In this document: piece by piece, positions 1-64,000 of the stretch
How the letters are laid out: each line of letters begins with the position of its first letter
Numbering within the stretch: the first letter of the stretch is position 1
NCBI GenBank assembly: GCA_963724765.1
Contig: CAVRVY010000004.1
Coordinates: 800,001-864,000 of the forward strand
Source: an uncultured delta proteobacterium
Lineage (GTDB): Bacteria > Desulfobacterota > Binatia > Binatales > Binataceae
Direction: 5' to 3'
DNA: 64,000 nt
Notes under the pieces: model-generated
The model's input: only the letters and a program-made list of their open reading frames with translations
Database searches by the model: none
What the model was told of the DNA's origin: nothing
Made by a program: the position numbers and the translations under genes

Positions 1-7
1 GCTGTGC

Positions 8-91
8 TCCGCCATCTTACTTTCCGCTCCGTTTGTTCCGCCATCATACTTGTCAAGCCGCCCGCATCATGGCATAACTGGCTTCGTTATG
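8..91 (+). promoter_or_regulatory. Candidate operator(s) upstream of the Mo/W uptake operon
   Basis: 15-bp direct repeat TCCGCCATC(T/A)TACTT at 8-22 and 37-51, plus palindrome CATAAC-N7-GTTATG at 73-91 overlapping the likely ATG at 89. Confidence 0.35.
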
Positions 92-1120
92 AAAATCCTG
101 AGCGAAACCACCATAACCAAATTCACTGCAACGATTCGACTGTCCCCGGTTCGCGTGGCCCTCGTGGCTGCCGCCCTGGCCGTCCCCATGATGCTCCCTA
201 CGCAGGCCCGCGCCCAGAACGCGCCGCCCTCGTCCAACGTGGCGCCCGGCACCACGCCGTCTGGTTCCAGCGCGATGACGGTTACGAACCCGCCACCGGT
301 CTCGAATCCGTCCCTATTGTCGCCGGTGGTGCAGTACTTCGCCGACTGGTTTCCGCGCGTCACGCGCATCCAGAGCGAACAGCCGCATTGGATTACCCCG
401 TTGGTGACCGTGACTCCGCGCCTGGAAGAAGAGTTTCGCTACGATCAACTTTGGGAGGCGCAAGCGCATGGCAAGGCGCTCGACAACTTCGGCGCCAACA
501 AGGGCCTCGAGCTGATCCCGTTTGAGAACACCGAGGTCATCTTGGGCATCCCGGGATGGGTGGCTCACAATGGGACTCTCCCGCCACCGCCAAAGAAAGG
601 GGCGGAGAAACCGGATGTCGACGGCTGGGCCGACGAAACGTTTCTCGTCAAATACCGGCTGCTGTCCGCCAACGAGGAGAACGGCAACTACATCCTGACC
701 GTCTTCATGGGTTTCAGCGCGCCCACCGGGAGCGACGGCAACAGCTCACGCCATGCGCTCTTCACGCCGACCGTCGCGTTTGGAAAGGGTTGGGGCGACT
801 TTGATTTTCAGAGCACGCTTGGCATCACGGTTCCCAACGGCGGGATGCAACGCCTCGGAGCGCCGCTCGCTTACAATACCGCCTTCCAGTACCGCCTGTT
901 CAGGTACTTCTGGCCAGAATTCGAAGTGAACTACACCTGGTGGCCCAACGGCGAGAAGACCGGAGTGAACCAGGTCTTCCTTACGCCCGGTCTGATCATC
1001 GGGCGCATCCCGATCCATGATCGGGTCGGCATGACCTTCGGTGCCGGCTACCAGGTCGCCGCCACGCATCAGCCCACATACAACAACACCGTGATTGCAA
1101 CCGGACGTATCCCCTTCTAG
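89..1120 (+). CDS. Putative outer-membrane beta-barrel channel (transporter/porin-like)
   Basis: Signal peptide (ARA-Q), Pro-rich linker, alternating aromatic beta strands, C-terminal Phe (GRIPF); first gene of the ABC operon. Start at ATG 89 preferred over 50. Confidence 0.65.
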   Translation: MKILSETTITKFTATIRLSPVRVALVAAALAVPMMLPTQARAQNAPPSSNVAPGTTPSGSSAMTVTNPPPVSNPSLLSPVVQYFADWFPRVTRIQSEQPHWITPLVTVTPRLEEEFRYDQLWEAQAHGKALDNFGANKGLELIPFENTEVILGIPGWVAHNGTLPPPPKKGAEKPDVDGWADETFLVKYRLLSANEENGNYILTVFMGFSAPTGSDGNSSRHALFTPTVAFGKGWGDFDFQSTLGITVPNGGMQRLGAPLAYNTAFQYRLFRYFWPEFEVNYTWWPNGEKTGVNQVFLTPGLIIGRIPIHDRVGMTFGAGYQVAATHQPTYNNTVIATGRIPF

Positions 1121-1138
1121 GCACGCGGCGCAACGTCG

Positions 1139-2074
1139 ATGAAATGCAACCGCAGGCTGCTTTTGCAGCTAGCGATCATGACCGTGACTGGCGTGTTCGC
1201 AGCACTGATCGCGGGCCCGGGCGCCACTGAATCGACGACGCCGCTGCAAGTCGCCTATGCGGGGTCGATGGGCTCGATGATGGACGGCGGATTTCGTCCG
1301 GCGATCGCGAAGGCTCTGGGAGCCGAGCTGCAGGGGCGCGCGGCGGGCTCCACCGGCCTCGCCAATATGATCGTCGCGGGCAGTATCCGACCCGACGTGT
1401 TCATCTCGGTCACCCCGGGGCCGATGCGTATCGTGTTGAAGGCGGGCCAGGCCCAAAGCGCAACTCCGATAGCGCGCACCGAGATGGTCATAGCCTACAG
1501 CCCGAAGAGCCAATATGCGGCGGCGCTGGCGAAGGCCGGCGCTTCCGGCGCCAAGCCGTGGTGGCTGGTGCTTGAAACGCCGGGTTTTCGTTTTGGCCGC
1601 ACCGACCCCAATACCGACCCGCAGGGCTTGAACGTCATTTTCATGATGCAACTGGCGGCGCGTTACTATCATCAGCCGGACCTGGCCAAGAAGATTCTCG
1701 GGCCGCAAATAAATCCGCAACAGATTTTTCAAGAACCCCAGGTGATGGCGCGGCTGCAGGCGGGGCAACTCGACGCGAGTTCGGCTTACAAGACGCAGCC
1801 CGCGGCGCTCGGCCTACCGTTTCTTTCGCTGCCCGGCGAGATTAACCTTGGCTCCGCCTCGATGGAGAAGGAATACCAGCAGGCAAGCGTCGCGCTGAAC
1901 GGCAAGACGCATCGGCCCTCCCCACTCGTCTTCTATGCTGCGGTTCTCAAAGACGCTCCGCAGCCAAAGCTGGCGGCACGTTTTCTCGCGTGGCTGCATG
2001 GTCCTGAGGCGCGCCAAATCCTCGCGCGCTACCACTACGACGACCCCGGCGACGCCAAGCCCCTGGTGCCGTAA
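1139..2074 (+). CDS. modA: Molybdate/tungstate ABC substrate-binding protein (WtpA/ModA-like)
   Basis: Signal peptide, YAGSM, GSTGLA, GRTDPNTDPQG (WtpA-like DP motif); followed by permease and ATPase. Confidence 0.8.
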   Translation: MKCNRRLLLQLAIMTVTGVFAALIAGPGATESTTPLQVAYAGSMGSMMDGGFRPAIAKALGAELQGRAAGSTGLANMIVAGSIRPDVFISVTPGPMRIVLKAGQAQSATPIARTEMVIAYSPKSQYAAALAKAGASGAKPWWLVLETPGFRFGRTDPNTDPQGLNVIFMMQLAARYYHQPDLAKKILGPQINPQQIFQEPQVMARLQAGQLDASSAYKTQPAALGLPFLSLPGEINLGSASMEKEYQQASVALNGKTHRPSPLVFYAAVLKDAPQPKLAARFLAWLHGPEARQILARYHYDDPGDAKPLVP

Positions 2075-2084
2075 TATAGTCTTC

Positions 2085-2861
2085 GTGCGATCCCGGTGGT
2101 GGGCCCGGATGGGCATGCTCGCGTTCACGCTGGCGCTGCTCTATCCGCTGGTCGGCCTTTGCGCTCCGGTTGGCCGCTGGCAATGGGACGGCAGTATTCC
2201 CGGCTCGACGGCCTCGTCCGTCAGCGTCTCCCTGGTCCTTACCGGAATCGCACTGCTCTTTGACGTGATCGTGGGCACGCCGGTCGCGTGGTATCTCGCG
2301 CGCCATACCGGCCGCGACAAAATGGTGTGGGAGGCGGCGGTCCTTATCTCGGTGCTGATGCCGCCACTTGCGCTCGGGATTCTGCTCTCGCTCGCCTTCG
2401 GTCCCACGATGAGGCCGGGCGCGTGGCTGCTGCGGATGGGACTGCCGACCGCCAACAGCCCGCTGGCGTTCGTCGCGACCCAGTTCTATGTCAGCGTCGG
2501 TTACTATATCGTTGCAGCCCGCGCCGCGCTGGCGGCCGTACCCGGCGACCTCGAACGGACGGCGGCGCTGCTTGGGTTGCGGCCGTGGCAGGTATTTCGT
2601 CGGGTGACCTTTCCGCTTGCGCGCCTGGGCTTTGCCGCTGCGGTGAGCCTCGCATGGGTGCGCGCGCTGGGAGAGTTTGGCGCCGTCATCGTCACCGCTT
2701 ACTATCCGAGCGGAATGCCGGTGCAAATTTGGATCAATCTGCAGGACGCCGGGATGCCGGCCGTGATGCCGCTGCTGGTCGTGTTCCTGCTCACCGCGCT
2801 GCCGCTCCCGTGGGTGATCCATCTGCTCGCACAGAGGCGCCACGCCGATGCCCACGCTTGA
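2085..2861 (+). CDS. modB: Molybdate/tungstate ABC permease
   Basis: GTPVAWYLAR, MPPLALG, EAA-like loop (ERTAALLG), WVRALGEFGA; start GTG 2085 or ATG 2109. Confidence 0.85.
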   Translation: MRSRWWARMGMLAFTLALLYPLVGLCAPVGRWQWDGSIPGSTASSVSVSLVLTGIALLFDVIVGTPVAWYLARHTGRDKMVWEAAVLISVLMPPLALGILLSLAFGPTMRPGAWLLRMGLPTANSPLAFVATQFYVSVGYYIVAARAALAAVPGDLERTAALLGLRPWQVFRRVTFPLARLGFAAAVSLAWVRALGEFGAVIVTAYYPSGMPVQIWINLQDAGMPAVMPLLVVFLLTALPLPWVIHLLAQRRHADAHA

Positions 2862-3549
2862 TGCGCATATCGTAAAGGCACGGCATCTGCTCACCGTGGA
2901 TTTGCGCCTGCACCTGGAGCAGGGGGAGCGGCTCGCGCTGTTCGGAGCTTCGGGCGCGGGCAAAAGCACCGTGCTCTCGTGTCTGGCGGGAGTCGAGAAT
3001 CCAGACGCCGGGCGGATTCAATTTGGCGACACGATCTTGTTTCCGCCGAGCCTGCCGCTTTACCGGCGCCCGCTCGCATACCTGACGCAAAGCGATTCGC
3101 TGTTCCCGCACTTAAGCGTGGCCGACAACGTCTGCTTCGGATTGCGCGACCACGAAAGCAACGGCGCAAGCCTGTGGATCGAGGAACTCAAGCAGCGCCT
3201 CGCGCTCGGTCCGCTATGGAACGAATCGGCGCGGCGGATTTCGGGCGGTCAGGCGCGGCGGGTCGCCTTGGCGCGGATGCTCGCGCGGCGTCCGCCACTG
3301 GTGCTGCTCGACGAACCGTTCACCGCCCTGGACCGCCCGACCATCAGCGAACTCGTCGACTCGATCCTTCAATGGCATCGCGAGCTGGGCTTCACACTAA
3401 TTGCCGTCGACCATCGCGCCGAAATCCTGGAGAAGCTATGCACGCGCGCGACCGCGATCGAAGCCGGCCGCGCAGTGCAGGAGGGCACGTGGCCCGAACT
3501 CACGGCCGCACCGGCGACGCCGACGCTGGCCCGTCTGCTGTCAGCCTGA
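2848..3549 (+). CDS. modC: Molybdate/tungstate ABC ATP-binding subunit
   Basis: Walker A GASGAGKS, LFPHL, ISGGQ signature, LLDEPF; overlaps the permease stop. Confidence 0.88.
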   Translation: MPTLDAHIVKARHLLTVDLRLHLEQGERLALFGASGAGKSTVLSCLAGVENPDAGRIQFGDTILFPPSLPLYRRPLAYLTQSDSLFPHLSVADNVCFGLRDHESNGASLWIEELKQRLALGPLWNESARRISGGQARRVALARMLARRPPLVLLDEPFTALDRPTISELVDSILQWHRELGFTLIAVDHRAEILEKLCTRATAIEAGRAVQEGTWPELTAAPATPTLARLLSA

Positions 3550-3585
3550 TTCGGGCGGCTGAGGCCGCCACGGCGCATTTCGCGC

Positions 3586-4161
3586 TCAATCCTCGACAAT
3601 TTGCGGAGGCCGAAAACTTCCGTTTTCGTATTCGAGCAGCACGATTCCGCAGTTGGCCGGTACATGCGCGCTCTCCCAATGTCCAACCAGATGCGCCCAG
3701 CACGTCAGCATCACACCGCCGTGGCTGACGACCGCCAGTTCGCCATCGCCGGCGCGAATCGCCAGCCGCTCCAGGATTGGCGCCACCCGCACTCGAACGT
3801 CTTCGTAACTCTCGCCGCCCTCCGGCCGCCATAGCCACGTCTTTTCGGTCTCGAACGTCGGATCGTCGCGCACCGCGTCGTAGGGCTGTCCTCTCAGGTA
3901 GCCGAAATGGCGCTCGTAGAGGCCGGGCTCGACCTCGACCGGCAGGCGCAGCGCGGCGGCGATTATCTCGCCGGTCTCGCGCGCCCGCGCGTAGGGGCTG
4001 GTGATGACGAGCCGCGGATGGAACAGCCGCGCGAGATGGCGCGCGGCCTGGGCGGCCTGTTCGCGCCCCAAATCGGTCAATGGTGCGTCGGGTGTGGTGG
4101 TGAAGCGGCGTTCGCGATTGCCCTCGCTCTCGCCGTGGCGAACCATTATCAGCTTACCCAT
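3586..4161 (-). CDS. Histidine phosphatase family protein (phosphoglycerate mutase-like)
   Basis: RHGES motif, SPYARARET, GGES, VSHGG. Confidence 0.9.
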   Translation of the reverse strand: MGKLIMVRHGESEGNRERRFTTTPDAPLTDLGREQAAQAARHLARLFHPRLVITSPYARARETGEIIAAALRLPVEVEPGLYERHFGYLRGQPYDAVRDDPTFETEKTWLWRPEGGESYEDVRVRVAPILERLAIRAGDGELAVVSHGGVMLTCWAHLVGHWESAHVPANCGIVLLEYENGSFRPPQIVED

Positions 4162-4170
4162 CGCAGTCGA

Positions 4171-4953
4171 TCAGGATTTCGTGCCGCCATCGTCGGGCTT
4201 GCTCAAAGCGCGGCGCAAGTTCAAAAAAGGCTCGAACAGATCCATCGGAATAGGGAACACCGTGGTCGAATTGTTCTCGGACGCGATCTCCTTGAGCGTC
4301 TGCAGGTAGCGGAGCTGCAGCGTCACCGGGCTCTTGTTCATAATCTCGGCGGCCTCGGCGAGGCGTTGCGCCGCCTGGAACTCGCCCTCCGCCGCGATGA
4401 CCTTGGCGCGCCGCTCGCGCTCGGCTTCGGCCTGCGCCGCGATCGCGCGCTGCATGTCCTGCGGCAGATCGATATTCTTGAGCTCGACCAGCGTGACCTT
4501 GACGCCCCAGGGCTCGGTCTGCGCGTCGACGATCTCCTGGATGCGCGCGTTGAGCTTGTCCCGCTGGGCCAGCAACTCGTCGAGTTCGGTCTGTCCGCCG
4601 ACCGAACGCAACGTGGTCTGCGCAAGCTGGGTGGTGGCAAAGAGATAGTTGGCGACCTCGGTCACGGCGCGGGAGGGGTCGAGCACACGGAAGTAGAGCA
4701 CCGCGCTCACTTTTATGGACACGTTGTCGCGGGTGATCACGTCCTGGGGCGCGATGTCGAGCGTCACGACGCGCAGATCGATCCGCACCGAGCGCTCGAG
4801 GATCGGAATGACGAAAATCATCCCCGGTCCGCGAAAGGGGGTGAGCCGGCCGAGGCGAAAAACCACTGCGCGCTCGTACTCGTTGAGCACCTTGAGTCCG
4901 CTCAACCCGATCACCACGACGATCACGATGATTACTCCGATTGCCGGTGCCAT
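4171..4953 (-). CDS. SPFH/slipin (stomatin-like) protein
   Basis: N-terminal [43 protein letters not shown]. Confidence 0.95.
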
Positions 4954-4976
4954 AGGCCTCCCCCCGCTTTTTTCAT

Positions 4977-5000
4977 TGTTTCACTGTTTCACTGTTTCAC
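4977..5000. repeat. 8-bp tandem repeat (TGTTTCAC)x3
   Basis: tgtttcac tgtttcac tgtttcac in the nfeD-SPFH spacer. Confidence 0.85.
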
Positions 5001-5046
5001 GGGCGCCGCCGCCCGCCGTTGTGCATCGGCTTGCATAAAAGCCGCG

Positions 5047-6492
5047 TTACGATTCGCCGCGCACCTCGATCTCCAGGCCGCGCACCGCGATCACGCGCGC
5101 CTTCGCGCCAACGCCCAGCGCCTGGTTGCTCGCGGCGCGCCAATGTTCGCCGTGCACGAACACGCGTCCCGGCGCACCCGGCGCGATCGCCTCGCGCACC
5201 TCGCCGACTTCGCCGACCATGCCTTCGCGGCCGGTGGTGGGACGCCGATGCCGCTCGCGTAAAACGACCCAGCCAAGGCCCAGGATAATCGCACTCATCG
5301 CGATCGCTGCACCAGCGATCATACCGCGGTTAACCTCGAGGTTGGTTTGCGAGCTGTCGACGAGAAAGAGCGAGCCGATCACAAACGCGATCACTCCGCC
5401 AATGCCGAGCACGCCATAGCTGCTAACGAAGACTTCGGAGATCAGCATCCCGATCCCGAGCATCAGAAGCAGGAAGCCGGTCAGATTGATCGGCAAAATC
5501 TCGAACGATCCCAGCGCCAGCAGCAGGCAAATCGCGCCGGCCACGCCCGGCAGGATGAAGCCTGGATGTCCGAACTCGAAATAGATCCCGACGATCCCCG
5601 CCAGCATCAGCAGGTACACGATGTTCGGGTCGGCCAGCACGTTGAGCAGCGCTTGGCCCAGCGTCATCCGCACGCGGCGAATCGTGGCGCCGGCAAGCTC
5701 CAGCCTGATCGTGCGCCCGCCCACCTTGACCTCGCGCCCCGACGCCTGCACGAGCAGGCTTCGCAGGTCGGGCGCGACGATGTCGATCACGTGGCGCTTG
5801 AGCGCCTCGGCTTCGCTGATGGCGGCGCTTTCGCGCACCGCCTGCTCGACCCATTGCTGATTGCGGCCGCGCTCGCGTGCGATGCTGCCCGCGAACGAGG
5901 CGGTGTAGTTCTCAATCTTCTTGCCGACCACGCCTTTGATCTCGCTGCCACCCTCGCCCACCGGATGAGCCGCGCCGATCGTGGTCCCGGGCGCCATCGC
6001 AGCCACCGCCGCCGCCTCGGTGATGAAGGTCCCCGCTGAAGCGGCCGCGGCGCCCGAGGGCGATACGTATACGATCGTCGGAAGCGGGGCGTTGAGCAGG
6101 TCCTTGACGATGCGCTGCGCGGAGCCAAGCAGGCCGCCGGGCGTGTCGAGTTCGATCACCAGGGCGCCGGCGTGATGCGAGTTGGCGTAGCCGATTCCGT
6201 CTTCGATAAACGCGGCGACTGCCGGATTGATCGAGCCATCGATCTTCAGCAGGCAGACCCATGGCACTGCGGCGGCGCTCGCCGTGGCGGAAGCCGCCGC
6301 GGGCGTGGCGGCCGCGCCAACGAGCGACCCGGCGCTCGCCTGGTTCGCGGCGCCGACGTGCTCGGCGGCGGCGCTGGCGAGGCCGCCGAGCGCGATCGTG
6401 CACAGGATCGCGAACACAGACAAGATCGCGAACGCGGACAGGATCGCGAACCCGCGCGCCGCGAGCGCGCCGATGGCGCCGCGCTGCCTCAC
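5047..6492 (-). CDS. nfeD: NfeD long form (ClpP-like serine protease domain, TM domain, OB fold)
   Basis: LDTPGG, AASAG, MAPGTTIGAAHPV, TM helices, C-terminal GRVFVHGEHWRA; adjacent to SPFH gene. Confidence 0.93.
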   Translation of the reverse strand: MRQRGAIGALAARGFAILSAFAILSVFAILCTIALGGLASAAAEHVGAANQASAGSLVGAAATPAAASATASAAAVPWVCLLKIDGSINPAVAAFIEDGIGYANSHHAGALVIELDTPGGLLGSAQRIVKDLLNAPLPTIVYVSPSGAAAASAGTFITEAAAVAAMAPGTTIGAAHPVGEGGSEIKGVVGKKIENYTASFAGSIARERGRNQQWVEQAVRESAAISEAEALKRHVIDIVAPDLRSLLVQASGREVKVGGRTIRLELAGATIRRVRMTLGQALLNVLADPNIVYLLMLAGIVGIYFEFGHPGFILPGVAGAICLLLALGSFEILPINLTGFLLLMLGIGMLISEVFVSSYGVLGIGGVIAFVIGSLFLVDSSQTNLEVNRGMIAGAAIAMSAIILGLGWVVLRERHRRPTTGREGMVGEVGEVREAIAPGAPGRVFVHGEHWRAASNQALGVGAKARVIAVRGLEIEVRGES

Positions 6493-6496
6493 TTTT

Positions 6497-7339
6497 TCAT
6501 CGCGCGCCGCCGCGCGCGGGTATCTCCAGCCCGAGCAGCTTCATCACTTCCTGTATATCCTGCCATACCCACCGCTTTTCACCCGGACTGCGCAACAGGT
6601 ACGCCGGGTGAAACGTCGGCATCAGCTTGACCCCGCGCACCTCGTGCCAGTTGCCACGCAGCCGGCTGATCGGCGTCTTGACCTTGAGCAGCGCCTGCAC
6701 CGCAAAGGTGCCGAGCGCGACGATCGCGCGTGGACCCACGAGGTCGATCTGGCGCATCAGGAATGGCTCGCAGGCGGCGACTTCGTCGGGCTCGGGGTTG
6801 CGATTGTCAGGCGGGCGGCACTTGATGACGTTGCAGATGTAAACGTCGGCGCGGCGAAGCCCCATCCCGCGCTCGATGATGTCGGTCAACAACTGTCCGG
6901 CGCGGCCCACGAAGGGCTCGCCGCGCGCGTCCTCGTCGGCGCCGGGCGCTTCGCCAACGAACATCAGGTCGGAGTGCGGGTTGCCGACGCCAAACACCAG
7001 ATGGGTGCGCAATGGTGCAAGCTTGCAGCGCTGGCAATCGCCAATGAAGGCGCTCAGTTCCTCCAGCGTCGCAGTCTTCTCGAGACCCGGATAGCGCGAG
7101 AGCAATTCGACCGACGCTGGAGCCGGGCGCGGCGGCGATGCAGCGGCGGTGGCGCGAGACGACGCGCCGCCCGGCGCGAGTGCCGAGGCTGCGTCCGCGG
7201 ACGCTTTGGGAGCGGCCGCCCGCGCGAGCGTCGCCGCCGGCAATCCCTCCAATCCTTCCTCGGCGAGTTGCTCCAGGTAATCGCGAACCGAGTCGAGCAC
7301 CAGGCGGCGCTGCTCTGGCGCGGTCAGGTCGCGGCTCAT
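6497..7339 (-). CDS. udg: Uracil-DNA glycosylase family 4 (4Fe-4S)
   Basis: CQRCKL, GEAPGADED, PFVGRAG, NVIKCRPP, TFHPAYLLR; start ATG 7339. Confidence 0.95.
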   Translation of the reverse strand: MSRDLTAPEQRRLVLDSVRDYLEQLAEEGLEGLPAATLARAAAPKASADAASALAPGGASSRATAAASPPRPAPASVELLSRYPGLEKTATLEELSAFIGDCQRCKLAPLRTHLVFGVGNPHSDLMFVGEAPGADEDARGEPFVGRAGQLLTDIIERGMGLRRADVYICNVIKCRPPDNRNPEPDEVAACEPFLMRQIDLVGPRAIVALGTFAVQALLKVKTPISRLRGNWHEVRGVKLMPTFHPAYLLRSPGEKRWVWQDIQEVMKLLGLEIPARGGAR

Positions 7340-7380
7340 AACATCAAGCCAGCGGCCCAGCCGCAAAGGCGGGCGCAGTC

Positions 7381-8286
7381 ATGATCATCGCTGGGGTAAT
7401 CGCCTTCGTAATCGGCTTCATCGCGCTCAGCGCCCCGCCGGCTTTCGCCTGGGGCCCGGTCACTCATATTGCACTCGGAGCACAGGTGCTTGCGAGCGTT
7501 AGCACCCTGGAACAGCCGCTTCAAGCCATCCTACTCTCGATGCCCGACGCTTTCCTGTACGGCTCGCTCGCGCCCGACATCGTGCAGGGCCGCCGCTTCC
7601 AGAGCCGTCTGCGGCGCCATTCGCACAACTGGTCGACCGGCTTCGGCTTGCTTAGCGCCGCGCGCGGCAGCGAGGAGCAGGCCTTCGCGCTCGGCTACCT
7701 GGCGCATCTCGGCGCCGACGTACTTGCGCACAATTTCTACCTGCCGACGCGCTGGATCGGGCGTTTCAACTCCGCGATCGCCAGCCACATCCTGAGCGAG
7801 GCGCGGTTCGATTCGATGCAGGACCCCTCGCATCGCGAGACCCTGGTGAAGCTGATGGCGATCGACTTCAGCGCGCTGGATTCCAAGCTCAGCCGCCAGA
7901 TTGATTCTCCGCTGCTGCCCTTCCGCGCGCAAAAGCGCATCTTCGAGGGCGGGCTGCGCCGTATTCGCCAGTGGAATCGCGTGATCCTCGCTATAGGCCG
8001 CGTCAGGGCGGCCGATCGCCAGGACGTCGAGGTCTTCTGCTCCGCCTCCTGTTCGGCGATCGACGGACTGCTCCGCGACGGCGACGAAGCGCCCGCCTGC
8101 CGGTTCGATCCGATGGGCCAGCGGGCGCTGCGCAACGCCCAGCGCGCACGGCGCACGCTGCAGCGCCTGGCGCGGATGGGGCCCGAGACCCAGCGCGCCG
8201 CACGCCAGCTAGCCAATTCGACCGTCGAAGAGCTGCATATGCATCTGCGCCAGGTGCCCTTCGGAGGGCCGGCCGAACCGTCCTGA
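7381..8286 (+). CDS. Secreted zinc-dependent phospholipase C / S1-P1-like family protein
   Basis: Signal peptide ending AFA then mature WGPVTH; GSLAPD; GYLAHLGADVLAH; H...E zinc ligands. Confidence 0.8.
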   Translation: MIIAGVIAFVIGFIALSAPPAFAWGPVTHIALGAQVLASVSTLEQPLQAILLSMPDAFLYGSLAPDIVQGRRFQSRLRRHSHNWSTGFGLLSAARGSEEQAFALGYLAHLGADVLAHNFYLPTRWIGRFNSAIASHILSEARFDSMQDPSHRETLVKLMAIDFSALDSKLSRQIDSPLLPFRAQKRIFEGGLRRIRQWNRVILAIGRVRAADRQDVEVFCSASCSAIDGLLRDGDEAPACRFDPMGQRALRNAQRARRTLQRLARMGPETQRAARQLANSTVEELHMHLRQVPFGGPAEPS

Positions 8287-8426
8287 CCGCGCGTTTCTAT
8301 TTTCCTGCTCCAATTGTCCCGGGGGATCAGAATACACCGCCCGGCACGGGCACGCGTGGGCTTGTGGTACGCGCGCTATCGGTGTTATCACGGCGACGCC
8401 GGGAGTATTCCCGCGAGGAACCCACA

Positions 8427-9656
8427 ATGGAAAGCCGCGACAGAAAGACCCCTCACATGTTATCCGGCGTGCGGGTGCTGGACTTCACACAGTATCTGGC
8501 CGGCCCGACAGTGACACGCTTCATGGCTGAGATGGGCGCCGAGATCGTCAAGGTCGAGCAGGCGCCGATGGGCGACCCGGCGCGGCTGCTGCCCGCGGTG
8601 CGCAATGGGCGCAGCGCCTACTTCGTCCAGCAGAACCGCGGCAAGCAAAGTCTCTGCGTGGACTTCTCAAAACCCGAATCGATCGCGCTATTGCGCGAGC
8701 TGGCAAAGAAAGCCGACCTGGTGGTCGAAAACTACGGGCCGGGAGTGATGGAAAAGCGCGGCCTCGACTACGCCTCGCTCAGCAAGCTCAACCCACGCAT
8801 CATCATGGCGTCGATCTCGGCCTTCGGGCGCAGCGGGCCGCTCTCGCACAAGGTCGGCTACGACTTCATCGCGCAGGCCTTTTCGGGCTTGATGCACATG
8901 ACGGGCGATCCGAACGGGCCGCCGATGTTCGTCGGAATGGGCATCGGCGATCAGACCAGCGGCGTGCACGCCTTCTCGGCCATCGGCTTCGCGCTGTTCC
9001 ATCGCGAGCGCACTGGAGTCGGGCAGTACATCGACATCGCGATGGTCGACACCCTCTACCACATGCACGAAGCGACCATCCAGGTCTGGGCCACCACCAA
9101 GGGCGAGTACGTGCCGAAGCGGATGGGCTCGCAGCATGAGCTGGTAAGCCCGTGCGGCGCGTTTTTGGGGCCGCAAGGCTACATCGTGATCCTGGTGCTC
9201 GACCGGCAATGGCCGTCGATGGCGCGTGCGATGGCTCATCCGGAGCTGATCGAAGACCCGCGCTTCGCCACGATGCGCGACCGCGCGAAGAACCGCTACG
9301 AGCTGGCCGCGATCGTCGAGGCCTGGATGCAGGCGCAGCCCTCCAACGAGGCGGTGCTGAAAATTCTCGAAGAGCATCGCGTGGCCGCGGCGCCGGTGAT
9401 GTCGGTCGTGGACACGATAAGCCATCCGCACTTCAAGGCGCGCAACATGATTCGTACCGTACCCGACCCGATCCTGGGAGAGGTGATGATTCCCGGCTTC
9501 CCGCTCAAGTTCTCGGCTTTCCCTAAGCCGCTGGAAATCAGGGCGCCGCTTTTAGGCGAGCACGGGGCCGAGGTCCTGCGCGAACAACTCGGCATGAGCG
9601 ATACCGAGATTGCCGAACTGCACAGCCGCGGCGTGCTGCATTCGGAGAACAAGTAG
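8427..9656 (+). CDS. Class III CoA-transferase (CaiB/BaiF family)
   Basis: LSGVRVLDFTQYLAGP, GAEIVKVE, NRGKQS, ENYGPG, GYD, APLLGEH; ATG 8427 with GAGGA RBS. Confidence 0.95.
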   Translation: MESRDRKTPHMLSGVRVLDFTQYLAGPTVTRFMAEMGAEIVKVEQAPMGDPARLLPAVRNGRSAYFVQQNRGKQSLCVDFSKPESIALLRELAKKADLVVENYGPGVMEKRGLDYASLSKLNPRIIMASISAFGRSGPLSHKVGYDFIAQAFSGLMHMTGDPNGPPMFVGMGIGDQTSGVHAFSAIGFALFHRERTGVGQYIDIAMVDTLYHMHEATIQVWATTKGEYVPKRMGSQHELVSPCGAFLGPQGYIVILVLDRQWPSMARAMAHPELIEDPRFATMRDRAKNRYELAAIVEAWMQAQPSNEAVLKILEEHRVAAAPVMSVVDTISHPHFKARNMIRTVPDPILGEVMIPGFPLKFSAFPKPLEIRAPLLGEHGAEVLREQLGMSDTEIAELHSRGVLHSENK

Positions 9657-9773
9657 GGCCCGTATCCGCGCGTGCCGCCTCGGCGGCGCTCGTTTGACAT
9701 TTGTCTTGGACTGGCGAAGCTAAGCAATCGTAACTCGACTTCTTGGAGGAATAATCATGCGGGAGGAAAAATC

Positions 9774-10784
9774 ATGAAGGTCGGTTATTTTCCGTGTACT
9801 CAGGATCCGCCGAACGGCGCCAACATCGGCGGCGTGCTCCGCGAGGCGATCGTCGAGGCGCAGGTTGCGGAAGAGAGCGGTTTCGATAGCTGCCTGTTCA
9901 GCGAACACCATCAGCAGGAAGACTGCTACATCCCTAACGTCATCCTGATGGCCGGAATGGTCGGGGTCTGCACCAAGAAGATCAAGGTCGGAACCTGCGT
10001 CACGCTGATTCCGTTGTGGCATCCCGTGCACGCGGCCGAAGACGCGGCGATCGTCGACCAGATAACCGGCGGCCGCATGATCCTGAGCGTGGGCGTGGGC
10101 TATCAGGACCGCGACTTCGAGGCCTTCGGTCTTTCGATCAAGGAGCGCGCCGGACGCAGCGAGGAAGGCGTCGAGGTGCTCAAGAAATGCTGGGAGCAGG
10201 AGCGCTTCTCCCATCACGGCAAGTTCTACAACCTGGACAACGTGATGATCACACCGAAGCCGTTCCAGAAACCGCGGCCGCCGATCTGGATGGCGGCGTG
10301 GAGCGACGTCGGGATCAAACGCGTGGCGCGGATCTCGGACGCCTGGATAACCTCGCCGCTCGAACACGTGAAGGTGATCAAACGCTTCGCCGATCTCTAT
10401 CGCTCCGAGTGCAAGAAGCACGGCAAGAAGCCCTACCTGGTGTTGATGCGCGATATGCTGGTGTCGGACTCGATGGACTCGGCGCGGCGTGAGAGCGAGC
10501 CGCTGATGTACACGCACAAGTTCTACTACCGCAACAACGGCTACGCGCCGGATGAAGTGATCGACAAGGTCAAGTCGGAAAACGACTGGACCTTCGACGT
10601 CGCCTCGCCGAACCGGCTAATCGTCGGATCGCCCAAGGATTGCCTGGCGCAACTGCAGATGTGGCAAAAGGAAGTGCAGCCGGATTACCTGGTCCTGCGC
10701 ATGCGGCATCCGGGCGGCCCCTCGCACGAAAAAACCAAAGAGGCGATTCGGGTGTTCGGCAAGGAGATCGGTCCGAAACTCTGA
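9774..10784 (+). CDS. LLM-class flavin-dependent oxidoreductase
   Basis: AEESGFDSCLFSEHH, HPVHAAEDAA, PKPFQKPRPPIW; ATG 9774 with GGAGG RBS. Confidence 0.92.
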   Translation: MKVGYFPCTQDPPNGANIGGVLREAIVEAQVAEESGFDSCLFSEHHQQEDCYIPNVILMAGMVGVCTKKIKVGTCVTLIPLWHPVHAAEDAAIVDQITGGRMILSVGVGYQDRDFEAFGLSIKERAGRSEEGVEVLKKCWEQERFSHHGKFYNLDNVMITPKPFQKPRPPIWMAAWSDVGIKRVARISDAWITSPLEHVKVIKRFADLYRSECKKHGKKPYLVLMRDMLVSDSMDSARRESEPLMYTHKFYYRNNGYAPDEVIDKVKSENDWTFDVASPNRLIVGSPKDCLAQLQMWQKEVQPDYLVLRMRHPGGPSHEKTKEAIRVFGKEIGPKL

Positions 10785-10830
10785 TTCGGAGTCCGCAACT
10801 CCAAGTCTGCAACGGCCCATAGTGATTCAA

Positions 10831-10885
10831 CGCGGGCTGGCGGCCGCGGCGTAATCGCCGCCCCGCCGGCCCGCGCGTCTTTTTT
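10831..10885 (+). terminator. Intrinsic terminator
   Basis: Stem CGCGGGCTGGCGG/CCGCCGGCCCGCG with inner GCGGCG-TAAT-CGCCGC, followed by a T6 tract; between convergent genes. Confidence 0.8.
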
Positions 10886-10923
10886 GGCGATGCCGACTGA
10901 CGGGAGTGGAAGCAGTGAAATAG

Positions 10924-12156
10924 CTAACGGACGGCGCGCAGCGTGCGGCGGCCGGACTTTGCCGTGCGCAACGCGAGGAGCCGATCGAGGATCACGTCGG
11001 CGACCTCGTCCTTGCTGAGTTTGGGATGCTCGACGGCGCGGCCGTCATCGCCGATGATCGTCACAATATTAGTATCGACGGCAAAACCGGCGTCGCTGCG
11101 CGACACGTCGTTGGCGACAATGAGGTCGAGGCGCTTGCGCCGCAGCTTGTCGGCCGCGTTTTCCTCGAGGCTCTGGGTCTCGGCGGCGAAGCCGATCACG
11201 ATACGCGAGCCTTTGCGCGCGCTTAGCCGCGGCATCTCGTCCGCGATTCCCTCCAACTCGAGCGTCATCCCGCGCGCGTTCTTCTTGATCTTGTGCGGCG
11301 CCTGATGCGTCGGCCGAAAATCCGCCACCGCCGCCGCCATCACCAATGCCGTGCTCCAGGGAAAGTTGCGCGCGGTCGCATTCAGCATCTCGGCCGCGCT
11401 GACCGTATCGATCCGTTCGGCGCCGTACGGCGTCCCTAGCGGCGACGGCCCGGCGATCAGCCTGACGCTCGCGCCGCGCCGCCACGCCGCGCGCGCGATC
11501 GCAAAACCCATCTTGCCCGTCGATCGGTTCGAGACGAAGCGCACCGGATCGATCATCTCCTGCGTCGGTCCGGCCGTCACCAGGATGCGCTCGGCGGCAA
11601 GGTCGTGCGGCGACAGCATCCGCTCGACCTCCTCGACGATCGCCGCGGGATCCGGCAGCCGCCCCTTGCCCTGGTAGCCGCAGGCGAGATCGCCGGAGGC
11701 AGGCTCGATAACCGTCACGCCGCGAGCCTTCAGCCGCGCGAGGTTCTCGCCCACGGTCGGATGCGCGTACATGTGAACGTTCATCGCGGGCGCGAAGGCA
11801 ACGGGGCACTGCGCGGCGAGCAGGACCGTCGTCACGATGTCGTCGGCGATACCGACCGCGGCCTTGGCGATTACGTCGGCGCTGGCGGGCGCGATCACGA
11901 TCGCGTCGGCGGTGTCGGCGAGCTGGATATGTCCGATTTCGGATTCCTCGGTGAGGCTGAAGGTGTCGGTCGCGACCGGATTGGCGCTCAGCGTCTGCAG
12001 CGTCAGCGGCGTGATGAACTCGGCCGCGTTGCGCGACATCATCACACGCACCCGCGCCTGCTGCGCGGTCAGCAATCGCACCAACTCGGCGGCTTTATAA
12101 GCGGCGATTCCGCCGCATACGCCGACCACGATCGTCTTGTCCTTCAAAACGCCCAT
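10924..12156 (-). CDS. coaBC: Bifunctional phosphopantothenoylcysteine decarboxylase/ligase
   Basis: GGIAAYKA, APAMNVHMY, LACGYQGKGRL, TAGPTQE, SNRSTGKMG, GFAAET; start ATG 12156. Confidence 0.97.
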   Translation of the reverse strand: MGVLKDKTIVVGVCGGIAAYKAAELVRLLTAQQARVRVMMSRNAAEFITPLTLQTLSANPVATDTFSLTEESEIGHIQLADTADAIVIAPASADVIAKAAVGIADDIVTTVLLAAQCPVAFAPAMNVHMYAHPTVGENLARLKARGVTVIEPASGDLACGYQGKGRLPDPAAIVEEVERMLSPHDLAAERILVTAGPTQEMIDPVRFVSNRSTGKMGFAIARAAWRRGASVRLIAGPSPLGTPYGAERIDTVSAAEMLNATARNFPWSTALVMAAAVADFRPTHQAPHKIKKNARGMTLELEGIADEMPRLSARKGSRIVIGFAAETQSLEENAADKLRRKRLDLIVANDVSRSDAGFAVDTNIVTIIGDDGRAVEHPKLSKDEVADVILDRLLALRTAKSGRRTLRAVR

Positions 12157-12228
12157 CGTGTAGCCAATTCTATGGGGTCGGCGGGAGGTGGAGAAAGAGC
12201 CTCGCAAACGCGGCGTCGGGCATATGTC

Positions 12229-12972
12229 TTACGGGCGCGAACCGAAGTAAACCGCGAAGCGCCACTGTTTGAAGGCGCAATCGACCTCGATGAAGCCCGC
12301 CGCGCGCATCCACTCGAGCTGATCGCGAAGCGTCGCGCATCGGTCGTGCCGCATCCGTTCCACCGCGCGCTCATACTCCAGCCGGTCGACGCCCGATCCC
12401 AGCACCTGTTCGTCCCACAGCCGGCGGTAGCGCGCTTCGGCCGCCGGCGTCGGTCCCAGCACCTGCTCGGCGTTGACGAACAGGCCCGTGGGCCGCAGCG
12501 CCTCGAAGACTCGCGCAAAGAGCGAGCGCTTGGCACCGTCGTGCAGGTGATGGATCGAAAGCGCCGAAATCACCAGGTCCCACGGCCCGCCGAGGCTGCC
12601 CTGGGTGTAATCGCGTACCTCGAAGCTGACGTTTGAGTCCGCGGCGCCGGCGAATCTCTGCCGCGCCTGCTCCAGCATCGCGTCGGATACGTCAATTAAA
12701 TGAAGCTTCGCTTGTAAATGAAGCTTCGCTTGCAAATTAAGCCGCGCCTGCGCCAGTCGGCCGAGCACCATCGCGGAGAAAAGCCCGGTTCCGGCGCCTA
12801 AATCGAGCACCTCCAGCGTCGCGGAGGCGCGAGCGCCGGCCCAGTCATCGATTACATCGAGCGCGCTCCCATAGAAACCGTCGAAGCAGGGAACGAGGTT
12901 GCGGCGCACGGCGTCGTAGCCTTGCGCGCCGAGATTGAAAAGCTCGCCTATCGCGTTGCTGGAACCGCTCAT
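12229..12972 (-). CDS. Class I SAM-dependent methyltransferase
   Basis: VLDLGAGTG, SALSIHHL, GLFVNAEQV; contains an 18-bp in-frame duplication. Confidence 0.9.
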   Translation of the reverse strand: MSGSSNAIGELFNLGAQGYDAVRRNLVPCFDGFYGSALDVIDDWAGARASATLEVLDLGAGTGLFSAMVLGRLAQARLNLQAKLHLQAKLHLIDVSDAMLEQARQRFAGAADSNVSFEVRDYTQGSLGGPWDLVISALSIHHLHDGAKRSLFARVFEALRPTGLFVNAEQVLGPTPAAEARYRRLWDEQVLGSGVDRLEYERAVERMRHDRCATLRDQLEWMRAAGFIEVDCAFKQWRFAVYFGSRP

Positions 12973-13033
12973 CGGATGCGATGAGGTGCGGCTGCCGTAT
13001 TGGTCGGCGCCCGGCGCCGAGCCATGCGCACCG

Positions 13034-14137
13034 TTAGCGTTCGATCTCGCCGCTGATGAACTTCTCGACCCGTTCGCGGGCGATATCGTCGGCGATCTGC
13101 CGCGGCGGATGCTTCATCGTGTAGGCCGCGATCGAGTAGAGCGGCCCGCCAATCTTGCGGTCGCGCGCCAGCCGCAGGCATCGAATCGCGTCGATCACCA
13201 CGCCGCCCGAGTTGGGCGAATCCTGCACCGACATCCTGAGCTCCAGCTCGATTGGAATTCCGGCGAAGCCCTCGCCCTCGATCCGCAGGAAGCAGACCTT
13301 GTTGTCACGCTGCCAGGCGACGTAATCCGACGGCCCGATATGCACGTCGGCGTCGGGCATCCGCTCGGGCATCACGCTCTGCACGGCCTCGGTCTTGGAC
13401 TTGCGCTTGGAGCCCAGGCGCGAGCGGTCGAGCATGTTGAGGAAGTCGGTATTGCCGCCGGTGTTGAGCTGGTAGGTGTGGCGCACCTTGATTCCGCGGT
13501 CGGCGAACAGCTTCATGATGGTGCGATGCAGGATGGTCGAGCCGAGTTGCGACTTGACGTCGTCGCCGACCACTGGAATTTTGCGCTCGGTGAACTCGGC
13601 CGCCCATTTCTCGTTCGACACGATGAACACCGGCATGCAGTTGAGCAGGCTGACGCCGGTCGCCAGGCAGGCGCGCGCATAACGCTCGACCGCCTTCTGG
13701 CTGCCCACCGGCAGATAACACAGCATCACCTCGGCGCCGCTCTCGCGCAGGCGGCGCTCGATGTCCACCGGCTTATCGTTGGCCGGCAGGAAGCTGCATT
13801 CGGGCGGATACTGCGACATGTGCTCGGCGACGCCGTCATGAATCTCGCCCATGTCGACCGTGACGCCGTACCTGGGCAAGTCGCGCCAGATGGTGATGGT
13901 ATTGTTGGGCAGTGCAAAGCAGGCGTCCTCGAGCGGCCGGCCAACCTTGCGCGAATCGATGTCGAACGCGCAGGCGACCTCGATATCGCCAGGCTTGTAG
14001 CCGGCGAGGTCGTAATGCATCAGGCCGATCGGATTGCTCTGCGCCTTGGCCGGGGCATGTTGGTAGAACTCGATGCCCTGGAGGAGGGAGGATGCGCAGT
14101 TGCCCACTCCGACGATTGCTACTCGAATCTTCGCCAT
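13034..14137 (-). CDS. ino1: Myo-inositol-1-phosphate synthase
   Basis: GVGNCASSL, YLPVGS, GDDVKSQLG, QLNTGGNTDFLNM, SKRKSKT, DSPNSGG. Confidence 0.96.
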   Translation of the reverse strand: MAKIRVAIVGVGNCASSLLQGIEFYQHAPAKAQSNPIGLMHYDLAGYKPGDIEVACAFDIDSRKVGRPLEDACFALPNNTITIWRDLPRYGVTVDMGEIHDGVAEHMSQYPPECSFLPANDKPVDIERRLRESGAEVMLCYLPVGSQKAVERYARACLATGVSLLNCMPVFIVSNEKWAAEFTERKIPVVGDDVKSQLGSTILHRTIMKLFADRGIKVRHTYQLNTGGNTDFLNMLDRSRLGSKRKSKTEAVQSVMPERMPDADVHIGPSDYVAWQRDNKVCFLRIEGEGFAGIPIELELRMSVQDSPNSGGVVIDAIRCLRLARDRKIGGPLYSIAAYTMKHPPRQIADDIARERVEKFISGEIER

Positions 14138-14170
14138 GTCCCTCTTCTCAACTCACCGCGCCCCATCTTC

Positions 14171-14192
14171 CACAAATATCGCACAAATATTG
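14171..14192 (-). promoter_or_regulatory. 11-bp direct repeat upstream of ino1
   Basis: CACAAATATCG CACAAATATTG on the plus strand, about 35-55 bp upstream of the start; one helical-turn period. Confidence 0.4.
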
Positions 14193-14352
14193 CTTAGGTG
14201 CGTCCGCACGGGCCGCTCCCCGAAAGATAAGTGGAACTGATAATGTCCTGTGGTTTTATAGGAGCCCGGCAGCAAAGTAAATTGCTCAGGACGCGGTTGC
14301 CCACAGCGTCTCAGAGCGATTTCGCCCGGAGTGGCGAAACCGGCCGAGGCCC

Positions 14353-14688
14353 TCAGCCTGCTCGAAACCTCGAGGGAAACGGCTCTTCGATTTGCTGGCC
14401 CGGATGGAGCTTGCGCGCACGCTCGATAAGCGCCGGCTCCTGCTCGGGGATGTCGGGGTCGGGGACGCAACAATCGACCGGGCACACCATTGCGCACTGC
14501 TCCCGGTCAAAAAATCCGACGCACTCGCTGCACTTGCCGGGTGCGATGTAATAGACGTCCTCCCTGAGCGGCGGATGTTCCTCGCCGTCGAGTTCCCATC
14601 TCTGACCGCCCTCGTAAATCGCGTTATTGGGGCACGCGGGCTCGCAAAAGCCGCAATTGATGCACTCTTCGGTAATCAGCGTCGACAT
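14353..14688 (-). CDS. YfhL-family 2x[4Fe-4S] ferredoxin
   Basis: CINCGFCEPACP and CSECVG...QCAMVCPVDCC. Confidence 0.92.
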   Translation of the reverse strand: MSTLITEECINCGFCEPACPNNAIYEGGQRWELDGEEHPPLREDVYYIAPGKCSECVGFFDREQCAMVCPVDCCVPDPDIPEQEPALIERARKLHPGQQIEEPFPSRFRAG

Positions 14689-14814
14689 GATCGAGATCCG
14701 GCGCCCGCGCTCCCAATGCCAGCGCCTAAGCGACGCTATCTATCCCGTAATGCTGAGAGAATATCGGCGCCCGTCGACATGAGCAAGGGGCAAATGGCCC
14801 TAATCGCATCGCAG

Positions 14815-15870
14815 TTAGTCCTTGGGCATCGCCGCCAGCACACCGCGCGCGAGGTCCAGGAAGGCGCGGGTTGCGGGATGCTCGGGGTCTTTCAGCACAA
14901 TCGGCATCCCGGCGTCGCCCGCCTCGCGCACCTCGAGATGGATCGGTATCTGCGCCAGCACCCGCGTGCCCTCCTCCATCGCGAGCTTCGCTCCGCCGCC
15001 TGCGCCGAACAACTCGTCGCGCTCGCCGCAATCGGGACAGACGAAGTAGCTCATGTTCTCGACCACGCCGATAACCGGGCAGTGCAACTGATGCAGCATC
15101 CGCGCCGCCCGCGTCGCGTCGAGCAGCGCCACGTCCTGCGGCGTGGTGACGATGACCGCGCCATCGAGCGCGACCTGCTGGGCCAGCGTGAGCTGCGCGT
15201 CGCCGGTGCCCGGCGGCAGATCGACGATCAGAAAATCCTGCGTACCCCACAACGTGTCCTTCAGGAACTGGCGCACGGCGCCCATCACCATCGGGCCGCG
15301 CCAGATGACCGGCGACTTGTCGGTCAGGAAAAAACCCATCGAGATGAGCTTCACGCCGTAGCGCTCGACTGGGTAGAAATTCTGGCCGCCGGCCGCGCGC
15401 GGCCGCTCCTCATCCACCCCGAACATCATTGGCACCGACGGCCCATAAACGTCGGCGTCCATCAGCCCGACCGTCATCCCGAGTTGCTTGAGCGCCATCG
15501 CGAGGTTCACCGCGACCGTCGACTTGCCGACTCCGCCCTTGCCGCTCAGCACCGCGACCACGTAGCGCGTACCCTCCAGGCGCACGCGCCCGGTCTTCTC
15601 GCCCAACTCGGCCTCGAGCTTGCGCAGCTTGAGTTCGACCCGCGCAACGCCGAGGTCGCGCTTGAGCGTCGCGCTGATCGCGCCGGCGAGATCGTGCATT
15701 AGGCGGTCGTTCTCGCTCACCTGCCGCACGATCACCGCGAAGCCGCCGGCCATTTCCAACGGCTGGACGGCCTCGATAATTCCGAGCGAAACGACGTCGG
15801 CCGCATAGCCAGGATAATTCACCCGGCCCAGCGCCTCGAGCACTGCATCAACGGTTATCTGCCTGGCCAC
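14815..15870 (-). CDS. apbC: Mrp/NBP35 Fe-S carrier ATPase
   Basis: SGKGGVGKST, DADVYGPS, WRGPM, DLPPGTGD, ENMSYFVCPDC. Confidence 0.95.
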   Translation of the reverse strand: MARQITVDAVLEALGRVNYPGYAADVVSLGIIEAVQPLEMAGGFAVIVRQVSENDRLMHDLAGAISATLKRDLGVARVELKLRKLEAELGEKTGRVRLEGTRYVVAVLSGKGGVGKSTVAVNLAMALKQLGMTVGLMDADVYGPSVPMMFGVDEERPRAAGGQNFYPVERYGVKLISMGFFLTDKSPVIWRGPMVMGAVRQFLKDTLWGTQDFLIVDLPPGTGDAQLTLAQQVALDGAVIVTTPQDVALLDATRAARMLHQLHCPVIGVVENMSYFVCPDCGERDELFGAGGGAKLAMEEGTRVLAQIPIHLEVREAGDAGMPIVLKDPEHPATRAFLDLARGVLAAMPKD

Positions 15871-15993
15871 GCGACGATTATTTCAGAAGCCGCGGCGCGC
15901 GCGAAGCGCTGTCAGGCGGCGCTGGCAACGCCGGCGCGATTTTGCGCGCGAATGTTTGCGAGTCGCTTTCGAATCGCGGGATTTAAGCCGCGT

Positions 15994-16383
15994 CTACTTC
16001 GAGTTGCGCTCGACGAATTCGAGCCGATTGCCCCAGGGATCGCGCACGAAAAAACGTTCCTGGCCGGGAAACCGGTTGCCCGCGACAATTTCGACTCGCG
16101 CCGCCGAAAGCCGCTCGCGCAATCCTTCGAGGTTTAAGACGCGAAAGGCAGGATGGCGCCGCGAAGCTCGATTCTCGGAGGACGCTCCGGCGCCGGTGAT
16201 GATATGCAGCTGCTGGAGACCGCACTGCAGCCATGCTCCGGGACGCCCATTGTCAGTGTTGGCGGGACGGTCGAGCGACGTAAGACCGAGAAGCTCGACG
16301 TAAAACTTGAGCGCGTGGCGCAGCGCCTCATCGCCGTCGTCAATCTGAATCGTTACGTGATCGATTCCGACGATATAGCTCAT
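15994..16383 (-). CDS. VOC/glyoxalase family protein
   Basis: IDHVTI, FYVELLGL, HPAFRV, FFVRDPWGNRLE. Confidence 0.9.
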   Translation of the reverse strand: MSYIVGIDHVTIQIDDGDEALRHALKFYVELLGLTSLDRPANTDNGRPGAWLQCGLQQLHIITGAGASSENRASRRHPAFRVLNLEGLRERLSAARVEIVAGNRFPGQERFFVRDPWGNRLEFVERNSK

Positions 16384-16548
16384 GGCGCACCTCTCCGCAT
16401 CGATGTTTAATTCGAGTATCCATTCGGATCATAACACGGAGCGGCCGTGTCTGACCGAAACCTGACTCAAGAGTCGCGCAGAAGGTGCACAAATGAGTGG
16501 AGCCGGTTTCTAAACGAGCGCACGTGATTATTCGCGCGTGATTACCGC

Positions 16549-17628
16549 CTACGGGCGGCGCAGGTCCTGGATCACTTCGCGCACTGTGGCACGATCGCGG
16601 TCGCTCCGGAGCGGGATTTCGAAGTCGAGCCGGTTGACGCCGGCGAAGCGCTTTTTCATTACTGCCGCGATATCGCGGTAGGTGCCGACCGCGGCGAACG
16701 CGTGCACCATTTCCTCGGTCACCAGCTTCGGCATCTCGCCCCACTTCTGCTGCACGGAGAGCCGATGAAGCTGCTCGGCCCGATCGGCCCATCCGTCGAG
16801 CTCGAAACTCGCGCGGTACGATCGCGTCGAGCCATAGAACGCGATCGTCTCTTTCATCTTCTCGACTGCGCGCGCCAGTGAATCGGCGTCGGGTGCGACG
16901 CACAGAAATCCGCCGCCCGAAATCTGGAAGCTCTCCCATTCGGCGGCCGGCCGTCCCGACCTGGCGAAGCCCTTGCGCAGGTTGGGAAACGCGATTTCGT
17001 CAAGATAGCGGCGCGTGCAGATGCCGTGCAGGCGTACGCCGTCGCACACCTCACCCGCGACTTGCAGCATGTGCTCCTGAACCGCGGCGATCAGCACCGG
17101 GATATGCGGGTGCTTAAGCGGCGGCGGCGCGAAGTTCGGCGTCATCAGCGAGAGATTGTAGTGCTCGCTTTGAAAATCGAGCGGCGCACCGGTCTGCCAG
17201 GTGTTCCAGCACGCACGCATCGCACCGACATAGTCCTTCATCCGCTGCGCCGGCCTGGTAAACGGCATCCCGAAGCGCCGCGTGATATGGCCCTTCACCT
17301 GCGAGCCCAGCCCGAGTACGAGCCGCCCACCGCTCATCCGCTGGAGGTCCCACGCGGTGTATGCGGTTGCGACCGGGCTTTTCGTGAACGCGAGCGCGAT
17401 TCCCGTGCCGAGTTCGATCGTCGAAGGTTCCTGGGCGGCGACCGCGAGGATGAGGAACGGGTCGTGCTGCACTTCGACCGCGACGACCGTGTCGTAGCCG
17501 AGCGCGCCGGCTTCGCGCACCTGCTCGCCCAGCGTCGTCCAGGCCGGCTCGGGTTTGCCGCCCGCGCCCATCTCGGGCGTATAGGCGGCGCCGAGATTCA
17601 GCATGCGTTCGATTTTGATTTTCGCCAC
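16549..17628 (-). CDS. LLM oxidoreductase, TIGR03617-like (probably F420-dependent)
   Basis: EVQHDPF, GTGIALAF, AYTAWDLQ, GLGSQVKGHITRRFG, MTPNFAP, IAFYGST; GTG start 17628. Confidence 0.85.
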   Translation of the reverse strand: MAKIKIERMLNLGAAYTPEMGAGGKPEPAWTTLGEQVREAGALGYDTVVAVEVQHDPFLILAVAAQEPSTIELGTGIALAFTKSPVATAYTAWDLQRMSGGRLVLGLGSQVKGHITRRFGMPFTRPAQRMKDYVGAMRACWNTWQTGAPLDFQSEHYNLSLMTPNFAPPPLKHPHIPVLIAAVQEHMLQVAGEVCDGVRLHGICTRRYLDEIAFPNLRKGFARSGRPAAEWESFQISGGGFLCVAPDADSLARAVEKMKETIAFYGSTRSYRASFELDGWADRAEQLHRLSVQQKWGEMPKLVTEEMVHAFAAVGTYRDIAAVMKKRFAGVNRLDFEIPLRSDRDRATVREVIQDLRRP

Positions 17629-17638
17629 GGCGTGATGA

Positions 17639-18883
17639 CTAGGCCGCGATGCCCGGCGCGGGGAAGCGGCGGCACATCTCGGTGACCTCGCCGTTGATCC
17701 GCCCGAGCGCGGCCTCGTCGTCGGCGTGCGCGACCGTCTGGTCAATCCATCGCGCGATCTGGCGCATCTCGCCCTCGCCCATCCCGCGCGAGGTAACTGC
17801 CGGCGTTCCGAGCCGCAATCCGCTGGGGCTGAAGGGTTTGCGCGGATCGTAAGGCACGGTGTTGTAGTTGCAGACGATTCCCGCGCGGTCGAGCGCCTGC
17901 GCCGCCTTCTTGCCGATCACTTTTTTGTTGGTGAGGTCGATCAGGATGAGATGGTTGTCGGTGCCGCCCGAGACCAGGTTGAAGCCATGCGCGAGCAATT
18001 CCTCGGCCATCGCCCTGGCGTTGCGCACGATCTGATGGCCGTACTCCCTGAAGGCCGGAGTCGCCGCCTCCTTGAGCGCCACGCCAATCGCGGCGGTGGT
18101 GTGGTTGTGCGGGCCGCCTTGCAGGCCGGGGAAGACCGCCTTGTCGATTTTCTCAGCGACTTCGTTGCGGCAGAGGATCATCGCGCCGCGCGGCCCGCGC
18201 AGCGTCTTGTGCGTGGTGGTGGTGACGACGTCGGCGTAGGGCACGGCGTCGGGATGCGCGCCAGCGACGATCAGCCCGGCGATGTGCGAGATGTCGGCCA
18301 GCATGAATGCGCCGACCTCTTTTGCAATTTCACCGAAAATCTTGAAGTCGAACTGGCGCGGATAGGCGGTCGCGCCGGTAACGATAATCTTCGGCCGCTC
18401 CTTTTTCGCCAGATCGCGCACCGCGTCGTAGTCGATACGCTGGCTTTCGCGATCGACCTGGTAATGCACCGCGCGCCAGAAAATTCCGGTCGCGCTGACC
18501 GCCCATCCGTGGGTCAGATGGCCGCCGTGCGGCAGCGCCAGGCCCATCAGTGTCTCGCCCGGCTTGAGCAGTGCGAGGTAGACCGCGAGGTTGGCGGGCG
18601 AGCCCGAGTAGGGCTGGACGTTGGCGTGCTCGGCCCCGAAAAGCGCACGGGCGCGGGCGACGACGACGTTTTCTATTTGGTCGATGTAGCGCTGGCCCTC
18701 GTAGTAGCGCCGTCCCGAGTAGCCTTCGGAGTACTTGTTGGTGAGGATCGAACCGGTCGCCTCGAGCACCGCGCGCGAGACGTAGTTCTCCGAGGGGATG
18801 AGGCGCACGGAATCGATCTCGTAACGCTCTTCGGCGCGGATCAGATCGTAAATTTCGGGATCGGTCTGCTTAAGCGCGTCCAT
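17639..18883 (-). CDS. glyA: Serine hydroxymethyltransferase
   Basis: LIPSENY, NKYSEGY, GGHLTHG, TTTHKTLRGPRG, FPGLQGGP; ATG 18883. Confidence 0.98.
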   Translation of the reverse strand: MDALKQTDPEIYDLIRAEERYEIDSVRLIPSENYVSRAVLEATGSILTNKYSEGYSGRRYYEGQRYIDQIENVVVARARALFGAEHANVQPYSGSPANLAVYLALLKPGETLMGLALPHGGHLTHGWAVSATGIFWRAVHYQVDRESQRIDYDAVRDLAKKERPKIIVTGATAYPRQFDFKIFGEIAKEVGAFMLADISHIAGLIVAGAHPDAVPYADVVTTTTHKTLRGPRGAMILCRNEVAEKIDKAVFPGLQGGPHNHTTAAIGVALKEAATPAFREYGHQIVRNARAMAEELLAHGFNLVSGGTDNHLILIDLTNKKVIGKKAAQALDRAGIVCNYNTVPYDPRKPFSPSGLRLGTPAVTSRGMGEGEMRQIARWIDQTVAHADDEAALGRINGEVTEMCRRFPAPGIAA

Positions 18884-18914
18884 TATTTTTCCGCCGTTTG
18901 GTCTGGTTGCTGAA

Positions 18915-20279
18915 TTAGTGCAAGTCCTCCGGCGTGACGCGCGCGATCCACGCCCGGTAGTTGCCCTCATAACCGATCGAGCGCTGGCGCTCGCGCACCC
19001 GGCGCATCACCTCGGCCACCTGCTCCGGCCCCAACCCTGGCCGCGCTTTCATCGCTTCGGCAATCCGCTCGGCCTGAGGCCCGGCCTCCTTGCGCGCGCC
19101 CTCGGCCAACGGAACCTCGTCGCCGTTTAGTCCCAGGTAGCTCTCGGCCACGTGGATACCGACGAAGGTGCCGCTCTCGAGCGAGTCCTTGATATTGCCC
19201 TTGCCGGTCAGCACGTTGCCCGCTGCGTACACCGCCGTCGGTCCGTCGTCGATAAGACCGACCGTGGCGTCGATATACGCGTAGACTTCGCCCTTGGCCG
19301 GGATGCCGGGGATTTGCTCAGGGATGCTGCCGATGGAGCTGATAGTTAGTGGCGCGCGCACCGGCGACGCCGAGTCGGGGAGCGTGCGCACCTGGCCGTC
19401 GGCGACCTCGGTACGGCTCATCTGCAGTCCGACCATCTGGCCGCCCTCGACGATGAGCCCGGTCGGCACGCGCAACGGCTCGAACTCGAAGAGGTACTTG
19501 CGCTGCGCCTTGTCCAGGATTTTCGCGCGCGCCGCGCGCATCGCCTCCGCCCGCTTGGGCGGCGCGTCGGGCGCGATGTCGGAGAGCGGCATGTCGAGGA
19601 CGCGCCGGCGATAGAAGAGTTTGCACGGGACGACCCCGAGGTCGGCATACTTGAGCCCGTGCGCACCGAGCACCGGTTCGAGACCCTCGCGCTCCAGCCG
19701 CAGCATGTCTTCCTCGACGCCACGCTCGCGCAGCGCCTTGAGCGCGGTTTCGATCTGGAGCACTTTGACCACGTCGATCGAGGCGAGGCCGCCGCCGATC
19801 ACGATAGTGCCGGGCGGCAGATCGAAGCGCGGCCCGCTGTAGGCCTTCTCGGGATAGTGGTTGAACCAGTAGATGAGCCGGTTCTGATAAACCAGGCCGC
19901 GATCGATAAAGCGGTCGGCGCCTTCGATCGCGAGCGGACGGTCGCGCCATGCGCCGTGCGCGAGCACGACCGCGCTCAGGCCCCATCGCAGGCGCAGATC
20001 GTCATACGTGATGTCGGCGCCCATCCGGGTCAGCGGAACGAACTCGATGTTGGGATGGTCGAGACGCCGGTTTATCTCTTCGTACTCGTCCCGGCGTTGC
20101 TTGACGTGCCATCGCGGCAGCCCGTCCTCGATCTTTCCGTAGGGACGGGGATTCTGTTCGATAACGACGACCTGCGCGCCGCGCTTGGCCAGGATGTGGG
20201 CGATTTCAGCGCCCGCGGTAGCGGCGCCAACCACCGCGACGACGTGCCGCAGCGTTTCTCTGGTTATGGATTCCGTCAT
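18915..20279 (-). CDS. FAD-dependent oxidoreductase, ferredoxin-NADP+/adrenodoxin reductase-like
   Basis: Variant Rossmann motif VVGAATAG, PYGKIEDGLPRWH, IGGGLASID, YRRR, AAGNVLTGKGNI. Confidence 0.75.
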   Translation of the reverse strand: MTESITRETLRHVVAVVGAATAGAEIAHILAKRGAQVVVIEQNPRPYGKIEDGLPRWHVKQRRDEYEEINRRLDHPNIEFVPLTRMGADITYDDLRLRWGLSAVVLAHGAWRDRPLAIEGADRFIDRGLVYQNRLIYWFNHYPEKAYSGPRFDLPPGTIVIGGGLASIDVVKVLQIETALKALRERGVEEDMLRLEREGLEPVLGAHGLKYADLGVVPCKLFYRRRVLDMPLSDIAPDAPPKRAEAMRAARAKILDKAQRKYLFEFEPLRVPTGLIVEGGQMVGLQMSRTEVADGQVRTLPDSASPVRAPLTISSIGSIPEQIPGIPAKGEVYAYIDATVGLIDDGPTAVYAAGNVLTGKGNIKDSLESGTFVGIHVAESYLGLNGDEVPLAEGARKEAGPQAERIAEAMKARPGLGPEQVAEVMRRVRERQRSIGYEGNYRAWIARVTPEDLH

Positions 20280-20501
20280 GGGGCGTGAATCTTAGCGTTG
20301 AGGAACGGTGCGGTGAAAGAGCCTCCGGGGGAATCGCCGTGCATCCGCCACAAAATTTTGTAACACAAGATGGCGGCGTATATGAACCGCTGAATCAGCT
20401 AACCAGCGCGCGCGTTTCGTCTTGCGCCCGGCGAAGGCTCATGGTTGTCTGTTGGGTTGTCTGGACAGCGCGGCGCTCGCCACGCTGGTCGGGCTGTCAC
20501 G

Positions 20502-21200
20502 ATGGCTATGTACAACAGACAGGCTGCTGCGAGATGGGCGCTCTGGATAGCAGTGGGCGTGATGTCCCTGCTTGCGGGATGTTACGTCGGAATGTGGAGC
20601 TCGAGCTCGCATTGGGACACGGCCGACGCCGCCCTGGGCGAGGAACACGACGTCAACTTTCCCGTACACGATACTTATCTGTTGACCCAGGACGCGCTGC
20701 GCGGCGACGGTATCCTCTACGAGGTCGGTCCCGACAATTCCCTGATAACGCTCTGGCGCGATGCCGACACCAAGGTCGGGGTCATGCAGAGCATGGTCGG
20801 GATGCAGGCGCGCTATCGCTACGAGATCCAGGTCACGCCCGAAGGCAGCCAGAAGAGTAAGGTCGTGGTCAACGTCCATACCGAGGGCATCCCCGACAAC
20901 CAGATCGCCGATTACAAGGCGAGCAAGCGCTTCGCGCTGTTCGGCGAAATCGACGAGTTGGCGGCGAAGTACCCTCCGCCCTCCAACACTCCCGCCTCCG
21001 GCGGGGTCAACTTCACCTTGCTGCCCAACGAGGACCTCAAGGGTCTCGCCAAGCGCGTGACCGGCAGCGAGGACAACTGGAGGCAGATCGCTAAGGACAA
21101 CAGCCTCAACTCACCCACCGACGTCACCCCGTTCCAGAGTATCTGGGTCGCCAGCAACCTGCTCAAACGGGCCCCGAATAGCCCCAGCTCTACCGAATAG
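20502..21200 (+). CDS. Lipoprotein with C-terminal LysM-like domain
   Basis: Lipobox LLAGC; C-terminal FTLLPNEDLKGLAKRVTG..NWRQIAKDNSL...VTPFQSIWV fits LysM spacing. Confidence 0.65.
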   Translation: MAMYNRQAAARWALWIAVGVMSLLAGCYVGMWSSSSHWDTADAALGEEHDVNFPVHDTYLLTQDALRGDGILYEVGPDNSLITLWRDADTKVGVMQSMVGMQARYRYEIQVTPEGSQKSKVVVNVHTEGIPDNQIADYKASKRFALFGEIDELAAKYPPPSNTPASGGVNFTLLPNEDLKGLAKRVTGSEDNWRQIAKDNSLNSPTDVTPFQSIWVASNLLKRAPNSPSSTE

Positions 21201-21275
21201 AGCCGTCGCCCACGGCGCGGACCGACACCAGTGGACTCAACGGGGAAAAGCTTAAGGGAAACGCGCGCCGGCCGA

Positions 21276-21539
21276 TCAGTCGCCGGTCTGAACCGGATCG
21301 CTCTCGTCGTATTCGGGGCAAAGTCCGGTAGGACTGACAGCAGCCACGACGCTGAGAAACTGTTCGAAAGTCATCTGAAGGTTGAGGAAGCCACCTTGAC
21401 AGAAAACCCAGCCATAATAGTCAAGGATTTCATCCGGAATCATCAGCGGCAGGCGTGGCAGGCTAGAGACTGTCGGAAAACGGCGTGGGGCGTCCGGATG
21501 TGGCAGGGCTTCGTCACCCGCTCTGACACCCCCGTCCAT
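21276..21539 (-). CDS. Small hypothetical protein
   Basis: Protein-like core IPDEILDYYGWVFCQGGFLNLQMTFEQFLSVVAA; fills the gap between two genes; start uncertain (21539 or 21629). Confidence 0.5.
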   Translation of the reverse strand: MDGGVRAGDEALPHPDAPRRFPTVSSLPRLPLMIPDEILDYYGWVFCQGGFLNLQMTFEQFLSVVAAVSPTGLCPEYDESDPVQTGD

Positions 21540-21753
21540 CACAACACTCGTCTCTCGTAAGGAGACAACATTGCCCTTGACGCCGCGATGCATCGATGCC
21601 GTCGCTCCTGATTTGCTTACAAACTGCACTGCAACATCCTATGTGGGTTTGCGGTCCTTGCCAAGCATCCCCTGGCGCACTAACGCCGGCTCCCAGTCAC
21701 ACTAGAAGAATTCTGCTTGCAGGCTCCATATTGAGCTAAATGGCTGAAAAATA

Positions 21754-22539
21754 ATGATATCACATCTTCATGCGATAATTCTGGGCGCCGTGCAGGGTCT
21801 CGCCGAGTTTCTTCCCATCTCCAGTTCGGCCCATCTGATTCTGGTCCCGTGGCTATTCAAATGGCAGGACCCGGGACTCGCCTTCGATGTCGCCTTGCAT
21901 CTGGGTACGCTTCTGGCGCTGCTCATTTACTATTGGGAGGACTGGATCGCGATGGCGCGCTCCGTAGCCGGAGGACACCCCGCTGAGCGGCGGCTGCTGC
22001 AGCTCCTCATCGCGGCCTCGATTCCCGGAGCCATAATCGGCCTCGCCTTCGAGAAGCAGGCCGAGACGACTTTTCGCTCTCCACTGTTGATAGCGATCGC
22101 TATGGCGATCCTGGCAGTCCTGTTGTGGCTGTTTGACAAGCTCTCGCCACAGAAGCGAACGATGAGCGAAATGACTTACTGGGACGCGCTATTGATCGGA
22201 TTCAGCCAGGCGTTGGCGATCGTCCCGGGAGTGTCGCGCTCGGGAGCCACGATTACGATGGCGCGGGCGGTACGAGTCGAACGCGGTGACTCGGCCAACT
22301 TTTCCTTCCTGATGGCGACGCCGATCATCGCCGGCGCTGGATTGATCGAGGCTCGCAAGCTTCTTCACGAAGGCCTCGACTGGTCGGTCGGCCTGGGCTT
22401 CATTTCGGCCGCCGTCTTCGGCCTCGCCGCAATCGCCTTTTTGATCCGCTACGTGCGAACACGCAATTACGTCGTGTTCGCCGTCTATCGGCTGCTAGTC
22501 GCGGCGTTGGTCATAGCCGTCTTCTTCGCCCGTGGCTGA
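21754..22539 (+). CDS. uppP: Undecaprenyl-diphosphate phosphatase
   Basis: QGLAEFLPISSSAH, PGVSRSGAT, FSFLM. Confidence 0.96.
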   Translation: MISHLHAIILGAVQGLAEFLPISSSAHLILVPWLFKWQDPGLAFDVALHLGTLLALLIYYWEDWIAMARSVAGGHPAERRLLQLLIAASIPGAIIGLAFEKQAETTFRSPLLIAIAMAILAVLLWLFDKLSPQKRTMSEMTYWDALLIGFSQALAIVPGVSRSGATITMARAVRVERGDSANFSFLMATPIIAGAGLIEARKLLHEGLDWSVGLGFISAAVFGLAAIAFLIRYVRTRNYVVFAVYRLLVAALVIAVFFARG

Positions 22540-22655
22540 GCGCGCGCGCCAAGCCTCTTCGCCATCGCGCCGCGGCGCGTAGACGAACGGACGCGCCGGC
22601 CATCGCTACCAGGGCTTCTATCGCCAATCCGAGCAGCCGCGCCATCGGCCTGACA

Positions 22656-23570
22656 ATGGCGGCGCTATGCACGCTCACAGCGGCCATCCAGCCGGCCCTG
22701 ATGCGCTTTGGCGCCACGCGTCTGGATCCGATGCTTTTCGCGGCCGGATGCACAGTGGTGGCGACTCTATGCGTCCTGCCGGTGCTGCACGCGCGCGGCG
22801 AACTGGGTTTGCTGGTCGACCGGCGCTACCGGATGCGGCTGCTGCTGCTCTCGATAATCGGGACGGTCGTGACGACACTTACCCTGATCTTCGGCCTGCG
22901 CCATATCGACGCCGTGGCCGGAACGCTGTTGCTTCAGAGCGAGCCGATATATTCGCTGTTACTGGCCACGCTATTCGCTGGCGAGCGCCCCACGCTCCGC
23001 CAGCTCGCCGCCACCGTAATCATAATCACCGGCATCGTCTCGGCTGCGGGCGCGTCGAGCGAGGCCTATTCGCCGGCCTGGGCGGCGATGCTGGTCGTAG
23101 GAACGCCGTTGTTCTGGCAGACCTCGCATGTCCTGTCGCTGCCGGTGATGCCGCCGTTGTCACCGGTCTGCATGACCGGCGCCCGTTATGGTTACGCAGC
23201 CGTCGTGCTGACGCTGGCCCTGGCCGTGGTAAATCCGCATGCGGTGGTGCAACTGGCCGACCCGGTGGTGCTCGGAACAATCGTCACGACCGGCACCGTT
23301 TGCTATTTCCTCGCTACGCTGGCCTGGTATGGGGCGATCAGCCGGCTATCGCTGGCATGGACGACTGCGCTGGTCATTCCGGGCATCCCGCTGCTGTCGA
23401 TACTGTGCGCGATTGTATTTTTGGGCGAGCATGCCACCTGGCGCGATCTTATCGGAATACTCATATCGATCTCCGGCGTGCTCCTGCTGGTGCTCGGCGC
23501 CGAAGGCGTACGCAGCGTGCCGGCCAGTTCCGCGCAAGCGGTGGAGGCGATCCATCAACCAATGAATTGA
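22656..23570 (+). CDS. DMT/EamA family transporter
   Basis: About 10 TM helices in two repeats, QSEPIY, FAGER, FLGEH; true start may be slightly upstream. Confidence 0.85.
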   Translation: MAALCTLTAAIQPALMRFGATRLDPMLFAAGCTVVATLCVLPVLHARGELGLLVDRRYRMRLLLLSIIGTVVTTLTLIFGLRHIDAVAGTLLLQSEPIYSLLLATLFAGERPTLRQLAATVIIITGIVSAAGASSEAYSPAWAAMLVVGTPLFWQTSHVLSLPVMPPLSPVCMTGARYGYAAVVLTLALAVVNPHAVVQLADPVVLGTIVTTGTVCYFLATLAWYGAISRLSLAWTTALVIPGIPLLSILCAIVFLGEHATWRDLIGILISISGVLLLVLGAEGVRSVPASSAQAVEAIHQPMN

Positions 23571-23696
23571 CCTCGTCATGAATTGATTCCACTACGAATT
23601 GACCCCGCTACGAATCGGTCCGGCTCTGCCTGAAGCGGCCGCCGCGCGCGTCAACGCTACGTGAGAAGCCCGCCGCCGCTACGAATCGGTTTGACT
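23562..23696. repeat. Degenerate 16-bp tandem repeat x4 plus a detached fifth copy
   Basis: ATGAATTGACCTCGTC / ATGAATTGATTCCACT / ACGAATTGACCCCGCT / ACGAATCGGTCCGGCT at 23562-23625; ACGAATCGGTTTGACT at 23681-23696. Confidence 0.75.
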
Positions 23697-23806
23697 AACA
23701 GTTCAGACTCGTCTCTATTGCTCGGAGTGAGTGGCTAGGAAGTCAGCGGCTTGGAAATCACGGCGCGCATCGACATGGCGCGCCGGGCAAAACAGAGGAA
23801 TTCGCG

Positions 23807-24010
23807 ATGGCCCGACTGGTGCAACACGAACGCAACACTCCATACGAAATCCCCGCGGGCACCGAACTGCCGGTATACATCTGCGCCTGTGGCCTTTCGA
23901 AGAATAAGCCCTTTTGCGACGGCGCGCACAAGCGTACCCGCGACGAGGACCACGCTGCGCTCTACAGCTACGACGAAGACGCGCGAATCAAACTCCAGAA
24001 GCAATACTAA
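23807..24010 (+). CDS. CDGSH iron-sulfur domain protein
   Basis: ICACGLSKNKPFCDGAH (CxCx2Sx3PxCDG[S/A]H); GAGGA RBS. Confidence 0.93.
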   Translation: MARLVQHERNTPYEIPAGTELPVYICACGLSKNKPFCDGAHKRTRDEDHAALYSYDEDARIKLQKQY

Positions 24011-24130
24011 GGCCCGCCGCTGATGCGCCCGCGCGCGTGCGACGCATCCGCCGAGGCCCGCAGGCCTGCCGCCGCGGCAGGCCTGCGCCGCGCGATGCTT
24101 CCGGCGCGGTGAATCTGTATCCTCAGTGCG

Positions 24131-25972
24131 ATGGACGACGCGGCCTCCGGCGCTACCCAGCCTTCGTTGTCGCTTGAGCCGCCGTCGGCGCCGCCCGGCG
24201 GCGCCGACGGCGCACGCGGCCTGGCATGGTTCAGCGATCTCGCCGAGCCGCCACTGGCGATTCTCGTCCTCACGCTGCTGGGGGCGGCGCTCTTCCTGGT
24301 CAACCTCGGCGGCTATCCGTTCTACACCAAGGGCGAGCCGCGCGAAGCGGTCACCGTTTTCAACATGCTGCATGGCGGCGGATTCATCCTGCCGCTGCGT
24401 GCGGGAATCGAAGTCCCCTCCAAACCGCTCCTGATGCACTGGCTGGCGGCGATCTTTTCGATCCTCGCCGGAGGCGTCAGCGAGTGGACGGTGCGGATGC
24501 CCTCGGGGCTGTTCGCGATCGGCGGGATGCTGGCCGCCTACTGTTACGTGCGCCGCCTGTTCGACGATCGTATCGGGTTTCTCACCGCAATCATCCTCGG
24601 CACCACCGTACAGTATCTACAAGCCGGCAGCGGCGCGCGCGTCGACATGACGCTCACCTTCTTCCTCGAGATCGCGCTCTTTGAGTTCATCCTGATCGCC
24701 GAGGGGCTGACGGCGCGGCGGATGACGCTCTATTTCGCGATCGCGATGGCGGTGCTGAGCAAGGGGCCCGTGGGCCTCGTACTGCCGGCGCTGGTCGCGC
24801 TGGTGTGGATCGCGCTCGAAGGCCGATGGCGACTGCTGCGCGAGCTGCGCCTTTGGCGCGGAGCGGCCCTGGTCGCGCTGCTGGCCGGAGGATGGTACCT
24901 GGGGGCGGCGCTGGAAGGCGGGATGCCCTTCGTGCACAAGCAGCTCCTGGCGGAAAACCTTTTCCGCTTCGTGCCCGACAGCGCCTTCCATGAGGGCCAC
25001 GCCCATTCTTTCTATTACATGGAGGGAGCGCTGATGGCGGGCTTCCTGCCGTGGACGCCGCTGCTGCTGATCGTCTTGGTCCAGGCGGCGCGCCGCCCGC
25101 GCCAGATGGACCCGCGCCTGTCCTATTTGATGGTTTGGTTTATCGTGGTGCTGCTCTTCTACAATCTGCCGCAGAGCAAGCGCGGCGTTTACCTACTGGC
25201 GCTCTATCCCGCCCTGGCAGCCTTGCTGGCGATTTACGTGGAGGCCGCGGCGCGCGTCCTGGACGTCTCAAAGATCTGGATTCGATGGCTTTCGCAACTT
25301 ACGGCCGCGTTCTTCGTCATCGCCGGCGTCAACGCGCTGCTCGGTTTGGGCTTGCTCGCGTTCGCGCCTCACGCGCTGGAACTGATGCTGAAGAATCTGG
25401 TCATCACCGACTACGATTTCGTGCCGCAGCTCGAGCTTGCCGCGGCGGCCCATCCATTCATCGGGATCGGACTCGGAATCGCCATGATCGCGATCGGCGT
25501 GTTCGCCATACTCGGCCGTCAAAGCGCGGAGCGCCTGTGCGTGGCGATCACTGGCGGGACGATTTGTCTCACGCTCGCCGCCAACCTGTTCGTCTTACCG
25601 GCGCTGGCCAAAGCGCTCACTTTGGAACCATTTACCCACGAGGCGATGAACATCGTTGGCACGCGCAGCGTCGGCTACATGGGAGCGCTCAACTATGATG
25701 TCGCCTATTACAGCGGGCGCAACCTGCCGGTGGTGTCGATCTGGAGCGGACCGCGGCCCGACTATCTGATCGCGTGGCGCGAGGAATTCCTGCGCCTGCC
25801 GCCCGCGATGCGCGCGCAGTTTCGCGCCGTGCTGCTGAGCCATCCGACCGAGCTCGACGGCTCCGGCGGGATGGTGCTGCTGCGATGCGAGCCGGGCTAC
25901 GCGCCGGAAATTCCGGGGCCACCCGGCGCTGCGCCGCCGCCCACAACCGAGCCTCCTGAATTCGACGTCTGA
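24131..25972 (+). CDS. ArnT/GT39-like membrane glycosyltransferase
   Basis: GEPREA, SKPLLMHW, VRMPS, LSKGPVG, FLPW, SKRGVYLL; many TM helices. Confidence 0.88.
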   Translation: MDDAASGATQPSLSLEPPSAPPGGADGARGLAWFSDLAEPPLAILVLTLLGAALFLVNLGGYPFYTKGEPREAVTVFNMLHGGGFILPLRAGIEVPSKPLLMHWLAAIFSILAGGVSEWTVRMPSGLFAIGGMLAAYCYVRRLFDDRIGFLTAIILGTTVQYLQAGSGARVDMTLTFFLEIALFEFILIAEGLTARRMTLYFAIAMAVLSKGPVGLVLPALVALVWIALEGRWRLLRELRLWRGAALVALLAGGWYLGAALEGGMPFVHKQLLAENLFRFVPDSAFHEGHAHSFYYMEGALMAGFLPWTPLLLIVLVQAARRPRQMDPRLSYLMVWFIVVLLFYNLPQSKRGVYLLALYPALAALLAIYVEAAARVLDVSKIWIRWLSQLTAAFFVIAGVNALLGLGLLAFAPHALELMLKNLVITDYDFVPQLELAAAAHPFIGIGLGIAMIAIGVFAILGRQSAERLCVAITGGTICLTLAANLFVLPALAKALTLEPFTHEAMNIVGTRSVGYMGALNYDVAYYSGRNLPVVSIWSGPRPDYLIAWREEFLRLPPAMRAQFRAVLLSHPTELDGSGGMVLLRCEPGYAPEIPGPPGAAPPPTTEPPEFDV

Positions 25973-26087
25973 AACGGCGTCAAACTGAAATGATTGGCGC
26001 AGTTCAACGGATGGCCCGAACGCGACAGGGTCGATCTGACTAATCGCTAAAATTCAGAAATCGTGGATTACCGCGGAAACCCGCGCG

Positions 26088-26123
26088 AGATCCTTCACTC
26101 GCGCAACGCTCGCGCAGGATGAC
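26088..26123. repeat. REP-like imperfect palindrome
   Basis: Minus strand GTCATCCTGCGCGAGCGTTGCGCGAGTGAAGGATCT; ATCCT...AGGAT stem; between convergent genes. Confidence 0.5.
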
Positions 26124-26132
26124 CCGAATAGG

Positions 26133-27077
26133 CTATTGCGACTGGCCGCCCGGTGGAACGCAAGTTCCATCTGCGCCGGTTTCGTCCAGCGGGCCGGTTG
26201 CGACGCTGTGCTCGACGTTTAGATCGACCGTCATCACCTGGTTGGTCGCATTGCTCCGATACATCCCCTTGAGCGGCGGCACGTCGGCATAGTCGCGACC
26301 GACGGCAACTCTGATATGGCGCTCGTCGGTGCGATATCGATGAGTCGGATCGAAGCCGGTCCATCCCGCATGCGGAAGCCAGGCTTCGAGCCAGGCATGG
26401 CTTGCCTGCTCGCCAAGCGGAGCACTGCCGCTGGGCGAAATCGCCGGAGCAAGATAACCTGAGACGTAGCGGGCGGGCACGCCCGCCAACCGCAACAGCC
26501 CGATAGTCAGATGTGCGAAGTCCTGGCACACGCCGCTGCCGGACTTCAGGATATCGTCGAGGCTCGAGTGAACATGGGTCCTGGCCTTCTGGTAGTCGAA
26601 CTGGTCACGCACCCAGGCCACGATTCGCGCCACGTAGCTTGCGACGTCCTCGGTCTGGCCCGGCCGCGCCATCCAAAACAGTTTCTGCAGCCGTTCGCTG
26701 AACGGGACGTAGTTACTGGGATTCAGAAACTCGCAATAGTCTCGGAGGTGGGCCTCGTCGTCGGCAAGAAAATCGCGAAACGTCATTTCAGGGTAGGCCT
26801 GGTCGGGGCAGGCCGGCTGAGACGTGTCGGGGCGTTCGACCAGCGATTGGGCGACGATCGTCAGTTCCCGATGGGGCGCGCTGACCGAGACCGAATGCGC
26901 GTGGTTGCCGAAGAAGTCGCGGTATATAAGCACGGCCGCGGGCCGGTCGATACTGAGTTCGAAAGCGACGCATCGCTGCCCCGCCTCTTCCAACGGCCGC
27001 AGCCGCAGTTCGTTGTGCGAATCCTGTGCCGGCTGGTCATACTCGAACCGGGTCCTGTGGCTTATCCGCAGCAGCAT
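26133..27077 (-). CDS. Transglutaminase-like protein
   Basis: HRTRFEY, DFFGN, catalytic GVCQDFAH, ARYVSGY, SHAW, GFDPT, GRDYADVPP. Confidence 0.95.
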   Translation of the reverse strand: MLLRISHRTRFEYDQPAQDSHNELRLRPLEEAGQRCVAFELSIDRPAAVLIYRDFFGNHAHSVSVSAPHRELTIVAQSLVERPDTSQPACPDQAYPEMTFRDFLADDEAHLRDYCEFLNPSNYVPFSERLQKLFWMARPGQTEDVASYVARIVAWVRDQFDYQKARTHVHSSLDDILKSGSGVCQDFAHLTIGLLRLAGVPARYVSGYLAPAISPSGSAPLGEQASHAWLEAWLPHAGWTGFDPTHRYRTDERHIRVAVGRDYADVPPLKGMYRSNATNQVMTVDLNVEHSVATGPLDETGADGTCVPPGGQSQ

Positions 27078-27086
27078 CGATAGACC

Positions 27087-28028
27087 TTACTCAAGCGACA
27101 TGTAGCGGTCGAAAATGTGATTGGCGAGGTCTGCACACCTGGCCTCGACGTCGATCAGAAATTCGTGCAGACCGCCCGCGATGGTCTGGTCTGCCGAGCC
27201 CGCGTGCAGCATCGAAAGCAACTCCGCGCAGGGCGGCGTCAGGGGTGCGGGTTCCTCTTCCCGCGACGAAATCCGCGCCAGCGCCTGCGCGAGCCGCTCG
27301 ACACAGAAGCGCATCGAACGCGGAAACGACGAATCGAAGACCAGTATCTCGACCACCCGGTTCACCCTGATCGCATTGCCGTAGAGTTTGCGAAAAGCCT
27401 CGAAGGCCGAAGCGCTGCGCAGCACCGCCGCCCATTGGCGCATGTCGGCCGGTCCGCCGATGTCCTCCAGCCGCGGCAGCAGGTAGTGATACTTGACGTC
27501 GAGCAGCCGCGAGACATTGTCCGGCCGCTCGAGCATCGTGCCGATTTCGATCAGATCGTAGGTCAGGTCGCGCGGCATCGTATTACCGATGATTCCTTCG
27601 ATCGTGTAGAAGTGGCCCTGGAGTTCGCCGAAGAAAGTCGAGACCCCGGCCGCCGCGAGCACCTGCGCCGACCATCCCTGAGTCTCCAGGTAGAGCCGAT
27701 TCACCGCCAGCCAGAGCTCGGATGAGATCAGATGGCGCAGCGGGCTCAGGTTTGCGCGCAGCGACTCGATACAACTCCGGATCGAGGAAAGGTTCTCCTT
27801 GTCAAAGACGAAGAAATCGATCACGGAGGATTCGGTGGCGTGGCTGTGCTTGGCCGCGAACAACTCCTGCTCGGCGGTGATGCGGACCAGCGGCTCCCAC
27901 GGATCGAGGTCGCGCGGCGGAACCTCGAGCAGCAGATGGTAGTTGACGTCGACCAGGCGCGCGCGCCATTGCGCACGCTCCAGATAGCGCGCCGCCCAGA
28001 ATAATGAACCCGCAATGCGCCGCAACAC
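27087..28028 (-). CDS. Alpha-E domain protein
   Basis: MLRRIAGSLFWAARYLERA, ISSELW, GTMLER, LRSASAFEA, FPRS. Confidence 0.93.
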   Translation of the reverse strand: MLRRIAGSLFWAARYLERAQWRARLVDVNYHLLLEVPPRDLDPWEPLVRITAEQELFAAKHSHATESSVIDFFVFDKENLSSIRSCIESLRANLSPLRHLISSELWLAVNRLYLETQGWSAQVLAAAGVSTFFGELQGHFYTIEGIIGNTMPRDLTYDLIEIGTMLERPDNVSRLLDVKYHYLLPRLEDIGGPADMRQWAAVLRSASAFEAFRKLYGNAIRVNRVVEILVFDSSFPRSMRFCVERLAQALARISSREEEPAPLTPPCAELLSMLHAGSADQTIAGGLHEFLIDVEARCADLANHIFDRYMSLE

Positions 28029-29509
28029 TATTGTTCCAGCACCCAGGTATCCTTGCTGCCCCCGCCCTGCGACGAGTTCACGATGAGCGAGCCTTCGCGC
28101 AGCGCCACTCGCGTCAGCCCACCCGCCAGCACGCGCGGCTTTTTCCCGAGCAGCACGAAGGGCCGCAGATCGACGTGGCGCGCCACTAAAGCGGCCTTGC
28201 CGTCGCCACCTCCACCGACCAGCGTCGGATGCACAGAGAGCGGAAAGACCGGCTGTGCGATGTATCCGGCCGGGGCCATCTCGATACGCTTGCGCGCCTG
28301 CGCCAGATCCTCGTCCGTTGCGCTGGGTCCTATCACCACTCCGTAACCGCCCGAGGCTCCGGTCGGCTTGACCACGTAGCGGTCGAGATCGCGCAGCACC
28401 GTCTGTCTGACCTCGGGATCGCGCAACAGGTAGGTCTCGACGATCGGCAGTGACGGTTCCTCGCCCAGGTAGTAGCGGATCATCGCCGGCGTGTAGGCGA
28501 ACACGCCCTTGTCGTCGGCAACCCCGGTGCCGATCGCATTGGCCAGCGCCGCGTTGCCCGCGCGCAGCACCGCGGTCAGACCCGCGACGCCGAGCAGCGA
28601 ATCGGGACGAAAGACCACGGGGTCGAGGAAGTCGTCGTCAATCCGCCGGTACAGGACGTCGATTCGCCGGAGTCCATGAACCGTCTTCATGTACAATTTG
28701 TGATCTACGCATGCCAGGTCGCGTCCTTCGACCAGCTCGATTCCCATCTGCTGCGAAAGAAACACGTGCTCGAAGAACGCCGAATTGAATGGGCCCGGTG
28801 TCAGCAGCGCGACGGTGGGATCCGTGATGCCGTCCGGAGCCAGCTCGCGGAGGCTGGCCAAAAGGTAGGCCGGGTAATTCTCGACGCTGCTGACGCGCAA
28901 GCCGCGAATCAGCTCGGGCATCAGGCGTGTCATGATGCGCCGGTTCTCGATCACGTAGGACACGCCCGACGGCGTGCGGACATTGTCTTCCAGCACGTGG
29001 AAGCGTCCGTCGGCGCCGCGCACCAGGTCGATTCCCGCCACAGTGATGTAGATGCCGCCGGGCGGCTGGATACCGGCGGCGGCGTGACGGAACTGCGGCG
29101 AACCGATCAACAGGTCGCGCGGAATCACTCCGTCCTTGACGATCTGGCATTCGCCGTAGAGGTCGCCGACAAAGGCGTTGAGCGCGCGGGTGCGCTGGAT
29201 CAGGCCAGCTTCGAGTCCGGCCCAGACCTCGGCCGGGATGATCCGGGGAATCGGATCGAAGGGGAATATCCGTTCCTCGCCCTCATTATTGCCATAGACG
29301 TTGAAAGTCACGCCCATCGTCTGGAACATCCGATGCGCGCGCTCTCCGAGTTCGGCGAGCCGCTGGGATTCCATCGCGAGCAGGTACGCAATTACCCGCG
29401 CGCATTCCGGCCGCGGCCGCCCCTGGCCGTCGAACATCTCGTTGATTGGATGCTCGCTCGCCTCTGCCTGCCAACCGGGCACCGCAATGCCCGCCCGCTG
29501 TGCACCCAT
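28028..29509 (-). CDS. Circularly permuted type 2 ATP-grasp protein
   Basis: PFDPIPR, VLEDNVRTPSGVSY, YRRIDDDFLDP, GVADDK, NSSQGGGSKDTWV. Confidence 0.95.
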   Translation of the reverse strand: MGAQRAGIAVPGWQAEASEHPINEMFDGQGRPRPECARVIAYLLAMESQRLAELGERAHRMFQTMGVTFNVYGNNEGEERIFPFDPIPRIIPAEVWAGLEAGLIQRTRALNAFVGDLYGECQIVKDGVIPRDLLIGSPQFRHAAAGIQPPGGIYITVAGIDLVRGADGRFHVLEDNVRTPSGVSYVIENRRIMTRLMPELIRGLRVSSVENYPAYLLASLRELAPDGITDPTVALLTPGPFNSAFFEHVFLSQQMGIELVEGRDLACVDHKLYMKTVHGLRRIDVLYRRIDDDFLDPVVFRPDSLLGVAGLTAVLRAGNAALANAIGTGVADDKGVFAYTPAMIRYYLGEEPSLPIVETYLLRDPEVRQTVLRDLDRYVVKPTGASGGYGVVIGPSATDEDLAQARKRIEMAPAGYIAQPVFPLSVHPTLVGGGGDGKAALVARHVDLRPFVLLGKKPRVLAGGLTRVALREGSLIVNSSQGGGSKDTWVLEQ

Positions 29510-29618
29510 CGCGTCTACCTCGCACGAGCGCTCGTGCTTTCGTGCGGTCTCGCACGAGACGCGACGCTCAACAGCAAGGGACGTGCCCTGCCGGGAAGGT
29601 CTTATCGCGACGGGCGTA

Positions 29619-30416
29619 CTATGACAGGCGCGCGCGGCGGAGTTCCGCGATCGTCCGGGTCAGGCGCGGCAGCACGTCGGCCGAGCCGCCGCGCAGGCTC
29701 AGATCGCATAGCCCAGTAATTTCCGATTCGTAGAGGTTAACTTCAATCAGGCGGCCGCCGCGCTCCTTGACCTCGATCGCAAAGCCGGCCGCCGGATAGA
29801 CCGTCGCCGAGGTCCCACCCAGGATAACCAGGTCGGCGCGCGCAGAGTGCTCGGCGCATTCGCGCAGCGTGTCGGCGGGAATCGGCTCGCCGAACGCGAC
29901 CGTGTCGGCCTTCAGCATCCCGCGGCATTTCGGACAGAGCGGCGGCAACACCTCGAGACTTATCTCCTCTGCCTGGAAACGCATCCCGCACTGGAGGCAT
30001 CGGATGAGTTTCCAGTTGCCGTGAATCTCGGCGAGTTCCTTGTGCCCGGCCTGGCGATGCAGGTCGTCGACGTTCTGCGTGATAAGGAAGCGCAGCACGC
30101 CGATCTGCTCCAACTCGACGAAGGCGTAATGGCCGGGGTTGGGCCTGGCGATTTTGAGCGGCGCGAACAGCTCGTCGTCCTGGCGCTTAATCCGCTCCTC
30201 CCATCCCTTTTTTGGATCGGCGAGGAAAATCTGGTAGCCGTTCATCGGCGGCTCGCCGTACTTGGTCCACAGACCGCCCGGTCCGCGAAACGGCGGGATG
30301 CCGCTCTCGACCGACATCCCCGCGCCGGTCAGTGCGATCGCGTAGCGTGCATCGAGCAGCATTTCAGCCGCACGCCTTATCTGTTCGTCGGTCGCTCGTT
30401 CGACTTCTTTCGCCAT
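29619..30416 (-). CDS. cobB: NAD-dependent deacylase (sirtuin)
   Basis: TGAGMSVESGIPPFRG, TQNVDDLH, EIHGN, CxxC...CxxC, FGE, VYPAA; ATG 30416. Confidence 0.92.
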   Translation of the reverse strand: MAKEVERATDEQIRRAAEMLLDARYAIALTGAGMSVESGIPPFRGPGGLWTKYGEPPMNGYQIFLADPKKGWEERIKRQDDELFAPLKIARPNPGHYAFVELEQIGVLRFLITQNVDDLHRQAGHKELAEIHGNWKLIRCLQCGMRFQAEEISLEVLPPLCPKCRGMLKADTVAFGEPIPADTLRECAEHSARADLVILGGTSATVYPAAGFAIEVKERGGRLIEVNLYESEITGLCDLSLRGGSADVLPRLTRTIAELRRARLS

Positions 30417-30568
30417 CGCGCTCGCGTCACTCCCTGGCGCCTCGAGCGCCGCCGCGTGCCCGTCTCCTTGCGAGCCTAGCACAATGGCGTTACCGGCTCT
30501 CAAGCGGATTCAGCCGACGGGCGAGGTGCGGTTTGACGATGCGCGGAACGCGCGCTAGTGGAAAAGCG

Positions 30569-31048
30569 ATGGAGACTCTGGCGGCGCTCAGCGTCATCGA
30601 GGTCGGCGGCGACCGCTTGCGCATGGAGCAGGCGTGGGCGCTCCGCCGGCGCGTCTTCATCGAAGAGCAGCACGTGCCCGAGGAAGTCGAACTCGACGCG
30701 GACGACGCGCGCGCCTTCCATGCGCTCGCACTCGAGCGCGCAAGTCCGGCAGATCCGGCAAGTCTGGCAGGTCCCGAACGTCCGGTCGGATGCGGCCGGA
30801 TGCTCGCGCATGGCGATTACGTCAAGATCGGGCGGATGGCGGTGCTGGCCGAGCGCCGCGGCGCGGGCATCGGGCGGCGCGTGCTGGAGTTCCTGGTCGA
30901 ACGTGCTCGCCAGCGCGGCTTTCGGCGCGCCGTGCTCGACGCGCAACTCCACGCCGAGGGTTTCTACCGCAAACAAGGCTTCACGCCCGTCGGCGAGATA
31001 TTCGAGGAAGCCGGCATCATGCATCGCAGGATGGAACGCGCGCTGTAA
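30569..31048 (+). CDS. GNAT acetyltransferase (ElaA/YjcF-like)
   Basis: LRRRVFIEEQHVP, KIGRMAVL, RRGAGIG, AQLHAEGFY, FEEAGIMH. Confidence 0.92.
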   Translation: METLAALSVIEVGGDRLRMEQAWALRRRVFIEEQHVPEEVELDADDARAFHALALERASPADPASLAGPERPVGCGRMLAHGDYVKIGRMAVLAERRGAGIGRRVLEFLVERARQRGFRRAVLDAQLHAEGFYRKQGFTPVGEIFEEAGIMHRRMERAL

Positions 31049-31088
31049 GTTCAGAAAAACACGGAATCGATCGAAACGAAGGTAACTT

Positions 31089-31421
31089 ATGCGCCGGCGC
31101 GGACTATTAGTAGTCATGGCGGCAGCGCTGCTCGCGATGCTTTGCATGTCGGCGCGTCCGATGGCTGCCGGCATGGATGGCGTCATCATGCAGGGCGGCA
31201 AAATGATGATGATGAAGGGCGGCAAGGCGATGGAGCCGATGACCGCCAGCATGACGATGTCCAACGGCGCGGTCGTGACGCCCGAGGGTACGGTCAAGCT
31301 GCCCGGCGGCCAGGAAATACACATGAAGGACGGCCAGATGATGATGATGGATGGAACGGTCATGGATGGAGGCAAGGCCAAGCCGATGATGAAGCCCAAG
31401 GGCATCGATACGGGCGAGTAA
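31089..31421 (+). CDS. Secreted methionine-rich small protein (DUF6799-like)
   Basis: Signal peptide; 23 Met in 110 aa; DGVIMQGGKMMMMK and HMKDGQMMMMDG repeats. Confidence 0.8.
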   Translation: MRRRGLLVVMAAALLAMLCMSARPMAAGMDGVIMQGGKMMMMKGGKAMEPMTASMTMSNGAVVTPEGTVKLPGGQEIHMKDGQMMMMDGTVMDGGKAKPMMKPKGIDTGE

Positions 31422-31425
31422 CGCG

Positions 31426-32130
31426 ATGCGGTCCAGCGCGGTCCGCAAGACCACTCCAATAGATGAAGCAGTGGCCGACCCTCGCTTCTGGGGACGGCGC
31501 ATCCAGCCACTGACCATCCGGCTCAATCACTGGATGAATGTGCTGTTCATCGTTCTCATGGCGGGCAGTGGGCTGGAGATCTTCGCCGCCTATCCTTCGC
31601 TGGGGCCGCAGGGGGCGCAATACGGATGGTATCCGTGGCAGGGAGTCTCGCCGCCGAAATGGCTGACGATCGGCGGATGGCTGGCCGGTGCGCGGCACTG
31701 GCATTTCGCGATCGCCTGGTTTTTGGTCCTGAACGGCATCGTCTACCTCGCGTACTTTTTCGCGCGCGGCGAATGGCGCCGGCGGCTCTTTCTGCCGGCC
31801 CGCGATGCGAGTAACGCGCTCCGGATGTTCGGCTACTATCTGCGCGTGCTCAAGACGCCGCCGCCGGCCGACTTCTACAATGGACTGCAACGCTTCGCCT
31901 ACAGCTCTGTGGTAATAGTCATCACGCTGCAAGTGCTGTCGGGACTGGCTATCTATAAGCCGGTGCAACTCCACTGGCTATTGAGACTCTTCGGCGGTTA
32001 CGACGCGGCCCGCGTTATTCATCTGTTGGGGCTGGTGTTTATCGCGATGTTCGTCGTCACCCACATCGTGCTGGTGCTGCTGCATCCGCGGGAGCTGGCG
32101 GCAATGGTCACCGGAGGCAGGCGTGCCTAA
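31426..32130 (+). CDS. Di-heme cytochrome b (HupC/YdhU-like membrane subunit)
   Basis: IRLNHWMN, SGLEIF, ARHWHF, YNGLQRFAY, SGLAIYKPVQ, ARVIH...H. Confidence 0.9.
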   Translation: MRSSAVRKTTPIDEAVADPRFWGRRIQPLTIRLNHWMNVLFIVLMAGSGLEIFAAYPSLGPQGAQYGWYPWQGVSPPKWLTIGGWLAGARHWHFAIAWFLVLNGIVYLAYFFARGEWRRRLFLPARDASNALRMFGYYLRVLKTPPPADFYNGLQRFAYSSVVIVITLQVLSGLAIYKPVQLHWLLRLFGGYDAARVIHLLGLVFIAMFVVTHIVLVLLHPRELAAMVTGGRRA

Positions 32131-32818
32131 GATAATCACTCGGCGACAACTGCTCACGGGGTTCGCGGCGGCTGCGATGCTGGCCGGATGCGACACGCGC
32201 CATCCAGTGGCAGGTTTTCTGAAAAGCATGGGGCGTTTCAACGAACGCTTCGAAAGTCTGCTCTTCTCGCCCTCGCGTCTCGCTCCCGAAGCGCCCGAGA
32301 AAGACCTGACGCCCGAGCGTGCGTTTCCGAGTTACTTCATCGCGGACACGATGCCGTTTCCGCCTGCCGGATGGTCGCTCAAGGTGGGCGGGATGGTTGC
32401 GCGCCCAGGCGTGTTCACGCTCGAGCAGCTAAAGGCAATGCCCCGCACCGACATGCGCGTGCGCCACCATTGCGTGGAGGGCTGGTCGGCGGTTGCGGCC
32501 TGGCACGGTCTGCGGCTAAGCGAACTTGCGCGCATGGTCGGCGTCGATCCGCGCGTGCGCTACGTCGAGTTCCGCTCGTTCGACGAAAACTACTGGTCGT
32601 CGTGGGATCTTGGCAGCGCGCTTCATCCGCAGACCCTGCTCGCATATGGGATGAACGGGCACAATTTGCATCCCAACCACGGCGCGCCGCTGAGGGTCTA
32701 TTCCGCGATTAAACTCGGCTACAAAAGCGTCAAGTATCTGACCGAAGTCAATTTTCTACCCACTCCCACCGGGGGCTATTGGGAAAACCAGGGCTACGAA
32801 TGGTTCGCTGGAGTGTGA
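32123..32818 (+). CDS. Sulfite-oxidase-family molybdopterin oxidoreductase (MsrP/YedY-like), Tat lipoprotein
   Basis: TRRQLL twin-Arg plus LAGC lipobox; HHCVEGWS with Mo-ligand Cys; ALHPQTLLAY; HGAPLR; KLGYKSVK; GGYWE. Confidence 0.9.
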   Translation: MPKIITRRQLLTGFAAAAMLAGCDTRHPVAGFLKSMGRFNERFESLLFSPSRLAPEAPEKDLTPERAFPSYFIADTMPFPPAGWSLKVGGMVARPGVFTLEQLKAMPRTDMRVRHHCVEGWSAVAAWHGLRLSELARMVGVDPRVRYVEFRSFDENYWSSWDLGSALHPQTLLAYGMNGHNLHPNHGAPLRVYSAIKLGYKSVKYLTEVNFLPTPTGGYWENQGYEWFAGV

Positions 32819-32837
32819 TCGCGAAGAGGGGGAATAC

Positions 32838-34031
<1,194 letters not shown>

Positions 34032-34856
34032 TTACACGGTTGCGATGAATTCCTCGATGGTGCGCGCGACCGCCGCCGGCTGCTCGAGGATCACGTGATG
34101 ATGCGCGCCGGCGATCGTCACTAGCGAGGCGATCGGATTGGAAGCGACGGCGCGCGCCGCTCCTTCGGCGGTCATGATGCGGCTGTGCTCGGCGCGTATC
34201 AGCTGCAGCGGGTCGCGAATTTGCGCGATTGCGGCGAGCACGTCGATTCCATCGCTGCCGAGGAAGCTGTCGCGGTCGAACTTCATCGTCCAGCGGCCCT
34301 CGGAAGTTTGCCCGAGGCTCTTTTCAGCGATCGCCCTGAGCGTCGCAGGAGCGATCTCCCCCTCCTTGGGCATCAGGCGAAAGCGCGCAAGCGCGGTTTC
34401 GAGATCAGGATAATTGATGACCGGTAAGCCCTTGAGCCGGCGCAGGTAATGGTTGCGCCGATCGTTGGACGTGACCGCGGCGTCGATCGCGACGATCGCG
34501 CGCGCGAGGCCCGGATACTCGGCTGCGAAAGTCAGCGCGCTAATCCCGCCCATGCTGTGTCCGACCACGAACGGCCGTGGCGGCGCGCATTCCGCGATGA
34601 AACGCGCGAGGTCGTGGGCGTACTCCAGCGGGCCATACGCCGGCGGACGCACCCATTCGCTGTCGCCGTGGCCGCGCTGGTCGAGCGCGAGGAGGCGGAA
34701 GTCCGCCGCACGCATCACGTCGGCGAGCGGCTGCCACCACCAGGCGTTGGCCGAATTGCCGTGGAGCAGCACGATCGTACGCGCCGCGCCGGAATTCCAT
34801 TCCAGGTAGTGCAAGCGCGGCGCGGAGCCGGTGAAGCGGCTCAAGGGTTCGCTCAT
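34032..34856 (-). CDS. Alpha/beta hydrolase
   Basis: LLHG, DQRGHGDS, GHSMGG, AHHHV. Confidence 0.9.
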   Translation of the reverse strand: MSEPLSRFTGSAPRLHYLEWNSGAARTIVLLHGNSANAWWWQPLADVMRAADFRLLALDQRGHGDSEWVRPPAYGPLEYAHDLARFIAECAPPRPFVVGHSMGGISALTFAAEYPGLARAIVAIDAAVTSNDRRNHYLRRLKGLPVINYPDLETALARFRLMPKEGEIAPATLRAIAEKSLGQTSEGRWTMKFDRDSFLGSDGIDVLAAIAQIRDPLQLIRAEHSRIMTAEGAARAVASNPIASLVTIAGAHHHVILEQPAAVARTIEEFIATV

Positions 34857-34891
34857 CCGTTAATCCTTTGCGAATATGACAGCGACGTCAC

Positions 34892-35728
34892 CTACGCAGC
34901 CCCGTCCACGGCTTCGGCGAGAAACGGCGTCATCACGGCGACCAGTCCCGCGGGATTGTCGATCGGCACGTGATGGTTGGAGTTCTCGACCTGGACCATC
35001 CTTCCGTGTGCCATCCGCGCCGCCATCGCGCGCGCGAACGAGGCCGAGAGCACCGGGCTCAGCGCCGCCTTTATCAGCAGCGCCGGGCATCGGATGCGCT
35101 CGAGTTCGCCGTCGAGCTGGACCGGCTCGCGCCTTAGCGTGCGGCGATCCATCTTGTGCACCCATTTGCCGTCGGCGCGTTGACGAAAGCTAAGTTCCGC
35201 CACGTGGCCGAGAGCCTCGGGCGAGGCCAGTGTGTCGCCAGGCAACAGGCGGAACGAGGCGACCGCGTCGGGAAGGGAGTCGTATACCGAGGCGGGGCGA
35301 TCGGCGATTGCCGCCAGCGTTGCGACCGCGTGCTTCGGATAGGCTGGTATCGAGTCGATCGCGATCATCGCGCGCAGCCGCTCGCTGTGCCCGACCGCAT
35401 AGACCATCACGCTATGGCCGCCCATCGAGTGGCCCACCAGCACCGGTGCGCCCAGGCCCCATCCGTCGATCACGGCCTCGAGGTCGGCGGCGTAGTGGCG
35501 CGAGCCATAGGCCCACTGCGCTGTCCACGGACTGTCTCCGTGACCGCGCTGGTCGAGCGCCATCACGTGAAAGCGGCTGGTCAGCGAGGGCGCGACGAAA
35601 TCCCACCATCGCGCGTGCGCCGCGCCGCCATGCACCAGCAGCATCGGCGGCCTGCCCTCGCCTCCATAATCGACACAGCTAAGCTCGATGCCGTCGCCCT
35701 TGAATTTTATGACTTTTGGACGCTCCAT
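34892..35728 (-). CDS. Alpha/beta hydrolase (tandem paralog)
   Basis: VHGG, DQRGHGDS, GHSMGG, NHHV. Confidence 0.9.
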   Translation of the reverse strand: MERPKVIKFKGDGIELSCVDYGGEGRPPMLLVHGGAAHARWWDFVAPSLTSRFHVMALDQRGHGDSPWTAQWAYGSRHYAADLEAVIDGWGLGAPVLVGHSMGGHSVMVYAVGHSERLRAMIAIDSIPAYPKHAVATLAAIADRPASVYDSLPDAVASFRLLPGDTLASPEALGHVAELSFRQRADGKWVHKMDRRTLRREPVQLDGELERIRCPALLIKAALSPVLSASFARAMAARMAHGRMVQVENSNHHVPIDNPAGLVAVMTPFLAEAVDGAA

Positions 35729-35854
35729 ACCGAAATGTCGGACCTTTTCCTAATCTGCTTACACCGCGCGAGGCTGTCTGGCGCGGGGTCCGCGGCTTTG
35801 CAACACGCAAGTCCGCGTGCCACGATTCTATCAGCGGCAGGTAAGACGAACTCA

Positions 35855-36412
35855 ATGCGGATCGGGGCGAAACTGGCCTTGCTGGGCCTTGCGGGGATGC
35901 TCGCGATGGGTGCGCCGGCGCTTGCGCGCGCCGACGAAGCCAACGCAGCCAAGGCGCGTTCATTGGTCGATGCGGCCATCAACATGACCGACAGCCAGCA
36001 GGCGGTAAAACTGCTGTGGCAGGCGAGCGATATCGACCCGACGCTGGAGGACCCGTACGTCTATCTCGGCCTGTACTACAACTCGCGATCGCAGTTCGAC
36101 CAGGTCGTCTCGGTCTACAAGAAGCTGATCAAGTACGAGCCCAACTCGCTCAGCGCCTACCTCAATATCGGCGAGGCGTACATGTCGTTCACGCCGCCCA
36201 AGGCGGCCGACGCGCTTCCCTACTACCAGAAGGCTTACCAGATCGATTCGACCTCGGCCTTCGCGGCGCTCAGACTCGGCGAGGTTTACGCGCAGATGGG
36301 TAATCGCGAGCAGGCGGCGCACTATCTCAATCAAGCCGCGGCCGACAACGCCAAGAACCCGGCCGTGGCGGCCGAGGCGCGCAAAGTATTGGGCGACATG
36401 GGCGCGATGTAG
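35855..36412 (+). CDS. Secreted TPR protein
   Basis: Signal peptide (ARA-D); TPR helices YVYLGLYY, AYLNIGEAY, ALRLGEVY. Confidence 0.85.
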   Translation: MRIGAKLALLGLAGMLAMGAPALARADEANAAKARSLVDAAINMTDSQQAVKLLWQASDIDPTLEDPYVYLGLYYNSRSQFDQVVSVYKKLIKYEPNSLSAYLNIGEAYMSFTPPKAADALPYYQKAYQIDSTSAFAALRLGEVYAQMGNREQAAHYLNQAAADNAKNPAVAAEARKVLGDMGAM

Positions 36413-36431
36413 CTGCGGCGCGGACGGGGGA

Positions 36432-36878
36432 CTACGGAGGGGGGCCGCCGCCGTCGTGAGGCCCGCCCTCAGGAGGAGGTCCACCCTGCGGAGGTCCGCC
36501 TCCGCCGCCATGCATGCCGGGACCGCCGTCGCGGTCGCGCTCGGGGGGCGGCCTGAATTCGCGATCGAATTTCTCCTGCTGCTCGGGCGTCAGCAGGGCG
36601 CGAACCCGTGTGCGCGCCTGAGTCATCGTTTCGTGGCGCTGATGCTGGAACTCCTCGCGCAGGTTCGTCACCTTGGCGCGCGTTTCCTTTACGATCTGGA
36701 GGAGTTGATCGCGCTGCGTAGGCGTCAGATTCAGCTCATGCTGCATCCGCTCGATGAATGATTCGTGCGGAATCCCCAGCCATCGGTAGCGATAAGCAAA
36801 ACTGCTCGCGGCGAACCCGATTGCCAGGCCCGCGATTGCAATCGCCACGAACAGCCAGCCTCTGCTCTTATCCGGCAA
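36432..36878 (-). CDS. Spy/CpxP-like periplasmic protein
   Basis: TM segment, LNLTPTQ and LLTPEQ motifs, Gly/Pro tail. Confidence 0.75.
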   Translation of the reverse strand: MPDKSRGWLFVAIAIAGLAIGFAASSFAYRYRWLGIPHESFIERMQHELNLTPTQRDQLLQIVKETRAKVTNLREEFQHQRHETMTQARTRVRALLTPEQQEKFDREFRPPPERDRDGGPGMHGGGGGPPQGGPPPEGGPHDGGGPPP

Positions 36879-37473
36879 GGTCGTTGCTCACCGCGGGTAT
36901 CGGGGGTATCTGCTCCCCAAGGAAATCCGTGTCCGGCTGCACGGCCGTTTCGGAAATCGAATCCGAATTGCTCAGGACGTCGTCGAAAGACTGGGACGGT
37001 GCGGCTACCGAGAAGTAGGCGAGCAGCACGGCCGCCGCCACCGCCGAAAATCCCGCCGCGACGTCGCGCCATTGACGCGAGGGACGGCGATCGGCGAGCC
37101 GGTAGACCGAAGAAGCGCGCCGCAGGATTTCAGCCGCACGGTGAGCGTCGGCGCGCCGCAATCCATTCATGTCTATGGGCACATCGATCGAGGTTTTTTG
37201 CGAAGTTCTTTGCGAAGTTGTTTGTGAAGCGCCTTGTGGAACGTCTGGGGCAACTTGCGGCGCAGTATGCGGCGTCGCGCTGATTCCAGTCTCGGCCGCC
37301 ACCGCTGCACCCTTGGCATGAAGCATCGGCGCGGTCAGCGCAAAGGCACGAAATGCGCGGTCACACTTGGAGCATCCTTTGAGATGAGCGAGCAACTCCA
37401 GACGGCGTTCGCCGTCGAGCGCGCCACACCAAAAGCCCACGAAATCCTGACGTGTTTCAAAGCAATTCATCAT
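36868..37473 (-). CDS. Zinc-binding (ZAS) anti-sigma factor
   Basis: N-terminal C plus HLKGCSKC (HxxxCxxC), single TM; overlaps the sigma stop. Confidence 0.85.
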   Translation of the reverse strand: MMNCFETRQDFVGFWCGALDGERRLELLAHLKGCSKCDRAFRAFALTAPMLHAKGAAVAAETGISATPHTAPQVAPDVPQGASQTTSQRTSQKTSIDVPIDMNGLRRADAHRAAEILRRASSVYRLADRRPSRQWRDVAAGFSAVAAAVLLAYFSVAAPSQSFDDVLSNSDSISETAVQPDTDFLGEQIPPIPAVSNDLAG

Positions 37474-38108
37474 TCACTCTCCGGCTTGCGCGGCCGTACC
37501 AGGCGCGCCGCCTGACGGCGCAACGCCTGCCGCGCCCGAAAGGCGCGGATTTTAACCTTCGCTTCGCTCCAGCCGACGATGTCGGCAATTTCGCTGACGC
37601 TCATTTCTTCTCCGTTTTGCAGCGTCAGTACCAACCTGTCCTCGGGCCGCAGCGTTGCCAGCAACTTGTCCGCCAACGTCTTGGCTTCGCGCCGTTCCTC
37701 GGCCGCCTCGACCAACTCCTCGGGCGTGGCCGTATTAACCAGGCCCAGCCAGTTCGCCTCGGCCACACTGAAGTCGGCCACCAGTTCCTCGGGGCGACGC
37801 CGGCGCCGGCGCAATTCGTCATAGCACAGGTTGGTGGCAATGGCTCGTAACCAGGCACCGAACGGAATTTCCGCGCGATAGCCTTTCAAGCCACCATAGG
37901 CGTGGATGAAGGTTTCCTGGGCCAGGTCGCGGACCTGCTCGGCGTCGGAAAAAAAGCGCTGGCAAATGCGCTCGACGCGTGGGCGATGGCGTGTGGCCAG
38001 CTCTGCGAAGGCCGCAGACTCGCCCTTCAGCGCCCCCGCTACCAGGTCCTGGTCCGATGGCTCCGACACGCTACGCGCGAAACGCTTGAATGCAAGGATG
38101 CCACGCAT
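37470..38108 (-). CDS. ECF RNA polymerase sigma factor
   Basis: AFAELATRH, DLAQETF, WLRAIATN, region 4 SVSEIADIVG..VKIRAFRAR. Confidence 0.93.
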   Translation of the reverse strand: MRGILAFKRFARSVSEPSDQDLVAGALKGESAAFAELATRHRPRVERICQRFFSDAEQVRDLAQETFIHAYGGLKGYRAEIPFGAWLRAIATNLCYDELRRRRRRPEELVADFSVAEANWLGLVNTATPEELVEAAEERREAKTLADKLLATLRPEDRLVLTLQNGEEMSVSEIADIVGWSEAKVKIRAFRARQALRRQAARLVRPRKPESE

Positions 38109-38121
38109 ACCTGATAGAAAG

Positions 38122-38147
38122 TACGACGGCTCCGGTCCATGGTTACA
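38122..38147 (-). promoter_or_regulatory. ECF-type autoregulatory promoter
   Basis: TGTAAC-N16-CGTA (-35 AAC, -10 CGT) 14 bp upstream of the sigma ATG. Confidence 0.6.
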
Positions 38148-38209
38148 CCGAAAATGCCCGGTTTCCGGCCAGATTCGCCCTCATCATCGAACGCTACGCC
38201 TGCCGGGCG

Positions 38210-38872
38210 CTACCCCCGCCGGGGTGGCCGGTCCAGACCGGCACGGTCCAGGTCCTCGGGGGTATCGAGGTCAGTCAACACACCGGGGTCGTCAACGTCG
38301 ATGTAGGCGACGCGATCCGGGTCTGCGGCCACGACCACCCGGGCCCCCTGGTCTTCGGGCGCGGCTGCAAGCTCGCCAAACAGCTCACGCGCAAACAGCA
38401 CGGGATGGCCGCGGCGACCACGGTACCGCGCGATCGCTATCGGCCTGCCCACGCGCCGATAGCCGTCGATAACCGCGGCGAAAGTCTCTGCACGGACCAT
38501 CGGATGGTCCGCCAGGTGAATCAGCGCGCCCGCCGCGTCGAGACCGACGTGAGGGACCGCCACCTTGATCGAGGAAAGCTGGCCGCGAAGATAGTCGGGA
38601 TTTTCGACCACCGCGATTCGCGGATCGGAGGGCATTGCGCTTCGCACCGCGTCGCCATGCGCGCCGACCACCACGATCAGCCGCGCGACGCTTTGCAGCA
38701 TCGCGGCCGCGAGTATTTCGATGAAGGTGCGCGACCCCAGCTTGAGCAACGGCTTGGGATAGCCCATCCGGCGCGACTCGCCCGCCGCCAGCAGGATCGC
38801 CTCGAACCGCGCACTGGCGGCGGACACTGCGTTTCCGCCTTGACCTGCCGCCACCACTGGATCGCTCCGCAC
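38210..38872 (-). CDS. mocA: Molybdenum cofactor cytidylyltransferase (MocA-like)
   Basis: LLAAGESRRMGYPK, GQLSS, LADHP, GHPVLF, DQGAR, DLDTPED; start may be GTG 38827. Confidence 0.85.
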   Translation of the reverse strand: MRSDPVVAAGQGGNAVSAASARFEAILLAAGESRRMGYPKPLLKLGSRTFIEILAAAMLQSVARLIVVVGAHGDAVRSAMPSDPRIAVVENPDYLRGQLSSIKVAVPHVGLDAAGALIHLADHPMVRAETFAAVIDGYRRVGRPIAIARYRGRRGHPVLFARELFGELAAAPEDQGARVVVAADPDRVAYIDVDDPGVLTDLDTPEDLDRAGLDRPPRRG

Positions 38873-38880
38873 CGGCGCTC

Positions 38881-40065
38881 CTAACCCGAGTGCCGCAACT
38901 GGCCGAGCTTGACCCCGAGGTTGAACGGATCGCGGACGCCCGTGCGACGTTCGCGAATGATCTCAGCGATTATCGAGACGGCAATCTCGGCGGGCGTTTC
39001 GGCGCCTAAATCGGCGCCGAGCGGCGCGTGGACCTCGTCCAGCTCGGAGACGGGAACGCCGTCTTCGGCGATGCGCTCGAGCGTCGCGCGCACGCGGCGT
39101 CGCGAACCGATCATCCCGATGAAGGCGCTGTTGCGCCGCCTAAGCGCGGTGCGCAGAACCTCTTCGTCGAAAGCGTGGCCGCGGGTGACCGAGAGCAGGT
39201 AGCAATGGCGATCGAACTCCAGCGCTTCGATCGCAGCGGCGAACGGCCGCACGATTATCTGATCGGCGGTGGGAAAGCGCTCGCGGTTGGCGAAGGCCGC
39301 GCGATCATCGATCACCGTGACGTGGAAACCCAGCATCGAGCCGAGTTGCGCGAGCGGCTGCGCGATATGACCGGCGCCTACGATTATCAGCCGCTGCGCG
39401 CCAGTGATGGGATCGAGAAAGACCCGCGGCGCGCCGCTCGGTTCGATGCGCGTGGCCGGCCGCACCGCGCCGTCGGCGCCGACCTCGAACAGCGCCGGCA
39501 CCGCATCCGCGGTACGCTCTCCAAGCTGCTGCGCCGCCGCGGCGCCCAGGCCCGCGAAACCGTCGATCGGCGTCGCGCGCCGCGATATATCGACCACCGT
39601 ACGCTCGCCGACCTTCGCCAGGGGTACAGTCCCTTGCGAGCGCTCCGAGGCCGAACTGCCCGGATCCACCACCGTGAGCAGCGCGGCAGGCCGATTGCTG
39701 TCGGCCGCCTCGGCCAGGCGGCGGGCGATCTCGAGGTCCGCGCGCGGCCGCCAGAGGTCGATGAAAACGTCCATGATGCCGCCGCAGGTGCCGATCTGTT
39801 GCTGGTCGAAATCGCCCGTGAGGTCGACTTCGGCCAGCCGGGCCTCGCCCCCATCTTCAAGTAATACTCGAGCTTTGCGGAAGACCTCGGCCTCGCCGCA
39901 GCCGCCGCCGATAGTGCCGAACTGGCCGTCGTCGCGCACGATCATCTTGGCCCCGACCTCGCGGGGCGTCGAGCCGCGCACGTTAACCACCGTGGCCAGC
40001 GCGAATGGTTTGTCGCGCTCCAGCGTTCGTACCGCTTCGGCCCAAATTTCTTCCGGTCCGATCAT
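38881..40065 (-). CDS. xdhC: XdhC/CoxI family Moco-insertion chaperone
   Basis: GSTPREVGAKM, GTIGGGCGE, CGG, GAGHIA, TRGH, GMIGSRRR, APLG...AETPAEIAVSI. Confidence 0.92.
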   Translation of the reverse strand: MIGPEEIWAEAVRTLERDKPFALATVVNVRGSTPREVGAKMIVRDDGQFGTIGGGCGEAEVFRKARVLLEDGGEARLAEVDLTGDFDQQQIGTCGGIMDVFIDLWRPRADLEIARRLAEAADSNRPAALLTVVDPGSSASERSQGTVPLAKVGERTVVDISRRATPIDGFAGLGAAAAQQLGERTADAVPALFEVGADGAVRPATRIEPSGAPRVFLDPITGAQRLIIVGAGHIAQPLAQLGSMLGFHVTVIDDRAAFANRERFPTADQIIVRPFAAAIEALEFDRHCYLLSVTRGHAFDEEVLRTALRRRNSAFIGMIGSRRRVRATLERIAEDGVPVSELDEVHAPLGADLGAETPAEIAVSIIAEIIRERRTGVRDPFNLGVKLGQLRHSG

Positions 40066-40257
40066 GCTCAACCTGCTCTCGACGATTCCGCGCCGATACG
40101 GCCTGCGCGCGGATCGCGCGCGTCCACTATGGTGTCACGCCACATCGGCACGCACGACTATTCCTGCTCTTATTGTGGATCGAAAGCCATCGCCGTTTCC
40201 ACCGGGCGAACGGGTTGGGTGGCGTGCGCCGGTTTACGGCAGTGCTTTGGAAGACGG

Positions 40258-40800
40258 CTAGTCGGTCGGCACGGGCGGCACCGGCGGCGCTTTTGGGCCG
40301 ATGCCAGGCTTGCGCGAAGTGGCGATGCGGCCGACTTTATCGATCCCGTAGCGCTCGAGCATCCGGTACAAGGTCGAGCGCGAGATCCCAAGCAGGCTCG
40401 CCGTGCGGCGGCGATTGCCCGCAGTCTCGCCCAACAGGCGAACAAGAGCTTGCTTGATGATCTGGTCGAGCGTGAGCGGCCACACATCTTTAGCCGGATC
40501 GTGTCCCGGATCTCGTAAGCCGATTACCGTGGATTTGGCCGATGCTTCGCCGGCCGCTCGGATGCTCGGCGCGTCCCGGATCGCAACAGCGCTCGCTTGT
40601 AAGGGATTTGGCGCGACATGTTCGATCGTGAGCCACTTGTCAGACTCATCTGACTCATCCCGACGCGGCGCGACTTGCGCCGGCGAAGACTCGGCGGTCG
40701 GAGCGCCCTCGCATGAAGATGAACCGGCTTGATTAGCGTTGGTTTTCGGACCGACAACGGCAAGCCCGTTGGAATCGGCGATGGCACTGTGCGGATTCAT
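40258..40800 (-). CDS. Stand-alone Fis/NtrC-type HTH protein with low-complexity N-terminus
   Basis: LTLDQIIKQALVRLLGETAGNRRRTASLLGISRSTLYRMLERYG; no AAA+ or GAFTGA motif; start uncertain. Confidence 0.75.
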   Translation of the reverse strand: MNPHSAIADSNGLAVVGPKTNANQAGSSSCEGAPTAESSPAQVAPRRDESDESDKWLTIEHVAPNPLQASAVAIRDAPSIRAAGEASAKSTVIGLRDPGHDPAKDVWPLTLDQIIKQALVRLLGETAGNRRRTASLLGISRSTLYRMLERYGIDKVGRIATSRKPGIGPKAPPVPPVPTD

Positions 40801-40812
40801 GCCTTACAAGTG

Positions 40813-40828
40813 AGCAAGGGACGCGCCA
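40813..40828 (-). promoter_or_regulatory. Sigma54 -24/-12 promoter
   Basis: TGGCGC-GTCCC-TTGCT (GG-N10-GC) just upstream of the Fis-like ORF. Confidence 0.65.
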
Positions 40829-40866
40829 TCGCGCGGCTGTCTCATGGTGGCGACGGGGAGCGCGCG

Positions 40867-41319
40867 CTATTCGCCGAGCAGGCCGGCGAGCACCTGTGCG
40901 GCATGGTCGCGCGGATCGACTTTGTCGTAAACTCGTTCGATTCGACCGCCAGCGTCGATCAGGAAGCTGATGCGCTCGGGATACCTTGCCTTGAGGTTGT
41001 CGCAGGCGCCATAGGCCAGCGCGACCTCGTGCGTAGTATCGCTGAGTAGCTTGAAACCGAAGCTGTATTTGCGCGCGAACGCGGCATTGTCGGCGACGCT
41101 GTCGAAACTGACGCCGATCACTTCGATTGCGCTCTGGTCGAAATACTCCCGATGATCGCGCAATCCTCGCCCCTCGAGACTGCACCCGGGTGTGTCGGCC
41201 TCAGGAAAAAACCACAAGAAGATCCTGCGGCCGCGCAAGCTCGACAGGGCGAGCCGCTCGCCGTCATGGGACGGAAGGGTAAAATCCGGCGCCGGATCGC
41301 CAGCCTTCAGCATCGCCAT
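40867..41319 (-). CDS. bcp: Peroxiredoxin (BCP/PrxQ)
   Basis: GDPAPDFTLP, FFPEADTPGCSLE, GVSFD, RISFLID; ATG 41319 with GGGAGG RBS. Confidence 0.92.
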   Translation of the reverse strand: MAMLKAGDPAPDFTLPSHDGERLALSSLRGRRIFLWFFPEADTPGCSLEGRGLRDHREYFDQSAIEVIGVSFDSVADNAAFARKYSFGFKLLSDTTHEVALAYGACDNLKARYPERISFLIDAGGRIERVYDKVDPRDHAAQVLAGLLGE

Positions 41320-41369
41320 CCCTCCCGGCTTCCTCGCGGCCTCGTCGGATCGCAGACACGCACCGGCGC

Positions 41370-41861
41370 TCAGTTGAGCGTCGCGCGTAGCCGGGCCAGG
41401 TAGGCCTCGCAGGTGGTTTCGCCCGGCTGAATTTCGAGCGCGCGCTCGAACTCGCGGATCGCTTGCTGCAGCATCCCCTTGGTCGCGTACAAGCGTCCCA
41501 GGTTCATGTAGGGAAAATGGCGCGGCTCGTAGCGCGGCGCCTGCTTGGCCTGCTCCAGCCACGGGATCGCCTCGTCGAGTTCGCCCTTGGCGATCAAGTA
41601 GGCGCCGATGTCGTTATAAGGATTACCGAAGCCGGGATCGACCTCGATGGCCTTCTTGCACTCGCCGATCGCGTCGTCGACACGGCCGAGAAAATTGTAA
41701 GCCCAGCCACGAAAGGTGTAGGCCTCGGCTGTCGGGCAGACTTCGATCGACTTCGTGTACAGAACGATCGCGCCGTCGAAGTCGCCGTGCATGTGATGCT
41801 CGACGCCCTCGTTCCACAGTTCGAGCGCGCGCTGTTTGAGAGCGGAATCTTCCATTCGCAT
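41370..41861 (-). CDS. TPR protein
   Basis: PTAEAYTFRGW, DPGFGNPYNDIGAYL, PRYEPRHFPYMNLG; start 41861 or 41855. Confidence 0.88.
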   Translation of the reverse strand: MRMEDSALKQRALELWNEGVEHHMHGDFDGAIVLYTKSIEVCPTAEAYTFRGWAYNFLGRVDDAIGECKKAIEVDPGFGNPYNDIGAYLIAKGELDEAIPWLEQAKQAPRYEPRHFPYMNLGRLYATKGMLQQAIREFERALEIQPGETTCEAYLARLRATLN

Positions 41862-41956
41862 CGCCGTCGTCGATCGCTTCCCAAGGCCTTGGTTATTGCC
41901 ACCCGCCGCGCGCGTCAAGAGGGCCCTCCCCTCGGACTCGGTGCGGCCAGCGCATC

Positions 41957-42361
41957 TCAGCGTATGCGCGCGTAAGCGACCGTATCGCCAACCCCGCCGG
42001 AGATTGAGAGGCTGCCAGAGGCGGGAGTGCATCTGACCGGATTCGCCGCGGTGGTGTCCGTGCACATCACTATGTTATCGGCGCCAGTGAAACAGGCGTC
42101 GCTGACCGAGGCCGTCCCGTCGCTAAGCGTCGCCCTGCCGCTACAAGGCGCCCCGGAAGACATCGCAAACCCACCCAGCGGCCCCCATGAACTCACCGTC
42201 GTTGGCGGCACCGGGGGTTGTGACGCTACCTGCAAACATCCGGATGCCATCAATCCCGCGATCGCCAGTCCAGCGATCATCAATATTGACAGTGCGCTGG
42301 AGAGCGCGCTTGCGAGCGCGGATATCCTGACCAGCGCAAACATCGGAACGATCCCACGCAT
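41957..42361 (-). CDS. Hypothetical Cys-rich lipoprotein
   Basis: GAGGAGG RBS, hydrophobic leader with ASGC lipobox, four further Cys, beta-rich. Confidence 0.6.
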   Translation of the reverse strand: MRGIVPMFALVRISALASALSSALSILMIAGLAIAGLMASGCLQVASQPPVPPTTVSSWGPLGGFAMSSGAPCSGRATLSDGTASVSDACFTGADNIVMCTDTTAANPVRCTPASGSLSISGGVGDTVAYARIR

Positions 42362-42483
42362 CCGCTCCACCTCCTCAGCCTGGTTCATGAATAGCCAAGC
42401 GTTCGACTCCTCGTCCCCCGATGCCCTCATTCTATCCGGCTGCGGCCATGATGTCGCGCCTGTTGAGGCGGGCGCGGAATACG

Positions 42484-42511
42484 GCAGAGATCAGAAAGCA
42501 GAGATCAGAAA
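42484..42511. repeat. Perfect 14-bp tandem duplication spanning the tadC stop
   Basis: GCAGAGATCAGAAA x2. Confidence 0.85.
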
Positions 42512-43440
42512 CTCAGCGTACGAACCGTTTGCACGATCGCCGGGCCGATGATGATGAGCAGCATCGCCGGCAGAATCATCAGTACCAGCGGGAAAAGAAT
42601 CTTGATGGTGGTTTTCTGGGCGGACTCTTCGGCCTGCAGTTTGCGGCGGGAGCGGATGGAATCGGAGATCGCGCGCAGCGCGGGCCCGATAGCGGCCCCG
42701 AGTTGCTCGCTCTGAATCAGCGTCGCGGCCAGCGGCTTGATATCGGCGACCCCGCTGCGGCTGGCCAGCGCGCGCAAAGCCTCTCCCAGCGAAGAGCCCG
42801 CGTTGACCTCGGCCGCCACCTGCGAAAGCTCATGTCCGATGACAAGGTGCTGCGCCTTGCTTTCGTCGCCAACGATTTTTATCGCCTCCAAGAGGCCGAG
42901 TCCCGCCTCGACGCACACCACCAGCAGATCGAGCACGTCGGAAAGTTGGCGTCCGATATCAATCTGGCGGTTCTTGGCGCGCTTGTTGAGATAGTACCCC
43001 GGAAGGAACGCGCCCAAAGCGGCGCCGGCAATCGTCAGCCCGATCACGCGGCTTCCACGCATCTCGAACACGAGGCTCGGAATCAGGCCCAGCAATAGAC
43101 CGCACACCGCCGCCATGACCTTGCAGATCTGGAAGATCGCCGCACTGGAGGCCTTAAAACCAGCCTGCACGAGCAACTCGGCGCGCTTTTCGTGACTCGG
43201 CGTGGACACCTTGGGCTTGGGCAGCCGTTCGACCGCCCACTTGAGCAGCGCACGCGTCGTCTGCTGATCACCAGAGGCAACTGGCATGCCTGCGGCGGCC
43301 ATGTTGAGGCGTCCTCTGTGTCCCACCTGGCTCATCCGCGAATGCATCAGATGCCGACCGTTGGTAACTGAGATGTAAACGGCGGTCGCAGCGCCAGCAA
43401 GCACCAGGAACACGATGAAACTGATTAGAACAGGGCTCAT
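42505..43440 (-). CDS. tadC: Tad pilus inner-membrane protein (T2SS F family)
   Basis: DVLDLLVVCVEAGLGL, LIQSEQLG, AEESAQKTTIKILFPLV. Confidence 0.92.
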   Translation of the reverse strand: MSPVLISFIVFLVLAGAATAVYISVTNGRHLMHSRMSQVGHRGRLNMAAAGMPVASGDQQTTRALLKWAVERLPKPKVSTPSHEKRAELLVQAGFKASSAAIFQICKVMAAVCGLLLGLIPSLVFEMRGSRVIGLTIAGAALGAFLPGYYLNKRAKNRQIDIGRQLSDVLDLLVVCVEAGLGLLEAIKIVGDESKAQHLVIGHELSQVAAEVNAGSSLGEALRALASRSGVADIKPLAATLIQSEQLGAAIGPALRAISDSIRSRRKLQAEESAQKTTIKILFPLVLMILPAMLLIIIGPAIVQTVRTLSF

Positions 43441-43453
43441 AGCGTCATCCCGA

Positions 43454-44404
43454 TCAAAATTTGACTTTCAGGATATGCCGAATCAGCAGAAAAGCGCCGA
43501 GATCGAGCCCGGCGGCCATCTTCAGAATCAGCTGGCCCGTGTGATCGAAAAACAACATTTGCGCATAGCTGGGCTGGACGATGCTGAACATCGCGAGCAC
43601 TACCACCGGCAGCAATCCCACCACCATCCCACTCATCCGGGATTGCGCGGTGAGCGCGCGAATCTGTGAGAACAGGCGCTGGCGGGTGCGCACGATGTCG
43701 GACAGCCGCGCGATGATCTGCGCCAGCGAACTGCCGACCTCGGCCTGCACCTTGACCGCGACCACGAATAACCGCAGGTCGTCCTCCGGTATCCGCGCCA
43801 GCATGTCGGCCAGCGCCTGCGAGACCGGCAGTCCAAGGCGCGTCTGCTCGACCACGGTGCGGAACTCGCCGCCCAGCGGATCGGCGAACTCCTGCTCCAC
43901 CACCTGCATCCCACGCTGCAACGTATGGCCGGCCTCGAGGGACGACTTGATCAGATCGAGCGCGTAGGGAAACTGGACCAGGAAGGCCTTGAGCCGGCGG
44001 GTCCGCTTGAACCTGATGTAGAATAAAGGCGTCACGCAAAGCGCCAGGCCCGCACCAATCGAAAGGAGCGGGTCGCCGGAGACCAGCATCCCGCCGGCGA
44101 TACCAGCCGCGAGCAATCCGCCCATCAGCAGCAGCGTTCTGTAAGCGCTTTGATACATCCCGGCCTGCCACATGTACTGTTCGAGCCGGCGCATCAGGTC
44201 CATTCGACGCAGGAGACCGCTAAACAGGCTGCTGGCGGCGCGCGAGCGGGGGCCGGTACGCGCCAGCGAGTCAATGACGTCGGATGAGCGAGTAACTTCG
44301 TCGAGGCGGTGCGTAACCGCGACGTGGTCCAGCGAGCGACGAACCAGCAGAGTGCCGACGCCGGCAAACAGCAGAAAGATCGCGCACGCGATTAAGAGAT
44401 CCAT
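43454..44404 (-). CDS. tadB: Tad pilus inner-membrane protein
   Basis: QFPYALDLIKSSLEAGH, DPLGGEF, QAEVGSSL, IRALTAQSRMSG; TGATG coupling with tadA. Confidence 0.92.
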   Translation of the reverse strand: MDLLIACAIFLLFAGVGTLLVRRSLDHVAVTHRLDEVTRSSDVIDSLARTGPRSRAASSLFSGLLRRMDLMRRLEQYMWQAGMYQSAYRTLLLMGGLLAAGIAGGMLVSGDPLLSIGAGLALCVTPLFYIRFKRTRRLKAFLVQFPYALDLIKSSLEAGHTLQRGMQVVEQEFADPLGGEFRTVVEQTRLGLPVSQALADMLARIPEDDLRLFVVAVKVQAEVGSSLAQIIARLSDIVRTRQRLFSQIRALTAQSRMSGMVVGLLPVVVLAMFSIVQPSYAQMLFFDHTGQLILKMAAGLDLGAFLLIRHILKVKF

Positions 44405-45780
44405 CAATCCGTCCCGGTTGACCGCAGGATGTTCTCGAGTTTGTAGCCGGCACGCTCGATGCGTTGCGCGTAGGCCGAGCGGATGCCGGTGCTGCGGTAG
44501 TGGCCGTGCACCGTGCCGCTCACGTCAGTGTCTGCGTGCACGAACTCGGACAGGTCCTGCATCATGATGGCCTCGCCTTCCATGCCGGTGACTTCGGAAA
44601 TCTTCATCATCCTGCGCGAGCCGTCGGACAGTCGCGCGACATGGACGATGATGTTAATGGCCGAGGCGATCTGCTGGCGCATCGCGCGCTGCGGGATCGA
44701 AAAGCCCGACAACAGCATCATCATCTCCAGACGGCCGAGGCACTCGCGCGAGCTGTTGGCGTGGATGGTCGCGATCGAACCGTCGTGGCCGGTTGACATC
44801 GCCTGCAACATGTCGAAGACCTCGGCCCCGCGCACCTCGCCGACGATTATCCGATCGGGGCGCATCCGCAGCGTGTTGCGCACCAGGTCGCGCGCCGTGA
44901 CCTCGCCCTTGCCCTCGAGGTTGGGCGGACGGGTCTCCAGCCGTACCACGTGGGTCTGTTGCAGCAATAACTCGGCCGAATCCTCGATGGTGACGATACG
45001 TTCGTCGGACGGCACGAAACTCGAAAGACAGTTGAGCATCGTGGTCTTGCCCGAGCCGGTGCCGCCGCAGACCAGCAGATTAAGCCGCGCCTTAACCACT
45101 GCCTGGAGTAACGTCACCATCTCCGGCGAGATGCTGTCCTTGGCCAGCAGATCGGCGATCGAGTAGCGCTTTTTGCCGAAGCGCCGGATCGAAAGCGAAG
45201 GCCCGTCGATCGCCAGCGGCGGAATGATCGCGTTGATGCGCGATCCGTCGCGCAGGCGCGCATCAACCATCGGCGATGACTCGTCGACCCGCCGCCCGAC
45301 CTGCGAAACGATGCGGTCGATGATCAGCATCAGATGATGATCGTCGTGGAAGTGGATTCCGGTCTCGTGCAGCTTGCCGTGCTTTTCCACGTAGACGTGA
45401 TCGCGTCCGTTGACCATGATGTCGGTTACGTCGTCGTCGCGCAGCAGCGGCTCCAGCGGCCCCAAACCGAGCAGTTCGTTCTTGACCTCCTCGACCAGCC
45501 GCGCGCGATCGCCGTCGGTCAGCAGGCGTCCGTCCTCGTCAAGGGTCTCGCCGATGGCGGTTGTGACCTTGGCCGAGATCAGCGCCGGATCGAGCATCTC
45601 CATGCGCGAGACGTCCATCGACTCGAACAGCCGGTTGTGCACCTTTATCTTGAGTTCGCGCGTGGATTCCGCGGCCTCGTCCCGTGGGCGCCATATGGTG
45701 GCGCTGCCGCCAAGAAAGGCTCCCGGCTGCTCGACCGGCACTCGGTTATGGGCCTGTGATATCCTTTCGATGAGTCTCAC
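44404..45780 (-). CDS. tadA: Tad/CpaF pilus ATPase
   Basis: [57 protein letters not shown]. Confidence 0.97.
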
Positions 45781-45792
45781 TACGCTCCTCCC

Positions 45793-47076
45793 TCAGGCAC
45801 GAGCACCGAGCGAGCCCAGCAGCCGGCTGACAAACCCAGGCCCCGGACGCGACTCGGCTTCGGCCGTGACTTCCTCGCTGGCGCCGAGGCGGTTCGCGAG
45901 CTCCGCGAAGGCGAGCACCAACGCGCAGTTGGGCGCCACCTGCGAAGGCATCTGCGCCGTCGCCACCGATTTTTCCATCACCCGTTCGTCGCGCGGAATA
46001 CGCGCGTAGATCGGGCACCTTAGTGTTGTGACGATCTGCGCCTCGGCGATCGGATGGCCCGGCTGATAGCGGTTGAGCACCAGCCGTGGTTCGATCCCGT
46101 CGATCCCCAGCCGCCCGAACAGCTCCATAAAACGCAGGGCCCGATGCGTCGCGGTCACCGACTGCTCGAGCACGTAAAGCACCTCCTCCGAGCGCTCCCA
46201 CGCGGCGACGGAGTTTTCGTCCACATGGTCACCGCAGTCGATCACGATGTAGTCGAACAGTTGGCGCAGCAGATCGAGCAGCTGCCCGACCGTGACGTCG
46301 GAAACTTCCTCGCTGTCCTCGATTCGGTCCGGGGCGCCCAATACGTAGAGCCCCGAAGCATGCTTGGTCAGCGCCGCTTCCAGGCTTATTGAATCCGGTT
46401 TGCGATCCAGGCGCGCCAGTGCGAGGATGCCGCGCTCGGGCTCGGCGCCGAACAGATGGCCCAGGCTGCCCTCCTGCAGATCGAGGTCCACCAGCACCAC
46501 GCGTACGCCGCCCTCGCCCATTAGCGCCCGGCCCAGGCTCGCGCAAAGCGTGGTAACCCCGGCTCCGCCACCCAGGCTGGCCACCGAAATAATCTTCCCG
46601 CCCGCGCGGCGCACGCTGCGCCGCCGCGCCTCGCTGACCTTGAGCAGCGGGCGCATAAGATCGCCCACCTTCAGCGGCCCAAACAAAACCTCATCGGCGC
46701 CCGCGCGCAGCACCCGGCACATCAGCGCCTCCGATTCCTCGCTCAGCAGCGCGAACAGAGATGGCCGCGGCGTGCGCTCGGATTCCTTCTGTAAATAGCT
46801 CAGGGCCTCCTCTTCGTCCGCGCCGAACAGGATCATCGCTACGTCGGCCTCCGCGCTGAGCGCAGCGGCCTCAGCAGGCTGTGCCTCCGCAATCGCCACG
46901 GCCGGATCGATCAGCGAGCGCAAAACCCCTCGCGCTTGCTCCATCTGGAGCGCATCGCGACCCACCAGGAGTACCGACAAACCGCCCTTGAACGTACCGT
47001 CCTTGCTGCTCGACCGTCCCACAACAATCTCCTGTGCGACGCGCCCCTCCCCCAAGGCACGCCTTCGTCCGCGCAA
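45793..47076 (-). CDS. cpaE: CpaE/TadZ (atypical receiver plus MinD-like domain)
   Basis: VLRAGADE, degenerate Walker A GGAGVTT, VDLDLQ, FDYIVIDC, LNRY; start uncertain. Confidence 0.88.
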   Translation of the reverse strand: MRGRRRALGEGRVAQEIVVGRSSSKDGTFKGGLSVLLVGRDALQMEQARGVLRSLIDPAVAIAEAQPAEAAALSAEADVAMILFGADEEEALSYLQKESERTPRPSLFALLSEESEALMCRVLRAGADEVLFGPLKVGDLMRPLLKVSEARRRSVRRAGGKIISVASLGGGAGVTTLCASLGRALMGEGGVRVVLVDLDLQEGSLGHLFGAEPERGILALARLDRKPDSISLEAALTKHASGLYVLGAPDRIEDSEEVSDVTVGQLLDLLRQLFDYIVIDCGDHVDENSVAAWERSEEVLYVLEQSVTATHRALRFMELFGRLGIDGIEPRLVLNRYQPGHPIAEAQIVTTLRCPIYARIPRDERVMEKSVATAQMPSQVAPNCALVLAFAELANRLGASEEVTAEAESRPGPGFVSRLLGSLGARA

Positions 47077-47115
47077 CCGCCGGAGCTCGCGCCCGCGGTT
47101 CCCTTTTCGCGTCCA

Positions 47116-47197
47116 CCGCTTAGAACCGTCCCTTACGGCCTCGCTTACCGGAGGCGCCGGCCGTCACCATCACTCACTGGCGGTGGTTCCTAAGCGG
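47116..47197 (-). other. Multi-stem RNA structure immediately after the flp stop
   Basis: Outer stem CCGCTTAG(47116)/CTAAGCGG(47190) continued by AACC/GGTT; inner ACGGCC/GGCCGT. Confidence 0.5.
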
Positions 47198-47198
47198 C

Positions 47199-47402
47199 CT
47201 ACGCGGCGCTGAGCGCGGTATCGATCGTTTTGACCATCGAGCCGATGTCCTGACCCATCACCTGGTAGCTGACGTACGCCACGATCGCTACAGCGGCCAG
47301 AATGAGCGCATACTCAGTCATGGTCTGACCTTCCGCCATCTTGCTGATATTCTTGCGCATTTTCTCATTCGCATTCACATACATCTTCGTAAACAGTCTC
47401 AT
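47199..47402 (-). CDS. flp: Flp type IVb pilin
   Basis: G/QTMTEYALI prepilin cleavage site and Flp EY motif, hydrophobic helix; ATG 47402. Confidence 0.93.
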   Translation of the reverse strand: MRLFTKMYVNANEKMRKNISKMAEGQTMTEYALILAAVAIVAYVSYQVMGQDIGSMVKTIDTALSAA

Positions 47403-47498
47403 AACTTCTCTTTCCTCTTTCTCGGCCGAAGCCGGTTGTTCTATTTCGTACACTCGCAGCGCTCATCTGGCGTTCCTGCGTATCCACAGTGGCATCTG

Positions 47499-47630
47499 TC
47501 AATTACTACTCAGTGAAGTGTCCACTGTAGTCACATAGAGCCGATGTCTCGACCTATCACCTGTTAAGTGATGTAGACTACGATCGCGACGGCCGCGACA
47601 ATCAGCGAAGAGTCCGTCTAATCAAGCCTT
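47499..47630 (-). pseudogene. Decayed second Flp pilin copy
   Basis: Reads G..TDSSLIVAAVAIVVYIT*QVIGRDIGSM/TTVDTSLSSN* versus GQTMTEYALILAAVAIVAYVSYQVMGQDIGSMVKTIDTALSAA*; TAA at 47564-47566 plus frameshifts. Confidence 0.85.
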
Positions 47631-47907
47631 GTAAGCGCCGTAATGAGTAGCGCTCGTATCAGGAGGGCTTCCCGCAGCGACCCGGTCGATCAAGGATAAA
47701 GTAGGTCTGAACATTGTTTTGATTGTCGATACTCACCAACCGCATTCGGCTCGAGGAGTACGCACTGCGATAATGAATGCCTATTGGCGTCACTCTCATT
47801 GCTTTGCCGATGCCTTGAATTTTTGCGGCCGCCTGTACGAAGACAGTACATGTGCTTAGATAGTTCATCTGGATCTACGAGCCGGAGTGCTTACATAAGG
47901 GGACAAC

Positions 47908-47923
47908 AGCATCGGTCATGCCA
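47908..47923 (-). promoter_or_regulatory. Candidate sigma54 promoter for the flp/tad locus
   Basis: TGGCAT-GACCG-ATGCT (GG-N10-GC), flanked by direct repeat CATAAGGGGA at 47894 and 47922. Confidence 0.5.
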
Positions 47924-48298
47924 TAAGGGGAGAGAAGAAAACTCTTCGTTCTGTCGGACGCTTTTGGAAGTTACGAGGGATTGCCGTCTCAGGAACGAAC
48001 GCTCGGCGGCCGGCCTGCTCCTGAAGCGGCTATGTTACTGCGCGAATATGGAACAATCGCGCGATAGGCGTGCGCGAGAGACGGGATGCCAGAGACGGCG
48101 GGTCTCGGAGAACACGAACGCGAGGCGGCCGTGCTAGTTCAAGCGTGGATGGGTTGCGATTTCGGCTGGAGTTTGGGCGCTGGAGGCCGACAGAGGACGA
48201 AAACTTCTCAGATAGGATGCTACTTAAAGACGAACGCGGCTGCGGCCATCCGACGTCATTTCGACCACGCGTGGGACGCCGGCCACGCGTCCGTGCGC

Positions 48299-50044
48299 TT
48301 AGTACTGGAGCGTTCTGACCACGGGATTTCCGGTGAGATTGGAGGCGTAGCCGCCGACGAATCCCGCGTTTAGATTGAGAGTGTCCGAGGCCAGCGTGTC
48401 GTAATCGCCCATGTAATCGGGCGCCATCAAGACGTCCTGTCCCACGATTGTGGGGAACTGCATTAACGTGATGCGATTGTTAAGCCAGTTCTTGCCGTTG
48501 TGAGAAGACGCGCAGAAGCGATCGATGCGAAAGTTGGCGGGGTCGCGCCTGCGGTCGTAAAAGCAAATCGCTATGCGGCCACTGCGATCCGAGGCGAGCG
48601 CCGGTTCGAACTGATCGGTCAGTGGCGCAGTGCCGCCCTCGGCGTTGTTATTGACCCGCACCGGTGGCGACCAGGTCGCACCTGCGTCGCTCGACTGGCT
48701 GAACATGATATCGGTGAAGTTGTAGAAGCCGGTCGTGGTCAGTGCGTCAGGCGCCTGGCGATCACCGTCATTCCACGCCAGGTAGACCATTGCGCTATTA
48801 AGGGTTCCCTTACCGATCGCGAGGCTGGGATGCTCGTTGCTGTGAGCCAGCCCCTGCCAATCGGCGCAGTCGCCCGCGCAACCGATCGTCGCCGCCGTAA
48901 CGGGCGAAGCCGGAAAGGACTGCGCCTGGTTGGTCGATCCGGAGATCTCGATCTCGCGTTCACCCAGGCCGTTGGTGTTACCAAACAATTCCCACGTTAC
49001 GTAGACCTCGCCATTCGGCCCCACCGCCACCTGTGAGCCGGCGACGAAAGCGAACGGATGCGCGCTGTCGGCGCATACCTGCGCCACCACCACCGGCGTA
49101 CCGCTCCAGGTCGTGCCTCCGTCGGCCGAACTTATGGCTTCGATCGCGTAGCGCGGCACCGCCGAACCGCTTTCGGTTCCGCATACCGAACCTGAAAAAT
49201 CGAGATCGCTGTAAGTCACATAGAGCCGGCCTGGCGTGCTGTGATCCACCGCGACCCAGGCTCCATCCACGATGTGGGTGTTCGATGGCTGACCGGATAT
49301 TACGACCGGCGTCGCAAACGTCTTCCCGCCATCGGTCGAGATTGACAGGCTCACGCCGGATACCTCGTTCGTGCCGTCCAGAAAGGCCGAGACATAGTAG
49401 AAGTTCGCCGCGCTCGCGCACGCGACGACCGGGTCACCCGACATGAAGGTGTTGGGATCGCTCGGCGTAGCCGGCGATCCCATATAGGTGAACGTGGCGC
49501 CGCGGTTGGACGACTGCGCATAGCCGTCCATGCTGACGCCGCGTCCGGCAGCCATCGTCGTTACTTCGGCGTCCGTGTCATTGAAACCCATCACCACGTT
49601 GCTACCGCACCAAGCGGTCGCCGTTTCACTCTGGGTAAACCCCGAATAGCGCGAGTTGCGGAGATTGGTTGCCAAAGCCAGCGGCGCTTCCGCTGTCTCA
49701 GGAGCACGCGATTGCACGGGCCCCGCAGGCACGGCCGTCCCTTTGATCACCCGCTCGCGCACGGCCGCCCAGCGATTGGCGAGGCTCAACAGATTGCGGC
49801 TTGCCGCGGAAAGCGGAACGGGATCGAACCCAGCAGTGTCCTCCAGGCGCCTAAGACGCGCCATCGTGACGTCGATTGGCGCCTCGGTTCGCGCAGCCTC
49901 GCTTTGGACACCCGGGCGCGCTGCGCTATCGGTCGCGAGTTGCCCGGCTGCGCAAACACCCACGCTCAGCATCGCGCCCAGCGCTATGCACAGAGCCCAC
50001 GCTGCCATCCCAACCGCATCCAGTCCCGCCTTTTCCTGGGCCAT
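48299..50044 (-). CDS. Secreted BNR/Asp-box (sialidase-like) beta-propeller protein
   Basis: Signal peptide; Asp boxes SSNRGATF, STDGGKTF, SSADGGTTW, STNQAQSF, SSDAGATW; C-terminal GDY. Confidence 0.82.
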   Translation of the reverse strand: MAQEKAGLDAVGMAAWALCIALGAMLSVGVCAAGQLATDSAARPGVQSEAARTEAPIDVTMARLRRLEDTAGFDPVPLSAASRNLLSLANRWAAVRERVIKGTAVPAGPVQSRAPETAEAPLALATNLRNSRYSGFTQSETATAWCGSNVVMGFNDTDAEVTTMAAGRGVSMDGYAQSSNRGATFTYMGSPATPSDPNTFMSGDPVVACASAANFYYVSAFLDGTNEVSGVSLSISTDGGKTFATPVVISGQPSNTHIVDGAWVAVDHSTPGRLYVTYSDLDFSGSVCGTESGSAVPRYAIEAISSADGGTTWSGTPVVVAQVCADSAHPFAFVAGSQVAVGPNGEVYVTWELFGNTNGLGEREIEISGSTNQAQSFPASPVTAATIGCAGDCADWQGLAHSNEHPSLAIGKGTLNSAMVYLAWNDGDRQAPDALTTTGFYNFTDIMFSQSSDAGATWSPPVRVNNNAEGGTAPLTDQFEPALASDRSGRIAICFYDRRRDPANFRIDRFCASSHNGKNWLNNRITLMQFPTIVGQDVLMAPDYMGDYDTLASDTLNLNAGFVGGYASNLTGNPVVRTLQY

Positions 50045-50091
50045 ATAGCGTTAGTCGCGCGCCCTCCGGCCGCGTCCCTCGCCTGTCGCAG

Positions 50092-50107
50092 GGCAACAAT
50101 GATGCCA
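50092..50107 (-). promoter_or_regulatory. Sigma54 -24/-12 promoter
   Basis: TGGCAT-CATTG-TTGCC, 48 bp upstream of the BNR-protein ATG. Confidence 0.65.
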
Positions 50108-50534
50108 CTCGGATATGCAAATGAGCGCGCGGAGGTTGAGTTCCGCGGACAAAAAAAACAGGCATTTGCCAAGAATCGCCGGCGCTGGAGACAAGCGAGA
50201 GTTTGGGAATCTTCCTGCCGATTCACCAAGCGCCATAAAACAGGCGCCGACGAATTGGCAGTTCGACGCAAACTGACACGGCGCCGAAGGCGCGCGACCG
50301 AAGGGCGCTATCAGAGTATTGCTGCTTTGGAACCGGCGGCGTGTGAGGCGACGCCCCCAGTCTTCAGGTGAGACAGCCGGGCGCGCCAGAATTAATTCCG
50401 CCATCGCCCGATGTCTGGGGATGTTCGCTGATTTCGGGCGAGGTCCCGCGAGCCTATCGATGTCCGGCGCCATTCGCCGGCACCCGCGCGAACCACATCG
50501 CCGGCGCGAGACTACGGCGATGCTTGCGGCAAAC

Positions 50535-50690
50535 TCACTCCCAGGGCGAGGAGAACTGCTCGAGTTCGCGGTCCACCGAACGCCGCGGAGTCTGCATCCC
50601 GTAGATTCCCGGCGCAAGCCATCTGAGCGCCGCGATCAGCCGCCACATCACCACGCTCGGCGCGCGAGCAATGGCTCGATTCATGTCCAT
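50535..50690 (-). CDS. Possible small protein (51 aa)
   Basis: MDMNRAIARAPSVVMWRLIAALRWLAPGIYGMQ...; lies downstream of a strong sigma54 motif; weak RBS. Confidence 0.3.
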   Translation of the reverse strand: MDMNRAIARAPSVVMWRLIAALRWLAPGIYGMQTPRRSVDRELEQFSSPWE

Positions 50691-50799
50691 TTCCGGATCT
50701 GAAACGCTAGTCATCCGCTGTGCGTCCACGAAGCACCACCCGGGGTCATCGCCCTGGAGATCCTCCGCTCCTGCCCCTGCCCCCCGAAGACGCAGGCAA

Positions 50800-50815
50800 A
50801 GCAATTGCCATGCCA
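50800..50815 (-). promoter_or_regulatory. Sigma54 -24/-12 promoter
   Basis: TGGCAT-GGCAA-TTGCT with an AT-rich tract immediately upstream (50816-50850). Confidence 0.65.
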
Positions 50816-50984
50816 TTAAACGAGTTGTGTCTAATATAATCAATTTTCGCCTGTACCAATTCGTACTGGGCATCACACAGATTCGCGCTCGCCACGCGTG
50901 TTGGACTGCAACGCACGATGCGCCGCGATGCCACTGGCGTCCGATCAAATAGGCAGTGAGACGCCGCATCGCTGTCAGCCTTGT

Positions 50985-51812
50985 CTAGTTTACCGCCAGG
51001 AGGAATTTCGTGATCACCGCCGCGCTGTACTCCGGCACTTCCCAGAAGAAGAGGTGACCCGCGCCGGGTATCTTGTGTATATGCGCGCCCGCAATACGTT
51101 CCTTGAGGATGTCGGAGTTGGCGTCCGGAACGAGCAGATCGGACGTGCCGGTGATGACCAGCGTCGGCGCCTTTATCAGGGACAGCCGATCGAAGGTGTC
51201 AAAACTCCCGATCGCGCCCCCTTGCAATTGATAGGTGTGAAACGGCGTCATCGGGTAATTCATCACTTCAGCCACCCGCTCTTTGAGTACCGCTTGGCCC
51301 CTGGCTGACGCGAGGAATGGCTTGGCACAGCAGGCGGCAAGCAGGCGCTCGACTTGTGGCGCAAGCGGCTCATCCGGGTTGGCCTGCAGCGCGGCGAGCG
51401 CTTCAGGGTCGCCTGCGATGCCGTGGCTGATGCTGCACAGCGTGCAACCCAGCACCAGTGCGCGCAGGCGCGCGGAATGATTGAGCGCGAACTCTTGCGC
51501 GATCATCCCGCCCATCGAGATGCCCATCACATGCGCGCGGTCGATTTTGGCATGGTCAAGCACGCTGGCCACGTCGGCGGCCATGTCGGCCAGCGAGAAC
51601 GGCTTTTCCGGCTTGTCGCTCTCGCCGGTGCCGCGGTTGTCGATCACGACAGTTTTGAAGTGCGCCTCGAGCAGCTTAAGGAACGGCTCGCCCCATCCGC
51701 GGCCCGACCCGCCGTAGCCGAAGATGAGCGCGAGCGGCTCGCCCTCGCCGCGGAGCTCGTAATGAATCCTGGTGCCGTCCCGACTCTGAGCAAAAAATGT
51801 TCTTGCGGCCAC
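50985..51812 (-). CDS. Alpha/beta hydrolase (enol-lactonase/depolymerase-like)
   Basis: DNRGTGESDKP, GISMGGMIAQ, GTSDLLVP, GAGHLF. Confidence 0.9.
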   Translation of the reverse strand: MAARTFFAQSRDGTRIHYELRGEGEPLALIFGYGGSGRGWGEPFLKLLEAHFKTVVIDNRGTGESDKPEKPFSLADMAADVASVLDHAKIDRAHVMGISMGGMIAQEFALNHSARLRALVLGCTLCSISHGIAGDPEALAALQANPDEPLAPQVERLLAACCAKPFLASARGQAVLKERVAEVMNYPMTPFHTYQLQGGAIGSFDTFDRLSLIKAPTLVITGTSDLLVPDANSDILKERIAGAHIHKIPGAGHLFFWEVPEYSAAVITKFLLAVN

Positions 51813-51875
51813 TGGTTTCTCCGTCGCAATCAGATTTACGCCGCAGGGTACATCGCCGCGAACTTTTCCGGAATA

Positions 51876-52712
51876 TCATTCCGGGTCTTGTGCATTTTCA
51901 TCGCTATCTGTTTGCTTGTGCTGCGCCGCGGTCGAACTTTCGCAGATGGTCAGCCAGTCGGTGCGCACCTTGTCCCATTGCTGAATCAACACGCCGTGCG
52001 CCTCGAATAGCGCGCGGATACGCTGCGGACTCCAGCCGGCGATCTGTTCGAGGATCGGCACCAGCACGCTCAAGGCGTCGTCGCTGATAATCGTGCGCTT
52101 GGCGATCTGCGTGATGTACTTGGCCTCCGAGGCCGCGATCGTGAAGCCGCCGCGATGGTTCACCTCGAGCATGACGTGGATGTCCGAGCTGCCGTCGCCC
52201 ACATAAATAACGCGGTCACTCGGGACGCCCAGCGCCAGGCGCAACTCATCGATCGCCGCCACCTTGCCATAGCCCGCGGCCACCCGCACGATCGACTCGA
52301 TCTCGCCCGACTCCGCAGCATAGCCGAGCCTGGTGCCGACAACGTGATCCGGCGGCACGATTCCCTCCAGGGCCGACCGCACGACCTCCTCGGGCGCCGC
52401 AGAAATGACGTAGAAGTCGAAACGATGACCCTCGATGCCGTTTTCCAGCAGCTCGGTCAGCAGCGGGATGTTGCGTTTGAGACGCACGCGGCGGCCGACT
52501 TCGGCCAGGTCCTGCCTGCGCACGCGCCGGAACTCCGGGTCGTGGCGCAGAAGGTAGGCCAGTTCGCCGCCCTGCTGCACCAGGTTGAGCCGCGAGAGGC
52601 CGATCACCTTTTCTTCGAAGCCGGTGATGCGGAGCAGCTCGCTCAGAGCGATACCGGAATCGTTGAAGCTGAGCGTCTGATCGAAATCGCTTGCGAGCAG
52701 ATAGTGTTTCAT
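51876..52712 (-). CDS. HAD-IB family hydrolase
   Basis: DFDQT motif I, ISAA motif [12 protein letters not shown] motif IV. Confidence 0.88.
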
Positions 52713-52909
52713 CTGATGCAACGGCAAATCATGATAGCGCGAACCATTTGGCTATTCGCGACACAAGTCAGGAGCAGCAATAAGTATTAATGGAATGTTC
52801 ATGGAGTATTACGCGCCGCCGCCGCCGGACTCGCTCACAAGCAGCAATTGTACCATCTATTCTTCGCGCAAACTTGCCGCCACGCTGCCTCAGCGCGAAT
52901 CGCCAATAG

Positions 52910-52946
52910 AAAAAGGCGGCCCGCGCGGTAGACGCGCGAACCGCCT
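52910..52946 (-). terminator. Intrinsic terminator after the PHA cluster
   Basis: Minus strand AGGCGGTTCGCGCG-TCTAC-CGCGCGGGCCGCCT-TTTT. Confidence 0.75.
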
Positions 52947-53007
52947 GCAATACCATCATCAGCGGAGCGAAATTATAGTCCGCCCCCGCTTGGAAGCGAA
53001 CGGCTCC

Positions 53008-53274
53008 TTAGAGCTTCCAGAGCGAACGAGCGGTGCTCACGCTCTGCTCGACCAACTTGCGGCCGATCGTTTGCTGCGCTTCGATCAGGGGGTAGATAGG
53101 AGTTTCCTTGGCCCACTCGGTCGCTTTGACCTGGAAATCCAGCGCCTGGGTCGCGAGCTTCTCGGTAGTGTCGATGTACCACGCCGCCGCCTTTTTGGCG
53201 CCCGCCGGATTAAAGCAGGTTTCCGCGATACGTGAAAATCCCTCGTATGCTCCGCTATGTTCTTTCTCTGACAT
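53008..53274 (-). CDS. Small helical protein, putative phasin
   Basis: 88 aa, GGAGGAG RBS, amphipathic Ala/Gln/Glu/Lys helices, directly downstream of phaC. Confidence 0.6.
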   Translation of the reverse strand: MSEKEHSGAYEGFSRIAETCFNPAGAKKAAAWYIDTTEKLATQALDFQVKATEWAKETPIYPLIEAQQTIGRKLVEQSVSTARSLWKL

Positions 53275-53361
53275 TAGTAATCTCCTCCGTACATTCTTTT
53301 GGGAGCCTTGCTCCGTCGTGTTAGAATTTAACCACGAATTCGCGTTAGGCTCGGTGTGCTT

Positions 53362-53377
53362 TGTCGCGCGCGCGACA
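53362..53377. promoter_or_regulatory. CRP/CooA-type operator
   Basis: TGTCG-CGCGCG-CGACA perfect palindrome about 90 bp upstream of the putative phasin ATG. Confidence 0.6.
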
Positions 53378-53426
53378 TTTTCGAACGTTTGCGCGTCGTC
53401 ATGATTCTTTCCCTTACGTTTCTTGT

Positions 53427-54509
53427 TCAATTCGATCGTTCTCCCAACCATGCGCCGATTTTTGGCCACAGTTGCTTGTGAGCCGCGCCGCTCACCATCG
53501 CTCCCACGTGTCCGGTCGGGAAGGTCAGATTGCGCCGGTCGCAGCTGCTCACGCGATCGACCAGCCCCAGGCTCGAGCGTGGATGCACTACGTCGTCGTA
53601 GTCGGCAACCACGTTGAGCAACGGACACCTGATTTGTTCAATTTCGACCTTGCGCCCGCCGACCTCGAACCCGCCGCGCGCAAGCAGATTACGCTTGAAG
53701 ATATCCCCGGACATCTCCCGGAAAATCCGTCCCGCCATCGCCACGTCGCTGCTCATCCAGCGCTCGAACAGATCAAACTGTTCGGCATAGCCGTCGCGCT
53801 CGGCGTTGCGATACAGACCAACGTACTTGTCGATCGCGTGATGCACCGGGGCCATCGCGGTGAAGAACGACTGCACCATCCATGCTGGGCAGTTGCCATG
53901 CACCCGCGTGACCATCTCCATCGCCTCCTCGCTCATCCGGTCGAGGATGCTATAGATGGGCAAATCGCGCACACCCATGTCGAACGGCGTGGTCGCGGTC
54001 ACTAGGTTGCGCACGTTCTCGGGATGGAGCGCGGTGTAGATGAGGCTCAGCAGCGCGCCGAAGCAGTAACCCAGAACCGTGACCTGCGCGGTGCGCGTGA
54101 TCGCGCGCACGAAACGCACAGCCTTGTCGAGGTCGCCGTTGACGTAGGCGTCGAAGCCGCGCCAGGTGTCGGTAGGATTGGGCGGCAGCCAGTCGGTCAG
54201 GTAAACGTCAAAGCCCGAGCGCGTCAGGAATTCGATCACGCTGCGGCCCTTCTGGATGTCGAGCACGAACGGACGCTTGATCAACGCGTAGACCAGCACG
54301 ATAGGCGTGCGATGGGCATTTGTGCCCGTGGCCGCGTAATGACGCAGCCGCACCTTGCCGCTCTCGAAGACCACGCGGTAGGGCGTGACCGGCTGAGGGT
54401 CGTTGACGGTCGCATGTGCGCCCTTTTTGAAACCGTCGAGCGTGCGCATCGCGCCGTCGAGCCAGTAGCCGGCAATCGCGTTCATTGGCGTGTTAGTTGG
54501 CTGGAGCAT
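53427..54509 (-). CDS. phaC: Class III PHA synthase subunit PhaC
   Basis: PIVLVYALIKRPFVLD, DVYLTDW, lipase box GYCFG, catalytic D (YDDVV) and H (TGHVG); ATG 54509. Confidence 0.9.
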   Translation of the reverse strand: MLQPTNTPMNAIAGYWLDGAMRTLDGFKKGAHATVNDPQPVTPYRVVFESGKVRLRHYAATGTNAHRTPIVLVYALIKRPFVLDIQKGRSVIEFLTRSGFDVYLTDWLPPNPTDTWRGFDAYVNGDLDKAVRFVRAITRTAQVTVLGYCFGALLSLIYTALHPENVRNLVTATTPFDMGVRDLPIYSILDRMSEEAMEMVTRVHGNCPAWMVQSFFTAMAPVHHAIDKYVGLYRNAERDGYAEQFDLFERWMSSDVAMAGRIFREMSGDIFKRNLLARGGFEVGGRKVEIEQIRCPLLNVVADYDDVVHPRSSLGLVDRVSSCDRRNLTFPTGHVGAMVSGAAHKQLWPKIGAWLGERSN

Positions 54510-55032
54510 CTTCGCCTTGCTTGCGCTCGAAGGGCGCCACCGCCGGAGTCCATCCGCCATTCCACATCGCGGTCAACGGGTCACCCACCTGGCGCTCGCC
54601 CGCAGCCGTCTCGATCTCCGCCGCGCGCGCTTCCTCGGCTTCCAGGCGGGCCCCCGCCAGGTCGTCGCGAAGCGCCCCCAGTTCGGCGCGCAACTCAGTC
54701 AACTCGGCTGCCGAGGGCAGCCCCACCACCGGCCATAGCGCGGCGAAAAACGCCCCCGTCATTGCCGAACCCAGGCGCTGCCACCTGAGCGACGCCTCCA
54801 TCGAGCGGCCCGCCGAAGCACCGACCTCCGGACTTGCATAAAGACCGTTGGCGGATTCGTTGAGCAACTGCACCCAGGCGTCGTAGGCCTTCCATCCCGC
54901 CTGCTGCAGGTCCTTTTCGAGATCATGCTCCCCGCCGCGTTCGCGGTCCTGGGCGAACATGCTTCTGGCGGCCACGAATGGCATTTCGACCATCGCCTCG
55001 CCGAGTTTGGCCCATTGCTCGAAGAATTTCAT
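54493..55032 (-). CDS. phaE: Short PhaE/PhaR-like PHA synthase subunit
   Basis: YDAWV...LYASPE...GR..EASL...GLPSAAELTELRAELGALR resembles the PhaE C-terminal box; overlaps phaC start; AAAGGGG RBS. Confidence 0.7.
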   Translation of the reverse strand: MKFFEQWAKLGEAMVEMPFVAARSMFAQDRERGGEHDLEKDLQQAGWKAYDAWVQLLNESANGLYASPEVGASAGRSMEASLRWQRLGSAMTGAFFAALWPVVGLPSAAELTELRAELGALRDDLAGARLEAEEARAAEIETAAGERQVGDPLTAMWNGGWTPAVAPFERKQGEDAPAN

Positions 55033-55096
55033 ATGTACCCCTTTATGCTATCCGCGTGGTCGAAGACTGGCCCAAAACGATACGCTATGCTGTTTG

Positions 55097-55112
55097 AGCA
55101 GCATTTATGCCA
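55097..55112 (-). promoter_or_regulatory. Sigma54 promoter of phaEC
   Basis: TGGCAT-AAATG-CTGCT (GG-N10-GC), 65 bp upstream of the phaE ATG. Confidence 0.6.
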
Positions 55113-55354
55113 ATCGTTTCAACTATTCCTTGTCGCTCTTGTTGCCGGATGCCTCGCGCCGGGGATGCCCATTGTGCGCGCCTCTGCCGCCGTTTTAGGC
55201 ACTCCTCCATTTTCACGACCAATCCGTACCGTGATTCGGTTGCTGCCTGATGAAGGCCGGATTGTCGCTGAATGAATCACCCTGCGCTTTTCCTGCATTC
55301 GGTGATTGAAGACTATCTGATATTCACGGTATAGCAAAATTAGCTTTCTTAACA

Positions 55355-55374
55355 TTTGTCGCAGGTGCGACAAA
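55355..55374. promoter_or_regulatory. CRP/CooA-type operator
   Basis: TTTGTCGCA-GG-TGCGACAAA perfect 9-2-9 palindrome (core TGTCG-N6-CGACA). Confidence 0.7.
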
Positions 55375-55452
55375 ACCGAGCATGCGCGGCCCTTAACCCT
55401 CGTGTTTGGTCGCTTTGGTGACATCACCGCCGTCTGTGCTAACCAATGAAAT

Positions 55453-56190
55453 GTGACAGCCGAAGTCTCGCAACAGAAGCTGCTCAGCCGGCTACGGACG
55501 CTAGCGTGGATGTCGGAGGCGCAGCTCGCCAAGCTCTCCACCGCGACCATCACGCGCCGCGTGCGGCGCCACGAAACAATTTTTTTCGAGGGCGAGGACG
55601 CCAAGTCCGTTTACGTGCTGCTCTCGGGCGTCGCCAAGCTGACCTTTCTCAACGCGAGCGAACGTATCCTGGTCTCGCTGGTCGGTCCCGGCGAGATCTT
55701 CGGCGTCTCCTCGCTGCTGACGGTGGCCAAGCGGCCCTTTCGATGCGACGCGTTCAGCGACTGCCTGGTCGGCGTCACCAGTCCGGAGGCCTTCGTCGAC
55801 GCCTCGCTCGGCGTGCGCCTGGAAGATTTGAGCCGGGTGCTCGATGTCACTGTGGGACGCTGGTGGGCGATGCTCTTGCGGTATACGAATTTTCTCGGAC
55901 TCGCGTTGCGCGAGCGGCTGGCGGGCGCGCTGCTGGAGTTGGGGACCAAGTTTGGTGCCGAGGACGCGCGCGGGCGGATTTTAACCCTGAAGCTTACGCA
56001 TAGCGATCTGGCCGAGTTGGTCGGCGCGTCGCGCCAGCGGATCACCGAGCAGTTGAGCGAATTCGAGCGCACCGGCGTGATCATCCGCGACGGGCGGCGT
56101 CTCATAATCGTCACCAGCGAATTGCTCGCCCTGGTGCAGGGTGACAAGCCGGGCCCCGGCGGCGACGAGGGCACCGGCGCCGCGCGCTAA
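55453..56190 (+). CDS. CRP/FNR family transcriptional regulator
   Basis: IFFEGE, YVLLSGVAKL, PGEIFG, ERLAGALLEL, LTHSDLAELVGASRQRIT. Confidence 0.93.
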   Translation: MTAEVSQQKLLSRLRTLAWMSEAQLAKLSTATITRRVRRHETIFFEGEDAKSVYVLLSGVAKLTFLNASERILVSLVGPGEIFGVSSLLTVAKRPFRCDAFSDCLVGVTSPEAFVDASLGVRLEDLSRVLDVTVGRWWAMLLRYTNFLGLALRERLAGALLELGTKFGAEDARGRILTLKLTHSDLAELVGASRQRITEQLSEFERTGVIIRDGRRLIIVTSELLALVQGDKPGPGGDEGTGAAR

Positions 56191-56224
56191 GTTATCTATC
56201 CAACGATCGAAGAATAATGTCTCA

Positions 56225-57259
56225 TCAATTCTTCCTGAAATACGGCATCACTTCGCGGGCGAAGAGCCGCATCGATTTCTTGGTCAATTCCGAATCCACG
56301 TTGGGAAAGTCCATCATGCATTGCAGATAGTCCATCCCCACTTCGCGCTGGTATTTTTCGATCTCGCGGATGCAATGGCCGGGGTTGCCCAGGATGAAGC
56401 GCTCGCGGAAGGTCTCCAGGCTGACTTCGCGTGCGCCGGATACAGCCTGTCCGCGGTCGTCCTTTAACTCGCGCACCTGCGCCCAGCGTCCGTACATTCC
56501 GGCCTGTATATAGATCATTCCGGGCCCGCCTTCCCGCTCTGCCTGCTTCATGGTCTCGGCGCAATAGACCTCGCGGATGACTGGCGTACAGGTTTCCTTG
56601 CGGCCGAATTCAGCCAGGTAACGCCGATAGCTTGCGTAATGATTTTTAAGATCGCTCAGATGATGGCGTGGCGAGGAGCACAGCGCGTCCGCCCATTTTG
56701 CCGCGCGGCGAAAGCCACCTTCGGTCGAAGCTCCGATCCAGATTGGCGGATGAGGCTTCTGCGCGGGCTTGGGCATCACGGAGATTTCCGGAAACTGATA
56801 GTACTTGCCGCTGTACGCGAACGAATCGGTGGTCCACGACTTGATCAGGATCTCCAGTTGCTCTTCCATCCGCGCTTCCCGGCCCTTGCGCGGTTCTCCC
56901 AGACCTTCGAACTCGATCGGACGGTAACCGGCGGCCACGCCCACGATGACGCGTCCATTGGCGATATTGTCGAGCACCGCCACGTCCTCGGCGATGCGCA
57001 CCGGGCGATGGAGCGGCAGCAGCAGCATCGCGGTGCCGATCTTGATTATGCTCGTCCGCGCCGCCATCGCGGCCGCCGTCAGGAGCACCGAGGGGCACTC
57101 GCCGTCTTCCTTGAAGTGATGTTCGATGAGCCAGGCGGAATCGAAGCCCAGTTCCTCGGCAAGCACTACCTGCTCGAGCATCTCTCGATATACTTCGGTG
57201 TGCGGTTTTCCCGAGCCCTGGGCCGCCTGCAGATTGAAGGGGCCGATACCGAATTTCAT
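56225..57259 (-). CDS. LLM-class flavin-dependent oxidoreductase
   Basis: AEELGFDSAWLIEHH, PVRIAEDVAVLD, PKPAQKPHPPIW. Confidence 0.92.
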   Translation of the reverse strand: MKFGIGPFNLQAAQGSGKPHTEVYREMLEQVVLAEELGFDSAWLIEHHFKEDGECPSVLLTAAAMAARTSIIKIGTAMLLLPLHRPVRIAEDVAVLDNIANGRVIVGVAAGYRPIEFEGLGEPRKGREARMEEQLEILIKSWTTDSFAYSGKYYQFPEISVMPKPAQKPHPPIWIGASTEGGFRRAAKWADALCSSPRHHLSDLKNHYASYRRYLAEFGRKETCTPVIREVYCAETMKQAEREGGPGMIYIQAGMYGRWAQVRELKDDRGQAVSGAREVSLETFRERFILGNPGHCIREIEKYQREVGMDYLQCMMDFPNVDSELTKKSMRLFAREVMPYFRKN

Positions 57260-57500
57260 GATTTGGCTCTCCATTAAAATTATTTCCGCGCTGAATTCTC
57301 TGTCAAAATTCCGTGAAGATGTAAATGTCTGAATCGTCGAAAGCGGCGCGGGAACGGCTTGAAATCGCCGCGCGATTGCTGAAGAGTCTTACCTTCGTCC
57401 GAGTTTTATTTTCGTTCGGATTTGTTGTCGTAAAATCTGATTTCCAAATAACGATTTCCAAGCCACGTAACGCGGCGCCCCCGCGAGGAGCACTGGCGAG

Positions 57501-58343
57501 ATGCCCGAAGACAAGTTTCAGATTGCCGGCGGACTCAAATTGCACTACCTGGACTTCGGTGGTGAGGGAAAGCCGGCGTTGGTCTGTATCCACGGGCTGA
57601 CCGGCAACGCGCACAACTTTGACGCGCTGGCCCCGCATCTGACGGCGCGCTACCGCGTGCTCGCGCTCGACGTCCGCGGCCGCGGCGACAGCGGGTGGGG
57701 TGCGCCGCTAGACTACAATCCGCAGGTCTACGTCAGCGACCTCAAGGAATTCCTCGACGGGCTCGGAATCAAACGCGTGAGCCTGGTGGGAACCTCGATG
57801 GGCGGTGTGATCTCGATGATGTTCGCCGGCGGCTATCCGGAAACCGTCGAACACCTGGTCCTAAACGACATCGGCCCTGACATCGATCCGGCCGGCCTGA
57901 TGCGAATCATGGCCTATCTTGGCCAGGCGCCCGATCGCTTCAAGAATCTGGCCGAGGTCGGAGCCTACTACCGCGAAATCTACCCGCCCGCGGCCACGCT
58001 CTCGGACGAGGTGCTCACCGAGTGGGTGCGATGGTCGGTGAAGACGGCCGAGGACGGCAGGCTTACGTGGAAGATGGACCCGGCGGTTCGCCGCCCGCCG
58101 CGCGGAGGCTCGGCGGCGCGGCCGATCGATCTGTGGCTGCCCTACAATCGCGTGATGGCGCCCATCTTGATCGTGCGCGGGGCGGAGAGCGACATCCTGT
58201 CGCGCGAAACGGCGGCCCGGATGGTCAAGGTGCAACGCGGCGTGCGCCTGGTCGAGGTTCCCGGCGTCGGCCACGCGCCCTCGCTGGTCGAGCCGGAAGC
58301 GCTCGAGGAGATTACCGGCTTCCTCGGCGTCGCCAAGGCGTAG
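57501..58343 (+). CDS. Alpha/beta hydrolase
   Basis: IHGLTGN, DVRGRGDS, GTSMGG, LNDIGP, RGAESD, VGHAP. Confidence 0.92.
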   Translation: MPEDKFQIAGGLKLHYLDFGGEGKPALVCIHGLTGNAHNFDALAPHLTARYRVLALDVRGRGDSGWGAPLDYNPQVYVSDLKEFLDGLGIKRVSLVGTSMGGVISMMFAGGYPETVEHLVLNDIGPDIDPAGLMRIMAYLGQAPDRFKNLAEVGAYYREIYPPAATLSDEVLTEWVRWSVKTAEDGRLTWKMDPAVRRPPRGGSAARPIDLWLPYNRVMAPILIVRGAESDILSRETAARMVKVQRGVRLVEVPGVGHAPSLVEPEALEEITGFLGVAKA

Positions 58344-58359
58344 CGCGGCGCAAAGCAAA

Positions 58360-61300
58360 TCAACTTCCGCGGCCGGCGACCGACACCTTGACCGTGGCCG
58401 GGGTGCCCGGCGCGGTGTCCGTCATCACCAGCGTCGCGGTCGCCCTGCCCGTCACCGTCGGCGCGAACTGCACGCCGATCGTCAGGCTCTGATGCGGCTG
58501 CAGCGTGAACGCTGCGGCACCCTGGGTGAGAGTGAACGGGCTGCCGATAGCGAACGCGCCTACACTGCCGTTCAGCACGCCGCGCGCCGCGTTGGTGACG
58601 GTGAAGGTCTTGGTGAGCGTGGTGCTTCTGGCGACCGGGCCGAAACCGAGCGTCGGCAGCACCGCGGGCGGTATCGGCGCTGCCAGGTTGACCACCAGAT
58701 GCCCGCCCACTCCTATGCCGCCGATCGGAAGGTTCACGCTCGGATGCGCCGGATCGTCGCTGATGATCGCCAAAGTGGCGCTAACATGACCGATGACCGT
58801 GGGCGTAAATTGTACGGTAACAAATTGCTTCTGGCCGGGCGCGAGATTAAACGTCCCGCCGCCCGCGCTCACGTTAAAGGGCGCGGCAAGTGCGCCAACC
58901 GACCCGGTGAGCATACCAATACCGCTGTTCCTGACCGCAAATCTCATCGACCCCGGCGTGACGCCGATTCCGACCCGGCCGAACCCCATACTGACCGGGA
59001 GCGCAAGCGTGCCCGCAACTCCGTGCCCGACAAGCGCGACCGTGAAGACCGGATGATGCAGGTCGCTGCTGGTGATGTTCAGGCTGCCGGTCGCCTTACC
59101 GATCAACGTGGGTGTGAACTGGATCGTCACCGCAGTTTTGTGCAAAGGCGCAATCGCGAATGGTCCGAATCCCGAAAGCACCGCGCAGGGCCGCGCCATC
59201 GCGCCCAGCGACACGGTCAGCGTCTTGTACGGGCTGAGATTATGGATGTTCACCACCCTGATCCGGGGCGCAACACCGATTCCCACCGAACCGAATAGCA
59301 TCGGCGTGGCGACCGAGAGCGTACCGCCCGGCACCGGTGTCGGAGTCGGTGTCGGTGTTGGCGCTGGTGTCACAACGGGGGTCGGCGTCACGATCGGAGT
59401 CGGCGCCGGCGACGGCGTTGCCGTGGGTGACGCGATGGGCGTCGGCGTTGGTGTCGGCACCGGTGACGGCGTTGCCGTGGATGACGCGGTCGGCGTCGGA
59501 GTCGGCGCAGCCGACGGCGTCGGTGACGCGATGGGCGTGGGAGTTGGGGTCACAATGGGCGTTGGCGTCGCAACGGGCGTCTGCGTCGGAGTCGGCGCCG
59601 GTGATGGGGTTCCCGTGGGGGACGCGGTCGGCGTGGGCGTGGCGATCGCTTGCGGATGGTCGTACTCGAGCATGCGGCTGTCGGCCGAATCGGCGACATA
59701 GAGATTGCCGGCGCTGTCCAGCGCGACTCCGTTGGGCGCGCACAGTGTGTCGGCGCTGGCCGTGACGACGCACTGCGTGTCAGTGTCGGTGGCACGGCCG
59801 AATACCAGGTCGGCGCTCGCATCGCCCGCGCCACTCTCGCCACTGGCCGCGTTGAGCGGAGTGTTGTACTCGAGGACGCGATTGTCGCCGGTATCGGTGA
59901 CGTAGAGATCGCCGGCGCTGTCGGCCGCGACGCTTGCGGGCTGGCAGAGGCTGTCGGGCCCCACACCGCCAATGTCGCCGTCGGCAATTCCGCGGTTGCA
60001 TCCGGTGGCGGTAAAACTACCGGCCTGGCCGAAAACGAAATCGGCGTTGGTGTCGCCGGCATCGTACTCGAACACCCGGCTGTTGCCATAGTCGGCGACG
60101 TAGAGATTGCCCGTCTGGTCGAGCGCCACGCCGGTTGGATTGCACAGGCTGTCTGGACCGGCGCCGTTGAGGTCGCCACCCGCGGCGCCGTCATTGCACG
60201 CGACCGTGGCGAAGCTCAAGTTTTGGCCGAAGACAAGATCCGCGGTGGTATCACCGGCGGAACCGGATATGCCGGGGGTGCCGCCGCCGGCCGCCAGCGG
60301 ATCGTCGTATTCGAGTACGCGGCTGTTATCGGTGTCGGCAACGAAGACGTCGCCCTCGGGGTCTACCGCGACCCCGCTGGGACGGTTGAGCCCGTCGACG
60401 CCGCCGCCGCTGACGACGGTGGTGAAGCTGCCGCCCTGGCCAAACACCTTCTGCGCGCTTTGTCCTGCGGTCATGCCGCTGCTGAAGGGCTGGGCGAACT
60501 CGAGCACGCGGTTGTCGTCGGCGTCGGCGACGTAGAGATTGCCTGCGCTATCGACGGCGACTCCACTGGGCTCACACAAACTGTCGGGGCCGACGCCATT
60601 TACGTCGCCGCCCGCCAGTCCGGCGTCGCACACGAAGCTGAAAAAGTCAGGTTGGCCGATAACCAGCGCGGCCGCCGCGCCGTCGGCAAACGCGCTTGCG
60701 CTGGTCCATCCGAGCACCCGGCTGTTGGCGGTGTCCGCGACATAGAGATGCCCGTCCGCGTCGATCGCGGGGTTCGCGGCCAGCACGTTGGTCGACGCCG
60801 GATTAGCCAGCTCGAGCGCGGCGGGGCCGCCAAAGTTATCCATGTTGTGCTCAAGGTCGGTCTGGCCGAGTTCGCGGTCGGCGATCGTGTCGCCGGCGCC
60901 ACTCTCGCCGCTGGCTGCGTTGAGCGGCGTATTGTAGACCAGCAGCCGGCCGTTGTCCGAGTCCGTGGCGTAGAGGTTGCCCGGGGCGTCAAGCGCGACG
61001 GAGGCGGGCGAACAGAGCGCGCCGGCATCGACCACGATTCCGAAGCCGGCCAACAGCCCGGTGTCGGAACCGTTGCACAGCGCGGTCGTGAAGCTCCCGG
61101 CCTGGCCAAACACCAGGTCGGCCACCGCGTCACCGGCCCCACTCTCGCCGCTGCCGCTGTTTAGCGGCGTGTTGAACTCCAGCAGGCGGCTGTTGCCGGC
61201 GTCGGCGACATAGAGATTGCCGGCGCCGTCGGTCACGAGTCCCTGCGGATCGGAAAGACTGTCGGGCCCCAGGCCAGCCACATCGCCGCCCCCGGCGCCG

Positions 61301-62364
61301 TCGTTCGCCCCGCCGGTGGTAAAGCTGCCGTTCTGGCCGAAGACATTGTCGGCGATGGTGTCGCCGGCGCCGGCCAAGCCGCTCGACGGATTGAGCGGCG
61401 TGTTGTATTCGAGGATGCGATTGTTGTTGGTGTCGGCCACGTAGAGGTTGCCGCTCGCGTCGGTGATGACGCCGGTTGGCCCGCACAGGCTGTCGGGCCC
61501 TGTGCCGCTCACATCGCCGCCCGCCGTGCCGTCGGCGCAGAGCTTGGTCGTGAAGCTGTTGCTCTGGCCGAAAACCATGTCGGCGAGCGCGTCGCCGGCG
61601 CCGCTTTCGCCGATGCCGGCGTTAAGCGGCGTGCTGTATTCGAGCACACGGCTGGCGCCGCTGTCGGCGATGTAGAGATTGCCGACCGCGTCAACCGCAA
61701 CCGCTCGCGGATCGCACAGGCTGTCGACACCGACGCCGGCGACGTCGGCGCCCGCGATGCCGTCGTCGCATCCGCTGCCGACAAAGCTGCCATGTTGTCC
61801 AAAAACCATCGCGGCCGCCTCGCCTTGGGTAACTCCGCTCAGAAATGGGCTGCTGAACTCCAACACGCGATTGTCGATGCTGTCGGCGACGTAGAGATTG
61901 CCGGCGCTGTCGACCGCGACACCCTCGGGTCCGCACAGACTGTCGGCGCCCATCCCGCCCACGTCACCACCCGCCGCGCCGTCGTCGCATCGGTAGCTGT
62001 AAAAATCTGGCTGGCCGATCACGATACTGGCCGGAGCTCCGTTGTTGAACATGCTCGCACTGGTCCATCCCAGCACCCGGTTGTTGATCGAATCCCCGAC
62101 GTACAGATGACCAGCCGCATCGACCGCCACGCCGGTCGGGCCGGAAAGCGCGTCCGCGCCGCCAAAGTCGAACATGCTGTGGGTGAAATCAACTTCGCCC
62201 AACTCGCGATCGGCGGTAGTATCGCCGGCGGTTCCAGGTGTGCCCGCGACCGCCACGCGCACGAACGACAACGCCGCAGCGACTGCCAGCGCGGCGAACA
62301 CTGCTCCAACGGAAAGATAGTTACCGCCGCCGGCAAAGCGGCGGCGCCTTGGATGGATACCCAT
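58360..62364 (-). CDS. Large secreted surface protein: 12 NHL-like repeats, Pro/Thr linker, three Ig-like (choice-of-anchor D/ASH-like) domains
   Basis: Signal peptide; 12 copies of G(N/H/D)LYVAD..N.RVL; (TP)n linker; three FG.V...N....F.PT..G...SDD/SSD modules. Confidence 0.85.
59335..59645 (-). repeat. Coding Pro/Thr low-complexity linker
   Basis: About 100 codons of TPTPTA/SP repeats. Confidence 0.85.
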
Positions 62365-63040
62365 TTTCGAGACAACTCCTGTCCGCCGAAAACTTGAAAC
62401 CGGGGAGTCGCAAGAAACGATCCCAGGCGGTCTCGTTATGACTCACCAGTGCCGCTCAGTTACGCTAACTGCGCACATGCATTTGGCATTTGGCTTAAAT
62501 AGTCAGTGCGTCTTACGCGACGCGCGCGCGTCACATGGGGCACGATCTTTTTTTCGCACCGATGACACACTACGAAACAATAAGTGCTCGAACGCGAGAC
62601 ACCGTCTTACTGAGGAATGTTGCAGCGATCCCGTCCTAAATCTCCGGCACTCAACTCCCAGCGTTGGAATAGTCTTTCCCTTCTGGGCAACTGGAATCTC
62701 GCAGACCTATGTGGCGCGCGCATTCCCTGGCAGGAATGAGTCGGATCGCCAAGTGCCCGAATCAGACTTGCCGATACCGCCTCGGCGCACCAGGACGGCC
62801 AGCCACACTAAGACTAGTACAGATAGAGTAACTACCACACCTTAATGCCTTAAAGTCTTAAATTGACACGTCAGTTGTTCGCGTTAATGTTTGATCTATG
62901 GTTAATGCCTTATCTATGTTCAAATCAATTATTCATGTATACTCAGTGTCACTACGTCGAATATCAATTGACATTATACCGGCTTGTGAGGACCTTCCAG
63001 GTTCGGCGACGTAGGTTCGTGCAAGCGAGATCGCTTTTCA

Positions 63041-64000
63041 ATGAGGACCCTTCGAATGAATATCCGAGGTCGTGAATCCGGACAGATGATATTTCTCGCC
63101 ACCATTGCGATGATCGCCCTGCTTGGCTTCAGCGCTTTGGCGGTTGATATGGGGATGATTTATTCCACAAGGCGCCGCATGCAGACGGCCGCCGATGCTG
63201 CGGCAGTCGCAGGCGCCACGGCACTGCGCGACGGACAGAATTACACCCAAACCGCCGACACCGTTAGTTCATTCAACGGTTTTACCAATTCGCAGAACAA
63301 TGTGGCGGTTACGGTTAGTGAACCTACACTGCCCTCGCCGTATCCCAGCGGTGTAACCTACGTCGAGGTCGACATTTCTCAATCCGTACCTACCTATTTC
63401 CTGCGCGCGCTGGGTTTCAATTCAATGAACGTGGGCGCTCGGGCCGTGAGCGGCGCCGTCGCCGGACCTTCCTGCATATATGACTGGATCCGATTGACTC
63501 GAACACCCTGTCGTTGACGGGCAATTCCAACGTCAATTCTCAGTGCGGTGTAATCGATGACTCGACTTCTTCCTCCGGGCTTTCGCTTAACGGCAATGTC
63601 ACGCTAACGGCAACGTCTATCGGCGTGGTCGGGAGCAGTTTTTCCCAGTCTGGCAACGTCACCGTTTCGCCGCAGCCTGTCGAAAACCTCGCGGCGCTGA
63701 GTGACCCGCTGGCCGCTCGGGCCACAACCGTAGCGCTCAGCGCGGGCACCTGCGCTCAGCAGACTGGCGAATCGGGAAGCGAGAACTGGAGCGGCAATAT
63801 CACCAGTCTCACGGTCCCTAGCGGGGTATATGATGGCGGCATCAGCATCAGCGGGAACATCGGTTCCGTCATCTTCTCCGCCGGCAACTATGGGAACAAC
63901 GTGAACTTCAACGGGAATGGCGGGAGCCTGACTTTCAATCCTGGCGAGTACCAGAACGGCGGCAGCGGCGACGGCATCACACTAAGTGGAAATACCGCGA
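63041..64000 (+). pseudogene. tadG: TadG-like pseudopilin, frameshifted and truncated by the window end
   Basis: ESGQMIF..., LAVDMG, MQTAADAAAVAGA, VPTYFLRALG; TGC ATA TAT GA CTG GAT CCG (CIY[A]LDP) lacks one base at about 63482; the shifted frame stays open to 64000. Confidence 0.75.

Follow-up and report, generated by a model that had tools for sequence, protein, structure and literature searches.

A Crp/Fnr-family protein encoded beside the PHA genes of an uncultured Binataceae soil bacterium is, with a probability of roughly three in four, a local, effector-dependent regulator, probably an activator, of phaE-phaC, the phasin gene and its own gene, acting through TGTCGC boxes. The DNA analysed (hereafter the window) is a stretch of 64,000 bases from contig CAVRVY010000004.1 of GCA_963724765.1, and it was compared with 58 orthologous Binataceae loci of at most 13 kb each (654,451 bp in total), which share descent, and whose site counts are not independent events. 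The matching boxes conserved in front of the PHA genes, next to which the regulator is encoded, point to a local switch of granule formation that has not been described before. Phasin gene, phaC and phaE-like gene read leftwards, followed by a control region and the rightward regulator gene, form a Binataceae-specific PHA module; a literature search found no paper tying Binataceae to PHA. The genes of this module in the window are:

53008..53274, minus strand: phasin-like gene (P0002) encoding 88 aa, its Shine-Dalgarno sequence GGAGG at 53282-53288
53427..54560, minus strand: PhaC, class III-like PHA synthase (TIGR01836), given as the longest ORF
54493..55032, minus strand: candidate PhaE-like small subunit, 179 aa (P0004), whose stop overlaps or abuts the phaC start
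55453..56190, plus strand: Crp/Fnr-family regulator, 245 aa (P0001), with recognition helix SRQRITEQL

Judged by its orthologs, the small 88-aa gene is assigned as a phasin. The window copy has no Pfam or NCBIfam match (and none to Phasin_2, PF09361, even at E-values up to 10); 24 of the 29 aligned orthologs (47-97% identical) match Phasin_2, with a best E-value of 1.1e-6, and the nearest Atlas cluster is from Binatota, with Phasin_2 on 13% of its members. PhaC scores 289.4 bits against TIGR01836 (E 3.5e-86), below the cut-off of 365.3. Class III synthases have a catalytic Cys in a GxCxG box plus Asp and His, and C166 (GYCFG box), D322/D323 and H351 do not vary among 27 sequences. Its true start is probably M18 (54509) or M26 (54485), because the alignments of distant orthologs begin there (q24-26). 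P0004 is less clear: the window copy matches no Pfam or NCBIfam family, 7 of 29 orthologs match PHA_synth_III_E (PF09712; best E 1.4e-4) and 9 of 29 weakly match Phasin (PF05597). Co-folding of P0004 with PhaC gave an ipSAE of 0.55 (best control: 0.01), weak support for a partnership; PhaE is usually about twice as long as this 179-aa protein.

The initial annotation had reported two perfect TGTCG-N6-CGACA palindromes, which are indeed the sole matches in the 64,000 bases. The first occupies the 152 bp that separate the phaC stop (53427) from the 88-aa gene (start 53274). The second is found where the phaE-like gene (start 55032) and the regulator gene (start 55453) diverge, with a gap of 420 bp between them. 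The boxes of the window are:

53362..53377, no strand: phasin box TGTCGCGCGCGCGACA, perfect TGTCG-N6-CGACA palindrome (PWM score 24.5), its centre 95.5 nt 5' of the phasin ATG
55357..55372, no strand: distal box TGTCGCAGGTGCGACA, perfect TGTCG-N6-CGACA palindrome (PWM score 29.0), its centre 88.5 nt 5' of the regulator start codon
55408..55423, no strand: proximal degenerate box GGTCGCTTTGGTGACA (PWM score 15.1), its centre 37.5 nt 5' of the regulator start codon, with a spacing of 51 bp to the distal box; the same position is occupied in nearly all loci

The degenerate proximal box had been overlooked, so of the earlier claim of one box in the control region, the distal box stands and the single-box count gives way to a tandem pair. 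Shuffled windows contain on average 0.15 TGTCG-N6-CGACA sites (4 of 100 shuffles reach two); for the relaxed pattern TGTCR-N6-YGACA, which finds the same two sites, the mean is 0.18 and none of 100 shuffles reaches two. With one mismatch allowed, a single further site appears at 20754, and the three sites found against 3.16 expected are at chance level.

Across the relatives, exact TGTCR-N6-YGACA occurs 67 times in the 654,451 bp, and the sites are confined to the same two intergenic places, which make up about 5% of the sequence: 44 in the regulator-phaE gap (22,954 bp), 22 in the phaC-phasin gap (8,817 bp) and one just past phaC in a locus whose phasin gene is cut off by the contig end. None was found in coding DNA elsewhere in the 58 loci, so the motif is not as frequent in coding DNA as in promoter regions. 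An unbiased enumeration of palindromes (all 1,024 five-base half-sites, spacers of 2-10) led to the same motif, as its three top palindromes are registers of the TGTCG box: GTCGC-N4-GCGAC in 36+22 locus gaps vs 4 matches in the other 524 kb, TGTCG-N6 in 24+14 vs 1, and TTGTC-N8 in 24+8 vs 0. Positions left unselected by the pattern extend the consensus to wwT-TGTCGC-N4-GCGACA-Aww, with C/G at positions 6 and 11 in 124/130 and T/A flanks in 88/130; the spacer and outer flanks carry at most 0.1 bit of information. After clustering of the regulators at 80% identity, a control-region box is found in 10 of 10 clusters and a phasin box in 5 of 10. The phasin box reaches a PWM score of at least 12 in 38 of 51 loci and is missing in 13, counts that are partly circular since the PWM was built from the loci it scores. 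The regulator may control more genes, and be less 'dedicated', than it appears, because the scan covered 12-kb loci and one 64-kb window.

The arms of a box could form a 6-bp stem with a 4-nt loop, and two exact matches are reached in a few shuffles of the window, as given above; still, it is scarcely credible that the palindromes are RNA or DNA hairpins, a phaC terminator or products of chance in G+C-rich DNA. Of 115 arm-position pairs that deviate from the box, 100 are changed in one arm only and just 8 keep pairing, as expected of a protein site and not of a hairpin. There is no T-run after the box on the phaC strand, a terminator scan calls nothing there, and no Rfam match was found in 52700-55500. 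The exclusive location and fixed position of the boxes in the 58 loci also speak against it.

The box geometry is fixed. Among 49 tandem pairs the spacing is 51 bp in 40, 50 bp in 7 and 52 bp in 2, and at 51 bp apart the two boxes share one helix face. In about 50 of 56 loci their centres are 88.5 and 37.5 nt upstream of the regulator start codon. Six loci have the regulator gene displaced, and there the pair remains 290-400 nt upstream of phaE, so it probably serves phaE-phaC as well.

The assignment of the boxes to the adjacent regulator rests on adjacency and helix conservation. The boxes could instead be genuine sites of another Crp/Fnr paralog, e.g. a global regulator, with the neighbouring protein recognising something else. 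The loci cover at most 13 kb, and other paralogs and boxes may exist elsewhere in these genomes; one Binataceae MAG (L059) encodes a paralog of 36% identity whose helix also has R-Q (GSSRQS), with no pha genes nearby, and in the six loci just mentioned the boxes stay with phaE, not with the regulator gene. We consider this quite improbable, as every box-bearing locus has the regulator gene no more than 2.2 kb from the boxes, mostly at the fixed distances given above, the helix and the recognition half-site are both near-invariant over regulators of 60-94% identity, and the motif has only 0-4 matches in the 524 kb of flanks.

The adjacent regulator is a member of the Crp/Fnr superfamily. It contains cNMP_binding (PF00027; 2.7e-14, residues 35-116) and HTH_Crp_2 (PF13545; 7.3e-14, residues 154-221), both above cut-offs, and its predicted structure (pLDDT 72.5 and pTM 0.53, moderate confidence) has a beta-roll, a long C-helix and an HTH; the top Foldseek matches of the model are all Crp/Fnr proteins. 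The recognition helix SRQRIT named in the initial annotation is present in the translation (...LVGASRQRITEQL...). Profile alignment with E. coli CRP places R194-Q195 on R180-E181 (mature numbering), and G-A-S-R-Q-R, and with it the RQ pair, is retained in 57 of 58 orthologous regulators. With synteny and boxes conserved among the Binataceae loci as well, the comparative data are as predicted by the earlier proposal that the regulator autoregulates and controls the phasin gene, and lend it support. A regulator dimer would most likely bind the 22-bp boxes, as a tandem pair in the divergent control region and at a single box ahead of the phasin gene.

Promoter-like elements and hairpins near the boxes are:

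53326..53334, minus strand: TGnTTAnnT, extended -10-like element and candidate phasin promoter, 27-29 nt after the box
53302..53314, minus strand: hairpin GGAGC-N3-GCTCC in the putative phasin 5' leader, found in the phaC-phasin gap of 10 loci
52914..52946, minus strand: terminator-like hairpin of 14 pairs and then a T-run, directly 3' of the phasin stop
55310..55337, minus strand: candidate sigma-70-type promoter towards phaE (TTGCTA at 55337-55332, 16-nt spacer, TAGTCT at 55315-55310)
55437..55445, plus strand: TGnTAnnnn (TGCTAACCA), extended -10-like element 7 nt 5' of the regulator GTG start

A strict sigma-70 consensus scan does not call the candidate promoters. The distance of 27-29 nt between phasin box and TGnTTAnnT is found in 34 of 41 phasin-box loci, including the window, and no -35 match lies upstream of the element. 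The phasin promoter should need the bound regulator, because it has no -35, just an extended -10-like element whose distance from the box is fixed. The box centre would be at about -50.5 relative to the putative transcription start, and the phasin gene would be activated from there; we know of no activation by E. coli CRP from a site centred near -50.5. The terminator-like hairpin at 52914..52946 closes a monocistronic phasin unit. On the phaE side, TTG-N19-21-TAnnnT begins 20-21 nt past the distal box in 35 of 49 box-pair loci, and the candidate phaE promoter would put this box near -62, a class-I-like position. On the regulator side, 40 of 49 loci have TGnTA within 25 nt past the proximal box, its T lying 12-13 nt before the start codon in 33 of the 40. 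The start of the regulator ORF is fixed by an in-frame stop codon at 55447-55449, and the element at 55437..55445 implies a leaderless mRNA whose presumed start would place the proximal box near -36.5, allowing autoregulation. From about -36.5, repression would be as easy as activation.

The same regulator and boxes could also work by the logic of PhaR and PhaQ, as a repressor that occupies the phasin, phaE and its own promoters and is released by an effector or by the granule. The proximal box would overlap the -35 region of the putative leaderless promoter, and the classic phasin regulators are autoregulated repressors in the accessible part of PMC9049629. We regard repression as unlikely. 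The phasin box lies entirely upstream of a -35-less promoter-like element at a fixed distance, which is an activator-dependent layout, and a site so far upstream would not occlude the polymerase. At about -62 of the candidate phaE promoter, the distal box would likewise be in an activating position, all promoter positions being those of the putative elements.

Activation by a locus-encoded Crp-type protein would differ from the PHA circuits described. Known locus-encoded phasin regulators include PhaR, PhaQ, PhaD/PhaF, PhbR and a haloarchaeal PhaR, and their circuits share the same logic (regulator gene in the pha locus, sites before the phasin gene and before the regulator's own gene), as far as the available text of PMC9049629 goes; the families of locus-encoded PHA regulators known from there are PhaR, PhaQ, PhaD, PhbR and AbrB-type. 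These phasin regulators are, however, unrelated in protein family to the Crp/Fnr regulator, and the phasin-acting locus regulators in that text are mostly polymer-released repressors, whereas the Binataceae layout suggests an effector-dependent activator. Crp/Fnr-family inputs into pha genes are given there as CydR (Azotobacter), Anr (Pseudomonas), Fnr (Herbaspirillum) and FixK2 (Bradyrhizobium), and are known in that part of the source only as global, indirect inputs (PMC9049629). These are genome-wide oxygen or redox regulators encoded elsewhere, whereas the Binataceae regulator is encoded in the locus and its motif is seen, in the DNA examined, only at the pha locus. What is new is thus a dedicated, locus-encoded Crp-family PHA regulator, while the involvement of the family with PHA was already known; the earlier remark that no described circuit of this kind was known to its author holds for the locus-encoded regulator, and not for the family, given the Fnr-type global inputs (PMC9049629, same part).

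The CO-sensing CooA proteins of Rhodospirillum rubrum and Desulfovibrio share with the Binataceae regulator the fold family, and the CooA recognition helix starts with an R-Q pair. The earlier reading of the CooA box as TGTCR-N6-YGACA agrees with the site consensus printed in the accessible part of PMC545781, TGTCGGCnnGCCGACA (TGTCGGC-N2-GCCGACA), which has the TGTCG...CGACA core in common with the Binataceae boxes; position 6 is G in CooA sites and C in the Binataceae boxes. This core is a likeness to CooA in target, not membership of the CooA family. The heme pocket of CooA depends on loss of the loop equal to E. coli CRP 72-82 and has His77 and the N-terminal Pro2 as ligands (PMC12937710); in the Binataceae regulator this loop is present and near-invariant (GEIFGVSSLL...KRPF), and the N-terminus is V-T-A-E. 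CooA chains match the regulator family profile at 2e-6 to 2e-5, compared with 9e-18 for NtcA. Around the regulator gene lie pha, HAD, LLM and hydrolase genes, and no coo/CODH gene is among the 10 neighbouring ORFs scanned. Identity with CooA was rejected on the retained loop and on the much nearer NtcA and GlxR, which also makes the 'gas' signal of the initial annotation unlikely.

Cyanobacterial NtcA, a nitrogen regulator that senses 2-oxoglutarate, is the best sequence match among solved structures, and has the FGV...R pocket motif in common with the regulator. NtcA activates its targets on a signal of carbon/nitrogen balance, the condition under which PHA is usually produced; its site is a palindrome differing from the TGTCGC box. 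As a global regulator it is encoded outside pha loci, unlike the Binataceae protein, and its helix reads R-V-T-V-T vs R-Q-R-I-T. An NtcA equivalog was rejected on this helix and on a TIGR03697 score of 49.3 bits, far below the cut-off of 244.95. The best structural matches are the actinobacterial CRP/GlxR proteins (Corynebacterium GlxR and M. tuberculosis CRP; Foldseek E 6.5e-18 to 4e-16, TM about 0.6-0.7), which also match the DNA-binding domain alone best, with LVGASRE there and LVGASRQ in the regulator. This Glu to Gln change falls on a base-contacting position, and the CRP-type box is TGTGA vs TGTCGC here.

For the signal, a small anionic metabolite is most likely on the residue correspondences, rather than cAMP, O2 or CO: a Gly/Arg/Arg anion clamp is kept, whereas the ribose-binding Glu/Ser of CRP, the Fnr cysteines and the CooA deletion are absent. 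The clamp of the sensory domain would be the one that NtcA uses for 2-oxoglutarate and CRP for the cAMP phosphate. G84, R94 and R136, invariant in the family, align with Gly76, Arg88 and cis Arg129 of NtcA, which together with trans Glu134 contact 2-oxoglutarate (PMC12937710). Glu134 is replaced by L141, which makes 2-oxoglutarate only one candidate, and as CRP has the other three residues too, they point to an anionic ligand, not to 2-oxoglutarate specifically. Of the cAMP contacts of E. coli CRP (mature numbering, hhalign), R82 is kept as R94, and E72 and S83 are replaced by V85 and P95, all family-invariant. A CRP sensu stricto (cAMP receptor) was rejected on these two replacements and on a low score against the NCBIfam CRP equivalog (33 bits; cut-off 266). 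Fnr/FixK-type oxygen sensors have an N-terminal cysteine cluster carrying an Fe-S centre. The only cysteines of the regulator are C98 and C104, both invariant in the family, with none in the first 97 residues, and this type was rejected for want of the cluster.

A bolder version of our reading, which we hold to be rather doubtful, would make the protein the founding example of new dedicated Crp/Fnr-family PHA activators, so far confined to the candidate phylum Binatota, that directly switch on synthase, phasin, the conserved hydrolase and themselves from CooA-like boxes (including one at about -50.5) in response to an anionic carbon/nitrogen-status or PHA-precursor metabolite in an NtcA-like pocket, or to redox through Cys98/Cys104. 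PHA granule formation is a model for bacterial carbon-storage decisions and a biotechnology target. If the proposed circuit is true, a ligand-gated Crp-type activator driving synthase and phasin together would be a new regulatory logic, and its simple, well-defined operator a portable inducible switch. One protein and three boxes would also give a concrete handle on the physiology of Binataceae, to our knowledge a widespread soil lineage with no cultured member, and a natural test of how half-site specificity is set by Glu, Gln or Val as second residue in the recognition helix of Crp proteins.

Two further genes lie beyond the regulator gene in the window:

56225-57274, minus strand: LLM oxidoreductase gene, inserted between regulator and hydrolase genes in the window
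57501..58343, plus strand: alpha/beta hydrolase gene, which in relatives follows the regulator gene on the same strand

The hydrolase is present in 55 of 58 loci, at most 150 nt from the regulator stop in 43 of the 55, and by this arrangement probably belongs to the PHA module. It scores 82 bits against the intracellular scl-PHA depolymerase model NF050089, below the threshold (cut-off 300), and a PHB depolymerase chain matches only its N-terminal part, at 4e-16.

The region 53008-56190 contains four genes, with palindromic boxes of the TGTCG-N6-CGACA type in the two gaps between them. According to the initial annotation, the adjacent Crp-family regulator, with a CooA-like RQ helix, autoregulates and also controls the phasin gene. 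All the refutation tests available in silico support this circuit (regulator, matching boxes and phasin control), which is enlarged here by a tandem operator, by phaE-phaC as a likely target and by a hydrolase gene as a likely fifth member. It can be tested directly with a single protein and three short sites on DNA. The four genes are:

53008-53274, minus strand: 88-aa gene, putative phasin by transitive homology
53427-54560, minus strand: phaC, class III PhaC subfamily match
54493-55032, minus strand: 179-aa gene, whose end meets the phaC start
55453-56190, plus strand (divergent): 245-aa regulator gene, cNMP-binding domain and Crp-type HTH

Both domains of the regulator exceed their Pfam cut-offs. 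PhaC has a strong match to the class III PhaC subfamily model (289.4 bits, under the curated cut-off of 365.3), and the Cys in its GYCFG box is invariant. The longest phaC ORF shares 68 nt with the phaE-like gene; its start is probably M18 or M26 (window 54485-54560), since distant orthologs align from residue 24-26 only. In family-model searches the window copies of the 88-aa and 179-aa proteins have no family match, Phasin_2 included for the 88-aa copy. For the 88-aa protein, 29 orthologs were aligned and 24 have a match to Pfam Phasin_2 (best E-value 1.1e-6), a language-model look-up likewise points to Phasin_2, and we accept the protein as a putative phasin by transitive homology. Among 29 orthologs of the 179-aa protein, seven match PHA_synth_III_E (best E-value 1.4e-4) and nine weakly match a phasin family. 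Co-folding of this protein with PhaC (using custom alignments as input) gave a median ipSAE of 0.55, as compared to 0.01 for the best control; in the calibration of the tool, this mark is attained by 58 out of 80 solved complexes and by 2 out of 110 mismatched pairs, and at values of 0.60 or less it is passed by 7 of the 80 solved complexes and by both of those mismatched pairs. At least 65% of the contacts agreed between runs, the pLDDT of the partner was at least 56, and the predicted complex gives weak backing to the pairing. The 179-aa protein is best called a candidate for a short, divergent PhaE-like subunit.

We found 552 relatives of the regulator in metagenomic protein sets (E-value ≤0.001); among the matches listed, every one of 120 relatives carries the Crp/Fnr domains. 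An alignment of 18 relatives (A1) shows marked conservation, including the motifs GASRQRxTEQL, GEIFGVSSL, RPFRCDAFSDC and TVGRWW. Querying 185,579 species-representative genomes with two A1 motifs gave 64 loci; in 58 of them the encoded regulator is 60–94% identical. All 58 loci are from MAGs; those currently named are Candidatus Binataceae or Binatus (Binataceae is a family of candidate phylum Binatota), and the remaining records, which are older, go under delta-proteobacterium, proteobacterium or bacterium. The window is accordingly assigned to a member of Binataceae. So far, the module is confined to this uncultured family among the species representatives scanned. By tblastn, 56 of the 58 loci have the PhaE-like gene, 53 have PhaC and 51 have the small (phasin) gene, and wherever pha genes are found their order and orientation are always as in the window. 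Six of the seven loci without the small gene (L019, L021, L027, L034, L035 and L053) are short or cut by a contig end; the other, L036 (12.6 kb), is the sole full-length locus with no pha gene by tblastn.

An alpha/beta hydrolase gene (window 57501-58343, plus strand; e.g. 6766-7584 in the orthologous locus L014) lies 3' of the regulator, in the same orientation, in 55 of the 58 loci. In 43 of these 55 the distance to the regulator is at most 150 nt, and the two genes are probably co-transcribed in most relatives. In the window, a gene for an LLM-type (luciferase-like, F420/FMN-type) oxidoreductase (56225-57274, minus strand) sits between them, as it does in five close relatives (L002, L005, L009, L011 and L013), so that the presumed regulator-hydrolase operon is broken there. 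The hydrolase resembles PHA depolymerases only in part and below threshold. With the pha synteny and this hydrolase, its likely fifth member, the conserved module comprises five genes. Downstream of the phasin gene the window also contains a HAD-IB phosphatase-like gene (51876-52727, minus strand), retained in the 13 closest loci only, and a second alpha/beta hydrolase (50985-51812, minus strand; 3-oxoadipate enol-lactonase-like, sub-threshold), for which 24 of the 58 loci have a match at 49–84% identity downstream of phasin.

The two palindromes that the initial annotation reported lie exactly where it placed them (phasin box, 53362-53377; distal box, 55357-55372), and are the sole two matches in 64 kb. 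Their chance expectation is 0.15–0.18 per window, and two matches were obtained in 4/100 and 0/100 shuffles (two pattern tests). Across the 58 loci (654,451 bp) there are 67 sites with an exact match to TGTCR-N6-YGACA, including 44 in the regulator-phaE gap and 22 in the phaC-phasin gap, which together make up 4.9% of this DNA; the remaining site is at the far contig end of L019, directly after phaC, where phasin is cut off. We also enumerated all palindromes with a 5-base half-site and spacers of 2–10, independently of the pattern proposed initially. The top three (GTCGC-N4-GCGAC, TGTCG-N6-CGACA and TTGTC-N8-GACAA) are registers of a single motif, each with 0–4 matches in the 524 kb beyond the module, and the highest-ranked palindrome unrelated to this motif is a small leader hairpin. 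A chance origin of the boxes is rejected on the shuffles, the locus-wide placement and this unbiased enumeration.

A symmetrised position count over 65 distinct sites (130 half-sites) shows C/G at the pattern-free positions 6 and 11 in 124/130 and a T/A flank in 88/130, the four bases at the centre and the outer flanks being uninformative; the operator is thus a 22-bp, CRP-sized wwT-TGTCGC-N4-GCGACA-Aww. With a matrix built from these counts (partly circular, as it is derived from the same loci that it scans), a site scoring at least 12 is found in the phaE-regulator gap of 56/56 loci and in the phasin gap of 38/51; seven matches lie outside the two gaps in the 58 loci, one of them in the truncated phasin gap of L019. 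When the regulators are clustered at 80% identity, control-region sites are present in 10 of the 10 clusters and phasin sites in 5. Palindromes of this kind could also be read as hairpins or terminators. Most departures from the consensus affect a single arm (100 of 115 arm-position pairs), and only 8 preserve pairing, which argues for sequence-specific recognition by a protein; the hairpin or terminator reading is rejected on these one-armed changes, a terminator scan and an Rfam search.

The matrix revealed a third box, GGTCGCTTTGGTGACA, at 55408-55423 (score 15.1). Across loci the control region nearly always contains two boxes, with centres 88.5 and 37.5 nt upstream of the start codon of the regulator and a spacing of 51 bp in 40 of 49 pairs (50 in seven and 52 in two), about five helical turns. 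A TGnTA element follows the proximal box in 40/49 loci, its T being 12–13 nt before the start codon in 33 of the 40; in the window it ends 6–7 nt before the GTG start codon (55437-55455), and this stretch has no Shine-Dalgarno sequence before the GTG. An in-frame stop at 55447-55449, 4 nt upstream of the regulator start, excludes a longer ORF. We infer that the regulator mRNA would be leaderless, which would position the proximal and distal boxes near -36.5 and -87.5, respectively. On the phaE side, TTG-N19-21-TAnnnT begins 20–21 nt from the distal box in 35/49 loci; the candidate phaE promoter in the window (TTGCTA-16-TAGTCT) would set the distal box near -62. For phasin, TGnTTAnnT is found 27–29 nt after the box in 34 of 41 loci, with no -35-like element between the two, and its spacing would place the phasin box near -50.5. 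CRP is not known to activate from about -51.5. With a GGAGG ribosome site, a small hairpin in the leader and, past the stop codon, a strong terminator-like hairpin, phasin would form a complete monocistronic unit. These promoters are assigned from conservation: a strict sigma-70 consensus scan called none of the candidates, and gave two other weak matches (plus strand, 53268-53327) facing no gene. The hairpins in the phasin 5' leader are conserved (GGAGC-N3-GCTCC in the window, 53302-53314; CGCGGG...CCCGC plus CCCC...GGGG in other clades), have no Rfam match, and may be stabilising or regulatory.

The regulator gene is located 0.4–2.1 kb further off in six loci (L027, L030, L035, L037, L042 and L044). 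The boxes are still 290–400 nt upstream of phaE in these loci, and no box scoring at least 10 is found near the regulator start. Since the boxes stay with phaE, the synthase operon (phaE-phaC) is probably a target too, which had not been part of the initial proposal. In one clade (L030), an HpaB-family (4-hydroxyphenylacetate 3-hydroxylase-like) gene (4313-5884, plus strand) separates the regulator gene from the box pair and is downstream of a conserved rightward promoter-like element.

The CooA recognition helix carries R-Q, as does that of the regulator, and the initial annotation had suggested gas as a possible input. Among solved structures, the family profile is closest to NtcA (9e-18) and to actinobacterial CRP/GlxR (about 3e-17), as compared to 2e-6 and weaker for CooA chains. 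The AlphaFold model (pLDDT 72.5) has its closest superpositions with GlxR, M. tuberculosis CRP and NtcA; its DNA-binding domain alone is nearest to GlxR/CRP (LVGASRE there, as opposed to LVGASRQ in the regulator), and CooA ranks 11th when solved structures are searched with this domain. CRP recognises the fourth base pair of the half-site through Glu181; R180, E181 and R185 of the E. coli CRP helix correspond to R194, Q195 and E199 in the regulator. The CooA box, TGTCGGCnnGCCGACA (PMC545781), has the same core as the window boxes and differs at position 6. According to a 2026 structural survey (PMC12937710), CooA requires that the EcCRP 72-82 region be absent and uses His77 and Pro2; the regulator, by contrast, retains this region in invariant form. 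The profile scores and the presence of this loop lead us to reject CooA membership and heme/CO sensing, leaving the gas-sensing suggestion unsupported.

Canonical cAMP binding is unlikely, as E72, R82 and S83 of the E. coli CRP pocket correspond to V85, R94 and P95. The residues contacting 2-oxoglutarate in NtcA are Gly76, Arg88, Arg129 and Glu134 (PMC12937710); the first three align with G84, R94 and R136 of the regulator, whereas Glu134 aligns with L141. There is no Fnr-type cysteine cluster: the regulator has two cysteines only, C98 and C104, and Fnr-type Fe-S sensing is rejected. Both are invariant and lie six residues apart in the RPFRCDAFSDC strand beside the ligand cassette (window about 55744-55764; motif in 55/58 orthologs), where the pair has a possible redox or metal role. 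From the profile, pocket and cysteine comparisons, the regulator is neither CooA nor Fnr, and it is probably not a cAMP receptor either; an anionic small molecule is the most economical guess for its effector, and redox input through the cysteine pair would be an alternative.

In a review of PHA regulation (PMC9049629), CydR, Anr, Fnr and FixK2 are global Fnr-type inputs on PHA, and the word 'Crp' is absent from the review; the locus-encoded PhaR, PhaQ, PhaD and PhbR described there belong to families other than that of the Crp/Fnr regulator found here. A literature search pairing phaEC with NtcA turned up cyanobacterial papers, and a full-text literature search linking Binatia/Binatota to polyhydroxyalkanoate returned nothing relevant. 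What is new is a variant that is both a Crp/Fnr regulator and a pha-locus regulator, kinds that are each already known.

Other candidate sites in the window are weak. They are matrix matches at 62552 (11.4), 6805 (9.0) and 63597 (8.1), the first of which (TTTCGCACCGATGACA, 62552-62567) has a 1,334-aa NHL-repeat/Ig-domain gene (58360-62364, minus strand) on one side and Tad pilus genes (from 63041) on the other, and was not counted as a regulon member. The loci L025 and L026 have in common a matrix match of at least 12 outside the two gaps (a similar TTTCGC variant) before a 290-aa unannotated ORF without a Pfam family. Another Binataceae MAG (L059), in which pha genes are absent within 6 kb, encodes a 36%-identical paralog of the regulator (6001-6588), whose helix likewise begins with R-Q (GSSRQS) and which carries the GEIFGVSSLL motif.
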